A stretch of DNA of 64,000 nt from a virus: IMG/VR virus record IMGVR_UViG_3300048592_000229, positions 4,385 through 68,384 of that record; one strand, written 5' to 3'. Below the pieces are notes generated by a model, which did not search any database, was not told the DNA's origin, and worked only from the letters and a program-made list of their open reading frames with translations. Shown here in pieces: positions 1-64,000 of the stretch (positions are counted from its first letter, which is position 1; every line of letters starts with the position of its first letter). A program made the translations under genes and the position numbers.

Positions 1-1
1 G

Positions 2-121
2 GAAGCCGGCTACGTCACGGTGCGCTTCGAGCGCCGGGATACGAAGGCACTGCCTGACACGACGCCGGTCGAGGTGGCCGAGGACGACACGCCGGACTTC
101 CCGGCCGAGGCGATTGCGTGA
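2..121 (+). CDS. 3' end of hypothetical protein (partial)
   Basis: Open frame from the window edge (EAGYVTVRFERRDTKALPDTT...AEAIA*) with GC3-rich codons like the other genes. Confidence 0.5.
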   Translation, partial: EAGYVTVRFERRDTKALPDTTPVEVAEDDTPDFPAEAIA

Positions 122-535
122 GGGCGAGTGGTGGATACGCTGTCGCACCATCGGATAGTCCAGGTCGCGCGCGACCCTCCCAGAACTACGGGCGAGGCCG
201 GTTTGTTAGCCGGGGTTTTCGATCTTGTCAACGGGCATGCAGAAGAAAAACGCACCAGACCGCTTTGCAGGCGTCGTCAAGCAACAGGAATGCTTTACAA
301 ATGCAGAAACGCATCAAGGGTAGAAAACCATCCGACAGGGACGGGAATGCTGCATCCGAGTGGCGGCGGGTTGACCCCGACACTCCGGCTCCAGTATCTG
401 CTCGGCCGGTTCCAGAATCGACCACTCACGGCGGTCGGTTACGCTCGCTGAACGCCAGGCTGGCCGGAATGATCGGAGAGGGCCGGGCGTTCGGTTTCCG
501 GCTCGTTTCGGACGGGGAATCGTTCCGGTTTACAG

Positions 536-760
536 ATGGAACTGACTGACGCCATTGTTCTTGCTGCGAGGTGCATGCGCGCTGGCGTTGGCGCGTCAGT
601 GGAGTCCGTGTGTCACGAATGCGACGGAGATGGTTTTCTGTTAGTCGATGGTGACGATCCGGTGGCACCGTGCCAGACATGCGGTGGAGACGGTGCGGTA
701 GTGAGACTGCGATGGGAGGACGACTGGTGGGATGTGCCGGTATCGATGATTCGTGAATAA
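536..760 (+). CDS. small DnaJ-type zinc-finger protein
   Basis: Two CxxCxGxG motifs (CHECDGDG, CQTCGGDG). Confidence 0.55.
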   Translation: MELTDAIVLAARCMRAGVGASVESVCHECDGDGFLLVDGDDPVAPCQTCGGDGAVVRLRWEDDWWDVPVSMIRE

Positions 761-827
761 TATTGGTTGACTCCTGCTGGCGGTAGTTTACTATTCAGCT
801 ACCGAACACCCCAACAGGAGCCGACAC

Positions 828-2609
828 ATGACACCGAACCCGCCGAAATGCCCGAATTGCAACCGCATCATGGCGCTGCGCACCGCCCGGACTGGACGCA
901 ACGCTGGTGGACAGTTCTGGGGGTGCCGTGGCTACCCGGCTTGCAAGGCCACCGTGCCTTTCGTCGCCACCGGTTCGGCCCCGGTCGCCAACATCAAGCG
1001 CATTGACGACAAGATGGCCAGCAAGTACCAGCGCGCCATTTTCCGGGCGCTGGTCAAGACCGACGCACATCTGGTCATCGAGGCCGTGGCCGGAAGCGGC
1101 AAGACCAGCACCATCGTTGAGGGCATGATCCGCTGGTGTGAGCAGCCCGAGAACAAGGGCAAGCACGCGGTATTTCTGGCGTTCAATCAGGCGATTGCCG
1201 GCGAACTCGGCGAGCGCGTCAAGTCAGCCGGCATCCCGGTCGAGGTGCGCACGACGCACAGCTTCGGGCTGGCTGCCGTGCGCCGCGCATGCCCGACCGT
1301 CGAGATTGACCGCGACAAGCTGACGGCGGTATTCGACACAGTGTTGCCGTTGCCGCCGGAGCCGGAAGAAAACGCGCCGCGCGAGGAATTGGAAGGCCAC
1401 GCCATCGCCACGGATTGCATCGAGGCCGACCGCCGCATCGTGAGCAAGCTGGCCGCGCGCTGCAAGGATACGCTGTGCGATGTGACGCCCGACGCGCTGC
1501 GCGATCTGGACGACTTCTATGGGCTGGACATTGGCGCGGACGCGGACGGATGGGAGCGGCTGGCCGATCTGACGCAAAAGACGCTGGACGCCTGCAAGGC
1601 GATGATGGATCGGTGCGACTTTGACGACATGCTCTGGCTGCCAATCGTCAACAACCTGCCGCTGCCGACTGCCGCTCTGGTGATGGTCGATGAGTCGCAG
1701 GACCTGAACAGCGCGCAGCACGCCATGCTGGAACGGCTGGCGGCACAGGGCGCGCGGATCGTGGCGGTGGGCGACACCAATCAGGCGATCTACGGATTCC
1801 GGGGCGCGCGCGTCGGCGGGATGGCCGATATGGCGTCCATGCTGAAAGCCACCGGCAAGGTCAAGCACCTGCCGCTGTCTGTGACCTACCGCTGCCCGCG
1901 CGCACACGTTGCGCTGGCCCAGCAGATTGTCCCGGGAATCGACGCCGCACCAAAGGCGATCATGGGCGAGGTGGTGTATGAGCCGAACCGCGCGGCGGCT
2001 GTCGCTGGATGCGTGGACGGCGATCTGATCGTGTGCCGCGTGAATGCGCCGCTGATCGGCACGGCGTTCGACCTGATTCGCATGGGCAAGCGCCCGGTGA
2101 TCAAAGGCCGAGACTTCGCGGACGGACTGGCCCGGATCATCCGCGAGTGCGACAAGGGCACAATCGCGCTGACGCTGGTGGCCGTTGATGAGTGGGTCGC
2201 GAAGATGCGCGAGAAGTTCCGTGCGGTGTCGAAGCGGCACCTGTTGATGCGCGCGGAGGACCAGTACGAGACGATCTACGCGCTGGCTGAAGGCGCAACT
2301 ACTCCACGCGACATGCTGAACAAGCTGTATTCGATATTCAGCGACGACGCCACCGGCATCATTCTCGCTACCGTCCACGGCGCGAAGGGGCTGGAAGCCG
2401 ATACGGTGGTGATCCTCGCACCGGAGAAGATGCCGCACCCGATGGCCAGCAAGGAGTGGGAGCGCGACCAGGAGCGCAACATCCAGTACGTGGCGTTCAC
2501 GCGCGCGAAGCGGCGGCTGGTGTTCGTGGCCACCGAAGCCATCACGGCAGCGAGCATCGAGCAGGCACAGGACGACGCGGCCGACGAATCCGAAACGGAG
2601 GGGGAGTGA
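828..2609 (+). CDS. UvrD/Rep-like SF1 helicase with N-terminal topoisomerase-type C4 zinc ribbon
   Basis: Walker A AVAGSGKT, VDESQD, VGDTNQAIYGFRGA, TYRCP, TVHGAKGLEAD, YVAFTRAK; N-terminal CPNC...FWGCRGYPAC; AGGAG RBS. Confidence 0.93.
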   Translation: MTPNPPKCPNCNRIMALRTARTGRNAGGQFWGCRGYPACKATVPFVATGSAPVANIKRIDDKMASKYQRAIFRALVKTDAHLVIEAVAGSGKTSTIVEGMIRWCEQPENKGKHAVFLAFNQAIAGELGERVKSAGIPVEVRTTHSFGLAAVRRACPTVEIDRDKLTAVFDTVLPLPPEPEENAPREELEGHAIATDCIEADRRIVSKLAARCKDTLCDVTPDALRDLDDFYGLDIGADADGWERLADLTQKTLDACKAMMDRCDFDDMLWLPIVNNLPLPTAALVMVDESQDLNSAQHAMLERLAAQGARIVAVGDTNQAIYGFRGARVGGMADMASMLKATGKVKHLPLSVTYRCPRAHVALAQQIVPGIDAAPKAIMGEVVYEPNRAAAVAGCVDGDLIVCRVNAPLIGTAFDLIRMGKRPVIKGRDFADGLARIIRECDKGTIALTLVAVDEWVAKMREKFRAVSKRHLLMRAEDQYETIYALAEGATTPRDMLNKLYSIFSDDATGIILATVHGAKGLEADTVVILAPEKMPHPMASKEWERDQERNIQYVAFTRAKRRLVFVATEAITAASIEQAQDDAADESETEGE

Positions 2610-2791
2610 TGCCGCGACCCGCACGAACCGACAACCCGGAGAACGTAACCGTGTATATCAGCGAGCAAGCGCGGGCGTTGCTTGCGTCACTCGCGGCTGA
2701 CGGCACGCCGAAGGGGCGCATCGTAGAGGCTGCGCTGGAGTGCTACGCAGCGAGCCAACAACCGGAGCATAAAATGCGCCCCCGCGCTTGA
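2609..2791 (+). CDS. ribbon-helix-helix-like DNA-binding protein
   Basis: ATG overlaps the helicase stop; VTVYIS strand followed by two helices ending GRIVEAAL. Confidence 0.55.
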   Translation: MPRPARTDNPENVTVYISEQARALLASLAADGTPKGRIVEAALECYAASQQPEHKMRPRA

Positions 2792-2816
2792 CCGCGAGCG
2801 CCACGCGGCGTATTGT
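2788..2816 (+). promoter_or_regulatory. sigma70-type promoter
   Basis: TTGACC-17 bp-TATTGT. Confidence 0.65.
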
Positions 2817-2861
2817 CAGATACGGGCACTAGCGGCAAGTGTGGGGGCCACGGAGGCAACG

Positions 2862-3140
2862 ATGGGCAACGACGGCGGGCCAGCATTCCCAACGCAGATG
2901 TTCGAGCATCCTGCGCATAGCAAACTGGAGAACTCGGCAGAGTACGGATACGGCGGCATGACGCTGCGAGACTACTTCGCGGCCGTCGCGCTTGGGGCAA
3001 TCGTGTCTCAGGCGGCAATCGTTACGTCGAAGGCAACCGGAGGAAGCGCCACCGCTTCCGAAATCGCTAACGGTGCGTATGAACTGGCCGACGCCATGTT
3101 GGCGGAACGGCAGAAGCCAACCAACAAGGAGCAAGCATGA
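2862..3140 (+). CDS. conserved phage hypothetical protein
   Basis: GGPAFP...GMTLRDYFAA motif typical of a widespread small phage protein; GGAGG RBS. Confidence 0.75.
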   Translation: MGNDGGPAFPTQMFEHPAHSKLENSAEYGYGGMTLRDYFAAVALGAIVSQAAIVTSKATGGSATASEIANGAYELADAMLAERQKPTNKEQA

Positions 3141-3421
3141 GCAATACACGACCCGACAAGCGATACCGCGACCCGGACAAAGCGCCCGGCATCGTCAGCG
3201 AGAAGCGGCTGACGTTCTTCCTGCCGCACGCCATGTTCCGGCGGCTCAAGCTGGCCGGCGGCAACTGCCAGGTGGCCAACGCGAAGGCAAACGGCAATGC
3301 CGGCGATGCGCCCGAACTGCCGGAGTCGCCGTCTGCGCTGGCGCGGCTGGCCATCGAGGCGCTGTTCGGCGAGGCGGACCAAGCCGTGGTGGACGCGGTG
3401 CGGAAGGCGGGCAAGAAATGA
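3137..3421 (+). CDS. hypothetical protein, possibly RHH-like
   Basis: AAGGAG RBS, ATGA coupling; KRLTFFLP...SALARLAIEAL. Confidence 0.55.
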   Translation: MSNTRPDKRYRDPDKAPGIVSEKRLTFFLPHAMFRRLKLAGGNCQVANAKANGNAGDAPELPESPSALARLAIEALFGEADQAVVDAVRKAGKK

Positions 3422-3561
3422 GGCACAAGGGGCTTCCGCATCGCTGGCGAGTGCTACTCGTGGTTCGACAGAACCAAGGAAACGAGCACCTGGCACACCG
3501 ACACGCCCGCGTGGCTTGACGGCATCATCGCCAAACACAAGGACGGGTACGAGGTGATCCC

Positions 3562-3774
3562 GTGACCGCGCCCGTCGTCTACTACTCCACGGCGTTCGTC
3601 GCGCGGCATCCGACCGCATGGTGGGAGTTGCAGGGCCGCATCGTGAGCGGCGTGCAGTGCCGCGACTGCCACCACTGGCAGGAGCAGCCGGCCAAGGTGT
3701 TCGTCTACGACCCCGACGAGCGGTGCGAAGCATGCGGCGGCTGCCGCCTTTCCTACGGACTGGAGGTAGAGTGA
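3562..3774 (+). CDS. small zinc-ribbon protein
   Basis: CRDC and CEACGG pairs; GAGG RBS. Confidence 0.5.
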   Translation: MTAPVVYYSTAFVARHPTAWWELQGRIVSGVQCRDCHHWQEQPAKVFVYDPDERCEACGGCRLSYGLEVE

Positions 3775-4532
3775 GCCACACGAAGATCATGCTGGCGGTG
3801 CCGACCTACAACGGCAGCATCGACTACCGGCACGCTCGCAGCTACCGCGCCTTCTACGAAATGGGCCGCGCCAGTCTGTACGCGGCGCTTTCCAACCTGG
3901 TCGCGGCCGACGCCGGCATGGTGGACAAGGCGCAAGCCGTGCGCGATGCCACCAATGCGCTGCAACGCGATCCCGTGGACGTGGTGCATTGGCAGGTGAA
4001 CAGCGCGCTGTGCTACGGGTTCAATGGCCTGTACCAATCGGCGCTGCGGCGGCGTGGCACGAACGGCGTGACACACTTCCTGATGCTGCATGCCGACGTG
4101 GGCGTTGAGACGCCAGCCGTGCCGTGGCCGGAGAAGATGCTGGCCATCATGGAGCGCGAAAAGCTGGGCGTGCTCAGTGTGACCGTGCCGCTCAAGACGC
4201 CCGGCGGAGAGACAAGCGCGGCAATCGACGCGCACGATGACCAGCCGCTGCGACGGCTGACTATCGGCGACACGGCGATGCGAACCGTCACGACTCGGCA
4301 GGAGCCGGGCCTGCTGATCAACACCGGCTGCATGATGATCGACTTGCGTCAGCCGTGGGCCGACGATGTGTGCTTCCAAACGCGCGACTACATCGAGAAC
4401 GGCGAGCCGGTGTTTCACCCGGAGGATTGGGAGTTCTCGCGGTGGCTGCGGGAGCGTGGCGTGGCGTTCGGGACGACAGGCGAGGTGATGGCCGTTCATG
4501 TGGGCGGCCGTACCGAATACCGGAACATGTGA
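3771..4532 (+). CDS. GT-A fold (GT2-like) glycosyltransferase
   Basis: KIMLAVPTYNG start, THFLMLHAD (DxD-like), NTGCMMID, PEDWEFS, AVHVG; GTG start after GGAGG. Confidence 0.7.
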   Translation: MSHTKIMLAVPTYNGSIDYRHARSYRAFYEMGRASLYAALSNLVAADAGMVDKAQAVRDATNALQRDPVDVVHWQVNSALCYGFNGLYQSALRRRGTNGVTHFLMLHADVGVETPAVPWPEKMLAIMEREKLGVLSVTVPLKTPGGETSAAIDAHDDQPLRRLTIGDTAMRTVTTRQEPGLLINTGCMMIDLRQPWADDVCFQTRDYIENGEPVFHPEDWEFSRWLRERGVAFGTTGEVMAVHVGGRTEYRNM

Positions 4533-4544
4533 AGGAGGCGGGCG

Positions 4545-4721
4545 ATGATCAATTGGGACTACATCCGGCACATTGCTGGAGACATGATGGACGACTCGGA
4601 ATACGCGCCGATACCGTGTCGGTTGCCGGACGGCACGCTGATGTGGGTCGTTGGTGTGGAAGGACGCGACAGGAGCGCAACGCTGGTTCTGAGCAACGAG
4701 CGCCCGAAGGACGACGAATGA
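4545..4721 (+). CDS. hypothetical protein (58 aa)
   Basis: AAGGAGG RBS; stop overlaps the next ATG; below the ORF-track cutoff. Confidence 0.5.
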   Translation: MINWDYIRHIAGDMMDDSEYAPIPCRLPDGTLMWVVGVEGRDRSATLVLSNERPKDDE

Positions 4722-6025
4722 CGCGCGTACTCTACCTGAACGATACCAGCCGCTGGCACGTCGGCTCGGCCGTGGCCAGTGAATCCATCGCGTGGGCCAT
4801 CGTGAAGGCCGGCGGCGAGATTGTGCGCACGGTCATCACGGGAGATGCACGGGCGTGCGACGACGCATTGCGCGCTGGCGACTATGACGCTCTGGTCATC
4901 AACGGCGAGGGCACGCTGCACGACTGTGAGGATTGCGACTCGCGCGAGTGGCCGGCGGTCCTGATGCGCGCGTGTGAGACGGCGATGCAAGCCGGCAAGC
5001 GCGTGGCTGTGGTCAACGCGCTGTGGTGTCGCATGAGTCCGGTATTCGCCGACATTCTGCGCGACTGCGATCTGGTGGTGTTCCGCGACACTATCAGCCG
5101 CGCGGTGGCTGGCATGCCGGATGCGCCGTGCTTCCCGGATGCGGCGCTGATGTGCCCGATTCCGACGATTGCCACTGGCGACAAGCGCGGCCACCTGACC
5201 GGCACGTCGCCGATGGAGTGGAATCTGTCGTCCGATCCCGATGCGCGCGTACCACGCAGCGGAGGCGCTACGGCGTGGGTCAAGTACCTGTGCCGGCTGG
5301 CCGAGATTGAAAGCCTGCGGACGTGCCAGCATCACGCCTTGCTGGCGGCGGCCATCGTCGGAACGAGCGTGGTGCCGTGGTCGTCGGAGTTGCTGGGTCG
5401 CGGCTGGAAGAACGAGGGGCTGATGGCGTGGGCGGGGTTGCCAGCGGCCGACTCGCCTGACGCGGAGCCTGTCGAGACGGCGGACCTTGCGCGCGTTCTG
5501 GTGGATGAACGCGAGAAGATGGTGGAGGCGTACCCGATGATGCTGCGGGACGTATTCGAGGGGCGCACGCGGGAGACGGCCGATGCCGCTGGCGATGGAG
5601 GGGAAGAAGTGATCATCGATAACGTCACCATCTTCAAGGCGCACGTTCGACCGGAGCGTACGTCGCTGATAGGTGGAACATGGCCAGCCATCGACTTCGG
5701 GCCAGACTGGTGCAGCACCACCGTCGCAAACCTGCTGGCCAATATCGACGGCGGATATTACCCGACCGTCCACATGGGCCACCACGAGTCCGGTAAGCTG
5801 CCGGAGCATGTTGGGTTCGTCACGGGCGCAAGGTACGACGCCGATTCCGAGACGATAGTCGTGAGGATGGCCCTGCACATCGCCGAAGGGACTGATTTTG
5901 ATGCGCTGCGGCCGAGTGTTGAGGTTGCTGCCGAACGCCCTGAAATCCTGTCGGTGGCGCTGATCCACGGCCCGCTGGACGCCGGGATTGACAAGCACGT
6001 GCCGATGCTCGGGAGCTACCTGTGA
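4718..6025 (+). CDS. polysaccharide pyruvyl-transferase-like protein fused to a prohead-protease-like domain
   Basis: VLYLNDTSRWHVGS, VINGEGTLH, VVNALW, VFRDTIS, PDAA, TCQHHA; C-terminal ~140 aa aligns by eye with the N-terminus of 22267..24039. Confidence 0.7.
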   Translation: MTRVLYLNDTSRWHVGSAVASESIAWAIVKAGGEIVRTVITGDARACDDALRAGDYDALVINGEGTLHDCEDCDSREWPAVLMRACETAMQAGKRVAVVNALWCRMSPVFADILRDCDLVVFRDTISRAVAGMPDAPCFPDAALMCPIPTIATGDKRGHLTGTSPMEWNLSSDPDARVPRSGGATAWVKYLCRLAEIESLRTCQHHALLAAAIVGTSVVPWSSELLGRGWKNEGLMAWAGLPAADSPDAEPVETADLARVLVDEREKMVEAYPMMLRDVFEGRTRETADAAGDGGEEVIIDNVTIFKAHVRPERTSLIGGTWPAIDFGPDWCSTTVANLLANIDGGYYPTVHMGHHESGKLPEHVGFVTGARYDADSETIVVRMALHIAEGTDFDALRPSVEVAAERPEILSVALIHGPLDAGIDKHVPMLGSYL

Positions 6026-6705
6026 ACCGCATCGCCATGGTCCTGTTCAAGCCGCCAGGCAACCTGCCGGCCTACTCCAGCGGGTTTTCCCCGGCCTACG
6101 CCGACCGCGTAGCGCGCAACATCTATCGGCACGCCGGGTCGAGAACGGAAGTCGTCGTGTTGACCGACTACCCGGCCGACGACTTCACTGAAGGCCAGAC
6201 GCTGCTGCCGTTCCAGCACCCGGAGCGCGGCTGGTGCTCGCTGATGGAGTTGTTTCGCCCTGACGTTGTGCGCGGCGGCGCGCTGCTGATCGGGCTGGAT
6301 ACGGTGTTTGTCGGCGGGCTTGACCGCGTGTGGAATGCCATTCGCGAGCACGGATACATCGCCTGCGGTGGGCGCACCAACCTGCCGGACGCGTTCAGCA
6401 ACAGCGTCGTCGGTATTGACGCGAAGCACGCGGCTGCCGTGTGGGAGGATTGGTGCCACCGCCGCACGGCGGACTTGCCGAACAAGCGATACTGGCTCTA
6501 CGGCGCGTTCTCGGAGATGTTCTGGCTGCGGGATCGGCACCCGTCGAATGCGTACTGGCAGAAGGTGCTTCCGGGCCGCGTGGTCAGCTACAAGCAGCAC
6601 CTGGACCGGATGCGTCCGGGCGATGACGTGGCCATTTGTTATTTTCATGGGGAACCGAAACCGCACAATCTGGCGGACGAGTGGATCAAGCGGGAGTGGG
6701 CGTGA
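6022..6705 (+). CDS. glycosyltransferase-like protein (GT-A)
   Basis: VVLTD, IGLDTV, NSVV, VVSYK, YFHGEPKPH motifs typical of phage glycosyltransferases. Confidence 0.7.
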   Translation: MNRIAMVLFKPPGNLPAYSSGFSPAYADRVARNIYRHAGSRTEVVVLTDYPADDFTEGQTLLPFQHPERGWCSLMELFRPDVVRGGALLIGLDTVFVGGLDRVWNAIREHGYIACGGRTNLPDAFSNSVVGIDAKHAAAVWEDWCHRRTADLPNKRYWLYGAFSEMFWLRDRHPSNAYWQKVLPGRVVSYKQHLDRMRPGDDVAICYFHGEPKPHNLADEWIKREWA

Positions 6706-7298
6706 TGGCCGTTTACACGCCGCGTCTGGTCTACGTCCACATGCCGAAAACGGCCGGCACGTTCGTGCAGTCCACGCTGATTTCCAGGGCGCGCGGAGAA
6801 CGTCGCGGTGGGCACACGCTAGCGCGCGATATCCCGACCGGGCGGCTGCTGCGGCGCAAGGTGTTTGGCACCGTGCGTGAGCCATGCGCGTGGTACGAAT
6901 CGCTGTGGCTGCATTCTGTGCGCGACGGCTACTGTAACCGCACGTTCGGCGATTGCATGGCGCGCTGGCTGGATGTGCGCAATCTCGGCGGTGTGTGGCA
7001 CCCGCTGCCGCCATTCAGGCGCATCACTCTGCCGGATGAGCCGGTCGGCCTATGGACGGCGGCCGTGCGTGGCTGGTACGGCAACGGCAACGGCGGGTGG
7101 GCGGTAGACGCGCTGGTGCGTGTCGCGCACCTGTCGGACGGGCTGCGGATACTCGGCGTGGACGCGAGCTGTCAGCCGCGCGAGAATGAGCGCCCGGCGG
7201 GTGAATCGGTGGAGTGTACGCCCCGGATGCGTGAGGCGGTTGCGCGCGCGGATGGCGCGATGTGGGAGCAACTACGGGAGGCAGTGACGCATGTTTGA
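6705..7298 (+). CDS. sulfotransferase-like protein
   Basis: 5'-PAPS-binding motif YVHMPKTAGT; 3' motif VREPCAWYES. Confidence 0.75.
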   Translation: MAVYTPRLVYVHMPKTAGTFVQSTLISRARGERRGGHTLARDIPTGRLLRRKVFGTVREPCAWYESLWLHSVRDGYCNRTFGDCMARWLDVRNLGGVWHPLPPFRRITLPDEPVGLWTAAVRGWYGNGNGGWAVDALVRVAHLSDGLRILGVDASCQPRENERPAGESVECTPRMREAVARADGAMWEQLREAVTHV

Positions 7299-7551
7299 CA
7301 ACGACCGCAGGGAATGGTGGTTCGCGCAGGGTTACGGCATCGCCACGCCAGCAGCGGTTCGCAAAATCACGATCCACTACCGGAGGCGCGCAAAGCCACA
7401 CCGTTCACAATTCGACAGCGGACGCACACTGGCACGCACTGAGCGGCTGATCGGCTCGCCGTTCGACGCCGACGAATTGGCCCGTTGGACAGAGCAGGCG
7501 CGGCGCGGATACGAGTTCCAGAAGGAATTGATGCGAACGGAGTCCGAGTGA
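7291..7551 (+). CDS. hypothetical protein
   Basis: GGGAGG RBS, coupled to neighbours. Confidence 0.5.
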   Translation: MFDNDRREWWFAQGYGIATPAAVRKITIHYRRRAKPHRSQFDSGRTLARTERLIGSPFDADELARWTEQARRGYEFQKELMRTESE

Positions 7552-8027
7552 TGTTTGACGGGCAGACCGTAGCACTGGTGGGAAACGGCCCGGCAAGCCG
7601 CGCATACGACGCCGTGGACGCCTGCGATGCCGTGATCCGCTGCAATCTCTACCGGCTGGGCCACGACACGGGATGGGTGACGACGCACCACGCCATGAAC
7701 GCGGCCGAGTTGGCCCGCGAGACACCGGCCGGCGTGAAGCGCATCGCGTGCGTGCCGTCCGACCGACTGCGCCATGTGCCGGGTGATTGCCAGCACGTTG
7801 ACGTGTGGCTGCCGCGTGACTGGCTGCGCAGGCTGGACGAGCGAATGACCGCGCGGCCGTCTGTCGGCTGCATGCTGACGCACTGGCTGCTGGAGTGCTG
7901 CAATCCGGCGCGAGTCGTGATGGTAGGTTTTTCGTGGTGCAACCATTCGGTTGCCAAGGTGCATGATCTGGAAGAGGAACGGCGCATGTTTGACGCGGCT
8001 GACACGCGAAAGGTGGTGCTACTGTGA
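7551..8027 (+). CDS. GT29 (sialyltransferase)-like protein
   Basis: VALVGNGP...DACDAVIRCN (sialylmotif L-like), RPSVG (motif S-like), VGF, HDLEEE. Confidence 0.65.
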   Translation: MFDGQTVALVGNGPASRAYDAVDACDAVIRCNLYRLGHDTGWVTTHHAMNAAELARETPAGVKRIACVPSDRLRHVPGDCQHVDVWLPRDWLRRLDERMTARPSVGCMLTHWLLECCNPARVVMVGFSWCNHSVAKVHDLEEERRMFDAADTRKVVLL

Positions 8028-8521
8028 TTCCGGTGAAACAAAGCAACCGGCACGATCCCGACAATGGCGTGTGGGGCGACTGCCACCGGGCGGCTGTCGC
8101 GAGCATCCTGAGATTGCCGTTGGAGGCCGTGCCACACTTCTGCGACGGCGGACCGGATGCCGATGAGTTTGTCCGCAGGGAGCGCAATTTCCTGACCAGC
8201 GTCGGACTATTCGCGGTCGAGTTTGCATGGGCCGCTGATCTTGATGAAGTTCTGGCGACGATGGGCGAGCGATACGACGGAATCCACTACCTGCTCGGCG
8301 GGTGGAGCCGCACTGGATGTAACCACACGGTTGTTTGCTGCGGTAGGCGAATCGTCCATGATCCGTCGCTGGATGACAGCGGTATCATCGGTCCGATGGA
8401 ACCGACCGGGCGCTACCACGTCACCATGTTCGGGGCGATGTGGCCGTGCTCAGTTGCGGCGAAGTCTGAAAGGGTCAAGCAGTGGTACGAGAGCCGGATA
8501 AAGGAGCTCATGCACCGATGA
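8024..8521 (+). CDS. papain-like (C39-type) cysteine hydrolase-like protein
   Basis: GDCHRAAVASIL...NHTVV...IVHDP, consistent with a Cys-His-Asp triad. Confidence 0.55.
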   Translation: MIPVKQSNRHDPDNGVWGDCHRAAVASILRLPLEAVPHFCDGGPDADEFVRRERNFLTSVGLFAVEFAWAADLDEVLATMGERYDGIHYLLGGWSRTGCNHTVVCCGRRIVHDPSLDDSGIIGPMEPTGRYHVTMFGAMWPCSVAAKSERVKQWYESRIKELMHR

Positions 8522-9063
8522 TTGACACCGTGGAAATCTGGTGCCCCGGTCAATCGCTGGTGCCGCATCATCCGGTCGGCGAGTGGGTCATCACAGTCAA
8601 CCGCGCATCGGCCGCGTGGCACGAATGGCGATACAGCCAGTACGGCACAGACGCCCGCTGGTGGCACGTCAGCCGCGACGTGGAACAACTGCGCGCAATG
8701 CGCGAGATGATCGGCTACGGGCTGGTTGCGCCGGACTGCATCACGTCCAGCAAGGCGTACGGGTTTGAGTGCGCGACGATGTTCCCGGACTCGCGCTACC
8801 TGCCGTTCGAGTGGACCGACGCATTCTGCGGAAGCCTCCGGTTCAAGCTGACGAAGATCGTGGCGCTGGCCGTGGCTCACATGATGGGCGCGCGCAAGAT
8901 CGTGATGCACGGCGACGATATGGCCGGTACGGCCGATTGGGACGGCACCGTGCTGCCGGGGTATGATCGCACCGACGAGCGATGGGAGAAGGAGCGGCGC
9001 GACACGGAAGCGGCCGTGAAGCTGCTGGAACAACGTGGCACGAGCGTGGAGTGGGCAAAATGA
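8518..9063 (+). CDS. putative glycosyltransferase-related protein (GT29/Maf-like fold)
   Basis: CPGQSL...VITVN...ALAVAHMMGARKIVMHGDDM pattern. Confidence 0.5.
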   Translation: MIDTVEIWCPGQSLVPHHPVGEWVITVNRASAAWHEWRYSQYGTDARWWHVSRDVEQLRAMREMIGYGLVAPDCITSSKAYGFECATMFPDSRYLPFEWTDAFCGSLRFKLTKIVALAVAHMMGARKIVMHGDDMAGTADWDGTVLPGYDRTDERWEKERRDTEAAVKLLEQRGTSVEWAK

Positions 9064-9344
9064 GCGAGAACGAAATCACGGGTATGGGGATGGCGGCGGC
9101 GAACATCCTTGACGACCTGTATTCGGTGCGCATCCAGTTCTGCGAGAAGCACGACGTGACGCCCGGCGCGTGCGCGTTCATCGCTCTACTGCCGCTGTGG
9201 GCAGAGCAAAGCGTGCGGCTGATTCACTCTGACGGCCGCTGGCCAACGAATACCGGAATTGCCTACGGGAAGTGCGTCAAGGGCTGGTGGGTGATCTGTG
9301 TCACGCCGTCTGGCACGGTCGAGAAATGGAAGGTGGCAGAATGA
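9060..9344 (+). CDS. hypothetical protein
   Basis: ATGA coupling with the upstream gene. Confidence 0.5.
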   Translation: MSENEITGMGMAAANILDDLYSVRIQFCEKHDVTPGACAFIALLPLWAEQSVRLIHSDGRWPTNTGIAYGKCVKGWWVICVTPSGTVEKWKVAE

Positions 9345-9353
9345 TGACCACTC

Positions 9354-9424
9354 GCGCCATTCGCCTAACGGTCGGGCACCGGGCTTCCATCCCGGCGAAG
9401 CGGGTTCGACTCCCGCATGGCGCT
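9354..9424 (+). tRNA. tRNA-Gly(TCC)
   Basis: Acceptor GCGCCAT/ATGGCGC, D arm GCCT/GGGC, anticodon arm CCGGG-CT TCC AT-CCCGG, T arm GCGGG-TTCGACT-CCCGC, U discriminator. Confidence 0.8.
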
Positions 9425-9444
9425 TTCCAACCAGAGGAATCCTG

Positions 9445-10113
9445 ATGCCGGTCTACTCCGACAACCCGCCGCTGTGCGTCGTTCACATGCCGAAGTGTGG
9501 CGGCACGTGGGTATCGTCCATACTCCGCACGCACTGCGCGGCGCGAGAACTGAACGGACACCAGTGGGCGCGCGACGTGACGGCGGCTGAACTGACCGGC
9601 GGGGTTGCGCGACGGTGCGAGCACTGCGGCCACGTCCCGGCACGCAAGATGATCGGGCTGCTCCGCGACCCCGCCGACTGGTACGCATCGCTGTGGGCGC
9701 ACGCCTTGCGCCGGCAGCCGCTGCGGCTCGCTGAGATTGGCGGCGGCAGCGTCAACTTCGCGGACGTGCTGCGCGTGTGGACGACGCCCGATGCGCTGTC
9801 GTGCGTGCGCAACCCGATGGCGTTCGTGGACACGCCGGCTGCAAGCGGACCCGGCGGTCTGTGGTCACACGCCATGCGCTGGTGGTACGCTGACGCCGAT
9901 GGGAACTGGCTGTCGACGTGGTGGCTGTGGGCTGGCCGGCTGCGAGCTGACCTGTCGGAATTGATCGGCGTGGCGTTGCCGGTGCATAGCTACCCGGCCG
10001 AGAACGTCGGCAAGTACATGGTGACGTGGACGGACGAAATGCGCGCGATGGTGCGCGAAGCAGACGGCGACAACTACGCGGAGAGGATGGCGACATGGAC
10101 AACGCAGAAGTGA
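9445..10113 (+). CDS. sulfotransferase-like protein (paralog of 6705..7298)
   Basis: VVHMPKCGGT, LRDPADWYASLW; shared C-terminal MRxxVxxADG. Confidence 0.75.
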   Translation: MPVYSDNPPLCVVHMPKCGGTWVSSILRTHCAARELNGHQWARDVTAAELTGGVARRCEHCGHVPARKMIGLLRDPADWYASLWAHALRRQPLRLAEIGGGSVNFADVLRVWTTPDALSCVRNPMAFVDTPAASGPGGLWSHAMRWWYADADGNWLSTWWLWAGRLRADLSELIGVALPVHSYPAENVGKYMVTWTDEMRAMVREADGDNYAERMATWTTQK

Positions 10114-10325
10114 CCGAAATGAGCCGCGCGGAAGTGATGGCGGCGGCCGACTTGGCTCTGCGCGTGTTGACCGACGTTCCGGTCCGCGACGACAGCCGCG
10201 AGGAAGTAGTTACGATGTGCAAGGCGGCCTGCAAGCTGCTGACAGTGGTGTTCGAGAACGCGGCGCATCCGGTGTCGGTGGTGATTCCGGCCGAAGCGTA
10301 CCAGACGCCGAATGAGCCGCAGTGA
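10095..10325 (+). CDS. hypothetical protein upstream of terminase
   Basis: GAGG RBS; helical 76-aa ORF. Confidence 0.5.
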   Translation: MDNAEVTEMSRAEVMAAADLALRVLTDVPVRDDSREEVVTMCKAACKLLTVVFENAAHPVSVVIPAEAYQTPNEPQ

Positions 10326-10328
10326 CCC

Positions 10329-12701
10329 ATGGTTGCCGAAGGCCGTGAAATCGTCTACAGCCTGAGTGATGCTCAGTACGACTTTCTCGCCAGCGAGAAG
10401 AAGCTGGTCGGTTTCATCGGGGCTATCGGGAGCGGGAAGGCCCAGCCGGTTGATTGCCCGGTGCTAACGCCGATGGGATGGTGCCCAATCGGCATGATTC
10501 GGCCCGGCGACAAGGTGATAGGCCAGAGCGGTGATCCGGTCAGCGTCGTCAGCGTTCACCCGCAAGGCGTGCGCGCCGTTTATCGAATCACGTTCGCCGA
10601 CTACACATCAACGCGCTGTTGCGGAGAGCACATCTGGCGTCTGTTCAGTTGGGACAGCGGGAAGTGGGAGTTGCTGGACACGATGACCGTGCGCCAGCGG
10701 ATGCAAGTTGAAGATGAGCGGCTGTACCTGCCTGAAATCGGCGTCCCGATCAGCTACGACGATGAAGCGATTGACGATAGTTGCAATCGCTACGTGATTG
10801 ACGTGGAGCCGGCTGGTGAGGCCGAGTGCGTTTGCATTGCCGTGGATTCCCCGGACGGCCTTTACGTCACAGAGAACCACATTGTCACGCACAACACCTG
10901 GATTCTCGCCCGATGGATAGCAGAGATGGTCATGTGCTACCCCGGTAGCATCGGCTTGATCGGTGCGAACACCTACAAGCAGCTTGCGCAATCGACGCTG
11001 CCGCACATCTTCGCGGCGCTGTACGACATTGGCTTGCAGCACGGTCGCGACTTCGTGTGGAACCGCACGCCGTCATTCGGCTACCGCAGCAAGTTCCCTC
11101 CGGCCGAGCACGATGGCATTCTGTCGTTCGCCAACGGTACGCAGATCGTCACGCGAACGCTGGACAACTACGAGGCGATTCGCGGCATCGAGATTGATTG
11201 GGCCGGGCTGGACGAAACGCGCGACACCGCCCGCGAGGCGTTCGACGTGGTGATGGGCCGTATGCGCGGAAAGATCGGTCCGCACCGCATGCGCGTGGTT
11301 ACTTCGCCGGCCGGATTCAACTGGCTGCACGCGGTATTCGTGGAGGAAGTTGACGCCGACAACGAGCGGCCGGAGAACGAAAAGAAGGGGCTGGCTCGGC
11401 AACGCGAATACTTCAACGCAAGCATCTACGACAACCGCCAGAACCTGCCGGAAGGCTACATCGAAAGCCTTGAAGCGCAGTATGACGAAGTGTTCGCGCT
11501 ACAGGAATTGCACGGCAAGTGGGTGAGCGTCGGAAGCGGCCGGGCGTACATCTTCGAGCGTGCGGCGCACACGTTCCGCAGCGGATACTACGAGGCGCAC
11601 GACTCGCTCTATCTGACGTGCGACTTCAACACGGGTGGCGAATCCCCGCAGTGCTGGATCGTGGCGCAGCACGACCGCGACGGGATTCTGCGCGCGATAG
11701 ACGAGATTGTGCTGAAGTCGCCCGGACCCGGCATGAGCATCACGGAGACGGCCGCGCGCGTCTTCCTTGACCGCTACGGCAAGCATCAAGGGTTTGTCGA
11801 GGTGTTCGGCGACTACTACGGCAGCAGCCGGGCCACGAATGCCGCGCTGACCGACTACCAGTTGATTGCGCGCATCCTGCGGCCGACGTTCGGCACACGG
11901 CTCGCCATGCGCGTCAGGGCCGACGATCCGAACAGCGAAGGCGGCAACCCGCGCGTGATTCTGCGCGTCAGCCAGGTCAACGCGCTGTTCCGCAACGTCC
12001 ACGGCGAAAGCCGCTGTGCGATCAGCGACCGATGCGTTACGCTGATCCGCGACTTTGACGGGGTGACGTGGAAAGAGTATGGCGTGATAGACAAGCGGGA
12101 CAAGAGCCTCACACACGCATGCTTCCCGGCTGGCCAAATGGTCGATACCACTAGCGGGCCGAAGCCGATAGAACATATAACGGCTGGTGATGAACTGGTG
12201 TCGCCTGACGGTGAGCCGTCTGTGGTGCTGGGAGCGGGTTGCACCGGGTTGCGCCCGCTCGTCCGGGTGACACTGGAAGACGGGCGAACAATCACATGCA
12301 CGCCTGACCATCCCTTCGCCGTCCCGGGCGACGGGTGGCGACGGGCGGATCAGATGCAGGGAGTCGCGACGTGTTCAAGACCGGCGCAAAGGCTGGTCGG
12401 CGGAATCCGTAGCACGCCTGTTGAGCGGCGGCGTATTGCTCCAGAAGTTGCCGAACAAGGGCCATGCATCGTCAGCGTCGAGAGCGTAGAGCCTGACTTC
12501 GTGTACTCGCTCGCGACGACCGCTGGCACGTACTTCGTCAACGGGACGCTCGTTTCAAACTGCGACGCGTGGGGGTACTTAGTGCATTCAGTAGCAGGGC
12601 GGAAAATCAGGGACCGCAAAGACGTGCCACGCATCGGGCAAGCGCACGTCGGAGCGGATGGCAGGCCGATCATGGACGGATACAAGCCTGAGAGGCCATA
12701 G
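10329..12701 (+). CDS. terL: terminase large subunit containing two inteins
   Basis: Walker A GAIGSGK|T, IRGIE, Walker B AGLDETR, TSP, nuclease CDFN, and TH(A)|CDAWGY after intein removal (~491 aa mature). Confidence 0.93.
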   Translation: MVAEGREIVYSLSDAQYDFLASEKKLVGFIGAIGSGKAQPVDCPVLTPMGWCPIGMIRPGDKVIGQSGDPVSVVSVHPQGVRAVYRITFADYTSTRCCGEHIWRLFSWDSGKWELLDTMTVRQRMQVEDERLYLPEIGVPISYDDEAIDDSCNRYVIDVEPAGEAECVCIAVDSPDGLYVTENHIVTHNTWILARWIAEMVMCYPGSIGLIGANTYKQLAQSTLPHIFAALYDIGLQHGRDFVWNRTPSFGYRSKFPPAEHDGILSFANGTQIVTRTLDNYEAIRGIEIDWAGLDETRDTAREAFDVVMGRMRGKIGPHRMRVVTSPAGFNWLHAVFVEEVDADNERPENEKKGLARQREYFNASIYDNRQNLPEGYIESLEAQYDEVFALQELHGKWVSVGSGRAYIFERAAHTFRSGYYEAHDSLYLTCDFNTGGESPQCWIVAQHDRDGILRAIDEIVLKSPGPGMSITETAARVFLDRYGKHQGFVEVFGDYYGSSRATNAALTDYQLIARILRPTFGTRLAMRVRADDPNSEGGNPRVILRVSQVNALFRNVHGESRCAISDRCVTLIRDFDGVTWKEYGVIDKRDKSLTHACFPAGQMVDTTSGPKPIEHITAGDELVSPDGEPSVVLGAGCTGLRPLVRVTLEDGRTITCTPDHPFAVPGDGWRRADQMQGVATCSRPAQRLVGGIRSTPVERRRIAPEVAEQGPCIVSVESVEPDFVYSLATTAGTYFVNGTLVSNCDAWGYLVHSVAGRKIRDRKDVPRIGQAHVGADGRPIMDGYKPERP
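10440..10895 (+). mobile_element. class 3-type mini-intein (152 aa) in the terminase P-loop
   Basis: Starts AQP, block B EHIW, block F ECVCIAV, ends VTHN before T; no homing endonuclease. Confidence 0.88.
12120..12560 (+). mobile_element. class 1 mini-intein (147 aa) in the terminase nuclease domain
   Basis: Starts CFPAGQMV, block B TPDHPF, block F VYSL, ends LVSN before C. Confidence 0.88.
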
Positions 12702-12712
12702 GAGACGAGCGG

Positions 12713-13138
12713 ATGAACGTGATCCCATTGGGCGAAAGGTTGATTGTGCGGCGGAACGAAGCGGCGACCCACACGCCGGGCGGGCTGGCGTTGCCGAGTC
12801 GGGCGCAGGATCGGCCGCAGAGTGGCGTGGTGCTGGCGGTCGGACCCGGCCGACTATCGGCGGCGCAGAAGCTGTCACGTCTGTCGCAGGCGGCGCGTGC
12901 GCTGCTGGATGCGCTGAAGCGCAACCAGAACGATCAGCAGCCAAGCGTTGTCGCCGAATTCGAGGCGGTAGAGGCCGCGCTGAACGCCACGGCGACACCG
13001 ATGCGCATCAAGCCCGGCGATACCGTCATGTTCGGCAAGTTCGCCGGCAACGAAATCGTGGTGGACGGCGAAAAGGTGCTCATGCTGGCCGAAGGCGACG
13101 TGCTGGCCATCGTGGAGCCTGCGGAGGTGACGACGTGA
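12713..13138 (+). CDS. groES: co-chaperonin GroES with a long insertion
   Basis: PLGERLIV, TPGGLALP, GVVLAVGPG, IKPGDTVMFGKFAGNE, EGDVLAIVE. Confidence 0.9.
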   Translation: MNVIPLGERLIVRRNEAATHTPGGLALPSRAQDRPQSGVVLAVGPGRLSAAQKLSRLSQAARALLDALKRNQNDQQPSVVAEFEAVEAALNATATPMRIKPGDTVMFGKFAGNEIVVDGEKVLMLAEGDVLAIVEPAEVTT

Positions 13139-13446
13139 ACGTTCCATCAATACTGCGCAGGAAGCCGGCTGGTCCAGAACATCACGCGCTGATGGCCGGG
13201 GATATGATCGGGGCGCGGCTGGTCGTTGCTATGTTCTTCGATGCGCTTGCCAGAGACAACGGCAAGCTGACCGAATCGCGACACGTCGGCGATGCGTGTG
13301 TGGAGGTGCATAACGCACTGGTCAACGCGAAGGCATTGAACGGGCGGCCGATGTTCACGGCTCCCGAGATTCTTGCGGCGATGGACGCGCTCGCGGTGAA
13401 CGGTTGGTCAGAGTTCGGGCTGGTTGACGAGGGGGTGCCGGAATGA
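13135..13446 (+). CDS. hypothetical protein
   Basis: GGAGG RBS, GTGA coupling. Confidence 0.55.
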   Translation: MNVPSILRRKPAGPEHHALMAGDMIGARLVVAMFFDALARDNGKLTESRHVGDACVEVHNALVNAKALNGRPMFTAPEILAAMDALAVNGWSEFGLVDEGVPE

Positions 13447-13868
13447 CCGACCACCCCGCATACGCCAAGCCGCACCCGTTCCCGGCGCACGGCGCGGATT
13501 CATTCTATGCCGGCGCGCTACTGGATATTCTGTCGGATGGAACGGTCGCGCCGCTGTGCGCGAATCCTGACGGCGTATTCATCGGCATGTGCGCGACAAG
13601 CATCAACGCCAAGCCCGGCGATTCTGTCAACGTGCATGTGGCAAACGGTGAATCCGTTGTGCTGCCGCGCAGTATTGCCGACGCACGTCCGCAGGACGTT
13701 GGCAAGGCGGTCTGGTGTACGAGCGACAACATCGAGGACGCCAGCATTGCCTACACGGACGGCGCGCGGCGCATCGGGCTGCTCTCTGTCCCAATGAACA
13801 TGGCGGTACTCTACGTGGACGGCGACCCGAAGCGCGCCGGCCTGATTCCTACGCAGGGGGTGCAATGA
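13443..13868 (+). CDS. capsid cement/decoration-like protein (paralog of the 24075 N-terminus)
   Basis: FYAGALL...VAPL...FIGMCA...VGKAVWCTSDN...IG matches 24075..25019. Confidence 0.65.
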   Translation: MTDHPAYAKPHPFPAHGADSFYAGALLDILSDGTVAPLCANPDGVFIGMCATSINAKPGDSVNVHVANGESVVLPRSIADARPQDVGKAVWCTSDNIEDASIAYTDGARRIGLLSVPMNMAVLYVDGDPKRAGLIPTQGVQ

Positions 13869-14107
13869 AAACAACGCGAATTGAAATCGTCGTATTCACC
13901 GGCACCGAGACCGCGTGCCGCAGTCTGATCAAGAACCACAAGCGCGGAGTCCCGGTAACGGACGGGGTTGGCGGCGGCGTGATCGGCAGTGTCGCAATCC
14001 TTCGGCATGATAAGCTGGACGGCCGCAGCGTGGTTCTGGCAACGGTGGATATCGACAACGTTCCGCCGCAGCCATACCGTTCAATCGAAGTCGAGGGGGT
14101 GCAATGA
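13865..14107 (+). CDS. small protein resembling a degenerate prohead-protease fragment
   Basis: Ends PYRSIEV, compare LPYRSVEI in the protease; coupled ATGA junctions. Confidence 0.5.
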   Translation: MKTTRIEIVVFTGTETACRSLIKNHKRGVPVTDGVGGGVIGSVAILRHDKLDGRSVVLATVDIDNVPPQPYRSIEVEGVQ

Positions 14108-14448
14108 AAACCACCATTGACCGTGCCGACGTGCCCCGCATGGCTATGCTGCCGGGCCGCGTGATGATCGACCTGACGGAGCGCAGCCGCGTGCCGGAAG
14201 CGCATCGCCACTGGTACGTTACGCCGCAATCGGACGCGACACGCCGGCAGGTAGAGCGGCAGGGGACGATACTTGCAATCGGGCCGGACTGTCGCGATGA
14301 TATCCGCGTTGGGGACTGGTGCTGGTTCCTTCTGGCAATGAACGACCTGGACCGTGGTCATTGCGAGGGGGAAGAACTGCACGTCAGCGATGGTGGCATG
14401 CTGATCGTGCTGGATGACGTGCAGGTTGTGGCCGTGCGCAGGCAGTAG
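14104..14448 (+). CDS. divergent GroES-like protein
   Basis: LPGRVMI...GTILAIGPDCRDDIRVGD...IVLDDVQVVAV. Confidence 0.6.
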   Translation: MKTTIDRADVPRMAMLPGRVMIDLTERSRVPEAHRHWYVTPQSDATRRQVERQGTILAIGPDCRDDIRVGDWCWFLLAMNDLDRGHCEGEELHVSDGGMLIVLDDVQVVAVRRQ

Positions 14449-14467
14449 TGGAGTCAGGCAAAGGGGG

Positions 14468-15970
14468 TTGATCGCCTACAAAAGCCCGGTTTCCCCGAGC
14501 GAAAATCTGACGCGGCGTGACCCATCCGGCACACCGCGTCGAGTGGCATTCTACCGCCGCACGCGGCCCGACCTTGACAACGTGCGGTCGCAGCTATTCG
14601 CGCACAAGCTGTGGCTGGACCCCGACGACTATGCGGCATCGCGCGACCCGAAGGTGTTGCGGAAGATGTTCCGCGACTCCACGATCCAGATGGCGGCGCA
14701 GTTCCGCCTCTCGCGCGTGGCGGGTGCTGAATGGTTCCTGGACTCCAAGGTACGCGACAGCCGGCCGCTGATTCCGCACCTTGAGCACCTGATGAACATG
14801 ATCCCGAACTTCGCGCAGAGCCGCATGGCGCTGGCGAACGGGATCTTCGAGGGGCGGTCGTGGCTGAAGATGTACAGCGGGCGGAAGCGGTTCCGCATGC
14901 CGGGCGACACGCAAGAGCGCGTCTGGTGGTATCCGGCGATGCTCGGGCATATCAGCGCTGGCCAGATCATCCGTGGCGTCGAGCAAGTGCGGGAAGCCGA
15001 CAGCGACGGCCTGGTTGAGAAGCAGCGGTACTATTGGGCCACGATGGACCCGACCAGCCCCGGCGCGCCGTGGCTGCGCGTCGAGGATGACCAGCTTGCC
15101 AGCTACGTCCGGCTGCACTACCACGACGACGCGCTGACCTACGGCTACGGCACGCCGCTGACGGACGCTTTGTACCAGACGTGGTACGCGAAAACGCACC
15201 TGTGGGAGATGATGCTGCGCCACGCCGACCGCTACGGCACGCCGCAGATCGTGGCGACGATGCGCGCCGATGCCACGACCGGCGTCAACATGGGCGAAGA
15301 CCTGCAATCGCAGTCGGCCCGGCGCGCGCAGCTAGTGGCGGATATCGAGAAGCAACGCGCCGGCAACGTGATCGCGCTGGACGACGCCGAGAAGATCGAG
15401 GTGTTCAGCACGCGCGGCGAGGATTCGTCTGGACTCCGCGCGCTGCTGGAATACTGCAACGAGGAACTGACGCGCACCATTCTGGCGTCGTCCATGCCGT
15501 TCGGCGGCGGTGGCGATGCTGGCAGCTACGCCCGTGCGCAGACAGAGCGCAGCAGCACCGACGACTTGCTGGCGTTCGACCGCACCATCATGGGCGAGTC
15601 GTTGCAGTCGCTGGTGGTGATGTGCTTCGAGATGAACCGGCAGAACTTCGCGCACATGCAGGACGGCACCGGCCGGTTCCTGCACACGATGGGCGATATC
15701 CTGCCGACCATCGGACTGCGCTCGCCGGATAGCGGCGTGAGCGTCGAGAACGTCGAGCGGGCGCTGACAATGGGCCTGCCGGTTCGTCGTCAGGATGCGT
15801 ACAAGGCGCTCGGCCTGACCATGCCGGACGAAGACGACGACGTGATCCAGCCGCCCGGATTCGGCGGCGGTGGTGGCCCGCCCGGCATGGGTGGCCCAGC
15901 AACCGACGTGTTCGGCGGACCCGCACCGGGGGCGAATAGCACGGTTACAGCAGACGGGGTGATGCAATGA
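14468..15970 (+). CDS. portal protein (Mu gp29/DUF935-like)
   Basis: YGTPL..LY..WYAK, ADRYGTP, LLEYCNEELTRTIL, GSYARAQT; position after terL; TTG start is uncertain. Confidence 0.85.
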   Translation: MIAYKSPVSPSENLTRRDPSGTPRRVAFYRRTRPDLDNVRSQLFAHKLWLDPDDYAASRDPKVLRKMFRDSTIQMAAQFRLSRVAGAEWFLDSKVRDSRPLIPHLEHLMNMIPNFAQSRMALANGIFEGRSWLKMYSGRKRFRMPGDTQERVWWYPAMLGHISAGQIIRGVEQVREADSDGLVEKQRYYWATMDPTSPGAPWLRVEDDQLASYVRLHYHDDALTYGYGTPLTDALYQTWYAKTHLWEMMLRHADRYGTPQIVATMRADATTGVNMGEDLQSQSARRAQLVADIEKQRAGNVIALDDAEKIEVFSTRGEDSSGLRALLEYCNEELTRTILASSMPFGGGGDAGSYARAQTERSSTDDLLAFDRTIMGESLQSLVVMCFEMNRQNFAHMQDGTGRFLHTMGDILPTIGLRSPDSGVSVENVERALTMGLPVRRQDAYKALGLTMPDEDDDVIQPPGFGGGGGPPGMGGPATDVFGGPAPGANSTVTADGVMQ

Positions 15971-16209
15971 GCACCGTCTGGACACACCTGTTTGCCTGCG
16001 GTCACGCGATTCTGGCCGATTGCGTCCAGTGGGCGGCGCACAGCGGGCTACTGTGTCCGGCGTGTGCCGAGAACGTGGTGGAGTCGGCGCTGGTGGCCGT
16101 GCGGAACCGGAGACGTGGCTACAAGGTGGAAGTGCTGACCGCCGACCGTCCGCTGGTCTGGAACGGTCCGCAATTCGTTGGCTACTGGCCGGAGAACCGT
16201 GATGCCTGA
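15967..16209 (+). CDS. small zinc-binding hypothetical protein
   Basis: CGH...CPAC; ATGA coupling to portal. Confidence 0.55.
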   Translation: MSTVWTHLFACGHAILADCVQWAAHSGLLCPACAENVVESALVAVRNRRRGYKVEVLTADRPLVWNGPQFVGYWPENRDA

Positions 16210-19200
16210 TCCGCGCCTGTCGCGTCCACCGTTGCCGCCCGGCGTCACTTGGCGGCCGGGATTGCCGCCGGGCGTCAAGCCGGTTGATCAGCGATTCCCC
16301 GCCGTGCGTGCGCCACGCATGCCGCGCAAGGGCCAGCGAAACCTGCTGACCACGCTGGAATCGCTGCCGCCCGGTACGCGCGTGCGCGTGACGAACATCC
16401 TGCGGCGCGGCGGACAGCGTGGTGGACCCGGTGCGAAAGCCGCGTTCAACTTCATCATCGGCGCGCGGCCGACGTGGACGAACAAGACCGGCCGTTCCGG
16501 CTGGGCCAAGCCCGGTCAAGTCGAGCGGTACGGGCTGAAGCTGATCCGCGACGAAGACCGGGGCGGTGCGCCGCGTCTGCTGAATACTCAGAGTATGGTG
16601 CGCGTGGACGTGCTCGGCGACGATGGCGAGTCGTCACAGACCTACCGCCGCAAGCGTGGCAGTCACAACGCGGTGCCGGTCAGCGAGCGTCGGTATGCGC
16701 GTGACGCCGCACGTCGCACGCAAGGTGCGAATCAATCACTGTTCTACCCGCGCGGGCAAGGCCCGCAGGACACCGGAGACGAAGCCGTGCAGCCGATCAA
16801 ACACTGGCGCGGTAACCGTGGCGCTGAAAACTTCCGCCGTTGGCTGAACGTGCGCGCATCGCGCCCGTGGTCGCCTGTGCGCCCGAAGGACGTGGAAGCA
16901 CCGCCCGGCGAGGCGTACAACGAGGATGCCCGCACGGCGGTTCACTTCGCCGATGACGACGGCATGCGCGGGCTGTACATCTGTATCGACCTGGACGAGT
17001 GGAACGCCAAGCGATACCGCGAGAAGAAACCGGAAGACGACAGCCCGCCACACATCACGGTCCTGTACATGGGCAAGCAGTCGAGCGCGACGGCAGATGC
17101 GGTGGCCGAGAAGGTGTCGGCCGCGTTGAACGAAGTGGCGCAGTTCGGCGTTGAGGGTATCGGCCGTGACGTTTTCGAGAAGTGCGAGGACGGCAAGGAT
17201 GCGGTGTACACGCCGGTCCACGGCGAGGAACTACATGCACTTCGCCGGACGATCCAGTCGGCGGCGCGGTCCGCTGGCGCTGTGTGGTCCGATACGCACC
17301 CGATCTACAAGCCGCACGTCACCATAAAGTACGTCGAGCACGGAACCGGAATGGACGTGGAGCCGGTGGACAACTGGTATCAGACAGTGGACAAGGTGGC
17401 GATTCGCCACGGCGACCGGCTCGTGTCAACCGCCCCGCTTGGCAAGCCGCGCGCCAAGTTCTCGGAGTCGGTCCACTTCTCCAATCCCGTCGGCGCGGAG
17501 TCGGCCGGCGCAAACACCGTCAGCCAGTTCCGCCGCGACATTCACGGAAAGCGCCGTCGTGGCGTGTCTGGCCCGTCAGTGGCGCAGCGGTTCGCGGCGA
17601 TGTTCTCGGCGGCTCCACGGTCGCGCATGCTGCCGGGTACGTCTGGCGCTGGCCAGTTCGTGCGCGAGCGCGTGCCGGGCCAGTACCGCGCGAATGTGCT
17701 GCGCTCGATGCGCGTTGCGAGCACAACGGCACCGGAGCAGGCGTTCAGCATCCTTCGGCCAGACGAGTTGGCGACGCCATACGACAGCGACAATAGCGGG
17801 CAGAACAGGGTTATCGACTCACGGTCACGGCTGACTCACGCCGTTCCGACAGGCGGACGCAATCTTGATCCGTATGGCGAAAGCCAGTCGCATGGCTTGA
17901 GTCGCGATACTCCAATTGGGACGGGCGCTCTGTCAAACAGGATCAGGGCTGCAATCCCGCGCCCAGAACACCCGGACGACCCCTATGATCCGCGCGGTGT
18001 AGCTCATAGAAACCTGAGCCACCAAGCCCTCACGGGGTCACTTGGTAGTCCGACCACACCAGCCGACATTGAGGCTAGCGGCATCCGGTATCTCGGCAAT
18101 GATTCATCTGGCGCGGATTCAGAGTTGCGAGTGATGCGAAGGCGGCACGGTGCGCCAGAAGCAAGCGAGATGCGATCCCTTCCAAGGGCAGGGCAAAACT
18201 CGATGGACAACCTGCGAGAGTTGCTGGCTCGGAATGAGATGATCCGCCCAACGTCGCTGGCGAATATGATTCGTGCGGCACGCATGCTCGGCGACGTTGC
18301 TGGGTCGCCTGTAGGTGCGGTGCGCGGCGCTCGCCGGTTGCGTAGAGAGAATCCGCTGGCCCGTGCTGGCATTCAGCGGTTCGCTACGGTGCAGGTAGGC
18401 GACCAGCCGGTTGAGGTGCCCGACACGCTGGCCAACCGGCTCGGCGTTGTGCCGGTTCCCGCAGTGGGCATCACGCCGACCGGCGGCATCACGCAGCCGC
18501 GCCAGCCGGAGCGCATGGACGGCCAGCGGTTCGCGCTGAAGGACATTCCGGGCTGGGACACGAGCGACACGCTCTCGCCGATCAACGAGGAAGAGCGGCG
18601 CATCACGGGACTGCGCGGGTTGACCGGCCAGCAGCGGAAGGCGGCTAGCCGTGGAGAGCGAGTGGATACGAGCGGTCGCCGAACAGGCGCACGCGGAGGG
18701 CTGCTGCCCAAGAGTCCTACATCGGAAGGTGAGTGGCCAGCGAACGGAGACCCTCGCGATGACGCCGTCGCCATGAATGGTCAGGTGTCACGGCGTATCA
18801 AGAACTACCACATCGCGACAGATGGAGAGTCCGGCGGGGTTGAAGCAGCGAATATCGCCGATGCACTTGAGCGGTTCGGGCTACCAGCCAAGGTGCGGTC
18901 GCGGAGAAATTTCCACCGCTGGCTCGATCAGGCTGGCGGTTTCGGGCGAATTGAAGAATTGTCTCGCGGGTCGGCGGTGGTGCCAATGACCCCCGCTCGT
19001 CTGCGAATGGCCATCGAAGCGCAGTCCGGAATCGGCCGCATTTCGCGCCTTGAACGCCAGCCGCGCGAAGCGGCTATGCGCCGGGGTCTGCCCGGACTGC
19101 CAGCAGGTGGCCAGCGCAGCAACTTCTCGCAAGCGCAGCAATTCGCGCGAACCCGAAGCGGCACGCACGGCATGACGACCACCGGCCTGTTGCCGGGACC

Positions 19201-21058
19201 ACCGACCGCTGGCCAGCGCGCGATGATTGCAACCGGCGGAAAGCTGGGACACGACCCGCAGACCGTGCAATCCATGATGCGCCAGCGTCGGCCGATGGCG
19301 CGCGCCAAGTGGCCCGCACGCGGTAACGACGAAGTGATTGACGCGCTGCTGGGTCGCGGCAAGACCGGGCGTACATTCCCCGGAGTCGTGACGTTCGCGC
19401 GCGACTTCGAGCCGTTGAACATCCAGCGTCAGCGCGGCATCAAGCGCCGGATGATGCGCCGCCCGTCCGCTGACTTCGAGCCGCTGACAATTCCGGCGCA
19501 GGAGGGCGACGACTTCAGCCCGCTGACTATTTTGCGTCGCGCAGCCGCGAAGAAGCAGACGCCCAACCGGCTCGCATACATCGACCGCGCGCGCAATCTG
19601 CGCCGCCCGCCACAGGCTGGCGAATCGCTCGGGCAAGAGTTTGACGACGATGACGACCGCGCGAACGATATCGCAACGATCCAAAGCGGTTACGCATCCA
19701 GCGGGTTTGCGCCGCGTCGTCGCCTTGGCGAGCATCAGATTCGGCAGATGACGGACCCGCGCGAGCGCCGCATGCGGTCGCTGGCTGACGATTCGCCACG
19801 TATCGGACCGGAGCGGACAGACCGGCCGCGCGTTGTGGAGCGTGACGATCCGGCACCGGCCGCTCCGCTGACGCCACGATCCGCTCTGGCTATGTTCCCG
19901 AAGCGTCCGCAGCAAGGACGCCAGCAGGCGACCAGCGCCCGCAGTCCAATGCCCACCGTGCGGCAGGTTCCTCGCGACGTTGGCCGCGTCAGCCGTGAAC
20001 CGGTCAGCGCGCAGTTGCAGCGCGAGTTTTTGCCCGCTCGTCAGCGTGGCGTCGCGTTGCCGCAGCGTCAGCGCGGAGATGTGTCGTGGTCGCCCGGCAA
20101 TCGCGGGGCGCGACCGGAAGCCAGCGCGATGCTCCGGCGTAGCGGGTTCGGCCCGAAGCCAGACCGCACATGGAACCAACTAATCAGCCGCGCGCGTGGT
20201 GAGCAGGCCGCCAGTAACCGCACAGCCGGTCGCGTCAAGAGCGCAATCGGTGGCGGGCTTGGCGGGCTTGCGCTCGGCGCGTTGACTGGCGGTGTCGCTG
20301 CGCCCATCGGTTCGGCGCTCGGGTCGTACATCGGATCGACCGATTGGGGACGCCGCGCCGCATCGCGTGCCGGGCGCGCCGCACAAGGCCTGATCGGTGG
20401 CTTGCGTGGCCAGCAGCGCGGTACTGGACGTTCGGCCGCTGTCGGGCAACTGGCTGGTCAAGGGCTGCGCCGTGCGGGCGGGTTCATTCGTCGCCGGCTC
20501 GGATTCAGCATGGACGGACAGCGGTTCGGCGTGGACGACACATTGCAGCGCATGCGCGGATACAGCGGCGGGTTCACCATCCCGGAGATTGCGCCCGACC
20601 ACAACCCGATGCGCGACGCCTACGACCGCATGCCGACAGGCCAGCGCACGATGATGAAGCGCATGGTGGGCGAGGCGCAACTGGCGCTGGCACGCCGCCA
20701 GAACAACGCCGACGCGCTGCACAACTACGGCACGCCACGGATCAGCCGCATGCTACGCGGCGGCGCAGGACGCCCGCGCGGTGGTGCAAGGTTCGCGGCC
20801 GGTGAGCGCGGTGGCTTCATGGGTGCGCTCGGCCGCGTCGGCCGCATGGCCAGCTACGCGCTGCCCGGCTCGCCTGTGCGCACGTATCGTGAGTTGCGCC
20901 AGAGCGGGCGCGGACGGCTCACTTCGGCACTAGCCGGCGCGGCCGGAACGGCGCTGGACCTGACGGCGGTTCCGGGGAGCGGCGCGAGCATGGCGGTTCG
21001 GAGGCTGCTGCGCAAGCGGCAGGGGCAGCAGTTTGCGAGGTGCGCACGGGGGGCGTGA
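16202..21058 (+). CDS. giant Arg/Gly/Pro-rich protein with a 2H phosphoesterase domain (candidate head-packaged polyprotein)
   Basis: Uninterrupted 1,618-aa ORF; HITV and HVTI motifs at ~17050 and ~17315; recurring F-[A/S] motifs. Confidence 0.8.
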   Translation: MPDPRLSRPPLPPGVTWRPGLPPGVKPVDQRFPAVRAPRMPRKGQRNLLTTLESLPPGTRVRVTNILRRGGQRGGPGAKAAFNFIIGARPTWTNKTGRSGWAKPGQVERYGLKLIRDEDRGGAPRLLNTQSMVRVDVLGDDGESSQTYRRKRGSHNAVPVSERRYARDAARRTQGANQSLFYPRGQGPQDTGDEAVQPIKHWRGNRGAENFRRWLNVRASRPWSPVRPKDVEAPPGEAYNEDARTAVHFADDDGMRGLYICIDLDEWNAKRYREKKPEDDSPPHITVLYMGKQSSATADAVAEKVSAALNEVAQFGVEGIGRDVFEKCEDGKDAVYTPVHGEELHALRRTIQSAARSAGAVWSDTHPIYKPHVTIKYVEHGTGMDVEPVDNWYQTVDKVAIRHGDRLVSTAPLGKPRAKFSESVHFSNPVGAESAGANTVSQFRRDIHGKRRRGVSGPSVAQRFAAMFSAAPRSRMLPGTSGAGQFVRERVPGQYRANVLRSMRVASTTAPEQAFSILRPDELATPYDSDNSGQNRVIDSRSRLTHAVPTGGRNLDPYGESQSHGLSRDTPIGTGALSNRIRAAIPRPEHPDDPYDPRGVAHRNLSHQALTGSLGSPTTPADIEASGIRYLGNDSSGADSELRVMRRRHGAPEASEMRSLPRAGQNSMDNLRELLARNEMIRPTSLANMIRAARMLGDVAGSPVGAVRGARRLRRENPLARAGIQRFATVQVGDQPVEVPDTLANRLGVVPVPAVGITPTGGITQPRQPERMDGQRFALKDIPGWDTSDTLSPINEEERRITGLRGLTGQQRKAASRGERVDTSGRRTGARGGLLPKSPTSEGEWPANGDPRDDAVAMNGQVSRRIKNYHIATDGESGGVEAANIADALERFGLPAKVRSRRNFHRWLDQAGGFGRIEELSRGSAVVPMTPARLRMAIEAQSGIGRISRLERQPREAAMRRGLPGLPAGGQRSNFSQAQQFARTRSGTHGMTTTGLLPGPPTAGQRAMIATGGKLGHDPQTVQSMMRQRRPMARAKWPARGNDEVIDALLGRGKTGRTFPGVVTFARDFEPLNIQRQRGIKRRMMRRPSADFEPLTIPAQEGDDFSPLTILRRAAAKKQTPNRLAYIDRARNLRRPPQAGESLGQEFDDDDDRANDIATIQSGYASSGFAPRRRLGEHQIRQMTDPRERRMRSLADDSPRIGPERTDRPRVVERDDPAPAAPLTPRSALAMFPKRPQQGRQQATSARSPMPTVRQVPRDVGRVSREPVSAQLQREFLPARQRGVALPQRQRGDVSWSPGNRGARPEASAMLRRSGFGPKPDRTWNQLISRARGEQAASNRTAGRVKSAIGGGLGGLALGALTGGVAAPIGSALGSYIGSTDWGRRAASRAGRAAQGLIGGLRGQQRGTGRSAAVGQLAGQGLRRAGGFIRRRLGFSMDGQRFGVDDTLQRMRGYSGGFTIPEIAPDHNPMRDAYDRMPTGQRTMMKRMVGEAQLALARRQNNADALHNYGTPRISRMLRGGAGRPRGGARFAAGERGGFMGALGRVGRMASYALPGSPVRTYRELRQSGRGRLTSALAGAAGTALDLTAVPGSGASMAVRRLLRKRQGQQFARCARGA

Positions 21059-21060
21059 AC

Positions 21061-21276
21061 ATGGCGACAGCTACGAAGATCACGGTGATGGAGGCGGTAG
21101 CGGTGTTCCGCGAGCACGGGTTCTTCGTGTCGCGCGTCTACGTGTGGCGTTGCTGCCGCGCCGGCCGCATACCAAGTGTGGCGGTCGCGAATCGCCTGTG
21201 GATGGAACGCGACGACGTTGAGCAGTTCATCGCGGAGCAGGCGGATTCGTCACGGGTTGTGCGCGTCCGGGCGTGA
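21061..21276 (+). CDS. excisionase/MerR-like HTH DNA-binding protein
   Basis: TVMEAV...VWRCCRAGRIPS...MERDDVEQFI. Confidence 0.7.
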   Translation: MATATKITVMEAVAVFREHGFFVSRVYVWRCCRAGRIPSVAVANRLWMERDDVEQFIAEQADSSRVVRVRA

Positions 21277-21282
21277 TTCGTC

Positions 21283-22158
21283 TTACGCTTCGATTATCCG
21301 GCGCTTTCGCTCGTTCGTGCATGCTCGCACTATCTCCGCGTGCGACCAATTGAGCGGCATCTGATCGGCCGGGTAATCGTCGCCGATGCTGCGCGACACC
21401 AACTCGGCGCGATGCTTGTCAGACGGCAAGTCGAACCGAACGGCCACGTCAAACCGGCGATGAATCGCGTGGTCAAGATGCTCCGGACGGTTCGTTGCGG
21501 CAATCACCACGGCCGGTCCTTCATGCGCCTCCATCATCTGAAGCAGCACGTTCAGAATGCGATTGCCCTCGCGTTCGCTACCGCCATTGCCTTCCGACCG
21601 CGATGCGCCGAAGCTGTCAAACTCGTCAATCAGCAGTACGCAGCGATTGGCTCCGGCAAACTCAAACACCTTCGCCAACGATGCGCTGCTGGCACCCATG
21701 TAGGACTGAATGATGCGCTCCTGCCGCGCAACAACCAGCGGCACGCCGAGAGCGAGCGCTAATGCTCCTGCCGCGCTTGTCTTGCCGGTTCCGGGCGGGC
21801 CGTCGAAGATCAGTCGGCATGCCGGAACAAGCCCCTCATCCCGCAACCTGTCTCCGAACTCATGCTCTCGAATGACGCGTATCAGCGCTGAACGAACGTC
21901 GTCCGTGAGAACCATTTCATCCAACGCCATGCGCGGTGTTGACGGCTCTACCAAGTTGCCCTCGCCGTCCTTGCCGGTCGGCAGCCGCATCAACTGCCGC
22001 GCTTCGGGGTGCTGGCCGATCATTCGCTGGATTCGCGCTGCGACCTGCGGCGAGCGCTTGTGCTCGTTTGCTGCGATAATTCCAGCGACTGACCGGAATC
22101 GAACCATGTCGCCGGACAACACAGACTGGATCAAGGCGATAACATCCTGAGACTTCAT
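21283..22158 (-). CDS. AAA+ ATPase (IetA-like)
   Basis: GPPGTGKT, LLIDEFD, AATNRPEHLDHAIHRRFD. Confidence 0.9.
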   Translation of the reverse strand: MKSQDVIALIQSVLSGDMVRFRSVAGIIAANEHKRSPQVAARIQRMIGQHPEARQLMRLPTGKDGEGNLVEPSTPRMALDEMVLTDDVRSALIRVIREHEFGDRLRDEGLVPACRLIFDGPPGTGKTSAAGALALALGVPLVVARQERIIQSYMGASSASLAKVFEFAGANRCVLLIDEFDSFGASRSEGNGGSEREGNRILNVLLQMMEAHEGPAVVIAATNRPEHLDHAIHRRFDVAVRFDLPSDKHRAELVSRSIGDDYPADQMPLNWSHAEIVRACTNERKRRIIEA

Positions 22159-22202
22159 GCTTCACTCTCGCTAATTTGGCACAGAAAACGATCCGGCTGA
22201 GG

Positions 22203-22211
22203 ATTGTACCA
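22203..22211 (-). promoter_or_regulatory. extended -10 promoter for the AAA gene
   Basis: Minus strand TGGTACAAT, ~45 nt upstream of the ATG. Confidence 0.5.
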
Positions 22212-22266
22212 GCCCGCATCCTGTTACGCTTGTTACTTTGCCGTGACGTAACCGCTCGCGCGCACG

Positions 22267-24039
22267 ATGATTCCGCCAGAACACGCGGATTCAACAAGGC
22301 ACGCGATGGTCGCGCAAACCGTAACGCAACTGCGATACCCGCTGATCGCCGATGGCATCAAGCGCGCGACTACAGGCATCGACTTCGGCAAGCGGTATCG
22401 CGCCGAGAAGATGCCAAACGGCAACTTCGCCATTCGCGACGTTGAAATCTTTCAGGCGTGCCAGCGGCCGAACCCGGCGACCGGAGCGGTTGACGACTTC
22501 GGGCAGAAGTTCCTTGAAACCGCGCTGTCTGCATTCCGCGAGCGCAGCAGCGATCAGTACCTGCCGCCGGTCCACATCGGGCACCACAAGGGCCAGACCG
22601 TCGCCAACGAGTTTGCCGGGCACCTGATCCTCAAGCGCGTCGAGAACGACAAGAAGGGCATCCCGACGCTGTACGGCGACATGGTGGAGATTCCGCCGCG
22701 TGCGTTCGCCGAAATCATGGCAAACCGGTTGCCTTACCGCTCGGTCGAAATCAACAACCCGGCCAGCGGTGAAATCAGCAGCCTGGCGCTGCTCTCAACC
22801 GAAGTGCCGTACTTCAAGTTCCCGCTGATGCGCGTCGAGAAGGTCAACTTCTCCGCGAGCATGCCGGACACGCTCTGCTTCTCCGAAGACGGCTTCACGC
22901 CCGGCGGAACCGGCGTGTGCGTCACGCAGCGATTCTCTGGCGAAGGTGCCGCCCTGACTGAACCGACGCAGGCGCGTCAGATGTTCATGGGCTACGGCCG
23001 GCAGCACTACGCCGATGGCGATGACGACGAACAGATGATGGACGACGGCGAGGATGCCGGCGACCCCGATATCGAAGAACTGCTGGCCAACCTGAGCGAG
23101 CCGGAACTGGCGGAACTGCTGGATCAACTCGGACAGGACGACGGCAGCGGCTACGACGGCCAGGACGATTCCATGAACCCCGCGGCGGGTGACACCTCCG
23201 CAATGCAAGGCGAGGATGAAATGGCCGGACCCATCGGCGAACAGATTCTCCAGTCTCTCGGCGAACTGACAACGGCTGTTCAGTCGTTGGCGTCGTCCAG
23301 CCCGGCAGCCAACCCGGCCATCCCGTCGCCGCCTCCGGTGAGCGCGCATGAGCCGAATGCCGGTGCCGCGCACTTCAGCGAGAACGGCAACGGCAAGATG
23401 CCGCTGTGGGCGCAGGCGTTCGTTGATCGCCTCACGAAGATGGAGAAGGAGACGGCCGAGCGCAACGCGCGGATGGACCAGTTCTTCTCCGAGATGGAAG
23501 CCGAACAGAAGTTCGCCGAGATGAAGGCGGAACAGGAATCTCGGATGAACGCCGTGGCTGACGACCTCGCCGCGCGCAAGTTCGATGAAGGCACCATCGA
23601 TGCTGCATGGAACGCGGTTGCTCCGCGTGTGGCCGATGACCTCGCTCTGGTTGCAGGCGGACAGCGCAAGGAACTGACCGACCCCGCCGTGTTCTTCGGC
23701 GAGTACCTGCGCGGCGTTCCGGCCACGCAGCGCAGCAACCTGCCGACCCCGCCCGATGTGCCGGCTGGCGCTGACGCGTCCACGGCTGCGAACGGTGGCG
23801 CTGCCCCCGGGAGCAAGCCGCCGGTTGTGAGCGAACAGGCCAAGGCGTTTGCCGAGAAGCACGGCAAGAAGCCGAAGGCCGCGTTTGACGCCAACCCGGT
23901 CATGTTCTCGGAGACCTACGACAAGGCAATCGCCGAGTGGAAGGCCGAGTACGAAAACAGCCCGCGCGCTGCGATGTTCGGCAGCATGGATGCGTTCATC
24001 GCCAACCGCGTGAAGCAGCTTCCGACCGAAACCAACTGA
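22267..24039 (+). CDS. Mu-like prohead protease fused to scaffold
   Basis: IRDVEIF, PVHIGH, PYRSVEI, SLALL..P; acidic coiled-coil C-terminus; upstream of the capsid gene; start may lie downstream (e.g. 22306). Confidence 0.8.
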   Translation: MIPPEHADSTRHAMVAQTVTQLRYPLIADGIKRATTGIDFGKRYRAEKMPNGNFAIRDVEIFQACQRPNPATGAVDDFGQKFLETALSAFRERSSDQYLPPVHIGHHKGQTVANEFAGHLILKRVENDKKGIPTLYGDMVEIPPRAFAEIMANRLPYRSVEINNPASGEISSLALLSTEVPYFKFPLMRVEKVNFSASMPDTLCFSEDGFTPGGTGVCVTQRFSGEGAALTEPTQARQMFMGYGRQHYADGDDDEQMMDDGEDAGDPDIEELLANLSEPELAELLDQLGQDDGSGYDGQDDSMNPAAGDTSAMQGEDEMAGPIGEQILQSLGELTTAVQSLASSSPAANPAIPSPPPVSAHEPNAGAAHFSENGNGKMPLWAQAFVDRLTKMEKETAERNARMDQFFSEMEAEQKFAEMKAEQESRMNAVADDLAARKFDEGTIDAAWNAVAPRVADDLALVAGGQRKELTDPAVFFGEYLRGVPATQRSNLPTPPDVPAGADASTAANGGAAPGSKPPVVSEQAKAFAEKHGKKPKAAFDANPVMFSETYDKAIAEWKAEYENSPRAAMFGSMDAFIANRVKQLPTETN

Positions 24040-24074
24040 ACTGATCGGCCAACCGGCCCTGACGGAGAACCCGG

Positions 24075-25019
24075 ATGACTGCTCTCGCTGCGAACAAGAA
24101 CCTCAACCTCGGCACGTTCGATGTGACGGGCGCGCTTGAAGTGCGTGCAACCGCCGACACGTTCTATGCCGGCGCGCTGCTGGAACTCAACTTTGCGACT
24201 GGACTGGTTGCGCCACTCGGCACCACCGGCTACCCGTCGGCGCGCTTCTGCGGCATCTGCGCGCAGGAGAAAGTCGTCACGGCCACGTCTGACCAGTACG
24301 TCAAGGTGTGGGTCAACGGCAAGATCATCAAGGGCGAAGTGGTCGCGGGCGCTACCGGCGTGGGTAACATCGGCAAGCCAGTGTACTGCACGACCGACAA
24401 CGCCGAAGACGACATGACGCTGACCAGCACCAGCGCCACGCCCATCGGCACCGTCATCAAGCACAACTCGTCCACGTCGTGCGACGTGCTGACCTACGAC
24501 ACGCGCCACGTCTTCGAGACCTACGCGGCCGGCGCTGACCTTCTCGGCGCGGTGATCGCCAACTCGTCGGCGCACACGAACACCACGACCGAAGCCAGCT
24601 TCGACCAGACCGTGGTGATTCCGGCCGGAACGATCCGCGTCGGCGACGTGTACCAGATTGCGGCCGGCGTCAACGCAACGGCGACCAACTCCACCAACAC
24701 GCTGACGTGCAAGTTGCGCTTCGGCGGGACCACGATTGCAACCAGCGGTGCCATCGACGTGGCGAACTCGGATACCTGGGTCTGCATGGCTCAGGTGACG
24801 ATCCGCACGATTGGCGCAAGCGGCACCGGCAAGGCTGTGAACCTGCAACACGGTCCGGACGCCGAAACGACCGGATCGGATGCCGGCGCGCTGGTCGATA
24901 TCGCGTCGGTGGACACGACTTCGGCCGTCACGGTTGACGCACGCGCCGACTGGTCGGTTGCCAACTCCGGAAACTCCTGCCGCCTGGAATACCTGACCGT
25001 CACCAAGTTTGCCCGCTGA
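24075..25019 (+). CDS. capsid decoration/cement protein with C-terminal beta-rich domain
   Basis: MTALAAN...FYAGAL...FCGIC...IGKPVYCTTDN; lies between protease and capsid. Confidence 0.7.
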   Translation: MTALAANKNLNLGTFDVTGALEVRATADTFYAGALLELNFATGLVAPLGTTGYPSARFCGICAQEKVVTATSDQYVKVWVNGKIIKGEVVAGATGVGNIGKPVYCTTDNAEDDMTLTSTSATPIGTVIKHNSSTSCDVLTYDTRHVFETYAAGADLLGAVIANSSAHTNTTTEASFDQTVVIPAGTIRVGDVYQIAAGVNATATNSTNTLTCKLRFGGTTIATSGAIDVANSDTWVCMAQVTIRTIGASGTGKAVNLQHGPDAETTGSDAGALVDIASVDTTSAVTVDARADWSVANSGNSCRLEYLTVTKFAR

Positions 25020-25056
25020 CCCATCCGGCCCGATACGGGCAAACGGAGATTGACCG

Positions 25057-26070
25057 ATGCCGAATCCGATTGGATCTGAAGCCGCGAGCGCAACGACCGT
25101 CACGCAGTTCCGCAAGGATCTGACCGACGTGTTCAACGAGCTGTTCGAGAACCACTACCACACGGACACGCCAAGCTGGAAGCAGCAGTTGTTCAAGGTG
25201 GTGCAAATGGACGGCGCGTACCTCGTCGCGCACACGCACATGAACGCTCCACTGTTCTATCCGCGCATCGACGGAGCGGAGGCGCAGGAATCCGGCATCG
25301 ACGGGCTGACGTACACGCTCTACCCCTACGACTACGAGACGCCGAAGATGGTGTGGGGCGTGAACGCGCTCCAGGACACGAAGAACAACTTCCGTTCGCG
25401 AGTGGACGAAGCCGCGATGTACCTCGCGCGCTTCCGTGACTTCGCGCAGGAAGAACTCCAGGCCGGCGCGGCCACCACGTTCCTGCACGGCGAAGTGGAC
25501 TTCACGACCATCTTCGGCAGCACCGGCCTGTTCAGCGCATCGCACACCTACAACGGCGTCACGCTGAACAACATCGTGACCGGCACCGGCACGGCGAGCG
25601 CAAACATCTTCGATGACGTGTACTCGGCCCGCCGCGCGTTCATGGACATGAACGATGCGAACTCGCGCCCGTACTGGGACGAGATTCGACTGCGCGCCGC
25701 GCAGATGACCGTCGTGATCCCGTCCGCGCTGGACCAGGCGTTTGACGGCGTGATCGCGTCCACCACCTACGTCACGCCGGGCGGCACCTCGCCGGCCGAC
25801 AACTTCCTCAAGACGGTCTACGGCGACAAGCTGAACGTGGTCCACGACGCCGCGCTGACCGACGCCGACAACTACTTCTTCTACCGCACCAGCGACGTGG
25901 GCAACATGCGCCCGTACGTCTACGGCGACCGCCTCGCGATCCAGCCGATCCTCTGGACGATGGAAGACAGCGACGAGTCGAAGAAGACCCACAACGAAGC
26001 GGCTCAATGGTGGATGCGCGCGGCGGTCGGCATCGGCGACCCGGTGACCGCCGTGACCGTGCAGAACTGA
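25057..26070 (+). CDS. major capsid protein (Mu gpT-like)
   Basis: 337 aa, GLFSASH motif, VVIPSAL, RPYVY, strong codon bias, synteny. Confidence 0.8.
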   Translation: MPNPIGSEAASATTVTQFRKDLTDVFNELFENHYHTDTPSWKQQLFKVVQMDGAYLVAHTHMNAPLFYPRIDGAEAQESGIDGLTYTLYPYDYETPKMVWGVNALQDTKNNFRSRVDEAAMYLARFRDFAQEELQAGAATTFLHGEVDFTTIFGSTGLFSASHTYNGVTLNNIVTGTGTASANIFDDVYSARRAFMDMNDANSRPYWDEIRLRAAQMTVVIPSALDQAFDGVIASTTYVTPGGTSPADNFLKTVYGDKLNVVHDAALTDADNYFFYRTSDVGNMRPYVYGDRLAIQPILWTMEDSDESKKTHNEAAQWWMRAAVGIGDPVTAVTVQN

Positions 26071-26105
26071 TAGCGGACTGACGGGCAACCAGTGGAGAAC
26101 GAGAC

Positions 26106-26975
26106 ATGGCGAAGCACGACAACGCGAGCGGCAGCACGGCGGTAGCCGAGAAGCCGAAGAAGGAAGACGGAAGCCCGCGCGAGCGCAAGGGCGCGATCTA
26201 CGAACTGTGGCTGGACCCGCCGGGCGACGTGCCACACCACGTCACGCCGGCCCTGCCGTGCATCCTCATCACTGACCCGGTGAGCGGGAAGCAGAAGCTG
26301 GAAGGCCCGGCCATCCCGCGCAAGGTCCGCGTGCTGCCGTTGCGGTGCCCGAAGTGCTCGCATCGGTGGAGCTCGGAGCAGGCGCTGCGCACCGGAATTG
26401 CAATGACGCAGGAGCCGGACTTCGCCAATCGGCTGGTGGAGTCTCGCAATTGCCCGCGTTGCCGGTCCGAGCGCAAGGTGGACGTGCAGGGGCTGAGCGT
26501 TGACACGCACGGCAACCCGCACCAGTGGCAGGACGCCCGCATGCAGTTGTGGCTGTACGACGACGAAGTTGACCGCCTGCGCGAGCACATCAATGAAGAC
26601 GATGCCACGCCGCACTACGAGACGCTGACGTTCGCCGATGGAAGCACCACTCAGCGCCGCGTCACATCCGGCATCGGCCGGGGCGTCGTGAACTTCCGGC
26701 ACAAGGGCCGCGTGCGCCGCGTGAACCTCGCGAAATTCGTTCGCATCCGCCGGCTGGATGCCGTGGTCGCTCTGCCGCTGGACGTACTGGAGAAGCACCA
26801 GGAACTCGGCCGAAAGGTCGAGGAACTGTCGCACCAGATCGCCACGAAGATTGACTCCATGGCGTCGGCATCCAACGGCAACGAACGCGACAAGATTGCC
26901 GATCAACTCGCTGAACTGAACAAGCAGCGCAAGGCTTTGCAGGCCGAGCGTGACGCGCTCTCGAACCCGGAATGA
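26106..26975 (+). CDS. hypothetical protein with zinc ribbon and coiled coil
   Basis: CPKC...CPRC; GGAG RBS. Confidence 0.7.
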   Translation: MAKHDNASGSTAVAEKPKKEDGSPRERKGAIYELWLDPPGDVPHHVTPALPCILITDPVSGKQKLEGPAIPRKVRVLPLRCPKCSHRWSSEQALRTGIAMTQEPDFANRLVESRNCPRCRSERKVDVQGLSVDTHGNPHQWQDARMQLWLYDDEVDRLREHINEDDATPHYETLTFADGSTTQRRVTSGIGRGVVNFRHKGRVRRVNLAKFVRIRRLDAVVALPLDVLEKHQELGRKVEELSHQIATKIDSMASASNGNERDKIADQLAELNKQRKALQAERDALSNPE

Positions 26976-26981
26976 TGACCG

Positions 26982-28079
26982 ATGGCCGACCTCACTGCGC
27001 CCGTCAACTACAAGGTGTCGGACTCCCCGTTTGTCGAGGATTTCCCGTGTTCGTCGCTGTCCGTGAAGGCCGGCGCGCTCATCGGGATTGACGAGTCCAC
27101 CGGCTACGCGGTGACGTGGGCCGACACGGACGGCACCAAGTTGCTGGGCCGCGCGGTCGAGACCACCACCAGCGCGTCAACAGTCAAGGTGTACACCGGC
27201 AAGCACACCGTCCATGGCGCATCCGATGCGTTGGGTGTGGCAGTGGCTGGCTGCACGGCCGTCACGAACAACGGCGATCTGGTCTACTGTTCGACCAACA
27301 ACCTCGCCAACTGCACGCTGACGCCGGGTAACGAGCCGATTGGGCGCGTGTCCCGGTACATCAGCAGCGGCAAGGCGTGGGTCGAAATCATCCCGCGCGG
27401 CTACTCGCTGGGATCGCCGTCCGCGTTCGACGGTCCGGTTGACCTCGGCAGCACGCTCAACGTGGCTGGTGCGACGACGCTGGAGTCCACGCTGGCAGTA
27501 ACCGGCGCTTCGACGTTCACCGGTGCAACCGCACACAACGGCGGACTGACGACGACCCGTGGTGTTGCCAGTGGAACCGCGCTGAAGGTCGGCGGCCAAG
27601 CATCGTCTGCCGTGGCGGCCAGCACGGCCGTCACGAACACGGCCGTCGAGACGGCCTTCGACAATTCGTCCTACGCTGTGCCGGCCGACACGCTGACGCA
27701 GGGATCGCGCCTGAAGATTTTCGCGCAGGGAATCGCCACCAGCACGACCGGAAGCGACACGCTGGAAATCATCGTGTACGCCGGGTCCACCGAACTGTTC
27801 AGCACTGGAGCGCTGGACGTGGGCGACAACGAGGCGTTCAGCTTCATCGGCGAGGTGGTAGCGCGGGCCGCTCCGGCCGCTGCTGCATCGTGTGTCGGGT
27901 TCGCGCACATCGCCTACGGCACCGACGAAGAGGCGAGCGTCGGCAAGCACTCGATCATGCCAGCCACGAACCTGGCCACTAATGGCGCGCTGACGTTCAA
28001 TGTTCGCGCCAAGTGGTCGGCCGCGAACGCGGGCAACTCCTGCCGCCTGGATATCTGCAACTACGAAGTCATCGGCTGA
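26982..28079 (+). CDS. second decoration/cement-like protein (paralog of 24075)
   Basis: AGALIG, VKVYTG, LVYCSTNN, PIG and C-terminal WSAANAGNSCRL shared with 24075..25019. Confidence 0.7.
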   Translation: MADLTAPVNYKVSDSPFVEDFPCSSLSVKAGALIGIDESTGYAVTWADTDGTKLLGRAVETTTSASTVKVYTGKHTVHGASDALGVAVAGCTAVTNNGDLVYCSTNNLANCTLTPGNEPIGRVSRYISSGKAWVEIIPRGYSLGSPSAFDGPVDLGSTLNVAGATTLESTLAVTGASTFTGATAHNGGLTTTRGVASGTALKVGGQASSAVAASTAVTNTAVETAFDNSSYAVPADTLTQGSRLKIFAQGIATSTTGSDTLEIIVYAGSTELFSTGALDVGDNEAFSFIGEVVARAAPAAAASCVGFAHIAYGTDEEASVGKHSIMPATNLATNGALTFNVRAKWSAANAGNSCRLDICNYEVIG

Positions 28080-28099
28080 ACCGGAGGCGCGCCGTGGGA

Positions 28100-28399
28100 A
28101 TGACCATCCAGGAACTGCAAGAGCTGCATCGGCAGTTGCTTCGCGGCATCAACCGGCTGGTCGGCGAGTTTCGCGATTCGCCCGACCCCGAAATCCGGGT
28201 GCTGCTCGAACAGACGCCGCGCTACACCGATGCCGACCTGAACCAGATTGTCACGCGCGCTCTGCGGAACGTGTCCAGCATGACGCCCGAAGAAGTGCGC
28301 GGCATCGTGGCTGACCTGATTGCGCGCAAGTTCGACCGCCAGCCGGTGAAGTTGCCGGGCCACGACAAGCCGACCGATTTCGTCAAGTGGAGTGACTGA
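28100..28399 (+). CDS. hypothetical protein
   Basis: GGAGG RBS, helical. Confidence 0.6.
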   Translation: MTIQELQELHRQLLRGINRLVGEFRDSPDPEIRVLLEQTPRYTDADLNQIVTRALRNVSSMTPEEVRGIVADLIARKFDRQPVKLPGHDKPTDFVKWSD

Positions 28400-28401
28400 C
28401 T

Positions 28402-28767
28402 GTGTGGCCGTTCACCAAAAAGCGGCCGGATACCGGAGCAAGCATGAGCGACAACGACGCACCCGATTTCCCGGCCGAACCCACTGACAAGGGCCACGAC
28501 CACGCGCCCGAGAGGACGCCCGAACAGGACCGTCCGAAGACGGAAGACGATTCGCGAGCCGTTGCAACCGACGCGGAAGCCGACGTTGACAAGCTGATCG
28601 CACACTGCGAAAGCCTGCGTCGTCAATTGGCAGACGCTGAATCGGCAGCCGCAGCCCGCGCGGATGCGCGTGTGATGGCGGCACTGGCGGGAGCATCAAA
28701 GGACGCCGGGTTTCTCATCGACGCTCTGCGGAGAATCAGCGCCAAGGCGCGCCGCGCTATCCAGTAA
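28402..28767 (+). CDS. hypothetical protein
   Basis: MWPF start, coiled-coil C-terminus. Confidence 0.55.
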   Translation: MWPFTKKRPDTGASMSDNDAPDFPAEPTDKGHDHAPERTPEQDRPKTEDDSRAVATDAEADVDKLIAHCESLRRQLADAESAAAARADARVMAALAGASKDAGFLIDALRRISAKARRAIQ

Positions 28768-28789
28768 CCACGAACACAAGGGGGTTCCG

Positions 28790-29464
28790 GTGGACTCCGA
28801 TGCCCTGCAAAATCCCGCTCCTGCTCCTGCTGGTTCCACGCCGCCCGTCTCGCCAGCGGTGGCAGCGGGAGCGGGTGCTATTCCGCCGAAGCCAAACGGC
28901 AAGCTGCCCGACATGATGGATTGGGCGCTCTCCGGCGGCCAGTGGGTGGCCGTGTGGAAGGCCCCGGCCGACAAGCCGGTGAACGTCACCGATTCCGACA
29001 AGGACGGCATTCCGCCCGCGTGGGTGGACGAGGATGGCCCGGCCGGACCGAAGCCCGGCGCGTGGCGCGACGTGCGAGTCATCACGGACCCGCTGACCGG
29101 GCGAAAGCGCAAGGTGGCTGACTGCGGATGGGCCGACGACGACGATCCGCCGGTACCGATTGACCAGTTGCTATCTGACCGCGAGGGCGCAGCCGAACGC
29201 GCTGGCAAGCTGCTGGACGCGGCGCTGGCCAAGTGGCGCGCGGCTGCCAGTGTGAGCATCGTGGCGCTGTTGGCGTGTGTGTTCTACGCTGTTGGCATCT
29301 GGAACGGGCTGTTTCCGGCCATCGGTGCGCAGGGCGGCATCCCGGCCAGCGTGGCCCGGCCGCTGATCGACCAGATGCAACAGGATGCCGACGACCCGCG
29401 CAAGGCGGACGACGCATGGGACCGGCTGGACAAGGCGTGCAAGGAAGCGGAGGGCAAGCAATGA
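28790..29464 (+). CDS. membrane-anchored hypothetical protein
   Basis: One TM segment (AAASVSIVALLACVFYAVGIW); DSDKDGIP motif. Confidence 0.6.
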   Translation: MDSDALQNPAPAPAGSTPPVSPAVAAGAGAIPPKPNGKLPDMMDWALSGGQWVAVWKAPADKPVNVTDSDKDGIPPAWVDEDGPAGPKPGAWRDVRVITDPLTGRKRKVADCGWADDDDPPVPIDQLLSDREGAAERAGKLLDAALAKWRAAASVSIVALLACVFYAVGIWNGLFPAIGAQGGIPASVARPLIDQMQQDADDPRKADDAWDRLDKACKEAEGKQ

Positions 29465-29826
29465 AGCGAATCGCAATCACGGCTTCAGTGTGCTTGATGA
29501 CCATCGTGTCCGGGTGCGCTATGGAACGCATCGCGAAGGACGCCAGCGCCACGCAGCCAGCAACGTTTGACCGCGCCACGTTCCTGCGGAACTTCACAAC
29601 CGGTTGGTCAAGTATCGTGGACACGATTACCGAGGACGAGGCGCTGGCGATCCTCGATTCAAACGGCGACGGCGAAGCGTCCTACGCGGAGATTCACGTC
29701 GGTCAAGTGCTGCTGCGCAACATCGTGTGCGCGAACCTTGGGACCGATACCGGAAACACGGCCGACGACTACCGCAAACACATGGCGGTCAAGCTGGCGT
29801 GGGACAAAGCGGAGGGCGATCAATGA
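29461..29826 (+). CDS. lipoprotein with EF-hand-like loop
   Basis: Lipobox VSGC after a hydrophobic signal; DSNGDGEASYAE. Confidence 0.65.
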   Translation: MKRIAITASVCLMTIVSGCAMERIAKDASATQPATFDRATFLRNFTTGWSSIVDTITEDEALAILDSNGDGEASYAEIHVGQVLLRNIVCANLGTDTGNTADDYRKHMAVKLAWDKAEGDQ

Positions 29827-30311
29827 GCGAGAACCGACTGCTGCGGTACTTCAAGTACGAACACCTGCCGCCTTACCTGCAAGAGATCAGCCGGCCGTTC
29901 TGCGAGCTTGCGCGAGAGATTGCCGCGAAGGAAGCAGCGGACCCGGCCGAGCAGACCGCCGGGCTGCGAAAGCTGCTGGAGGCCAAGGATTGCATCGTCC
30001 GCGCCATGCTCCCGCTGCTTCTGGTCTGCATGCTGCTCGCCACCGGATGCGCAGTGCGTCACAACTCGATCACCGGCGAGACGGAAGTCGGACCGGCCAC
30101 CGGCACAAGCACCAGTACAGCCACCGGAAGCAGCACATCGTCCAACCGCGAGCCGTGGTATGCGGCGGCGTCTGCGGCCTACGCGGCTGGAGAGTCTGCA
30201 TGGTACGACTGGACGACGGCCGAGCGCCGCGCGTCGGCGGATCGGCTGCGCGCGAAGCAGGACGCACGACAGGGCGTGATTGACCGCGCGGCGGCGCAGG
30301 GGGTGCAGTGA
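29823..30311 (+). CDS. hypothetical protein with internal lipobox-like segment
   Basis: YFKYEHLP...GLRKLLEAKDC domain followed by LLLVCMLLATGC. Confidence 0.6.
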   Translation: MSENRLLRYFKYEHLPPYLQEISRPFCELAREIAAKEAADPAEQTAGLRKLLEAKDCIVRAMLPLLLVCMLLATGCAVRHNSITGETEVGPATGTSTSTATGSSTSSNREPWYAAASAAYAAGESAWYDWTTAERRASADRLRAKQDARQGVIDRAAAQGVQ

Positions 30312-30529
30312 ACGACGGCTGCGCCACGGCAATTCTGATCGCATTCGCCGCTCTCGGGCTGTGGATGGTGATGTGTGGCGCGCTGGTCATTCTATGGAAC
30401 AGTGTGATGGTGCCGCTGTTCGGCCTGCCGCGTATCGACCTGTCGGCGGCTAGTGGCATGATCGGCATTGGATGGCTGATCTTCGGCGGCCCGTTCCGGC
30501 TCACGTACCATGTCGGGGGCAAGCAATGA
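30308..30529 (+). CDS. small two-TM membrane protein (holin candidate)
   Basis: Two hydrophobic helices in 73 aa. Confidence 0.45.
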   Translation: MNDGCATAILIAFAALGLWMVMCGALVILWNSVMVPLFGLPRIDLSAASGMIGIGWLIFGGPFRLTYHVGGKQ

Positions 30530-31332
30530 CCTACTACCGCCGCGATGACGAGCCGCAGATGCCGCCAGGCTGGTGGGTTCCGTTCGGTCTAGTGCTCGTC
30601 ATGCTCGGCGTGTGCTGGTCGTGCGCGGCCGGATGCAACAGCGCCGCGATCACAGAGGAAGCCGACGCCGCACGCCGCACGCTCACAACGGAGCAAGAGG
30701 CGCTGGCAACCGACGTGACGGACGCATTCGCCGGTCTGGTGCAGTTGCGCGACCAGATTTACGAGACGCTGACGGCGCTCATGGGCAGCGGTGACGATGT
30801 GCGCGACCAGGCTATTGAGGAAGCGCGCGACCGGCTTACTGACCAGATGACCGAACGATTGCAGGCTCTTGCCGAGCGACTGAAGGCTCATGCTGCCGTG
30901 CTGCACGCCGTGGTCGAGCGGCTGAACAAGATTTACACGATGGCGCTGGACGACGCGAAGCTACTCAGTCTATTGCAGTCCCCGCTGGGGTTCTTCGGAT
31001 TCCCGCCGTCGAGTCCGCCAACCGGAAATCCGCCTGCCGGCCCTAAGCCAAGCGGTGGCTTCCCGGTTGGCGAAACGATCCTTGGCGTGGCGTCCTTGTA
31101 TGGACTGTACCGTGGCGGACGATGGGGTGTCGGCGTGTACCGCAGCGCGAAGGACAAGCGCGAGGCGCAGGCGGCCGAGCATCGCGAAACCATCGAGTTT
31201 CTGAAGGCGCAGAGCCGGAGCGACCGGAGTGACCCGCCCCCAAAAGCTGAACGCGCGCCGCAGACCGCGAGTCAGCGCGCGCGCCGTGTTACTGTGAGCG
31301 GCGACGACTACGACATTCCTGGGAGGAACTGA
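30526..31332 (+). CDS. membrane/lipoprotein with coiled coil
   Basis: TM segment plus AAGC, long helix, second hydrophobic segment. Confidence 0.6.
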   Translation: MTYYRRDDEPQMPPGWWVPFGLVLVMLGVCWSCAAGCNSAAITEEADAARRTLTTEQEALATDVTDAFAGLVQLRDQIYETLTALMGSGDDVRDQAIEEARDRLTDQMTERLQALAERLKAHAAVLHAVVERLNKIYTMALDDAKLLSLLQSPLGFFGFPPSSPPTGNPPAGPKPSGGFPVGETILGVASLYGLYRGGRWGVGVYRSAKDKREAQAAEHRETIEFLKAQSRSDRSDPPPKAERAPQTASQRARRVTVSGDDYDIPGRN

Positions 31333-31583
31333 TGAGCGGCGGGCTACGGCGATACTGGAACATGCGGGCCGGCGAGCGTGCGCGCTTGCGTGATGCCGCG
31401 TTCCGTAAGCGCCTGAAGCACAACTTCATCACGACGGCCGTTGTCCTGACGTGGCCGTTCTTCGGCATGTGGTTCTCGGCGCGTCTGATCGGACGCGGCA
31501 GCGCAATCGCAGCAAGCAACCTGACGGGCGGGAAGATGCGGGCCAAAAGCCTGCGGTGGAAAACCAAACCAATGAAAATCTGA
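31332..31583 (+). CDS. small basic membrane protein
   Basis: One TM segment; GGAGG RBS. Confidence 0.45.
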   Translation: MSGGLRRYWNMRAGERARLRDAAFRKRLKHNFITTAVVLTWPFFGMWFSARLIGRGSAIAASNLTGGKMRAKSLRWKTKPMKI

Positions 31584-31594
31584 CGGGGGCGAGC

Positions 31595-32338
31595 ATGAAA
31601 AACGGACTGACGAAAACCGAGTGGGCCATGATTTTGACCGGCCCCGTGGTGATGGGCCTGCTGGCAATCCTGTTGCTGGCGGTCGTGCTGGTGAACAACG
31701 CGCGCGGCGGCGAGGGTGTGCCCATCGGCGTTGTGACCGGCCACGCGGACGGCTCTCCGGATGTGGTCGTGACCCCGCCCGAGTGGGGTTATGACTTCGG
31801 CACACTGGTGCGCAGTGACGAGCGCGGCACGGCATGGGCCGGCGTGCGCTATCAGGGCCTGACCGTGCTGGGCGGAGGTGACGGCCTGCTGACCGACCAC
31901 GACAACATGCGCTTCTGGATGGGAGGCGAGTACCGCTTGCGCGAGTCTGGTGTGGCGTTCGGGGGCTTCGTGGATATCGACGGGCCAGCCGCGTTCCGGC
32001 TGACGTGGTGGCCGTCTTCTGACGAAAAGCCGATTGAGTTCGCGTCCCTGTGGGCCGAGGTCGGCGGCAAGGGGAGCGGCGGCACGTTTGAGATCGTGAT
32101 GCGCTTCGGCGTCGACGTCGCGCTGCCGTTCGACACGCATTTCGAGCCGGGCGTCAGCCTCACCTACGGCACCGATCAGGCGCTGGGAATGGACCTGTTC
32201 CTACGCTTCCCGATTGACGCGGGCCTGGCGGTGCAGGGTGGCATGATCCTGCTGGACGGGCCGGACCTGCCGGTGTGGTGGCGGCGAGCGAACGGCGACG
32301 GCTTCACCGGGTATCTCTCGCTGACGTGGCGAGGGTGA
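31595..32338 (+). CDS. outer-membrane beta-barrel-like protein
   Basis: Signal peptide, alternating amphipathic strands, C-terminal GYLSLTWRG. Confidence 0.55.
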   Translation: MKNGLTKTEWAMILTGPVVMGLLAILLLAVVLVNNARGGEGVPIGVVTGHADGSPDVVVTPPEWGYDFGTLVRSDERGTAWAGVRYQGLTVLGGGDGLLTDHDNMRFWMGGEYRLRESGVAFGGFVDIDGPAAFRLTWWPSSDEKPIEFASLWAEVGGKGSGGTFEIVMRFGVDVALPFDTHFEPGVSLTYGTDQALGMDLFLRFPIDAGLAVQGGMILLDGPDLPVWWRRANGDGFTGYLSLTWRG

Positions 32339-32445
32339 ATCACAGAAGCCTGGCGCTGGCGGCCAGCGAAACCACTACCGCGCGGGTCGGTCTAGTCCAG
32401 CCGAGCCAGCCGCCAGCGCCGGACCCTGTTTGATGGAGGACGCCG

Positions 32446-32898
32446 ATGCCAGCAACCGCCGCCGCTCTGAGCGCCCATGTGCAGGCTGTCGGTCCGACCG
32501 AACGCCTGAAGCAGGCGACTCTGTATCAGACGACCGGAACAGAAGTTGACACCACTCTGCTGGAACTGATCTGCCAGAAGGCAATCAACTGGTTTCAACT
32601 GCTGGTCACGACCTACGACCCCGACAACTACTCGCTGCACCAGGACATTGCCTCGCTTCGCGTCTGGCAGTTGCTATTCGAGCGCATGGGCGACTCGTCG
32701 GCAGCGTCCGCCACCGAAGCGGCAATGGGCGAATTGCTGGGCGCGGTGGGCAAGTCGGGTGATGGCGGGCGACGGAGCATCACCAGCGCGACCAATAGCC
32801 AATTCACGCACGAGGACGTAGACCGCGAGGGCACAGTGCCCGGACCCTACTACTCGCCATTCTCACCCCGCGCCTTTGACGACTACCGCGCCCAATGA
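32446..32898 (+). CDS. putative head-tail adaptor
   Basis: 150-aa helical protein starting the neck/tail operon; GGAGG RBS. Confidence 0.45.
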   Translation: MPATAAALSAHVQAVGPTERLKQATLYQTTGTEVDTTLLELICQKAINWFQLLVTTYDPDNYSLHQDIASLRVWQLLFERMGDSSAASATEAAMGELLGAVGKSGDGGRRSITSATNSQFTHEDVDREGTVPGPYYSPFSPRAFDDYRAQ

Positions 32899-33386
32899 CC
32901 CCACTGGCTGCCCAACAACGATTGCAGAGCATCTTGCGCTCGCTGACCCACACGGGCGACGCGGCCGAAGTGGTGTTCAACAGCTTGTCCGTCATCATCG
33001 CCAGCGAGCGCGACCGCGAGAAGGGCAAGCAGCCGTCAGTCAGCCCGCCGCGCGCGTTCATCTATCAGGACGCGGCCGACCCGTACCTGCACTACGGCGA
33101 CACGCTGCAACTATGCCGCTTCTCAATCGTCATCGAAATCGAGGGGATGGATCACCACGGCAACTTCGCGCTGGAGGAAAAGACGCGAGACAGTGGTGCC
33201 CAACAAGGCGCTGCGCTCACGACGATTCTGAGCAAGGTGATTCCAGCCACCTACTTCATTGATACAACGTCCGGAGCCGCGCATACTACGTGGATTCAGT
33301 ACGTGGACGGCAGCGGGCGAATAGACACGAACCGCCCGGTTGCTACCGCAACCATCGAATACGAAGCCCTTTGCGAGACCGCATGA
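32895..33386 (+). CDS. putative tail terminator/neck protein
   Basis: Size, synteny, terminal beta strand VATATIEY. Confidence 0.4.
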   Translation: MTPLAAQQRLQSILRSLTHTGDAAEVVFNSLSVIIASERDREKGKQPSVSPPRAFIYQDAADPYLHYGDTLQLCRFSIVIEIEGMDHHGNFALEEKTRDSGAQQGAALTTILSKVIPATYFIDTTSGAAHTTWIQYVDGSGRIDTNRPVATATIEYEALCETA

Positions 33387-33757
33387 GCATTTCCGAACAA
33401 CGCCGCCTTCTGGAAGTTCCGTCACAGTTGATCCTCGATATCCTGTCGGCGGCTGTCGGCTCTCCCGTTGAGCCTGCCGCACCGGACGACGCGCCAACGA
33501 TGGTCGTCAGTGGCAACCTGCTGGACGCGCTGTGCGCCGTAGCCGGCCGTCGCCCGTTCAACGTCGTCAGTCCGCTGATGGCGAATCTCCAGCGGTACGC
33601 GACGGAGTACAAGCCGCGCGCATTCGCTGACGCAAGCGGATCGAATGGAGCCAACGGGGCAGCGCCAAAGAAGAAGCGCGGCCGTCCGCGAAAGAAGGCG
33701 ACCGCTGCGGCCGAGTCAAACGGCGGTGCATCCGATAGCCAGAACGGAGGCGACTGA
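33383..33757 (+). CDS. hypothetical protein with AT-hook-like motif
   Basis: KKKRGRPRKK. Confidence 0.55.
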   Translation: MSISEQRRLLEVPSQLILDILSAAVGSPVEPAAPDDAPTMVVSGNLLDALCAVAGRRPFNVVSPLMANLQRYATEYKPRAFADASGSNGANGAAPKKKRGRPRKKATAAAESNGGASDSQNGGD

Positions 33758-34293
33758 TGCCTGACTTCGGCGGACTGGTCAACGGTGTCGGTCGTGTCCT
33801 GGCGGGGCAGGCGGATGCGCGTCTGAACCGCAACAACCTGAATATTCAGGACGGGTTACTTGATCGCGCGAAGGCGAACGCCGAAGCACGCAAGCAACAG
33901 AAGGACGCCGAACGCGCCGCACGGGACGCCGACAAGGCTGCGCAGCAGGAAGAAAAGGATGAGGCCGAACGCGAGAAGCGCAAGGCCAACTGGAAGAAGG
34001 GAAGCGGCCGGTTCAAGGCGAACCACGCCAACTTCGAGGTGGGCAGCAAGATCGTCCCGAAGGCCCCGCCAGCGGCATACACGCCGCCGATCATCGCGGG
34101 GTCGGGTGCCGTTCCGTCCATCGGTGGCGGTGGCGGTGGTGGCACACCGCCGCGACTCAATCCGTGGCACCCAGCCGGAACATGGGGAGGCGGCCCGCGA
34201 TACGCTGGCGCGTCCTACATCGGGTCGGGGTACCAACGTGGCGGATTCTCCGCCGGCAGTCCGCATAGCTGGTCATTCCAAGGGTTCCGATGA
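33757..34293 (+). CDS. hypothetical low-complexity protein
   Basis: GGAGG RBS, coupled to neighbours. Confidence 0.55.
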   Translation: MPDFGGLVNGVGRVLAGQADARLNRNNLNIQDGLLDRAKANAEARKQQKDAERAARDADKAAQQEEKDEAEREKRKANWKKGSGRFKANHANFEVGSKIVPKAPPAAYTPPIIAGSGAVPSIGGGGGGGTPPRLNPWHPAGTWGGGPRYAGASYIGSGYQRGGFSAGSPHSWSFQGFR

Positions 34294-35327
34294 GCCAGAC
34301 GACGACACACAGGCCGACCGCAGGCGATGCCCTGAAGGCCATCGAACGCGCCATGGACGTGATCCGCGAAATGGATCGCGAGCACGACGCGCCGGGGTAC
34401 ATCGCCACCACCGAAAAGCACCTTGCCGTGGCGCTGGACAAGGCGCGCGACATGTTCCGGTGGGACAGCCGCACATGGGACAAGCGCGCACGGCGGGCGG
34501 CCGAAATTGAACGCGAGTCGGCATCGCGCGAAGCGGCGGCGCGTCTCGGTCGGGCGACTCGGCGGCTACGGGACAACATGATATCACTCGGCATCGTCAA
34601 CCCGAAGCAGCGCAATCCGCAGCCCGATTGGCTCCACATCGCCACCAGCCGGCTCCGCAAGATGGACGGCGACCCCGACGCCAACGCATCCCGACTGATG
34701 CAGGCCGTACAGAAGGCGTCCACGCTGGACGGCGAATGTCGCGCACTGTCCGACAGGCTGAGCGAACTGCGCAAGGCCGAGACGGATGCGGCATTCGCGG
34801 CTGAGGCACTACGGCGCGCACTGGCGGAATCGCAAACGGCGTCCACCGGTAGCGAGTCGATTGCCGCTGAACTGGCGGCAGCCGTGGCCGCGTCCGACGA
34901 CGCTGAAGCGGCCGTTGCGGCGACCGGCGCAGCACTCCGTGAAGCAAAGGCCGCGCATGCAGGGCCGAGTCAGGCGCTGGCTGACCTGACGACGAACGGC
35001 GGCGATGCTGCGGCGCTTGCCAGTCTGAAAGCCGACGTGGATCGTCTGAATGCGGCGGTAGAGGCCGCGCGCGAGGAAAACAACCGCATGCTCGGCGTGG
35101 CCAACGCGAAGCGCGAAGCGAAAGCCAAGGCGCAGGAGCGATCCGCCGCGTTTGACGCACGCATGAAGCAGCAGTCCGATCAGGCCGAGAAGCGCAAGGC
35201 GAAGATCGCCGAGCACGAATCCGAACAGGCCGAGCACGCCGCAGCCGCAGCCGCTGTCAGCGAACAACTGGAGTCCGTGCGCGCCGATCTGCGCGCGGCC
35301 GTGGACACGCTTGGAATGGAGAACTAG
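34290..35327 (+). CDS. Ala-rich coiled-coil protein
   Basis: Heptad-rich 345-aa ORF. Confidence 0.65.
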   Translation: MSQTTTHRPTAGDALKAIERAMDVIREMDREHDAPGYIATTEKHLAVALDKARDMFRWDSRTWDKRARRAAEIERESASREAAARLGRATRRLRDNMISLGIVNPKQRNPQPDWLHIATSRLRKMDGDPDANASRLMQAVQKASTLDGECRALSDRLSELRKAETDAAFAAEALRRALAESQTASTGSESIAAELAAAVAASDDAEAAVAATGAALREAKAAHAGPSQALADLTTNGGDAAALASLKADVDRLNAAVEAAREENNRMLGVANAKREAKAKAQERSAAFDARMKQQSDQAEKRKAKIAEHESEQAEHAAAAAAVSEQLESVRADLRAAVDTLGMEN

Positions 35328-35330
35328 CCG

Positions 35331-36707
35331 ATGGCCACGCCGTCTTTCGCCGAATGCTGGACACAGCTAACCAACCTGTACCGGGTGGCGGATACGCTGT
35401 ATCTCGCCGCCAACACCAACTCGGCGAACTACCTCGGCGCGATGAACACGCTGGAGCAGTCACTGGAGGGTGACTACCTGATTGACATTGTGCAGGGCGT
35501 CCGCACGGGCGCGCTGGCGATCAACTCGGCGTTCAACTCGCTGGCTGTCGCGCACAACGCGCTGATGCTCACGTTCGGAAAGCTGATCAACGAGCCGCGC
35601 CGGTCGGCGTCGGTCGTTCCGCAGTCGCTGTACAACTACTTCATCGACAACTCGCTGACGGCGTTGCAGATCAACTACACGCGCGGAGCCGTGTCGGCGA
35701 GTGGCAACGTCGGCAACGGCACGGCCTACGCCCTGACGACCGACGCCGAGAACTACGCCATCGAGGAAGGAACGGGCTACACGTCGGCCAGCATCGTGAC
35801 GAACCTGCGATGCATCGCCGACAAGACCAGCGGCGCGCGTGCCGGCGCGGAAGTGTTCCGCGTCCACACCAATGCCAGCCCGAACCCGGCGTACCCGTTC
35901 ATCGACAAGGTGGGCCAGAACGGCGGCACATCGCGGGAACGGCAGTTCCGCTCGCTGTGCAAGGAGGACGCCACCACATTCCTGCGCAATCCGGGGTTCC
36001 AGGAGTACAACTCTGGTGACACGCACCCGTTCCCCGGCTGGCTATCGACCAGCGGCACAACGTACACTGGCATCTCGCAGGACACCACCAGCGCGGCCGG
36101 CTATCGCCCGTGGCGGCCGTCGCTCACGCTGTCCACGCGCGAATACTACCAGGCTGCGCTGGGGGCTACGTCCACGACCGGACTCAAGCAGTACATCGGC
36201 CTGAACGGCCGGCAGTTGCGCGACGACGTGCCGTACTTCATCGGCGTGCGCTGGTACGGCGATGCGAGCGCCAATGGCAACGTGGTGCTCAAGCTTGGCG
36301 ACTACGACGCATCTCCGCTGTCGGTGTCGGTGTCGGCTGCCAACTCGTGGAACCTGACGCTGATCAACGCCAGTACGGCGCGCAATGCGTGGTTCCGCCG
36401 GTTCAACCAGGACGATTTGTGTGTGGCTGTCGAGCGAGCGAGCCACAACGCGGGCACGGTCTACATCGACGCCGTGTTCTGCGAGGAATACGATTACTTC
36501 CTCGGCCGCTGGATCAAGATTGTCAGCGGTACCACCGACTGGTCGGCCGGCGCGACGGGCAGCCCGAACAAGCGCGGCGACCTGCTGACGTTCACCGACA
36601 CCACGCCGTCGAGTATCGGCACGTCGCAGTTCTGGTTCAAATTTTTTACTGGAAGCTACCTTCCCCATGCGGATGCCAACACGGCAACGCAGGCCGATTA
36701 TGCATAG
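35331..36707 (+). CDS. putative virion structural protein
   Basis: Ser/Thr/Asn-rich beta protein with LRNPGF (carbohydrate-binding-like) motif; tail region. Confidence 0.6.
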   Translation: MATPSFAECWTQLTNLYRVADTLYLAANTNSANYLGAMNTLEQSLEGDYLIDIVQGVRTGALAINSAFNSLAVAHNALMLTFGKLINEPRRSASVVPQSLYNYFIDNSLTALQINYTRGAVSASGNVGNGTAYALTTDAENYAIEEGTGYTSASIVTNLRCIADKTSGARAGAEVFRVHTNASPNPAYPFIDKVGQNGGTSRERQFRSLCKEDATTFLRNPGFQEYNSGDTHPFPGWLSTSGTTYTGISQDTTSAAGYRPWRPSLTLSTREYYQAALGATSTTGLKQYIGLNGRQLRDDVPYFIGVRWYGDASANGNVVLKLGDYDASPLSVSVSAANSWNLTLINASTARNAWFRRFNQDDLCVAVERASHNAGTVYIDAVFCEEYDYFLGRWIKIVSGTTDWSAGATGSPNKRGDLLTFTDTTPSSIGTSQFWFKFFTGSYLPHADANTATQADYA

Positions 36708-36710
36708 CCC

Positions 36711-37193
36711 ATGACGCGCACCGCAGCAAACATCTACCGTTGGCGCGGCGAGTTGTCGCTGGGCGGAACCGGACTCGGCTACCTTGGCGGAGAGGCGCTG
36801 CTGACGTTCGACCCCGGATACGGCAGGCAGAACTACCCCGGACCGGAGGCCACGAACACCATCAAAGGCTCGATCTTCACCGGCTTCGGCGGAAAAGGCA
36901 TGGTGGAATTGCTGGAGTGGTCGTCCACGACACTGGCCAAGGCGTTCCCCGGAATCGTCAGCGGTAGCACCGTGACGGCCAGCAATGCCACGGTCTACCC
37001 CGGCACGAATCTGGCCACGAAGTCCGGTCTGTACTTTTCGCTGTCGTGGTCGTCAGACTCGGGCGATGCCGTCTTGGCCGCGACGAAGGTACTGGTTGAT
37101 CCGAAGCAGTTCGCGTTTGGCCGCCGGTTTGACAACGTGTTGCCGGTCGATTTCGAGGTTGTAGACGGATCGTGGTCGCTGACCCTGAGTTGA
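36711..37193 (+). CDS. putative tail tube protein
   Basis: 160 aa, GELSLGGTGLGYLGGEALLTF pattern, terminal VLPVDF strand. Confidence 0.5.
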   Translation: MTRTAANIYRWRGELSLGGTGLGYLGGEALLTFDPGYGRQNYPGPEATNTIKGSIFTGFGGKGMVELLEWSSTTLAKAFPGIVSGSTVTASNATVYPGTNLATKSGLYFSLSWSSDSGDAVLAATKVLVDPKQFAFGRRFDNVLPVDFEVVDGSWSLTLS

Positions 37194-37194
37194 C

Positions 37195-37950
37195 ATGGCG
37201 AAAGACCCAACAACTCCGGGTGGCGGCGCACAGATGGCCGAGTTGACGCGCGCGATTGTGCGTCTTGAGCGCGTGATGCAGCGGCTGGCTGGTCCGGTAG
37301 AAAAGCAGGCACGCGAGCAGGCACAGACCAACCGTGACCGCAAGACCAGCCGTAGTTCATCCGGGGGCGGACGTGGAGGAGATGGTGGCGGTGGACTTGG
37401 CGGACTGTTCGTTGCGCAAGAGATAGCCAGTGCAATGACGGCTGGTATCAGTGCGTCGTTTGCGCCGCAGATTACGCAGGCCGAGCGGTCGGCTGCTACT
37501 ACACAGGCTGTTGCTGGTGGCGCTGGCTCAATTGGCGGAGCAGCCATTGGCTCGCTGTTCGGGCCGGGCGGAACGCTTGTCGGCGCGTCACTCGGCGGCG
37601 CGCTGGGGCAAGCACTCGGAATGTCGGCCACGCACAAGCAGGAGACCATCGCTAAGGGGGCGACCGGACAATTCGCGGACCTTGAGACGCTGGCGGCGGC
37701 CGGCTACGGCGTCAGCCCGGAGATCATGCAAGGCCGCGCAAGGCTTGCTGTCCAGCAACAGAAGCGCCGGTACGATTTCCGAGAACAGGTTGCGCCGATG
37801 GTGGACAAGGAAATGAGCGCGCAGGGCGTCGAGGGTGTCGATGTTGCGGCTACGTTCAAGGCGCTTCTGTTCGACCTTGTTGACACGCTGAAAGCCGTTG
37901 TCGGCGACACGCAATCGCTTCGGAACCATTTGGAGGTGCCGCGCCGATGA
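37195..37950 (+). CDS. short tape-measure-like protein
   Basis: Gly/Ala glycine-zipper (GGAAIGSLFGPGGTLVGASLGGALG) plus helices; follows the tube gene. Confidence 0.45.
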   Translation: MAKDPTTPGGGAQMAELTRAIVRLERVMQRLAGPVEKQAREQAQTNRDRKTSRSSSGGGRGGDGGGGLGGLFVAQEIASAMTAGISASFAPQITQAERSAATTQAVAGGAGSIGGAAIGSLFGPGGTLVGASLGGALGQALGMSATHKQETIAKGATGQFADLETLAAAGYGVSPEIMQGRARLAVQQQKRRYDFREQVAPMVDKEMSAQGVEGVDVAATFKALLFDLVDTLKAVVGDTQSLRNHLEVPRR

Positions 37951-38231
37951 TCGACCCCGGATACTTCTACATGTTGGCGTGGGTCGGCGGACCGGCTGCA
38001 CACGAAGCGTTCTCGGCTATGGATGCCGACGAGCAGCGCATGGCGTTCAACGCGGCGAAGGTCGCGCACTACGAGCGCATGTGCGATATCGCGCACGCCC
38101 TGTCCAGTCCGGCACACGCCATGATCGCGTTCACGCGCGCGGCGCAAGGCGACAAGGCGTCTGACGAACTGGCGCTGGAAGTGATGGCTCAGATTGCGGC
38201 CGGGCAGTCCGCGCAGGAGGCGACCGGATGA
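37947..38231 (+). CDS. hypothetical protein
   Basis: Coupled ORF with RBS. Confidence 0.55.
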   Translation: MIDPGYFYMLAWVGGPAAHEAFSAMDADEQRMAFNAAKVAHYERMCDIAHALSSPAHAMIAFTRAAQGDKASDELALEVMAQIAAGQSAQEATG

Positions 38232-39703
38232 CCACTTCCATGCAATACGGCAGCTACACGCTGCCAGAGATGGTTGGCCCGCCGGAAATCATGATTGACG
38301 GCCGCAAGGGAACGCTGTCAATCAGCCAGAACTTTGTCGTGCAGAGCGACGACAGCGACAGCGACTTCAACACGAAGATTCTGGCCGCAGAGGCCGCACT
38401 GAACACCTGGAATCAGGCGCTCACCATCACATGGGCCGACCAGTCCTACCGCACCTGGAGTCCGACGACAAACACCGCGTTCCTGACGCGCGGGTCCATG
38501 TCGCGTTTGCGGGACAGCCTGACGCAGCGCCGGTCCGCGCTGTGCCGATTCGACTTCGAGGCGATGCTGCCGGCCAGCGAGATTCGGGACGACGGCTCCA
38601 CTATCAAAGGCTACTTCGAGACGAAGATCACGGTGTCGCAGGACGACGCCGGACGGCCGACGATCACGTTTGAGGGCGAGTACCGAGCAGAGCGCGATCT
38701 GGACGGCGGCGGTGTGCATGACGCGATCACGACCTACGCGGATGCGACCTACGGCGCAAAGGCACTGGCCGTGGCGTGGCTGACTACGAACGCCGCGACG
38801 TACACCGGGGTTACGGGTGACGCCACGCGGTACGAACTTATCGCCGAAAGCAAGCCGACCGAAGATCAGGCGAAGGTCATCACGTACACGCTGACCTACC
38901 GCTATCGCGTGATCCCGGAGAAGGCGGACGGAACGGCGACCAGCGACTACATCGTGACGCGATGCGTCGTGACACGCGGCCGGTCTGCTCGCTTCGGCAT
39001 CCTGTTCGACGGTGGCAGCGCCGACCAATCGCGCACGGCTCCCGGTGGCGGCGTTGCCGGAGCGATGGGCACCATCCCGTTGGTGTTCCAGGTTGATTTC
39101 GAGGTGGCGTTGAATCTGCCCGGCGGGGTGGACTATGCCGACGCGGCGGCGCTGTACGATTCGACTATCCGGCCGTTCCTGTCCGCTCACCTTGACGCTG
39201 TGTGGGCACCGAGCGGAACGAAGATCGTGCAGACCGAGAGCCAGCCGGTGATGACCGACTCGAACCGCATGTCGGTGTCGTGGGTGGTGACGCTTCCGAA
39301 TGAGCGGCAACTGCTGGCGTTCAACTACTCGCTGTCATCGCGCGAGGATAAGCGGAAGCAATACCGCAAGCGTGCGGACGGGCAAGAGGACACATTCGAC
39401 CGCGCGACGGCCGGACGCAGACTCTTTGTGACACAGGAAGCCAGCGGAACCATCGTCACAGGATCGACCGATGACGCATTCTTTCTGGCGCTGATACCGG
39501 AGTTGCCGCCGCCGCATGACCTGTTGCAGCCAACCGTGATGAAGAATCCGTTTATCGGACGGACAGCCGAAGGTGTTGACGTGCAGATCGTGGATTTCGT
39601 TGTACGCCGGGAATACATGGTGGCCATCATCGCTGGCGGCGCAAACGGTGGTGGAGGCGGTGGACGGGCCGCAGAGGAAACGCTGTTCCGGGGGCTTGCC
39701 TGA
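38228..39703 (+). CDS. putative tail/baseplate protein
   Basis: Thr-rich beta protein in the tail operon. Confidence 0.55.
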   Translation: MTTSMQYGSYTLPEMVGPPEIMIDGRKGTLSISQNFVVQSDDSDSDFNTKILAAEAALNTWNQALTITWADQSYRTWSPTTNTAFLTRGSMSRLRDSLTQRRSALCRFDFEAMLPASEIRDDGSTIKGYFETKITVSQDDAGRPTITFEGEYRAERDLDGGGVHDAITTYADATYGAKALAVAWLTTNAATYTGVTGDATRYELIAESKPTEDQAKVITYTLTYRYRVIPEKADGTATSDYIVTRCVVTRGRSARFGILFDGGSADQSRTAPGGGVAGAMGTIPLVFQVDFEVALNLPGGVDYADAAALYDSTIRPFLSAHLDAVWAPSGTKIVQTESQPVMTDSNRMSVSWVVTLPNERQLLAFNYSLSSREDKRKQYRKRADGQEDTFDRATAGRRLFVTQEASGTIVTGSTDDAFFLALIPELPPPHDLLQPTVMKNPFIGRTAEGVDVQIVDFVVRREYMVAIIAGGANGGGGGGRAAEETLFRGLA

Positions 39704-41898
39704 TGGTTCATCGCATCGACTTCGGGGGTGTCACGCTCAGCGCGGATTCGTCCACGTTGCGGTGGGCGCTGATGCCTGGAGTCGATCCGTACCAGTCACA
39801 GATTACCGTGTTTGCCGACCGGCTACCGGAAATGTGGCCGTCGTTGGCCGGCTCGCCGCAGACGCTGACCATCTACGCCAATCGCGACGCGCCGGATCAG
39901 GTCGGGTCGGACTCGCTGGTCATCCGCAATTTGTGGCTGATGCACTACGACTACGCCAGCGAGGGCGACTACGAAGTTGCGCGTATGACGGTGGCGGATT
40001 GCCGGTGGAAGTGGTGCCATATCGGCACGACCGGGCGACACAACCACATCATCCGGCTCAACGACGCTGATATCATCAACGACGGCATCACGCCGGCTGT
40101 GGCTGGTCAGGAGACGCGCCAGCAGCAACCAGCCGGTGAGGCCGAAGCGCGCCCGGATGTTCGCGACGGCCGAGTGGTCGGGTTCAAGCCGGCAGACGTG
40201 ATTGGCGACTTTATCCAGTTGCCACGGCGTAACTGGCGCGATCTGACCATCAACCCGGACGGCACGCCACGCACCGCGTTGCAGATGGCAATGGGCTTGC
40301 TCAACGGCTACGACGTGAAGTTGCTGAACGGCGGCACGGTCCATGTTGACGGGATTCTCGATGAGTTGGACGGTCCGGCCGAAATCGAGAACGGGCTGAC
40401 CGACAACAAGTATCCGCTGAACCGCATCAACTGGCTGGCGACAGATGTTCGCGAGGCTCTCGCCGTGTGCTTGGCGTTCGCGCGCGCGAGGCTGTACGCG
40501 GGCATCGACGGAAAGATTGCACTGTTCCCGACCGAACTAAACACGCCTCCACAGTTGCCGTCGATCCCGTCGCAAGAGATCAGCGGGCGGCTGTTCCAGA
40601 AAGACTACCGCGTGTGGCGTCCGAAGGCGGTTCACACGCACTTCCGCATGGAGCGGACCATCGTTGCCTACAGCCGCAGCGAAGATGCCACGGCGACACA
40701 GCCGGTCGGTGGGTCCAGCCCGGTTCCGCAGCCAGACGACGACAACCGGCCTATCGAATTGGAACTGCTGGAGCCGGTCGTGAAGCTGCCGGCGAACTAC
40801 ACGATTGATCTTGGCGACGGCAACGGTCCGCAGGAGTTTGCGCAGGGCACTTGGCTGCCAGAGGAAAAGGCCGCAATGGCCGTCATCGGGCGCGATATCA
40901 AGTGGATCAACGAAAGCTGGTTCGTCGGCATCGAGTCGCGCTACGCGCTCGAAAAGAGCATCGACCCGAATCTGATTCCGGAAGCGGAATTGATGTTCTG
41001 CCGCGCAATCCGGGAGTGTCACCGCTCATGCTACCGCGTCCATAGCGACTGGATCAGGCAGATCATCGACATGCGCGCGGAGTCGGTCGTGGTGCTGGAC
41101 CCGATCACCGGCAAGCGCATGCCGTCTCGTGTGTGGGCCGATCACACGGCGCTTTACTCGCAGCGTCTTGGCAACCCGGCCAACGCGATGATTGATCATA
41201 TTCTCTATCGCGACAAGCGGTATGCGAAGCAGGGCGGAACGGCAAAGCCGACCGATGATGCCGTCCCAAGTCCGTTCATCTGCCTTGTACTGGACGCCGA
41301 AGTCGGCATCGTGCAGATCAAGCCGGTCACGGACATGTACGGCTACATCAACAAGATTCTGACCGGCTTCGTGAAGGACAAAGACAAGCTGGTTGCCGTC
41401 GCGACAGGCAATTCAGACGTGGCGCTTGAAGCGCGGTTCACCGAAGAATTCGGCTGTGCGGCGGAACTGGTTGTGGAGTCGATGGAACCGAACACAGACG
41501 CCCAGCTTTACCGCGTGCGCGTGGAGGCTGGCGAGGTGAACGCGACACCCGGAATTGTCGTGGATCACAAGGACGTGATGGTCTACGACGAAACCGCGCG
41601 CTTCGACCGGGACGGCGATCTGGTTAACCGGCGTGCCGTGGAGACGCGCGCCGACGCCGAAGCGAAGATGGTGTACTATTCGTGGCAAGACCGGATCGTC
41701 GGCAAGCAGACGTTCAGCGGGCTGCACAACATCAAGCCGTTCGGCACAGTCAAGCAGATCGAGTGGACCATCGGCGCGGACGGGTTCCCGGACACGACGG
41801 TTGACGCGCCAGAGCCACGTTCACCGCTGACCATCGAGCACTTGCTGCCGCCGGACCTGTTGCACCAGCGCCTCAAACTACTTCCGCCGCAATCCTAG
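39703..41898 (+). CDS. putative tail hub/baseplate protein
   Basis: 731 aa; VADCRWKW and VKQIEWTIG motifs; synteny. Confidence 0.55.
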   Translation: MVHRIDFGGVTLSADSSTLRWALMPGVDPYQSQITVFADRLPEMWPSLAGSPQTLTIYANRDAPDQVGSDSLVIRNLWLMHYDYASEGDYEVARMTVADCRWKWCHIGTTGRHNHIIRLNDADIINDGITPAVAGQETRQQQPAGEAEARPDVRDGRVVGFKPADVIGDFIQLPRRNWRDLTINPDGTPRTALQMAMGLLNGYDVKLLNGGTVHVDGILDELDGPAEIENGLTDNKYPLNRINWLATDVREALAVCLAFARARLYAGIDGKIALFPTELNTPPQLPSIPSQEISGRLFQKDYRVWRPKAVHTHFRMERTIVAYSRSEDATATQPVGGSSPVPQPDDDNRPIELELLEPVVKLPANYTIDLGDGNGPQEFAQGTWLPEEKAAMAVIGRDIKWINESWFVGIESRYALEKSIDPNLIPEAELMFCRAIRECHRSCYRVHSDWIRQIIDMRAESVVVLDPITGKRMPSRVWADHTALYSQRLGNPANAMIDHILYRDKRYAKQGGTAKPTDDAVPSPFICLVLDAEVGIVQIKPVTDMYGYINKILTGFVKDKDKLVAVATGNSDVALEARFTEEFGCAAELVVESMEPNTDAQLYRVRVEAGEVNATPGIVVDHKDVMVYDETARFDRDGDLVNRRAVETRADAEAKMVYYSWQDRIVGKQTFSGLHNIKPFGTVKQIEWTIGADGFPDTTVDAPEPRSPLTIEHLLPPDLLHQRLKLLPPQS

Positions 41899-41907
41899 GA
41901 GCCACAA

Positions 41908-44382
41908 ATGGGCGACGGCGCAACAATCGGCGACTTCGTGAATCGCGGCTATCAGGTCGCGCGGGACCACCGCACGGACGCGCTGATAGACGACGTGAAC
42001 CGTTCGCTGTCGGCGAAGGCGCGCGTGCTGGACGATGCGCCGGACCCGTTCGTGCGGCATCTCGGCGAGCCGGGCCACGAATTGGGCGAGGTCCACACGC
42101 TGAAAAGCGACCCGCGCGTTGAAGGCGAAGGGCTGGACAGCGAGATGCAGCGCGAGGTCGGCGCGTGGAATGCGCTCGTGGCCACGTTCAGCAATCGGTA
42201 CAAGATGCGCCCGTTGTGGTCGGCGTTCGATCAGGATGGCTCACTCGGGCCGCTGGAAGACGCCAGCGAGGATGAGCCGCCGGGCGAGGGCATGGGGTTT
42301 GCCGAGTACCGAAACGCGAATCTGCGCAACGTGCCGGCGACCACCACGGGCATCCTGACGGCGACCACCAAAGGCACGCGACAGGAGACGGTGTTTGCTC
42401 CGTTCATGGAGATTGTCGCCGACCATGCTACGCCGGGAGACGGCGCGCACAAGTATTCGACTCCGGTCTACGAGGTGACAGCGGACGGCGAACTAGACCA
42501 GCAACGTGCCGGCGGGCTGCACTCTGCACTGTGGGTGGCGCAGTTGCCAGACGGCGGGTGCCTGGATCAGTCGCCGTACTTTGTGCCAGCCCTGAACCTT
42601 GCGCGTAGTGCGGACGGCAGCGGCTATGGGGCCTACGTGTGCCAGTCGGACACCGGGCCGCCGGCACCGCTGCCGGACACGACAACGACCGATGTTCCGG
42701 CGAAGCAGGACGACGCACAGACGCTCGGCGCGTTCCTGTCGTGCCTTGCCAGCGGGCCGAACCACCCCGGCCACGTCAGCGACAAGCACCGCACCGGTGT
42801 CAACGAGGAAGGCGTGCCGTGGAACTGCGGGCACATCTCCACGTCGGCGCTGTTCTACATGGACCAGGAGCGGGACGCGCCGATTGCGTTCGAGCCGGTG
42901 TATCCGAACTGCCAGAAGATGCCGATCAAGGTCGAAGCGCACATCAGCTACGACGTGAAGGCGCGGCATTCGACGGTCTGCGGATCGCACACGGGACTCT
43001 GGCGCTTGTGGGCCGAGTCGCCAATTATCCCGCCGCCGAAACCGCCAGACGTTCCGCGCGAGCCGGAATGGGGCGAGGTCACAGGCGGCCGACCCGGCGA
43101 CATTCTCGGCGGTGGCGGCGGTGGCGGAAACAGGGGTGGGCTGCCCGGCGATGGTGGCGGTCCGGGGGCAGGAGGCGGACCGGCCGGTGGCAACAACGGC
43201 GGCAACGGCAACGGGGATGGAGATGACGGCGATCCGGGGATTGTCCCGCGCTTCGACGTGCCAAACTTCTTCGGCATTCCGATTGATCCGGCACCTGAAA
43301 TCACGAGCGGCGGACAGATTCCGCGCGGCGGTACGGGGCTGTCGTCTGTGTTGGGCGGCGGAAAGTACGGGTCGTGGCAGTTCCGCGACAAGAACTACCA
43401 GGTGGACCCGGAGCAGACGCCACACTACGACCCGGCCCGAACGCCGTGGCAACTTGCCGCGCCGGGATTCTACTTCATGGCTGGCCGGCGAGTCGGGCAA
43501 GAGCCATATGCCGGCGATATCGGCGGCGAGACGGATGTGGTGGACGGCACGGACGTGCGATGGGTGACGCGCGCGCTGACCGGGCACCTTGAGGGCTTCG
43601 GTGCTGTCGTCGGCAATCACCTGTTCAGCGAGACGTTCAAGCAGGGCGAATATTTCAACCGGAGCGGCACGACTGCCGGCGGCGCGGTATTCCTGCCGCC
43701 AGAGGTCAAACTTGACGCGCGCGTGCCGTCGTCGGTCAGCGACACGGCGCTGGTCACGTACAACGGGCTGGTCGGAACCACGTCAAAGGGCAACGCGGCG
43801 AAGCTGGGCAGCGCTACGCCGCAGCTTGACGACGGTTCTCTGGCGGATGGCTGGTACATGCAGGCCAGCGGCGGGACCGGGCTGGTCAACTGCCTGTTCA
43901 GCGGCGTGAACGCATCTGGCAACGCGCGCAACTTCCGACTGCTACCGGGCGCGATTGTGACAGGCGGCACGACGGGGAGCATGCTCGGACTCGGGAAGCA
44001 CACGGACACGCAGGTTACCGAGACTGGATCGGACGAACTGACCACGCAGACCGACACACAGGTGCAGTTCTACGCATTCGCGCCGGACGGCGGAAGTGGC
44101 TACACCTACACCATCGGGCTGATCAAGACCGACGCTGATTCGCAGACCGTTCCCGAAGGCGCGATGTTCAACATCAACCTGACGCTGGGCCAGGATGGCG
44201 GAGCGGACACAACGACCGTGGTCATCAAAAACGGGTCGGCCGCGACCGGCGCAACACTGGCGACCATCACCAGCGCGACCAGTTCCGACGTGATGCGCGA
44301 CGTGGTGGCGTACTTCGACGGCACCAACTGGCGCATCAAGAGCCTGCACACATCGTTTGTGGCTGGGTTGGCCGTCGCGTAG
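41908..44382 (+). CDS. putative tail spike/fibre protein
   Basis: 824 aa, Gly-rich linker, C-terminal YFDGTNW motif. Confidence 0.6.
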   Translation: MGDGATIGDFVNRGYQVARDHRTDALIDDVNRSLSAKARVLDDAPDPFVRHLGEPGHELGEVHTLKSDPRVEGEGLDSEMQREVGAWNALVATFSNRYKMRPLWSAFDQDGSLGPLEDASEDEPPGEGMGFAEYRNANLRNVPATTTGILTATTKGTRQETVFAPFMEIVADHATPGDGAHKYSTPVYEVTADGELDQQRAGGLHSALWVAQLPDGGCLDQSPYFVPALNLARSADGSGYGAYVCQSDTGPPAPLPDTTTTDVPAKQDDAQTLGAFLSCLASGPNHPGHVSDKHRTGVNEEGVPWNCGHISTSALFYMDQERDAPIAFEPVYPNCQKMPIKVEAHISYDVKARHSTVCGSHTGLWRLWAESPIIPPPKPPDVPREPEWGEVTGGRPGDILGGGGGGGNRGGLPGDGGGPGAGGGPAGGNNGGNGNGDGDDGDPGIVPRFDVPNFFGIPIDPAPEITSGGQIPRGGTGLSSVLGGGKYGSWQFRDKNYQVDPEQTPHYDPARTPWQLAAPGFYFMAGRRVGQEPYAGDIGGETDVVDGTDVRWVTRALTGHLEGFGAVVGNHLFSETFKQGEYFNRSGTTAGGAVFLPPEVKLDARVPSSVSDTALVTYNGLVGTTSKGNAAKLGSATPQLDDGSLADGWYMQASGGTGLVNCLFSGVNASGNARNFRLLPGAIVTGGTTGSMLGLGKHTDTQVTETGSDELTTQTDTQVQFYAFAPDGGSGYTYTIGLIKTDADSQTVPEGAMFNINLTLGQDGGADTTTVVIKNGSAATGATLATITSATSSDVMRDVVAYFDGTNWRIKSLHTSFVAGLAVA

Positions 44383-44451
44383 CCGGAATAGTGGACAGAC
44401 CATGCCGAACAGGTTGTAAAGTACATTCAGACTGCCCATGGAGACCGACCG

Positions 44452-44865
44452 ATGATCAACCCGGAACTGTCGCGCGTCACGCTGAAGAAGTTCACTATTG
44501 CATCCGGTGCGACACAGCCGTCAGCGGCCATTGACACGGGTGCCGGAAAGGTGGTCGGCGTCCTGTGTGGGTCGAGCATCGGGGACGCCACTAGCATGAC
44601 GTTTGACGTGTCGTTCGGCACGGTTGCCACGCGCGACACGCCGAAGCCGACAAAGCCCGGAGAAGCGGCCGACTACGCGGACGCGCTGCAATCGGACGGC
44701 AGCACGCAAGGGGTGACCGTGACGCTCTCGGCCGGCGACTATTGCGGGTTCCTTGCGGCTGACGCGGCGGTTGCCGCCAACTGGCCGCAGTGGGTGCTGC
44801 CGACCACAAACGCGAGCGTTGGCGCGTCTGCTATCGACTTCTGGCTTGCTGTTCGTGTGTACTGA
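44452..44865 (+). CDS. hypothetical virion protein
   Basis: GGAG RBS, beta-rich. Confidence 0.55.
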   Translation: MINPELSRVTLKKFTIASGATQPSAAIDTGAGKVVGVLCGSSIGDATSMTFDVSFGTVATRDTPKPTKPGEAADYADALQSDGSTQGVTVTLSAGDYCGFLAADAAVAANWPQWVLPTTNASVGASAIDFWLAVRVY

Positions 44866-44874
44866 GGGCCGATC

Positions 44875-45909
44875 ATGCTTCCACCCGGAACGCGAAACCT
44901 GCTGTGGGGCGGTGCCACCGCCACACAACTTGGCATCACCACGCAGCCGGCATTCCATTCCGGCGCTGCATCAGCCACGTTCGGTACGTCGCCCGTAGTC
45001 AAAGCGTACCTGTCGGACGGCACCACGGTTGACACCGCCTACACCGGCACAGTAACGGCCGCGCTGGTAACTGCCAACGGCGCGACACTCGGCTCCACCA
45101 CCAGCGTGGCGTGCGTGGCTGGCGTGGCCACGTTCGATGATCTGGACGTTGACACGGCCGGCGCGTACCAGATCGTTTTTACGGCCTCCGGACTAACCAG
45201 TGCGACCAGCAACTGGTTCGTGGTCGGCGCTGCGATGTTGCTGCGTGCTGACGCTGGCGTATCCGATACGGGCGGGCTGGTGGACACATGGGCCGATCAA
45301 AGCGGCAACAGCCGAGACTTCACTGGCGTGACGACCGCGCGGCCGACCGTGAGCGCCGTTCCTGATCTTGATTTCGATGGTGGCGACAAGCTGACAAAGA
45401 GCGGATGGGCGCTCAGTGCAACCTCCCCGAAAACTGCCATCGTGGTATTCCAGGCAGACACCGACAACACGCGAAACCAACTGATCAACACTCGGCACGC
45501 GTCTAACCGTGGCTGGTCGTTTGAAACACAAGCAGACGGCACAATCAGGCTCATCTACCTTGCGAACACAGGCAGCTGGGCAATCACGTCAGACTCTGAC
45601 GTTGGAGACATCACGGCATGGCAGACCGCAGCATTCGCCGCTGACGGTGCTGGTGATGCGGACCTTTACGTGAACGGAGGCGCAGTAGCGGCTACTGCAA
45701 CCGGCAGCGACCCTCCCGATGGAGACGGCACGTCTACGTATCTGGGAGATATCGGCTACGTTAGTGCCGGGCAGTTGAACGGCAAGATCGCCGCAGTTGC
45801 TGCCTTCGCGAGCGAGTTGTCTGCCGCTCAGGTTGCCGCCGTGCACAACGCGTTGCGACAGGAACTCGCCACATTCGCAAATCCGATCAGCCTGCCGGCT
45901 GCGTCATGA
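44875..45909 (+). CDS. Ig-like plus LamG/ConA-like domain protein (adhesin candidate)
   Basis: QLGITTQP...GVATFDDL; WADQSGN, FDGGD, LYVNG, NGKIA, ELSAAQV. Confidence 0.75.
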   Translation: MLPPGTRNLLWGGATATQLGITTQPAFHSGAASATFGTSPVVKAYLSDGTTVDTAYTGTVTAALVTANGATLGSTTSVACVAGVATFDDLDVDTAGAYQIVFTASGLTSATSNWFVVGAAMLLRADAGVSDTGGLVDTWADQSGNSRDFTGVTTARPTVSAVPDLDFDGGDKLTKSGWALSATSPKTAIVVFQADTDNTRNQLINTRHASNRGWSFETQADGTIRLIYLANTGSWAITSDSDVGDITAWQTAAFAADGAGDADLYVNGGAVAATATGSDPPDGDGTSTYLGDIGYVSAGQLNGKIAAVAAFASELSAAQVAAVHNALRQELATFANPISLPAAS

Positions 45910-45946
45910 GACGCGCCGAAGGACAGCCCGGCCCACGCGCTGCCGC

Positions 45947-46315
45947 TCACGGCCAGTTGATGCCCGCCTCGGCCTCCGCGCCGAGCAACGTCACGCACAC
46001 CTCGCGAGCCATCGCCACGCGCGACTGGTGCAGCGGCGCAGCCCACCACGCCTCGCGAAGCATGTCGTCCACGGCCGCCCACCGCTCCACGGCCACGCTG
46101 TCACCGGCTGCCATCGCAACTCGGCGGCGGTCGTCGCACTGTGAGCGGGCGGCGGCGATTGCGGCGCGTGCGGTGTGCGCTTCGGGCAGGCGCTGGGGGC
46201 GTCCGGCGGTCGGGTCGTCCAGCGCGTCGGGGTCGTAGCACATGCTGCTGCTGGGGCTGAGTGTCGGGTCGAGGAACGCATCGTGTTCCCCGCCAAAGAA
46301 TTGGTTGCTGTACAT
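45947..46315 (-). CDS. hypothetical early protein
   Basis: AAGGAG RBS on the minus strand. Confidence 0.55.
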   Translation of the reverse strand: MYSNQFFGGEHDAFLDPTLSPSSSMCYDPDALDDPTAGRPQRLPEAHTARAAIAAARSQCDDRRRVAMAAGDSVAVERWAAVDDMLREAWWAAPLHQSRVAMAREVCVTLLGAEAEAGINWP

Positions 46316-46399
46316 CGTGTCTCCTTTGCCGGCGGGACCGGGCGACCCGAAGGCCGCCCGGCGTGCGGCGGGAATGGCCCTTGCGGGGCCGGGTGAGTA

Positions 46400-46729
46400 T
46401 CAGCAGCCCCGGTCCCGCGCCCATGCGCGTTCATCCTCGCGCCGGTCGTCGGCCGCTTCGTTGCAGGCGGCGCAAACGCCGTCGTCGTCGGTGGGTTCGC
46501 CGTCCGGGTCCACCGGCTCGCCGCAGCTTGCGCAGGGCTCCCAGGTGACACGCTCCAAGTCGTTGAGGATGCCGGCGCATTCCTGCGCGTCCGGCTGGTC
46601 GTACCACCAGGCGGTGCCGTCTGTGATGCCGTCAGGGGCGGGAGCATCGTTGTCGGCGAGCAGAATCAGGTCGTCGTCGGTCAGGCCGGGGATGATCCAG
46701 CCGCAGCCGTTGTGTTTGATCGTGTACAT
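46400..46729 (-). CDS. acidic zinc-finger hypothetical protein
   Basis: CASC...CAAC; CCGGAG RBS. Confidence 0.65.
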   Translation of the reverse strand: MYTIKHNGCGWIIPGLTDDDLILLADNDAPAPDGITDGTAWWYDQPDAQECAGILNDLERVTWEPCASCGEPVDPDGEPTDDDGVCAACNEAADDRREDERAWARDRGC

Positions 46730-46754
46730 GGCGTTCTCCGGTTGGCGTGTGAGG

Positions 46755-46961
46755 TTAGCGTGCGGCTGCCAAGGCCAGAGCCTTGCGGATGATTGCCTTC
46801 TCGCTGCGCGGCGTCAGCGAGTGGCACAGGGTGTAGATTCTGCCGTCCCACACCCGCACGCGAATCGGCGCGGCGTCCATCGTGTCAATCATCACCTGAT
46901 GGCTGGCAGCAGGCTCGTTGCTCCACGGCTTGCAGCGCGCGGTGTAGCAGATTTGCGTCAT
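46755..46961 (-). CDS. hypothetical protein
   Basis: Start MTQICY after CCGGAG RBS; VRVWD...YTLCHSL. Confidence 0.6.
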   Translation of the reverse strand: MTQICYTARCKPWSNEPAASHQVMIDTMDAAPIRVRVWDGRIYTLCHSLTPRSEKAIIRKALALAAAR

Positions 46962-46983
46962 CGGTCTTTCTCCGGTTGGTGAT

Positions 46984-47205
46984 TCAGGCAGCCAGCGCGG
47001 CAGCCGTGGTCGGAATGATGCCGCCGTTGCGGCCGATGCGAGCGGCGCGGAGGTAGCCGAGCATGTACGCGCGGCGGGCCTTGCTGCCACGGCGACGACC
47101 GGACAGGCGGGCAGCGGTTGCAACGTCGGTGCGGCCGTCGCGGTACATGGCGATGTGGTAGGCGATGAGGCCGCGTTCAAAGTGGTGGCGTTCGTGAGTG
47201 GTCAT
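46984..47205 (-). CDS. hypothetical basic protein
   Basis: First gene after the leftward promoter; CGGAG RBS. Confidence 0.6.
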   Translation of the reverse strand: MTTHERHHFERGLIAYHIAMYRDGRTDVATAARLSGRRRGSKARRAYMLGYLRAARIGRNGGIIPTTAAALAA

Positions 47206-47240
47206 GGTTCTGGCTCCGTGTGGTGTGCTTCGATAGTTGG

Positions 47241-47269
47241 AGTATCGGCCACGCGGCGGCGGAAGTCAA
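47241..47269 (-). promoter_or_regulatory. leftward sigma70-type promoter
   Basis: Minus strand TTGACT-17 bp-GATACT. Confidence 0.7.
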
Positions 47270-47283
47270 AAAGATTTTTCATT

Positions 47284-47312
47284 TTGCCAAACGACAAACC
47301 GCGTCGTAAGGT
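47284..47312 (+). promoter_or_regulatory. rightward sigma70-type promoter
   Basis: TTGCCA-17 bp-TAAGGT; AT-rich tract between the two -35 boxes. Confidence 0.65.
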
Positions 47313-47342
47313 TCCGGCGTTAGGCAAACACGGAGACACGGC

Positions 47343-47522
47343 ATGGCCCGTATCAACATCGAGATTAGCGACGACTTGCACGCCTGGCTGGCCGCCAAGG
47401 CCGCGCGGGAGTTTGCGTTCAAGACCAACAACACGCGCGGCAACATCAGCGCGGCGGCAAACGAGATTCTGGAGAAGGCGCGGAAGCGCAGTCGGACACC
47501 AAAGAAAAAGGCGTCAAAGTGA
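47343..47522 (+). CDS. Arc-like ribbon-helix-helix regulator (59 aa)
   Basis: MARINIEISDDLHAWL...NISAAANEILE; GGAG RBS; missed by the ORF track. Confidence 0.7.
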   Translation: MARINIEISDDLHAWLAAKAAREFAFKTNNTRGNISAAANEILEKARKRSRTPKKKASK

Positions 47523-48007
47523 ACTACCGCGAAATGATCCGGCGCGACAAGCTGGCTCGTCTGCGCATGAAGTCGCAAGCCGAGAAGCCACAGGCCCAGC
47601 CAGTGAAGCAACAGTCAGAACTAGGACGCGGCGACAAGCCTGCCCGAAACGGCCAGAAAACGCCGTATCTGTGCGTGATCTGCGGTTGTGATATCGAGGA
47701 TCAGCGAGCCGGTCTGCGCGGAGCAACCAACCAGCCGTGCGAGGACTGCGCGCACCGCATCCAGTACGTGGCGGATGACCTGATTGACAAGGCCGACAAG
47801 AAACTGCGCAAACTGCCGGCGTGTCGGCATCTGTCCGCCCCACTTCGCAACGGTAGCAGGCTGCGCATAGTGGCAGCGGAGCGTCGGAGCATCGTCGTGG
47901 AACTGCGCGAGAAGCACGACGCAACATGGGGCATGATCGCCAAGGCGCTCGGCTACCGGAACCACTCCAGCGCCACACACGCATACTGGAAGGCGAAGAA
48001 GCCGTGA
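47519..48007 (+). CDS. zinc-finger plus HTH (DnaA C-terminal-like) protein
   Basis: CVIC...CEDC; TWGMIAKALGYRNHSSATHA. Confidence 0.65.
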   Translation: MNYREMIRRDKLARLRMKSQAEKPQAQPVKQQSELGRGDKPARNGQKTPYLCVICGCDIEDQRAGLRGATNQPCEDCAHRIQYVADDLIDKADKKLRKLPACRHLSAPLRNGSRLRIVAAERRSIVVELREKHDATWGMIAKALGYRNHSSATHAYWKAKKP

Positions 48008-48195
48008 CCGACCTTCGCATCCGCACAATCCCGACGCCGCGCGGGACCATCGCAATCGTGCAGTGCGCGCTTGGCATTGAGCGACACCGCACCGAGCCGC
48101 AGAGCAGCCAACTACCGAGCAACGCCGAGCGGTTCGCGCGGGAGGCGGCCGAATCGTGGATCGCAGAACACAACCGACAAAGGAGCAAGCGATGA
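48004..48195 (+). CDS. hypothetical protein
   Basis: GTGA coupling. Confidence 0.45.
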   Translation: MTDLRIRTIPTPRGTIAIVQCALGIERHRTEPQSSQLPSNAERFAREAAESWIAEHNRQRSKR

Positions 48196-48542
48196 GCAAG
48201 TCAACACCTGGGCCGTGGTCAGTCGCATCGGATCAACGACGGCCGTACACAGTTGCGACAACTACAGACGGGCTCGCCGCTTCGTTTGTCGTTTGTGCAG
48301 GCGAGGACACCGGCGGCGGACCGTTTTGGCCGGAATGGCGAGATGGCGGGAAAGACGTTGCTCGTGCAAACGCCAAATTGATCGCAGCCGCGCCTGATCT
48401 GCTGGAAGTCGTCAAGCATCTTGCGGAGTGCGGCATCTCCCCGTGCGAGGACGACCCCAAGTACAGCGAGGCCATCGTGCTTGTCGAGATGATCCACAAG
48501 GCACGCGCCGCCATCGCGAAGGCCGAAGGCGGTGCATCGTGA
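48192..48542 (+). CDS. conserved phage hypothetical protein
   Basis: TPGPW...ANAKLIAAAPDLLE...ARAAIAKAEG. Confidence 0.75.
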   Translation: MSKSTPGPWSVASDQRRPYTVATTTDGLAASFVVCAGEDTGGGPFWPEWRDGGKDVARANAKLIAAAPDLLEVVKHLAECGISPCEDDPKYSEAIVLVEMIHKARAAIAKAEGGAS

Positions 48543-48663
48543 AGCTGCTGCACTACCTGCTACTGCCGCTGTCCGTGCTGGTCGCGCTGGCGTCTGCCGC
48601 GTGGGCCGACCTGACGCGCAAGGCCGATGACGACCGCGAGAACGATGCTGCGTGGAGGCAAGG

Positions 48664-48990
48664 ATGAACAAGGTCTACACCGTATTCGGCCAGTCCGGTC
48701 AGTACAGCGACTGGCGCATGTGGGCTGTCCGTGCGTTCGGCGCAAAGGACGATGCGGATACGTTCGCCGAACGACTCAACAGCATCGTGAAGCGGAATCT
48801 GGCGGCCATCGAGGAAGCCGACGAAGAAGCGGACTACCCGGCGATTGATGCCGCCGTTGCGAAGTACCACAAGGAACTGATCGAAGCTGGCGAGGAACTG
48901 GCCGGCGACCTTGACGAGTGGACGATGCGCGGGTGCAACGAGCCGTCTTACCACGTCGAGGAAATCGACTTCACGGAGGCCACCAAGTGA
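48664..48990 (+). CDS. hypothetical protein
   Basis: GGAGG RBS; VYTVFGQSGQYSD...YHVEEI. Confidence 0.65.
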   Translation: MNKVYTVFGQSGQYSDWRMWAVRAFGAKDDADTFAERLNSIVKRNLAAIEEADEEADYPAIDAAVAKYHKELIEAGEELAGDLDEWTMRGCNEPSYHVEEIDFTEATK

Positions 48991-49958
48991 CCGAACTTCC
49001 CGCATCATGGACGCCAGACCCGGCCGCTGGTGCTGGCGCAATCGAGCGCCCGCTGCACCAGTCCACCATCGACCGCGTGAACATCGGCTCGCGTTATTTC
49101 GCCGGTGAGAGGGCTGTTTGGAGCGGTACTGTAATTGGAACGGCCGGCCATCTCGCGCAGGCTGACCGCTACGCCGGCAAGCCGCTGCGCCCGGCGCGCG
49201 AATACTGGAACGAGGCCGTGGCCGCAGAGGAAGCGGATGGCCGCGCAATCCGGTTCTTCAAGGATGGCAGCAAGACACAGGCGGATGCCGTCGAGGCGGC
49301 AGAGTCGATGGGATGGACGCTGAACGAGTGGTGCCACGACAACGCCGCGCAGAAGCTGTCCGCGCGCATGGAGACGTGCGACAGGTTGCACCAACACATC
49401 TTGGGCGGTGTGGTGCTGGTTGAGAAGCAATTCATCGTGTGCGATCCGGTCACTGGAATCTGGTACGAAGGAACGGCAGATTTAGTGTCCGGCGGGCCTT
49501 CCGGAGTCTGCACGACCGTCTATGATTGGAAGTTTGGCGGGCGTTCACCGGCTGATCCGGCCGACACATACAAGCCGCCGGCATGGACGACAAGCCCGCA
49601 GCCACACGTCTACATGCTGGCGATGCTCCACGGCTGGTGGGCAGATGCGCCGAACCTGCCGGGCCTGCACCAGATAGACTGGAAGAACCGCGCCAGCGAG
49701 TTTCAGCGGTTCGGCGTGTGGCCAGTGCAGTTCATCTTCGCGCACATCCAGAGCATGAAGTGGGACGAACACGGGCGGCTGGAGCGCGGGCTGGTGCCGG
49801 TGGTGACGGCCGAGCCGTGGTCGTGGGCATACGTGCGCGAGTTGACGCGGCAGTGGCGCGAGGCGTACCCGGACGAGGCGCGCGGCAATCGGCGCACGAC
49901 TGTGCCGGCAAACTTTGATTGGGACACATGGGCGAACAACGGAGCGAACGATGAGTGA
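48987..49958 (+). CDS. PD-(D/E)xK (RecB/Cas4-like) exonuclease
   Basis: VEKQF, GTADLV, VYDWKFG, QPHVY; adjacent to ERF. Confidence 0.75.
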   Translation: MTELPASWTPDPAAGAGAIERPLHQSTIDRVNIGSRYFAGERAVWSGTVIGTAGHLAQADRYAGKPLRPAREYWNEAVAAEEADGRAIRFFKDGSKTQADAVEAAESMGWTLNEWCHDNAAQKLSARMETCDRLHQHILGGVVLVEKQFIVCDPVTGIWYEGTADLVSGGPSGVCTTVYDWKFGGRSPADPADTYKPPAWTTSPQPHVYMLAMLHGWWADAPNLPGLHQIDWKNRASEFQRFGVWPVQFIFAHIQSMKWDEHGRLERGLVPVVTAEPWSWAYVRELTRQWREAYPDEARGNRRTTVPANFDWDTWANNGANDE

Positions 49959-50580
49959 CAAGCCAGCAGTACACGCCGCAATCGCGGCCGTGATGGCCGA
50001 GATTCAGCCGGTGGCCAAGGGGCGACAGAACACGCAGCAGAACTACCGATTCCGTGGCATCGCGGACGTGTACGCGGCCTGCCAGCGTGTGATGGCGGCG
50101 AAAGGCCTGCACATCACGCCACACGCAATCGTCGGTCAGATTGACAGCGAGCGCAAAACATCGAAGGGCGGTGCGCTGTTCGTCGTTCGGCTGACGACGC
50201 AGTTCCGCATCTACCACGCCGATGGCTCGTTCGTCGAACTGATGACGGTCGGTGAGGGCATGGACAGCGGAGACAAGGCCGCAAACAAGGCGATGAGCGC
50301 GGCCATGAAGTACGCGCTGATCCAGGCGTTCTGCCTGCCCGAGGACCACCCGGACGAGCCGGAGAACGATTCGCACGAAGTCGCGCACCGCGGCGAATCG
50401 AAGGCCGCCGATCCGTTGGACGCGCTGCGCGATGCCTACAAGCGTTGCGCAGCCGAGCGCGGAAAGGAGAAGGCGCAGAGCATCATGGCCAGCCGCAAGG
50501 CACCGGCCGACATGGACGCAGACGAAATCGCGGCCACCGTGGCCAATCTGGAATACGCCATCAACCACCCGGAGAGCTGA
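49951..50580 (+). CDS. ERF-family single-strand annealing protein
   Basis: YRFRGIADV, GEGMDSGDKAANKAMSAAMKYAL. Confidence 0.85.
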   Translation: MSDKPAVHAAIAAVMAEIQPVAKGRQNTQQNYRFRGIADVYAACQRVMAAKGLHITPHAIVGQIDSERKTSKGGALFVVRLTTQFRIYHADGSFVELMTVGEGMDSGDKAANKAMSAAMKYALIQAFCLPEDHPDEPENDSHEVAHRGESKAADPLDALRDAYKRCAAERGKEKAQSIMASRKAPADMDADEIAATVANLEYAINHPES

Positions 50581-50582
50581 TC

Positions 50583-51020
50583 ATGGCAGGAAAGTACTAC
50601 GACACCAACAGCGTCATCCTCATCGGCCGAATCGGCAGCGACCCCGGCGAGTTGCGCCACGCAGGCGAGCATCCCGTGTGTGATCTGCGGCTGGCGGTCA
50701 GCGACGGCGACAAAACGTGCTGGGTTGACGTGACGTGCTGGCGGCAGACCGCGCAGTTTGTGGCCGACTACTGCCGCAAGGGGCACCGCGTGTGCGTCCG
50801 TGGCCGGCTCACGATGGACGAATGGAACGACAAGGAAAGCGGCCAGAAGCGCAGCAAGATCAAGGTCACTGCGGACGGCGTGCAGATGCTGACTGAGAAG
50901 GGCGAGGACGGTGGCCGTGACGAGCGGCCTGCACGCGAACCGGAACGCCGGCCGGTGCGTGACAATGGCGGCGGCAGTCCGCTCAAGGACTACGGGCTGG
51001 ACGACGACGCCCCTTTTTGA
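50583..51020 (+). CDS. ssb: single-stranded DNA-binding protein
   Basis: NSVILIGRIGSDP, KGHRVCVRGRL, C-terminal DDDAPF. Confidence 0.92.
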   Translation: MAGKYYDTNSVILIGRIGSDPGELRHAGEHPVCDLRLAVSDGDKTCWVDVTCWRQTAQFVADYCRKGHRVCVRGRLTMDEWNDKESGQKRSKIKVTADGVQMLTEKGEDGGRDERPAREPERRPVRDNGGGSPLKDYGLDDDAPF

Positions 51021-51024
51021 CCCC

Positions 51025-51256
51025 GGCGCAGACGCTGGACAGCTACGACCTGGACGATGAGGTTCCCGAGCCTCGTGGCGGAAAGCAGAATCGTTTGCGC
51101 CAATCAATGCCGTGGGAAGGCTGCAACGAACCAGACGATGGCCCCGACCCCGGAGGGTGGGGAAGCTAACTGGCAACTGATCGGCGCACGTCCCGCAGCC
51201 GACGCCCGACGCCCGCCTTGTGCGGGCTTAGGGCAGTGAAGGGCAAACCACACGGA
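51025..51256 (+). ncRNA. putative structured ncRNA(s)
   Basis: 245-bp intergenic gap with nested stems GGCGCAGACG/CGTTTGCGCC, GGCTGC/GCAGCC, GCCCGC/GCGGGC, CCGTG/CACGG. Confidence 0.4.
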
Positions 51257-51264
51257 GTAAGGGA

Positions 51265-51783
51265 ATGGCAAAGAAGCGCGACCACGCCGAGAAAATACCG
51301 GCACTCTGCCGCATCCATTCGATACCGGAGCCGGCCAGAGAGCACGAGTTTGTGCCCGGCCGCAAGTTCCGGTTCGACGCCGCATGGCCTGCGCATCGTG
51401 TGGCGGTGGAGATTCACGGCGGCGAGTGGATCGGCGGCGGGCACAGCCGGGGACATGTGTTCTCGGCCGACCAGGAGAAGATGCGACACGCCGCGCTATT
51501 GGGATGGCGCGTACTGCCGTTTACGGGAGAGGATTTGGCGAAGTATCAGGGCATGGTGGTGGCGTGCATCCGGGCCGCGCTGTCTGCCGAGAACCACCCG
51601 ATCACCAATGCGCTGAACAATACCGGCGACTTGACGGCGCGTGAGCGAGTAGGGCTGGCGCATGAGGCGTTTGCCGAAATGGCGCGCGCTTCGGCTGACC
51701 GGCGCGAGCGTCTGAACAAGGCGCGAAAGAAGCGAGCAAAGAAAAAGGCCGCGCAGTTTGCCGATGGCAAAAAGCTGGAGTAG
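51265..51783 (+). CDS. Vsr/DUF559-like PD-(D/E)xK endonuclease
   Basis: REHEF..GRKFRFDAAWP..VAVEIHGG...DQEK...GWRVL. Confidence 0.75.
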   Translation: MAKKRDHAEKIPALCRIHSIPEPAREHEFVPGRKFRFDAAWPAHRVAVEIHGGEWIGGGHSRGHVFSADQEKMRHAALLGWRVLPFTGEDLAKYQGMVVACIRAALSAENHPITNALNNTGDLTARERVGLAHEAFAEMARASADRRERLNKARKKRAKKKAAQFADGKKLE

Positions 51784-51786
51784 ACT
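51758..51786 (+). promoter_or_regulatory. sigma70-type promoter
   Basis: TTGCCG-17 bp-TAGACT. Confidence 0.6.
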
Positions 51787-51805
51787 TCCGTCACAATTCA
51801 ATCGG

Positions 51806-51894
51806 GCGCGTCGGGCTAGCGGCGCGTAAAGCTGTCGGACGTACAACGTCCGCGCTACCGCCGGTCGCGTACCTCTAGCCGGGTACGCGGCCGG
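51806..51894 (+). ncRNA. three-hairpin kissing-loop leader RNA (copy A)
   Basis: Loop GGCTAG (51814-19) complementary to loop CTAGCC (51875-80). Confidence 0.6.
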
Positions 51895-51914
51895 TCTGCG
51901 TTTGGAGGCGAAAG

Positions 51915-52202
51915 ATGGAAGGACCACGGGACAGGATCAGAACTGCGGCGCGCAACTACGATGGCGCGAAGCAGCGAGCGGAGGACGATCTGGATACGGC
52001 CGTAGACCGCGCGATGGACGATATCGAGCGCGACCTGGCGGCCGGTTCGGACAACTTCGATGAAGCGCGGCAGTCAATCGAATCGGCGATTGCCGCCGGC
52101 CGCGAACGGTGGCTGCGGCTCACGCTGCACGGCATGGGACTGGCCGAAGCAAACGCGCGGGCAATGGCGCGCTGGCTGATCGAGCGGGAGGCGTCACGAT
52201 GA
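51915..52202 (+). CDS. hypothetical protein
   Basis: GGAGG RBS. Confidence 0.6.
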   Translation: MEGPRDRIRTAARNYDGAKQRAEDDLDTAVDRAMDDIERDLAAGSDNFDEARQSIESAIAAGRERWLRLTLHGMGLAEANARAMARWLIEREASR

Positions 52203-53578
52203 GTTACGCCGACTTTTTGCAACGCAAGGTGCAACACGGGACCGCGCACGGCTTCGAGCCGCTGTGGATGCCGGACGCGCTGTTCCCGTTCCAGCGCACG
52301 CTATGCGAGTGGGCGATCCGCCGGGGGCGCGCGGCACTGCTGGAGGATTGCGGACTTGGTAAGACCTTGCAGCAGCTGGTCATTGCCGAGAACGTCGTCC
52401 GCCACACCAACCGGCCGGCGTTGATCCTTACGCCGCTGGCCGTGGCGCAACAGACCGTGCGCGAAGCCGAGAAGTTCGGCATCGAGGCGGTGCGGTGCGT
52501 GGACGGCAAGCCGAAGCCCGGCGCGCGGATCGTGGTCACGAACTACGAGAAGCTGCACCTGTTCGATACCGACGCATTCGACCTGATCGTGTGCGACGAA
52601 TCGGGCATCCTCAAAAACTTCGACGGCAAGCGCAAGGCACAGGTTACGGAGGCGCTGCGCACCCGGCCGTACCGGCTGGAATGCACCGCCACGGCCGCGC
52701 CGAATGACTACATCGAACTCGGCACGCACGCCGAGGCGCTGGGCGAGATGGGCTACATGGATATGCTCTCGGCGTTCTTCAAGAACGACCAGAACACCAG
52801 CAAGGTAAACCGCAATTGGGACGGTGCGCAGTGGCGGTTCAAGGGACACGCCGAAGAATCGTTCTGGCGCTGGGTCTGCTCATGGGCGCGTGCGTGCCGG
52901 CGGCCGTCCGACTTGGGCTTTGACGACGACGGGTTCATTCTGCCGGAACTGATCGAAAGCCAACACACGGTCGGCGGCCCGCGAATCCTGCCGGGCGAGT
53001 TGTTCGAGTCGGTAGCCGTGGGACTGCGCGAGCAGCGCGAGGAACGCCGCCGCACGATTGACGAGCGGTGCGCGAAGGTCGCGGAGTTGGTGGCGCACGA
53101 CCGCCCGGCGGTGGTGTGGTGTCACCTGAACCCCGAGGGCGATGCGCTGGAGAAGCTGATCACCGACGCCATCCAGGTGAGCGGCCGGGACAGCGACGAC
53201 GCGAAAGAGGCGAAGCTGGTCGCGTTCACCGAAGGCCAAGCGCGCGTGCTCATCACGAAGCCGAAGATTGGCGCGTGGGGGCTGAACTGGCAGCACTGCG
53301 CACACATGACGTTCTTCCCGTCGCACAGCTTCGAGCAGTACTACCAGGCCGTTCGCCGCTGCCTGCGGTTCGGCCAGACGCAGACCGTGCAGGTGGATGT
53401 GGTCACGTCGCACGGAGAAGCCGACGTGATGGCCAACCTGCAACGCAAGGCCGATCAGGCCGACCGCATGTTTACTGAACTGGTGCGGCTGATGAACGAC
53501 GAATTGCGCATCAAGCGCAGCAACCCATTCAACACCGAAAGCGAGGTTCCCGCATGGCTGTCCACGCCCAGCAACTGA
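52199..53578 (+). CDS. SNF2-like SF2 helicase
   Basis: DCGLGKT, TNYE, VCDES, TATAAPND, GLNWQ, QAVRRCLRFGQ. Confidence 0.88.
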   Translation: MSYADFLQRKVQHGTAHGFEPLWMPDALFPFQRTLCEWAIRRGRAALLEDCGLGKTLQQLVIAENVVRHTNRPALILTPLAVAQQTVREAEKFGIEAVRCVDGKPKPGARIVVTNYEKLHLFDTDAFDLIVCDESGILKNFDGKRKAQVTEALRTRPYRLECTATAAPNDYIELGTHAEALGEMGYMDMLSAFFKNDQNTSKVNRNWDGAQWRFKGHAEESFWRWVCSWARACRRPSDLGFDDDGFILPELIESQHTVGGPRILPGELFESVAVGLREQREERRRTIDERCAKVAELVAHDRPAVVWCHLNPEGDALEKLITDAIQVSGRDSDDAKEAKLVAFTEGQARVLITKPKIGAWGLNWQHCAHMTFFPSHSFEQYYQAVRRCLRFGQTQTVQVDVVTSHGEADVMANLQRKADQADRMFTELVRLMNDELRIKRSNPFNTESEVPAWLSTPSN

Positions 53579-54666
53579 CCGATCAGTACGCCATCTACAA
53601 TGGCGATTGCCTTGAAGTGATGCCAACGATGCCCGCAGGATCGCTCGGGCTGTCGGTGTACTCGCCGCCGTTCGGCGGTCTGTACCACTACACCAGCAGC
53701 GAACGCGACCTGTCGAACTGCCGCAGCTACGAGGAGTTCTTTGAACACTACGCATTCGTTGTGCGCGAACTGCACCGGCTGACCATGCCCGGTCGGATGA
53801 CGTGCGTGCATTGTATGGACGTGCCGAGCGGGAACAGTGGCAAGGATCATCTTCGCGACTTCCCCGGCGATATCATCCGCCTGCACGAAACCGAAGGGTG
53901 GGACTACATTGCGCGATACGCCGTGTGGAAAGAGCCACTCGGCGTTCGCAATCGGACTATGGCAAAGAATCTCGCGCACAAGACCATCGTCGAGGATTCG
54001 TCGCGGTGTTCGGTGGCGTCGGCCGACTACCTGCTGGTGTTCCGCAAGCGCGGGGAGAACCCGGTGGCCATCGCGCACCCCACCGGCCTGATGGGATACG
54101 CCGGTGCGCGCGAGATTCCGGCCGAACTGTTGAAGTACCGCGGCTGGACCGGCAAGCAGACCGAGAACCGCTACAGCCACTGGATCTGGCGACAGTACGC
54201 GAGCGCTTTCTGGGACGACGTGCGGATTGACCGCGTGCTGCCGTTCCGTGAGGCGCGCGACGACCAGGACGAGAAGCACGTGCACCCGCTGCAGCTCGAC
54301 GTGATCGAGCGGTGCGTGATCCTGTGGAGCAACCCCGGCGATGTGGTCGGCTCGCCGTTCGGCGGTGTCGGCAGCGAGCCATACGGCGCCGTGATCAACG
54401 GACGCAAGGCGTGGGCCGTGGAGTTGAAGCCGTCCTACTACCGACAGCTCGAGAAGAACATGGAGGCCGCCGCCGGCAACCAGCCGGTGGCCGACCAGCC
54501 CGGGCTGTTCGACACGCTGGCCGACGAGTCCGACGACGGCGTGTCCGGCACCTACGTGCAGACGCGCGAGAATCCGAACATCCCCGACCAGATACAGACC
54601 GGCCTGCCGGTCGCCACCCGCACCAAGCCCGCGCGCAAGCGCACGAAGAAGGACAACGCACAATGA
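53554..54666 (+). CDS. DNA N4-C/N6-A methyltransferase
   Basis: GDCLE, SPPF, HVHPLQ, SPFGGVGS, VELK. Confidence 0.88.
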   Translation: MAVHAQQLTDQYAIYNGDCLEVMPTMPAGSLGLSVYSPPFGGLYHYTSSERDLSNCRSYEEFFEHYAFVVRELHRLTMPGRMTCVHCMDVPSGNSGKDHLRDFPGDIIRLHETEGWDYIARYAVWKEPLGVRNRTMAKNLAHKTIVEDSSRCSVASADYLLVFRKRGENPVAIAHPTGLMGYAGAREIPAELLKYRGWTGKQTENRYSHWIWRQYASAFWDDVRIDRVLPFREARDDQDEKHVHPLQLDVIERCVILWSNPGDVVGSPFGGVGSEPYGAVINGRKAWAVELKPSYYRQLEKNMEAAAGNQPVADQPGLFDTLADESDDGVSGTYVQTRENPNIPDQIQTGLPVATRTKPARKRTKKDNAQ

Positions 54667-55817
54667 CTACCGCAACCACATCGGCCGCTATCGACTGCCC
54701 GCGTGCCGCCCTGCAATCCGCACTGGACCCGCTCGCCAAGCTTGCACCGCAGCGCGGGCCGCACCCGATCTGTGCAAACGTGCTGATCGAGTACACGCGC
54801 GCCGACGCGGCCGACCCCGGCGAGTGCTGGCTCACGGCAACCAACATGGAAACCACGCTCCGGCTCCGGCTCGCTGGAGTTGTCGGCCAGCCGGTGCGGC
54901 TGCTGGTTCCGGCCAAGCGATTGCACGAGGCCGTCCGGTCCCTGCCCGGCGACGACGTGACGCTGCGCGAGCATGACGGCAAGCTGATCGTGGCCGCGCG
55001 ACGCGACAAGGTAACCATCGGATGCTTCGACCCGGCCGACTTCCCGGTGATTGCTACCGACGATGATCCGCCGATTGCGTCGGCACAGTGTGCGGCTTTC
55101 GCGCGTGCGCTCGACACGGCCGCTGCGTGCATGGCCGAAGAGCGTACGCGTTACTCGCTGAATGGCGTATTCATCGACACGGCCGACTCGCTGCGATTTG
55201 TCGGAAGCGAGGGCAGCATGATTGTCTATCGCGTTGTGACCGACAAGGCAACGCCCCTGAATCAACACTCGATCATTCCCGGAAAGGCGGCGAAGCTGGC
55301 GGCACAGGTGCTCGCCACGCTGGACGGCGAGTGTGATCTGGTGGTGACTGAAAACCACGCGGCATTCGAGACGCCCGGCTGCGTGTTGCGTTGCCAGTTG
55401 CTCGCCGGTCTGTACCCGGCCTATCGTCAGGTGCTGCCGGACACGGAAAAGCACGATATCCGGGTGACGCTGGGCCGCAATGACCTGATGGCAGCACTTC
55501 GGCGGCTGGCCGTGGCGAAGGGCGAGACGGAGAAGGGTGTCGGCACGACCGAGTGCGCCCGCTGCCGCGTCACGCCGACCGCGCTGCACCTGACGATGCG
55601 CGGCGACGACGCCACGGCCGATAGCACCGTGGATTGTGAGTCCACGCTGGAATCCGGCATGGAAATGGAAATCGGCCTGGATCGCGGAAAGCTGGTGGCC
55701 GGGCTGACGGGCGCGCCGGATCGCGTGACGCTGATGATGCGCGACCACGAGAAAGCGCCGGTAGTGATCGAGGATGATGGCTTCCTGTACATGCTCATGC
55801 CGATGGAGTTGTCATGA
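54663..55817 (+). CDS. dnaN: DNA polymerase III beta sliding clamp
   Basis: ATNME, DFP, RYSLNGV, GLYPAY, YMLMPM. Confidence 0.85.
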   Translation: MTTATTSAAIDCPRAALQSALDPLAKLAPQRGPHPICANVLIEYTRADAADPGECWLTATNMETTLRLRLAGVVGQPVRLLVPAKRLHEAVRSLPGDDVTLREHDGKLIVAARRDKVTIGCFDPADFPVIATDDDPPIASAQCAAFARALDTAAACMAEERTRYSLNGVFIDTADSLRFVGSEGSMIVYRVVTDKATPLNQHSIIPGKAAKLAAQVLATLDGECDLVVTENHAAFETPGCVLRCQLLAGLYPAYRQVLPDTEKHDIRVTLGRNDLMAALRRLAVAKGETEKGVGTTECARCRVTPTALHLTMRGDDATADSTVDCESTLESGMEMEIGLDRGKLVAGLTGAPDRVTLMMRDHEKAPVVIEDDGFLYMLMPMELS

Positions 55818-56122
55818 TCATCCACACGCAAGCATCCACCGAAACACTCGCCACGTCCGCCGCCGAGTTTGCATCGGCAGCCGTGACCGCCGCCGCACTG
55901 GAATGCTCACGGGCGCGCACGGTGTCCGCCGCGAGGGCCGCATTCGCCGAATGGTGGGAGGCTGTGCGCCACGAATGGGCATGGCTGGGTCCGGACGTGC
56001 AGGTGATGCACGACGTTGCACGGGCCGCGTGGAATGGCGTCGTGCGTGGGCGCGAAAGCGCGATCCTGAGCAGGGGCGCAAAGCCACGATTCGCGCGGCA
56101 GACGCGCACGGAGGCGAAATGA
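55814..56122 (+). CDS. hypothetical protein
   Basis: Coupled ATGA junctions. Confidence 0.55.
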   Translation: MIIHTQASTETLATSAAEFASAAVTAAALECSRARTVSAARAAFAEWWEAVRHEWAWLGPDVQVMHDVARAAWNGVVRGRESAILSRGAKPRFARQTRTEAK

Positions 56123-56520
56123 GACGTGAACTGGACGTGAAGGTGGCCGAGGCGCTGGGCTGGGGAGTGTGGGAGTGGCAGGCTCCGCGAGGCGGCGATT
56201 CGCTGCTAATCACCCCGCCCGGCGACGATCCGAACAGGTATTTGCGTGACGAATACGACCCGCTTCCGTGGGTGCGAGTGCCATTCGATGCGTCCCGCAA
56301 GTGGGGCGACTGGTCGAACACCGGGAAGGGCGTCCCACACTATTCCACCGACACAGAAGCGTCGGTGGAACTGTGGGCCGAGCATCTTCCGGCAGGCTGG
56401 TCATTCAGCCACATCAACAGTTGGGTCGGAAGCGACAACAAGACGAAACTGCGAGCAAGCGGCCGGTCGCTACCCGAGGCCATCTGCAACGCGATTCTCG
56501 CTGTGAAGGAGGCGAAATGA
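56119..56520 (+). CDS. phage hypothetical protein (ABA-sandwich-like)
   Basis: ELDVKVAEALGW...PHYSTD...PEAIC. Confidence 0.65.
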   Translation: MRRELDVKVAEALGWGVWEWQAPRGGDSLLITPPGDDPNRYLRDEYDPLPWVRVPFDASRKWGDWSNTGKGVPHYSTDTEASVELWAEHLPAGWSFSHINSWVGSDNKTKLRASGRSLPEAICNAILAVKEAK

Positions 56521-56894
56521 GCGAGCGACGTTCCCCATTCCACTGCGGAAGCCAACACGCCGATTGGGAGTCGGCCAACTGCGGCAACTGCCGCAAGGGC
56601 TGCGCTGACGAATCAAACTTCATCGAGGCTTGTAGGTGCCCGATACAGTGGGCGGTCTCCGAGGCCGGCATGTTGGACGGCACAGTGTCGGCCGAAATAT
56701 ACGAGCGCATGGGCGCTTCCGACTTCGAGGGGCATCTGACGTGGCCGTGCCGGGAGATTGACCCGGTGAACGACGACGTGGCCGAATCCGTGCGGAAAAT
56801 GCGCGCACGCAAGCTGGCCGAGAACGCCGGTCGAAAGGGCGTGTCTGACGATGTGAAGTGGACGGACGTTGTGAATGAAAGCGATGCGAAATGA
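56517..56894 (+). CDS. Cys-rich hypothetical protein
   Basis: NCGNC, CPI, WPC. Confidence 0.6.
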   Translation: MSERRSPFHCGSQHADWESANCGNCRKGCADESNFIEACRCPIQWAVSEAGMLDGTVSAEIYERMGASDFEGHLTWPCREIDPVNDDVAESVRKMRARKLAENAGRKGVSDDVKWTDVVNESDAK

Positions 56895-57331
56895 GCCTGC
56901 CCAACGACTGGCCCACGATGAAGCAGGCCGCGCCAAACAACCTGCCGGCCGATCAACGCGCCGTGCGGCTGCTGGAGGAATCATCATCCGGGCTGATCCA
57001 CCACGACGGCAGCGGCGATCCAAAGCGCATCCTACAGCAAGACGAAGGCCCGCTGCGCCCGCACGCCGGGCCGCTACTCGCAGACGCCGCAATCGCGCGC
57101 GCAGCCGTGGGAATCGAGACCTACGGATCTGCGCTCACGCGAAACAACGGCCGCAACCAAGCCGTGGATGCCTTGCAGGAACTGGCGGATGCCGTGTGCT
57201 ACCTCGCCGCGTGGTGGGACGAACTACCAGAGGGCGAGGCGAAGCGGTGCGTCGAGCATGCGATCTGCCGGCTGCGGTACGCGGCACAGTTCATCGAGAC
57301 AGCCGAGAAGGAGCAAGCCAATGCCGATTGA
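56891..57331 (+). CDS. MazG-like/all-alpha nucleotide-metabolism protein
   Basis: GIETYGSAL..NNGRN...DALQELADAVCY. Confidence 0.5.
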   Translation: MSLPNDWPTMKQAAPNNLPADQRAVRLLEESSSGLIHHDGSGDPKRILQQDEGPLRPHAGPLLADAAIARAAVGIETYGSALTRNNGRNQAVDALQELADAVCYLAAWWDELPEGEAKRCVEHAICRLRYAAQFIETAEKEQANAD

Positions 57332-57620
57332 CTTGGACGCAATCGAGAAGGCCGCGCGGCTCGCGCTGGCCGTTGACGCCGAGAGCAAGGCTGCCGGCAA
57401 CAAGGGCATGCCGATGCAGATGCCGCCGGCCGACGTGCTAGAGTTGGTCGAGCAAGTGCGAGATCGTGACCACATCAAGGCACATCGTGACGCGCTGCTT
57501 GCTGCCTTTGAGAAATGGGAGCGCGGCCCGGTAGCGCCGTATGGTTCGTTGCCGCCATTTATCCAGGTCGCAAGCGACGAATTGAAGCGCGCCATCAAGG
57601 CAGCAAAGGAGGCGAAATGA
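57321..57620 (+). CDS. hypothetical protein (Ead/Ea22-like)
   Basis: IDLDAIEKAA...PADVLELVEQV; AAGGAG RBS. Confidence 0.55.
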   Translation: MPIDLDAIEKAARLALAVDAESKAAGNKGMPMQMPPADVLELVEQVRDRDHIKAHRDALLAAFEKWERGPVAPYGSLPPFIQVASDELKRAIKAAKEAK

Positions 57621-58069
57621 GCGAGTACCCAATACCGGCCGACCTCCACGTTGCGTACCACACGGCCGCGCGCCGCAAAGACTTGATGGGCGCGGCAACG
57701 TGCCTCCTGATTGAGCGCATCGCGCGGCTGGAGGCTGAGCGTGCCATGATTCATTGCATCCGCGAGGGGCTTGACTCTGGCTTGCAAGTCGCGGCAACAC
57801 ACGCCGACGACCTGCGCAATCGGCTGGAGCGTGCCGAGGCACAACTGGCCGCGAGCAACGAGGCCTACGAGCAGAGCCAGAAGGCCGCCACCGACATCAT
57901 GGCGATTGCCGAGCAGCGAGCGAAGCGGCTGGAGCGCGCCGAGGCGCTGCTGCGCGAGTGCGTGGACCCGTCATACCGCACGCCGGCTGCAAAGACCGTG
58001 GAGCATGTGTGCGAGTTTCTCGGGCTGGACAAGCCGGGCGAACTGGCAGAGAGGGAGGCGAAGCCGTGA
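57617..58069 (+). CDS. coiled-coil hypothetical protein
   Basis: Repeated RLERAEA; AAGGAGG RBS. Confidence 0.6.
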   Translation: MSEYPIPADLHVAYHTAARRKDLMGAATCLLIERIARLEAERAMIHCIREGLDSGLQVAATHADDLRNRLERAEAQLAASNEAYEQSQKAATDIMAIAEQRAKRLERAEALLRECVDPSYRTPAAKTVEHVCEFLGLDKPGELAEREAKP

Positions 58070-58222
58070 GCGAGCGCAAGAAACCCATGCGCTGGCGCTA
58101 CGTAAATGACGGACGTGGATACTACGAACTGCGCCGAGAAGGTGTGTTAATGGCAACCGTCTGGTACGTCTGGCCGCCGCCCGGCAAACTGTCGGGCGGC
58201 GGCCCCTTGTCGGAGAGAACAA

Positions 58223-58417
58223 ATGAGCATGATCAGAATTCCGAAGTGCGGAGACCTGTTCACCGTAGAAGAATGGAGTACGGAAGAGTATCAGCATATG
58301 TTCAGCCCAGATGATGGGGATGGTCACTGGGCGACCGCTACGCACACAGATTATAGTAGTGTCTTCAACACTCCGCGGCCCAAATGGGCAACTCACGTCG
58401 TCTGGTTCAACAAATGA
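58223..58417 (+). CDS. hypothetical protein in an AT-richer patch
   Basis: GGAG RBS; DDGDGHWA...WATHVVWFNK. Confidence 0.6.
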   Translation: MSMIRIPKCGDLFTVEEWSTEEYQHMFSPDDGDGHWATATHTDYSSVFNTPRPKWATHVVWFNK

Positions 58418-58677
58418 GTGAGAGACATGCCCAATGCTGGGGCTTCAGCAGCTTGACGGAATGCAAGTTGTCCGACAACGGCGACTTCATCTCCATCAAG
58501 TTCCCCTACGACAAGGTAGACAACCACGTCTTCATCCGCTTGCTCAACATCCAGTGCTTTGACAACTACCAAGACGAACGGATCATCATCGTGACGTCAG
58601 CGGCGACGTACTACCTGTCATCCAGTAACAAGACTCTGATCCAGCAGATCGAACGACTGCTGGTAGAAAGTTTGTGA
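58414..58677 (+). CDS. hypothetical protein
   Basis: ATGA coupling. Confidence 0.5.
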   Translation: MSERHAQCWGFSSLTECKLSDNGDFISIKFPYDKVDNHVFIRLLNIQCFDNYQDERIIIVTSAATYYLSSSNKTLIQQIERLLVESL

Positions 58678-59095
58678 CCATGAAGTTGTTCATCCCGCCG
58701 CTTGGCACGAAGATGAAACTGACGAAGGACTGGACATTCACGCTCCACAGGGAACACAGGAACGACACCTTGTGGTCTGTTCTACGCGGAAGGATGGTTC
58801 GTCTGGCGTGCCGACAAGCCAGTGCATGGCACTGGTCGCGAGACGAAGCCCGAGAAGGCGAAGGCCGTAGCCGTCAGGTTTGTGAAGCGGCAGGAGGCGA
58901 GCAGTGCCGAATGATCGAGCAACACAGACGCCGCCGGGCGTCGTCTACAAGTTCAAGCAGAGTGCGCCGGCAACGATCGACGGCAGATGCCCGTACTGCG
59001 GCGCGCTTGTGGCTCGTGACCATTGCCCGTGCCGTCCAGTTTCGCCGCCGAAGGGATGGCTCCACCGAATACAATCCGATGATCTGGAGTGATGC

Positions 59096-59124
59096 TTGAC
59101 TCCCGCCGACAGGCATCGTAGTAT
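59096..59124 (+). promoter_or_regulatory. sigma70-type promoter
   Basis: TTGACT-17 bp-TAGTAT. Confidence 0.75.
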
Positions 59125-59130
59125 CCAACC

Positions 59131-59243
59131 ACGCCCGCGCATGCTCGCACCTTGCGCACACGGCGACAATTCTGTTTGCCCGGCCTACGGCTGGGGCATC
59201 GGACCGGAAGGATGCGTGCGAGGCGTCCTGACGGTCCGTGTGC
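59131..59243 (+). ncRNA. three-hairpin kissing-loop leader RNA (copy B)
   Basis: Loop CTCGCAC complementary to loop GTGCGAG; shares GGCGACAATTCTGTTTGC and CGGACCG/CGGTCCG with copy C. Confidence 0.75.
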
Positions 59244-59259
59244 ATTTGGAGCGTGAATC

Positions 59260-59502
59260 GTGGCGAAGAAGAACCACATCCAGCTGCTGATCAACAAGCA
59301 TGCCGAAATGCTGGATGGAAACCCGTACTGCTACTTCGAGTTGGCTTACACGCGACAGACTGAGTGGATGGCGTGGATTTGCTCCAAGCCGCGCGAAATG
59401 GACCCGGGCCGCATCGTTCACTGTAGCGGGCAGGGAATGACGCCAGACGATGCGTGCAAGCACGCCCTGTCGGTTCTGGAAAAGGCGGAGGCTGCCGGCT
59501 GA
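59260..59502 (+). CDS. hypothetical protein
   Basis: TTGGAG RBS directly after leader B. Confidence 0.65.
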   Translation: MAKKNHIQLLINKHAEMLDGNPYCYFELAYTRQTEWMAWICSKPREMDPGRIVHCSGQGMTPDDACKHALSVLEKAEAAG

Positions 59503-59535
59503 TGGCCGAGAAGTGGGCCGAGTTTGACCGGGTGC

Positions 59536-59564
59536 TTGACTTCGGACGTCCGGAAGCGTAGACT
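59536..59564 (+). promoter_or_regulatory. sigma70-type promoter
   Basis: TTGACT-17 bp-TAGACT. Confidence 0.75.
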
Positions 59565-59570
59565 TCCCGC

Positions 59571-59685
59571 ACGCCAGAGAATGTGCTACTACCACATCTC
59601 GCAAGGCGACAATTCTGTTTGCGGCCGAAAGGCCAGCACCGGACCGGCGGAGGGCTGTAGTAGAGCCTTCCAACGGTCCGTGCGC
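59571..59685 (+). ncRNA. three-hairpin kissing-loop leader RNA (copy C)
   Basis: Loop CTACTAC complementary to loop GTAGTAG; GAAA tetraloop in the middle hairpin. Confidence 0.75.
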
Positions 59686-59702
59686 TATTTGGAGTGTTAG
59701 TC

Positions 59703-60161
59703 GTGAACGACACGCAGAGTATCAACGAACTTGCCGCCAGCATCCGCAGCAAGGATGCGCTTTCAGCAGATGAGCGACAGGCTCTGGACGCAGCGGCTGC
59801 GCACTTGGAATCGGCGTCGGCTTGCCTTGAAGAAGCGGCGGCGCATCGTCTGGCCGCCGAGTCGTTCCAGATGGGCAGCGTTATCGACTTGGTGGCCCGG
59901 ATGGACCCGGTAGGCCGCACCATCACAGACGCCGAGGCGGTGATCTACAACGTCTTGCAGCGCCGTGGTGGTGCCGCTCCGCTGGCTGCGGTCACACGGG
60001 CGGGCACGCTTGCCGGCATCCCGATTGACACCACTCGCAAGGCCGCGCAGCGGGCGGCAGATCGTGGCCTGATCGAGATGGTGCGCGTTGGCAAGTACAG
60101 CCGGCTTCGGCTTTCCGCCGGCATGAAGATCGTCGGCGCATCGGTGGAGGCCGCTGGCTGA
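59703..60161 (+). CDS. hypothetical protein with winged-helix-like C-terminus
   Basis: TTGGAG RBS; ITDAEAVIY...RAADRGLIEM. Confidence 0.6.
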   Translation: MNDTQSINELAASIRSKDALSADERQALDAAAAHLESASACLEEAAAHRLAAESFQMGSVIDLVARMDPVGRTITDAEAVIYNVLQRRGGAAPLAAVTRAGTLAGIPIDTTRKAAQRAADRGLIEMVRVGKYSRLRLSAGMKIVGASVEAAG

Positions 60162-61246
60162 TGAGAATCCGCACCATCAAGCCCAAATTCTTCCGAACGC
60201 CGAGCCTGTGCAAACTGCCGGCTTCGACTCGGTTGCTGTTTATTGGCTTGTGGTGCCTGGCTGACGGCCACGGCAGACTGAAAGACGATCCCGAGTGGAT
60301 CAAGCTGGAGGTTCTGCCGATGGAGGATTGGAACGTAGATCGTGCCCTTGGCGACCTACAGGAAGCAGGACACATCACTCGATACGCCGCCGCTGGCGTT
60401 CGGGTGATCCAGGTAGTCGGGTTCAACGACCACCAGCGAATCAGCGGCAAGGAAGCCACTGCGGCCAGCAGCTACCCGCCACCTTCAGGCTCCAGCCCTG
60501 ATCCTGTGGATGACGACCCGCGTTCCTCTGACGGCACCGACTGCCAGGATGGGAAGGGCGAGCCACAAACGGACAAGGGAAGCAGTCGAGAAGCAATGGG
60601 GAAGCAACGGGGAAGCAGTGGTGAAGCAGTAGAGTGCAACCGGGAAGTACCCATTGCCCTGGAAGGGAAACGGAAAGGAAGGGAAGGGAAGGGAAACGCG
60701 CGGGGCGCTCCACCCCACCCCCCAGATGATTCGCACGAATCGCACGATGACCTGATGGCCGCAGCCGAATCCATGCGCTGCGCGTCCGGCAGTTACTCTC
60801 CCAGTGCGGAGCAGTCGCCGCCTGAACTCGACCACGAACCGGGTGCAGACTCGCTGGCTGAGCGCCTGATATCCGCCACGGTGGGCCGGTTGTCGCCGCA
60901 GATCAGGGCCGGCGTGTGCGTTGTTCCGACGCCGAAGATCATGGCCGCACTGTCGCGAAAGCTGGGCGGCTGGCCGGATCTGGAGCCGGAGACAATGGCC
61001 GTCGCATTGGCGTGGGCCGGCAAGCATGCCAGCCCACATCTTGCGAAGCATGCGTTCAATTGGGGCCAGTTGGCCGGTGGATCGTTCGGCGACCGGACCG
61101 AACTGGAAGAAATCATTGGCGCGTGGACACTGGCCGGCCGGCCGGGTGTCTGGGACGCAACCGTGTCTGACGACGAGCCCGCGCCACCGCCAGAAGTCAT
61201 TGACGAACGCCGCCGGCAACTAGCCGCGCTGAAAGGCAGGACGTGA
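60161..61246 (+). CDS. phage replication initiator protein
   Basis: RIRTIKPKFF, RLLFIGLWCLADGHGR, FNDHQRI; precedes DnaB; contains iterons. Confidence 0.8.
   Translation: MRIRTIKPKFFRTPSLCKLPASTRLLFIGLWCLADGHGRLKDDPEWIKLEVLPMEDWNVDRALGDLQEAGHITRYAAAGVRVIQVVGFNDHQRISGKEATAASSYPPPSGSSPDPVDDDPRSSDGTDCQDGKGEPQTDKGSSREAMGKQRGSSGEAVECNREVPIALEGKRKGREGKGNARGAPPHPPDDSHESHDDLMAAAESMRCASGSYSPSAEQSPPELDHEPGADSLAERLISATVGRLSPQIRAGVCVVPTPKIMAALSRKLGGWPDLEPETMAVALAWAGKHASPHLAKHAFNWGQLAGGSFGDRTELEEIIGAWTLAGRPGVWDATVSDDEPAPPPEVIDERRRQLAALKGRT
60577..60631 (+). repeat. five tandem 11-bp iterons (putative origin)
   Basis: GGGAAGCAGTC GAGAAGCAATG GGGAAGCAACG GGGAAGCAGTG GTGAAGCAGTA. Confidence 0.7.
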
Positions 61247-62709
61247 ACAACGGAAGCCCCGTCGCGAATCTGGACGCTGAGCAATGCGTGATAGCGTCCG
61301 TGCTGCTGGACAATGCGGCCCTCGACCGCATTTCCCTGCACCCGTCTGACTTCTACTGGTTCCAGCATCGGTATTGCTACGAGGCCATGCAGCGGCTCCA
61401 CGAGCGACGGGAGCCAATCGACTTCGTGACGCTGGCAAACGAGTTGACGCGACTGCGCAACGACGTGAAGGCTGACCGTCTGCGCAGGGTGGACGCGCTT
61501 TCGTGGGACGCTCCAGGACCGGAGTACCTGTCAGACTTGGCAGACAAATTGCCGACGCCGGATAACGTCGCGATGTACGCAAGCATCGTGATCGGATGCT
61601 CACGACTCCGGCACATGATCGAGATTTCCGATCAGATCAAACTGGAATGCCAGGAGTATGCCGGCAACCTGTCGCCACTCTGGCAGAGCATCGAGGAACG
61701 CATTCACAGTGTCACCCGGCGCGATGTGTCCGGCGGCCTGCTGACAAACCTTGCCGTGGCGCGGATGACGGCCGAGAACCTGACCGCTGTCGATGAGCGC
61801 CGCAGCAGCAACGAGCCATGCGTCAGATTCGGGTTGCGTGACGTTGACGAGATGATTGGCCGCATCGGCAGCGAGCTGGTGATCGTGCCGGCACGAAGCG
61901 GCATGGGCAAGTCTGCTCAGATCAACGGGATCGTGCGAGAGAACTCGCTGCTGCAAGACTTCCACTGCCTGTACTGGTCGTGCGAGGTTCTGCCGCAGGA
62001 TGCGCAAGTCAACATTGTCTGCCAGCATGCAAAGATGAACGCCCGCAAGGCTCACGACTGCGCGCTGGCTGACTGGCAGTGGGACCAATTCGTCGCAGCG
62101 TTCCAGGAGATGCAGTCAAACCTGAAAGTCACCTGGCTGGACGTGGAATCTGACTGGATGGCGTTCGTGTCGGCTGCCAGGCGGCTTCACGCTGTCGGAA
62201 AACTGGACTACATCGTGTGCGACCACCTGCACGATATGCCGCCGGTCGAGCGCAACCGGGAGCGTCGGCACGAGCTGTCGGGGCTGGTCAAGGCGCTTGG
62301 CAAGCTGACGCAGGAGTTGAAGTTGCCGATTTTCGTGGCAGCGCAGTTGAACCGCGAGAGCGACAAGCGGCAGGGCGCTGGTGGGACAAAGCCGAAGCTG
62401 ACCGACATTCGAGAGTGCGGTGAAATCGAGCAGCGCGCTGACATCGTGATCGCCCCGTATCGGGAAGGCTACTACACGAAGAACCCGGAGGATGCGTCAA
62501 CGGCGCAGATGATCGTGTTGAAGCGGCGCAACGGCGAGATTGGCGAGGTGGATGTTGGCTGGGATGGGCCGAGCATGCGGTTCTACGACCTGAACCGGAA
62601 GAGCGCGGACGACGACTTGCGCGAGCGTGAGCGGGACCGCGCATTCCAGGAGCGCACGGCAGCGCCGCCAGCCTACCGGGACGCCAACGACGAGATGCCT
62701 GCGATGTGA
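61243..62709 (+). CDS. dnaB: replicative DNA helicase DnaB
   Basis: AEQCVIASVL, ARSGMGKS, IVCDHL, AQLNRE, DIRECGEIEQRAD, KRRNGEIG. Confidence 0.92.
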   Translation: MNNGSPVANLDAEQCVIASVLLDNAALDRISLHPSDFYWFQHRYCYEAMQRLHERREPIDFVTLANELTRLRNDVKADRLRRVDALSWDAPGPEYLSDLADKLPTPDNVAMYASIVIGCSRLRHMIEISDQIKLECQEYAGNLSPLWQSIEERIHSVTRRDVSGGLLTNLAVARMTAENLTAVDERRSSNEPCVRFGLRDVDEMIGRIGSELVIVPARSGMGKSAQINGIVRENSLLQDFHCLYWSCEVLPQDAQVNIVCQHAKMNARKAHDCALADWQWDQFVAAFQEMQSNLKVTWLDVESDWMAFVSAARRLHAVGKLDYIVCDHLHDMPPVERNRERRHELSGLVKALGKLTQELKLPIFVAAQLNRESDKRQGAGGTKPKLTDIRECGEIEQRADIVIAPYREGYYTKNPEDASTAQMIVLKRRNGEIGEVDVGWDGPSMRFYDLNRKSADDDLRERERDRAFQERTAAPPAYRDANDEMPAM

Positions 62710-62735
62710 GGGAGTGGCAAAAAGTAGAATGGCAC

Positions 62736-62764
62736 TTGACGCAAGCGTATTGGCGGGGTAGTCT
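62736..62764 (+). promoter_or_regulatory. sigma70-type promoter
   Basis: TTGACG-17 bp-TAGTCT. Confidence 0.7.
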
Positions 62765-62806
62765 GTATTCAGCGAGGGAGAGAAAGCCACACACGGAGCC
62801 AGAGCC

Positions 62807-63034
62807 ATGACCAAAACCGAAGCCGCCAAGAAGTTTGTCGAAAAGCAAATCGCGCGAGGTCAATCGGTCCTGACCTGCGAGATTCGGGACTACTTCTGCG
62901 GAAATGGCGCATGGAAGCGCGCCCGCCGGGTGCTGGAGCAGATGCAGGCCGCCGGGTTGATCGAAGAAGACGAGCACGCTCCGGAGTGGTGGAGCGGGAC
63001 GGGTTGGCATCCCCTGTCCGCTCTCGTCGGATGA
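62807..63034 (+). CDS. small winged-helix-like protein
   Basis: CGGAG RBS; ARRVLEQMQAAGLI. Confidence 0.6.
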   Translation: MTKTEAAKKFVEKQIARGQSVLTCEIRDYFCGNGAWKRARRVLEQMQAAGLIEEDEHAPEWWSGTGWHPLSALVG

Positions 63035-63106
63035 ACAACCAAACTACCGCTCACCCCGCCTTGCGCGGGGTCGCGGCAGTGACGGACCAACACACGGAGA
63101 ACGACG

Positions 63107-63322
63107 ATGAACCACACCGAACGCACGCTTTCGACGCGGCAGAAGGCTACGCTTGACGCCTTGGCCGACTGGTACTTCAAGCGCGGCATGACGTGGGATC
63201 AAGCTATGACGCGAGCCGGCGTTACCGACAGCGAACGATACCGGCTGGAGACGTGGGGTTACCGGGACGGAGTGACAATCGATCAGTTGCGGGCAGCCGT
63301 GGAAAGCTCGGTGTCGCAATGA
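63107..63322 (+). CDS. hypothetical protein
   Basis: CGGAG RBS. Confidence 0.6.
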   Translation: MNHTERTLSTRQKATLDALADWYFKRGMTWDQAMTRAGVTDSERYRLETWGYRDGVTIDQLRAAVESSVSQ

Positions 63323-63473
63323 ACACTGACGAATTGCGCGAGATTGCGACCGCCGAGAGAATCAGCAAGCGGCTCAAGGAGGCGGAGTCTCTTTTGGGCA
63401 AAGTCTACGACTGCGACGGGTTGGCACACACACCGCTGCGGGAGTCGATTGGCGAGTTTGTCGGGGTGTCGAA

Positions 63474-63761
63474 GTGACCGCCTCCGCATGGTCAGGCGCA
63501 CGCCTACGAGAAGCCCGCGAGCGGCGCGGCTGGTCGCAGGCCACGCTGGCCATCGAATGCGGCGCGCCCCCGAGCGCAATCAGCCATTGGGAGACAGGGC
63601 GACGGCATCCAGCGGCGGATAGCCTTGTCGCGCTGTGCGTGGCGCTGGGGTGCAGCGCGGATTACTTGCTTGGGCTGCCGGAGCGTGGTGTCGGCAACGA
63701 GGAGGCGGCACGGATGAGGGCCGCACTGCGGAGCATCGGCGAGATAGCGGGCGGATCGTGA
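63474..63761 (+). CDS. XRE-family HTH transcriptional regulator
   Basis: RLREARERRGWSQATLA...ISHWETGRRHP...CSADYLLG. Confidence 0.88.
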   Translation: MTASAWSGARLREARERRGWSQATLAIECGAPPSAISHWETGRRHPAADSLVALCVALGCSADYLLGLPERGVGNEEAARMRAALRSIGEIAGGS

Positions 63762-63788
63762 GGGGCGCAGCGAATGCGCGGAATCGTG

Positions 63789-63817
63789 TTGCGCGAACGC
63801 AACGGGTGGGGTAGTCT
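63789..63817 (+). promoter_or_regulatory. sigma70-type promoter
   Basis: TTGCGC-17 bp-TAGTCT; same GGGGTAGTCTG context as the 62736 promoter. Confidence 0.6.
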
Positions 63818-63849
63818 GGATTCAACAGGGAACGAGCAGGAGAGAAGCC

Positions 63850-64000
63850 ATGACGTACAGCGAACTGACCACCAGACGCTACTCGATCTACTGCATGGGC
63901 AACGAGTTCACCACCAGCGTCAGGCAGGGTGTAGGTCACAAGCGCATCGCAATCTCGGCAACGCTTTCCGAGGCAATCGAGGTTGCCGAGCAGCAACGCG
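63850..64000 (+). CDS. 5' part of hypothetical protein (partial)
   Basis: AGGAG RBS, ATG, frame open to the window end. Confidence 0.55.
   Translation, partial: MTYSELTTRRYSIYCMGNEFTTSVRQGVGHKRIAISATLSEAIEVAEQQR

Follow-up and report, generated by a model that had tools for sequence, protein, structure and literature searches.

Control of phage replication genes is usually assumed to be exerted through repressors, antiterminators, and promoters. A segment at positions 51758–51917 of an uncultured phage genome raises the question of whether the RNA preceding such genes may also take part in their control, and by which route. The segment lies within a window of 64,000 nucleotides, the whole stretch of DNA that was analysed, covering positions 4,385 to 68,384 of the 68-kb phage genome recorded as IMGVR_UViG_3300048592_000229. 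All leaders and genes described below are on the plus strand of this window. A preliminary description had regarded the segment, here named leader C, as a third and divergent copy of a kissing-loop layout present twice near 59 kb (leaders A and B). Leader C, located before helicase genes and about 122 nt long, is most likely a non-coding 5′ leader RNA. With A and B included, three replication operons of one phage each possess a leader whose hairpin tips match only each other.

Architecture and gene context of the leaders

The promoter-like site of leader C, recognised by direct reading, is composed of TTGCCG (51758–51763), a 17-nt spacer, and TAGACT (51781–51786). It matches 8 of the 12 consensus positions and is missed by a consensus scan. 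The TAG stop codon of the upstream 172-aa gene (51781–51783) is situated inside this site, and the predicted transcript start at 51793 is the A of a CAC, 7 nt past the −10 hexamer. Three hairpins follow. The first, S1 (51806–51827), is formed by GCGCGTCG (51806–51813) and CGGCGCGT (51820–51827), giving a stem of 8 bp with two G-U pairs and the loop GGCTAG (51814–51819). After the linker AAAGCTGT (51828–51835), S2 (51836–51852) pairs CGGACG (51836–51841) with CGTCCG (51847–51852) around the loop TACAA. The longest hairpin, S3 (51861–51894), joins CCGGTCGCGTACC (51861–51873) to GGTACGCGGCCGG (51882–51894) in a stem of 13 bp including one G-U pair by reading, or 15 bp in the minimum free energy (MFE) fold. 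Its loop TCTAGCCG includes CTAGCC (51875–51880), the exact complement of the S1 loop. The last element (51901–51917) comprises the ribosome-binding region TTTGGAGG (51901–51908) and the ATG of ORF95 at 51915. Promoter-like site, hairpins, loop words, ribosome-binding site (RBS), and start codon are present base for base as the preliminary description had reported. RNAfold predicts all three hairpins whether the MFE or the centroid structure is taken. As calculated by programs that leave the kissing interaction in its context unscored, the fold energy is −62 kcal/mol (z = −2.6), with equally good folds in 5 of 200 shuffles.

Leaders A (59096–59262) and B (59536–59705) are separated by a spacing of only 440 nt. 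The promoter-like site of A consists of TTGACT, 17 nt, and TAGTAT, and that of B of TTGACT, 17 nt, and TAGACT; transcripts are predicted to start near 59131 in A and near 59571 in B. In A, S1 (59137–59157) bears the loop core CTCGCAC (59144–59150) and is followed by the conserved linker GGCGACAATTCTGTTTGC (59162–59179) and S2 (59180–59194). S3 has a base (59201–59206 with 59232–59237) and a tip (59210–59228) carrying the loop GTGCGAG (59216–59222). The RBS TTTGGAG (59245–59251) and the GTG start of ORF80 (59260) complete leader A. Correspondingly, leader B presents S1 (59577–59600) with the loop CTACTAC (59586–59592), an 18-nt linker identical to that of A (59605–59622), S2 (59623–59634), and S3 with a base (59641–59646 with 59674–59679) and a tip (59649–59671) that exposes the loop GTAGTAG (59657–59663), followed by the RBS TTTGGAG (59688–59694) and the GTG of ORF152 (59703). 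The hairpins of both leaders are also found in MFE and centroid folds, with z scores of −3.1 (A) and −5.3 (B).

Judged by their sequences, A and B are clear homologues, as identity is complete in the linker (18/18), in both halves of the S3 base (6/6 and 6/6), and in the RBS (7/7). Their loop pairs differ at three central positions of seven, and every difference is compensated. Since the changes are confined to these positions, the covariation amounts to three double changes and not seven. Leader C repeats the order of promoter-like site, three hairpins, and RBS, so the claim of a third copy of the 59-kb layout holds, and it does so with loop words of its own (GGCTAG/CTAGCC) in place of the 7-nt pairs of A and B. 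The claim of little primary identity stands for the overall sequence, but several short words are common: GTAGACTTCC at the −10 site is present in B and C, while CAC at 6–8 nt past the −10 hexamer, (A/G)TTTGGAG at the RBS, and the rare word ACAATTC (seven occurrences on the plus strand of the genome, three of them in the leaders) are present in all three. The CTGT linker, which had been listed as a common feature, is a mere 4-mer and carries no weight. As regards position, ACAATTC is placed 5′ of S1 in C and 3′ of S1 in A and B.

A structural alignment of the three copies, which had been proposed as a check, did not succeed. MAFFT followed by RNAalifold leaves the hairpins out of register; the correspondence between A, B, and C is therefore architectural and made by eye. 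The resulting RNAalifold consensus (−15.5 kcal/mol, covariation term +1.43) is meaningless, and hence no covariance model was built.

The gene context of the leaders is replicative. ORF95 (51915–52202) overlaps the start of the helicase gene at about 52199. The operon behind C (52199–55817) encodes a SNF2/ResIII-type helicase, an N6/N4 DNA methylase, and a DNA polymerase III beta-clamp-like protein, as assigned by Pfam and PHROG. Behind B, ORF152 is followed by a replication initiator and DnaB, and Pfam and PHROG matches place replication functions downstream of all three leaders. The leaders occupy gaps of 130–200 nt in one long plus-strand gene block, and the stop codons of the upstream genes fall within or just before the promoter-like sites. 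At the other promoter-like sites of the phage, the leaders are short and unstructured. Antisense promoter-like sites are absent from the leaders in the consensus scan, which finds its sole minus-strand site of the 45000–64000 region at 47269.

No credible ORF overlaps the leaders, and all three are non-coding. The ORFs that overlap them have a GC3 of 0.56–0.69 vs 0.74–0.86 in neighbouring genes and no match in Pfam. No ORF initiated by ATG, GTG or TTG is found inside leader C, and A and B contain an ATG in S1 with no RBS before it. The earlier placement of leader C, with a promoter-like site in front of it, an RBS behind it, and the helicase, methylase, and clamp genes downstream, is borne out.

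Loop complementarity, accessibility, and relatives

The S1 loop complements the S3 loop over 6 nt in C and over 7 nt in A and B. With a hairpin-pair descriptor, the observed loop match is equalled or bettered in 0 of 3000 dinucleotide shuffles for C, 0 of 3000 for B, and 9 of 3000 for A. A looser match (6-mer, 5-bp stems) is reached in 190, 26, and 171 of 3000 shuffles of the three leaders, and about 20 such matches exist per strand of the 68-kb genome. Loose complementarity is thus common in GC-rich DNA of this kind, while the observed quality is not. The preliminary description had named frequent comparable pairing in shuffled leaders as the result that would speak against it; such frequency exists for loose matches, but not for matches of the observed quality. 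When an RBS-plus-ORF filter is added, the plus strand of the whole genome keeps only six matches, three of which are leaders A, B, and C. Loop complementarity exceeds chance in all three leaders. Moreover, the three loop pairs are mutually orthogonal: cognate loop duplexes have energies of −11.5 (A), −7.1 (B), and −9.9 kcal/mol (C), and all non-cognate duplexes are at −3.2 kcal/mol or weaker.

The predicted accessibility of the RBS differs among the copies, the mean unpaired probability of GGAG being 0.07 in A, 0.53 in B, and 0.69 in C, so no single masking mechanism is visible. In C, CTTCCGTC (51784–51791), just 5′ of the predicted transcript start, can form 8 bp with GATGGAAG (51914–51921). 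This pairing spans the ATG and is possible only in read-through RNA; the start codon is predicted to be unpaired with a probability of 0.46 in RNA from the leader's own promoter vs 0.00 in read-through RNA. As a helix of 8 bp at this start is reached in 225 of 5000 shuffles, the figure is marginal, and start-codon masking in read-through RNA, which is predicted in C only, may be taken as a weak lead. A common RBS-masking helix was considered and rejected: the copies do not agree in how the 5′ end or the discriminator pairs with the RBS region, and the longest such helix in A and B has 5 bp, equalled in 4540 and 4849 of 5000 shuffles, respectively. Downstream of S3, the sequences read A-TTT-GG (A), GCTA-TTT-GG (B), and TCTGCG-TTT-GG (C), with TTT 1–7 nt away, and a scan of 45–64 kb finds no terminator-like site after the leaders. 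Since S3 is followed by no usable U-tract, the termination gate of the AT-rich analogues described below is not evident in A, B, and C.

Relatives of the leaders were sought at several levels. At gathering score, Rfam recognises only a tRNA in the whole window and nothing at the leaders, and cmscan at E values up to 10 gives no c4-clan match in 51700–51960 and 59080–59720. A blastn comparison of the helicase region and both leader regions with 50,697 phage records returns no leader match. The 14-mer of the A/B linker was examined at 116 loci among the matches listed in viral contigs, all of which are chance occurrences, and its 18-mer in 185,579 species genomes gives 32 loci, all chance-like and mostly inside genes. 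As for the neighbouring proteins, close relatives in viral contigs are lacking for ORF152, ORF95, the initiator, and the 172-aa protein encoded upstream; for the initiator they are lacking in metagenome contigs as well. A search of 5.8 billion proteins yields no homologue for ORF95 or ORF152.

Searches guided by gene context and layout gave a similar picture. At 160 loci with helicase homologues, there is no clear strand excess of kissing hairpins (56 on the plus vs 61 on the minus strand in the first 80 loci; with the RBS filter, 36 vs 23 in all 160). Among 57 loci with ORF80 homologues, the 16 whose flanks were read and the 5 near-matches that were folded have closely spaced ORFs around the gene and no leader, and three known phages with a related initiator carry no such leader. 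The promoter-plus-RBS pattern occurs at 14 loci in species genomes, none with loop pairing, and at 2 loci in metagenome contigs, both due to chance. The most similar species-genome locus, L398, was discarded because it lies inside a 151-aa ORF. In viral contigs, the same pattern retrieves 16 loci (11 distinct sequences), which include analogues and no homologues. A literature search gave nothing relevant on a phage leader of this kind. On present sequence comparisons, no homologue was found outside the 68-kb phage among the sequences searched. The leaders match no Rfam family, and they constitute an uncatalogued RNA element with a putative control role. The earlier argument that a structure kept while its letters change marks a real RNA family holds within the three copies, but no relatives were found beyond this genome to extend it; both the term family and the covariation therefore rest on three paralogues.

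Analogues occur in other, unrelated uncultured phages. Loci L384, L374, and L039 display a promoter-like site, a hairpin, a second hairpin with a 7-nt loop match, and an RBS; L372 has the same layout with a weaker loop match. These leaders precede genes for replication or homing nucleases. They resemble A, B, and C in the order of promoter-like site, hairpin, loop-complementary long hairpin, GGAG, and start codon, and the loops of L384 (GGACUAG/CUAGUCC) are nearly those of C (GGCUAG/CUAGCC). However, an intrinsic terminator, formed by the second hairpin or by the stem around it and followed by a U-tract of 4–8 (T8 in L384), is present in the analogues and not evident in A, B, and C. Furthermore, the analogues form two hairpins or a closed multiloop, whereas A, B, and C have three separate hairpins and a GC content of 64%. 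No sequence homology was detected by blastn of the leaders and L384 against phage records. In an Rfam check, four analogue loci gave no c4 match; int-alpA is matched by L372 with 40 bits, above the gathering score, and by L374 with 30 bits, below the score of 35.8. At L039, located before a helicase homologue, c4-2 is weakly matched, and the loop of the hairpin upstream is complementary to an internal loop of the c4-2-like RNA.

A proposed cis-acting leader and its alternatives

Taken together, we lean with moderate confidence towards a cis-acting leader in which the loop-loop fold gates the expression of the replication genes. Each leader would be served both by a sigma-70-like promoter of its own and by transcripts that read through from the upstream gene. 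The leader RNA would fold into three hairpins, and the apical loops of the first and third hairpins of the same molecule would then pair. This kissing helix of 6–7 bp may lock the leader in a compact fold that ends 7–12 nt before the Shine-Dalgarno sequence. The fold would set the expression of the first small ORF and thereby of the replication genes behind it, namely helicase, methylase, and clamp in C and initiator and DnaB in B, with ribosome access or transcript fate as the likely route. As the leaders are situated on one long rightward transcription unit, their distinct loop words would keep each loop with its own partner.

A broader and tentative proposal is that the leaders represent a GC-rich, terminator-less branch of a widespread, undescribed class of phage RNAs, in which a loop-loop address code particular to each leader governs the expression of replication genes. 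The three orthogonal codes would be selected determinants of specificity, through which every replication operon is switched by an RNA of its own, either in cis or by a processed hairpin that acts in trans on sister transcripts or on co-infecting relatives. If this address-code reading is true, replication would be controlled by a sense-strand RNA lock and key, akin to the control of plasmid copy number. The terminator-less variant helps to separate the role of loop pairing from that of the terminator.

Rather unlikely is a trans-acting riboregulator of the P4 CI or P1 c4 kind, in which a hairpin, probably S3, is processed into a stable small RNA, pairs with new transcripts of the same leader, and shuts off the replication operon, either by keeping the first ORF from being translated or by ending transcription early, with a code specific to each operon. 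PMC4825925 describes a P4 replication-operon leader that encodes both regulator and targets, and three orthogonal loop pairs fit the needs of a specificity system acting in trans. The weak c4-2 match at L039, with its complementary upstream hairpin loop, points the same way. Against this, leaders A, B, and C yield no c4-clan match even at E values up to 10, show neither a closing stem nor a U-tract around S2 and S3, and offer one complementary site only, on the upstream side, with no second loop-1 word at any RBS. Moreover, comparison of 30 proteins with PHROGs recognised neither an integrase nor a repressor, which leaves lysogenic immunity unsupported in this phage.

An element for processing, stability or anti-polarity, which would uncouple the downstream operon from the upstream message, is improbable. 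S1, the kissing helix, and S3 could stack into about 27 bp and be cleaved by RNase III, or the fold could shield the intercistronic gap from RNase E or Rho. The position of the leaders in 130–200-nt gaps of the plus-strand block, with stop codons in or near the promoter-like sites, and the single-stranded, AU-rich ACAATTC common to all three are in keeping with such a function, but the word stands on opposite sides of S1 in C and in A and B.

Slightly more improbable still is head-to-tail kissing between molecules, giving rise to dimers or larger complexes of like leaders, or else a stand-alone non-coding RNA whose job is not gene control. Fully complementary loops of 6–7 nt would pair equally well in trans, and the linkers of C (8 nt, S2, 8 nt) must span an estimated 76 Å in cis. 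Short phage-associated RNA motifs such as manA form RNA-only multimers, according to bioRxiv 10.64898/2026.07.01.735769. By the distance estimate, however, linker length suffices for pairing in cis in each of the three leaders. In addition, the element is fused to an RBS and start codon with no terminator, which makes it part of an mRNA.

Highly doubtful is a put-like RNA, which would act in cis on RNA polymerase and let it pass the terminators of the operon. The leaders are structured, promoter-proximal, and repeated at the head of three operons, as would suit such an RNA, but only 10 terminator-like sites are found in 45–64 kb against 15.1 expected from shuffles, so that nothing obvious needs antitermination. 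The put RNAs, as in HK022, consist of two hairpins and are not known to have loop-loop pairing. Least probable of all is that the pattern arose by chance or serves at the level of DNA, for instance as inverted repeats bound by a protein, and has no function as RNA, for although loose loop matches are common (about 20 per strand), shuffles hardly reach the observed quality, the layout is common to three leaders, and the loop words differ between copies so that no one DNA-binding protein could read them all.

If the loop pairing is functional, it would amount to a compact RNA switch, open to reprogramming through a change of few letters and of use as a source of orthogonal parts. A layer of phage gene control that is absent from the catalogues of RNA families would then be indicated.

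Comparison with known systems

The c4 RNAs of phages are similar in design. In these systems, one strand encodes both the regulator and the partner complementary to it, and the pairing segments are located in loops and change together. The upstream a1/b1 hairpins pair with two segments (a′ and b′), and a downstream a2/b2 target is positioned at the RBS. A long closing stem surrounds the internal hairpins, the RNA ends in a U-tract, and RNase P processing releases it as a small RNA. The c4 clan and the leaders described here have in common a same-strand partner hairpin upstream in a phage leader that precedes an early gene. An a1/b1-type complementary hairpin is present upstream in A, B, and C, with one segment and not two. 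No conserved stem of the c4 closing type encloses S2 and S3 in the three leaders, and the whole-genome occurrences of CTCGCAC, CTACTAC, and GGCTAG include no further copy near the RBS of the own leader that could serve as an a2/b2-type target. For reference, PMC2864571 lists c4 antisense RNA as Rfam RF01695 and c4-a1b1 without an accession, and c4-2 is Rfam RF02944 (clan CL00128).

P4 immunity offers a functional parallel. Pairing within the leader of the P4 replication operon holds down the expression of the replication genes, as stated in PMC4825925. Both arrangements consist of a promoter, constitutive in P4, a self-complementary leader, and then replication genes. However, P4 CI (seqB) has targets on both sides, seqA upstream and seqC downstream, whereas the present leaders have an upstream partner only. 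P4 acts via premature termination in the lysogen, while here there is neither a recognisable terminator nor evidence of lysogeny.

Plasmids of the IncI-alpha and IncB groups provide another parallel. In ColIb-P9 (repZ) and pMU720 (repA), a leader pseudoknot is needed for Rep translation and is blocked by antisense RNA, according to PMC8053102. These systems and the present leaders are alike in the long-range pairing, predicted in the phage, of a hairpin loop in the leader of a replication mRNA. The plasmid partner sequence adjoins the RBS; here the partner apical loop ends about 24–33 nt before GGAG. The plasmids require a translated leader peptide, while leader C has no leader ORF, and they possess a competing antisense RNA, while no antisense promoter-like site exists in the leaders of the phage. 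At the level of the loops themselves, precedents are ColE1 RNA I/RNA II and HIV TAR-TAR*, in which fully complementary loops of 6–7 nt pair along their whole length. Those pairs are made by two molecules transcribed from opposite strands, whereas in the present phage both loops are carried on one strand and within one leader.

Architecture of three leaders in one phage genome

The virus record is a single record of 68,384 bp with a G+C content of 64%, and the window covers its bases 4385-68384. It carries three paralogous non-coding leaders, each lying between a promoter-like site and the ribosome-binding site (RBS) of a replication operon. Leader C (within 51758-51917, plus strand), read directly from the sequence, starts at a promoter-like site with TTGCCG, a 17-nt spacer, and TAGACT. 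The first hairpin (S1) has an 8-bp stem and the 6-nt loop GGCTAG (51814-51819). It is followed by the linker AAAGCTGT, a 6-bp second hairpin (S2; CGGACG / CGTCCG, 51836-51852), and a third hairpin (S3) of 13-15 bp with CTAGCC in its loop (51875-51880). The RBS region TTTGGAGG then precedes an ATG at 51915. All these elements, including the complementary loops, are present exactly as the preliminary description had read them. Moreover, RNAfold recovered all three hairpins in both the MFE and the centroid structures, with a fold energy of -62 kcal/mol (z = -2.6; 5 of 200 shuffles equally stable).

The ATG of leader C opens a 95-aa ORF (ORF95), for which no homologue was found among 5.8 billion database proteins. 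ORF95 overlaps the start of a SNF2/ResIII-type helicase gene; genes for an N6/N4 DNA methylase and a beta-clamp-like protein come next. Upstream, the TAG stop of a 172-aa gene falls within the -10 hexamer of C; thus, the leader is also included in any read-through transcript.

The same part order recurs on the plus strand in leaders A (59096-59262) and B (59536-59705), which bears out the claim that the layout of C matches the pair at 59 kb. The promoters are TTGACT, 17 nt, TAGTAT in A and TTGACT, 17 nt, TAGACT in B. The S1 loop cores are CTCGCAC (A) and CTACTAC (B), the 18-nt linker GGCGACAATTCTGTTTGC is the same in both, and S2 is a small stem-loop. An internal loop interrupts the long hairpin S3, whose apical loop is GTGCGAG (A) or GTAGTAG (B), and the RBS TTTGGAG is followed by a GTG start 8 nt beyond GGAG. 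Leader A heads an 80-aa gene (ORF80), and leader B a 152-aa orphan gene (ORF152), a replication initiator, and a DnaB-type helicase, in this order. A and B are identical in the linker (18/18), both S3 base halves (6/6 each), and the RBS (7/7), whereas they diverge in S1 (12/24 identical), S2 (8/15), and the S3 tip (15/23). In the 7-nt loop pair, three central positions are changed, each with compensation, and the remaining four pairs are constant.

Little primary identity had been claimed between C and the other two leaders. This holds for the loop words, which are its own, but several short stretches are shared. The -10 context GTAGACTTCC is common to C and B, while all three leaders have CAC 6-8 nt past the -10 hexamer, the RBS (A/G)TTTGGAG, and a length of 122-132 nt. 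Additionally, three of the seven plus-strand genomic copies of the rare word ACAATTC lie within the leaders, 5' of S1 in C yet 3' of S1 in A and B. The structural alignment proposed for the three copies did not succeed: MAFFT with RNAalifold was unable to bring the hairpins into register, and their correspondence therefore stays architectural.

Two further features were observed around these leaders. A 10-bp palindrome, CGGACGTCCG, lies within the spacer of promoter B (59543-59552), and closely similar half-sites form S2 of C (51836-51852) and, as CGGACCG / CGGTCCG, the S3 base of A (59200-59207 / 59231-59238) and B (59640-59647 / 59673-59680). They could represent a common protein-binding word or a coincidence in GC-rich DNA. 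Directly upstream of leader A, G+C is lower in 58300-59100, and the third-position GC of the ORFs is weak (0.64 for 58674-59099), so this segment may be a recent insertion.

Loop complementarity and chance

Loop complementarity arising often in shuffled leaders had been named as grounds for rejecting the element. Loose matches, defined as a 6-mer between the loops of any two 5-bp hairpins, are indeed frequent, with about 20 per strand genome-wide and 190/3000 (C), 26/3000 (B), and 171/3000 (A) in dinucleotide shuffles. Matches of the observed quality appeared in 0/3000 shuffles for C, 0/3000 for B, and 9/3000 for A. When the second hairpin also had to be followed by an RBS and a 50-codon ORF, six matches were left on the genome plus strand, three of them being A, B, and C. 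The cognate loop duplexes have energies of -11.5 (A), -7.1 (B), and -9.9 kcal/mol (C), whereas all six non-cognate combinations are at -3.2 kcal/mol or weaker; as modelled, each loop pair is orthogonal to the other two.

ORFs overlapping the leaders on either strand have a GC3 of 0.56-0.69, compared to 0.74-0.86 in neighbouring genes, and none of them matched Pfam. Furthermore, the leaders behind other promoter-like sites of the phage are short, rich in purines, and unstructured, which makes the structured leader a special trait of the three replication-related operons. A second promoter-like class (TTGNNN, 17 nt, TAGTCT or TACTAT) occurs at 62736-62810 and 63789-63850 of the window and, beyond it, at genome position 2125-2200, with short purine-rich leaders ending in GGAGC(N)AGAGCCATG or similar.

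Relatives and analogues

Searches of leaders A, B, and C against the 4227 models of Rfam found no match, even at E up to 10, and blastn against 50,697 phage records gave no leader match. Exact words of the conserved linker yielded chance matches only, both among the matches listed for viral contigs and in 185,579 species genomes. Species genomes and metagenome contigs, scanned with the shared promoter and RBS words, yielded no homologue. Relatives of ORF95, ORF152, the initiator, and the upstream 172-aa protein were sought in viral contigs for flanking leaders, and no close relative was found. Helicase homologues are widespread (50-67% identity), and in the 160 loci around them kissing hairpins were not clearly more frequent on either strand. 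ORF80 (59260-59502) is part of a well-conserved family of small proteins with the motif NPYCYFELAYTRQTEWMAWIC and 46 homologues elsewhere; it matched neither Pfam nor PHROG. The homologues include prophages of Burkholderiales (Caballeronia, Paraburkholderia, Comamonas), Paludibacterium, and Acinetobacter; they point tentatively to a proteobacterial host and are the only clue to it. Of the 57 ORF80 loci, the 16 with inspected flanks and the 5 folded near-hits have closely spaced ORFs around the gene and no leader. Rfam also located a phage tRNA-Gly (anticodon UCC; 9354-9424, 58.9 bits), inside a spurious 271-codon ORF of the crude gene call.

A promoter-plus-RBS pattern scan of viral contigs gave 16 loci, representing 11 distinct sequences, several of which come from AT-richer phages and are structured leaders that follow the same logic. 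The leader at L384 (11569-11725; identical to L370) has a first hairpin with loop GGACUAG and a 19-bp second hairpin with loop CUAGUCC, followed by U8, GGAG, and ATG; its loop words nearly equal those of C. The 221-aa protein downstream, judged by eye, resembles DUF1376/YdaU-type replication proteins and is probably replication-related. L374 has the loop pair GUAAUGA / UCAUUAC ahead of a gene that is primase-polymerase-like by eye. At L372, the loop match is merely 4-6 nt, and the next small gene is GIY-YIG or T5orf172-type nuclease-like by eye; an int-alpA RNA (RF02996; L372:6066-6147, minus strand; 40 bits vs a gathering score of 35.8) abuts the promoter of this leader. L383 has a pseudoknot-like leader ahead of an HNH-like gene. 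L039 (850-1016), found independently among the helicase loci, combines a promoter and a CUGACCC-loop hairpin with a downstream closed multiloop RNA, which contains unpaired GGGUCAG, ends in a U-tract, and lies directly 5' of the helicase homologue. The multiloop RNA has a weak c4-2 hit in Rfam (18.4 bits, E = 0.22), short of the gathering score of 41. In all these analogues, the second hairpin or its enclosing stem is an intrinsic terminator, whereas S3 of A, B, and C is no terminator, with TTT only, 1-7 nt past the stem.

Among the papers listed in literature searches, none describes a phage leader of this kind, and Rfam lacks a model for it; it is a real, uncatalogued element. Its status as an RNA family, inferred in the preliminary description, stands on three copies of the design within the genome, and outside homologues were sought and not found. 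The clean replication of the design within one genome is the strength of the case; its weakness is that no search found outside homologues and that promoters and transcripts are predicted.

Possible function and known systems

In the most likely reading, the S1 and S3 loops would base-pair in the transcript and hold the leader in a single compact fold abutting the ribosome landing site. This fold may set expression of the first ORF, and the genes behind would follow via coupling or polarity. By length estimate, cis pairing is feasible in all three leaders: to span a stack of ~76 A, C has 16 nt plus S2, and A and B each have 28 nt plus S2. Orthogonal words are sensible even for a purely cis-acting fold, as A and B share transcripts at a distance of 440 nt, where equal loop words would permit cross-pairing. 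GGAG is predicted to be unpaired with a probability of 0.07 (A), 0.53 (B), and 0.69 (C), and no masking mechanism common to the three was found in the predicted folds. Only in C can the 8 nt that directly precede the predicted transcript start, CTTCCGTC, form a helix with GATGGAAG over the ATG. The start codon has a predicted unpaired probability of 0.00 in read-through RNA and 0.46 in own-promoter RNA; the start would thus be masked in the former and free of masking in the latter. As 225/5000 shuffles reach an 8-bp helix of such kind, this masking is only a lead.

A riboregulator acting in trans like P4 CI or P1 c4 is an unlikely alternative to this cis-acting fold. The orthogonal codes fit it, as does the replication context (PMC4825925). 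However, the leaders have neither a downstream target nor a closing stem and match no c4-clan model, and the genes scanned show no sign of lysogeny. A processing or stability role, RNA-RNA assembly in trans (bioRxiv 10.64898/2026.07.01.735769), and put-like antitermination are less likely still.

For activation of expression through long-range loop pairing, the closest mechanistic parallel to the proposed cis-acting fold is the rep-leader pseudoknot of IncI-alpha / IncB plasmids (PMC8053102). Leaders A, B, and C have neither its leader peptide nor, by a promoter-consensus scan, its antisense gene. Loop pairing encoded on the sense strand, within leaders of phage or plasmid replication operons, is already known as a principle from c4, P4 CI, and IncI-alpha / IncB, and the present leaders thus count as a variant rather than a new principle. 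Distinctive in A, B, and C are the three hairpins, the high G+C content, the lack of a terminator, and the presence of three orthogonal codes within one genome.
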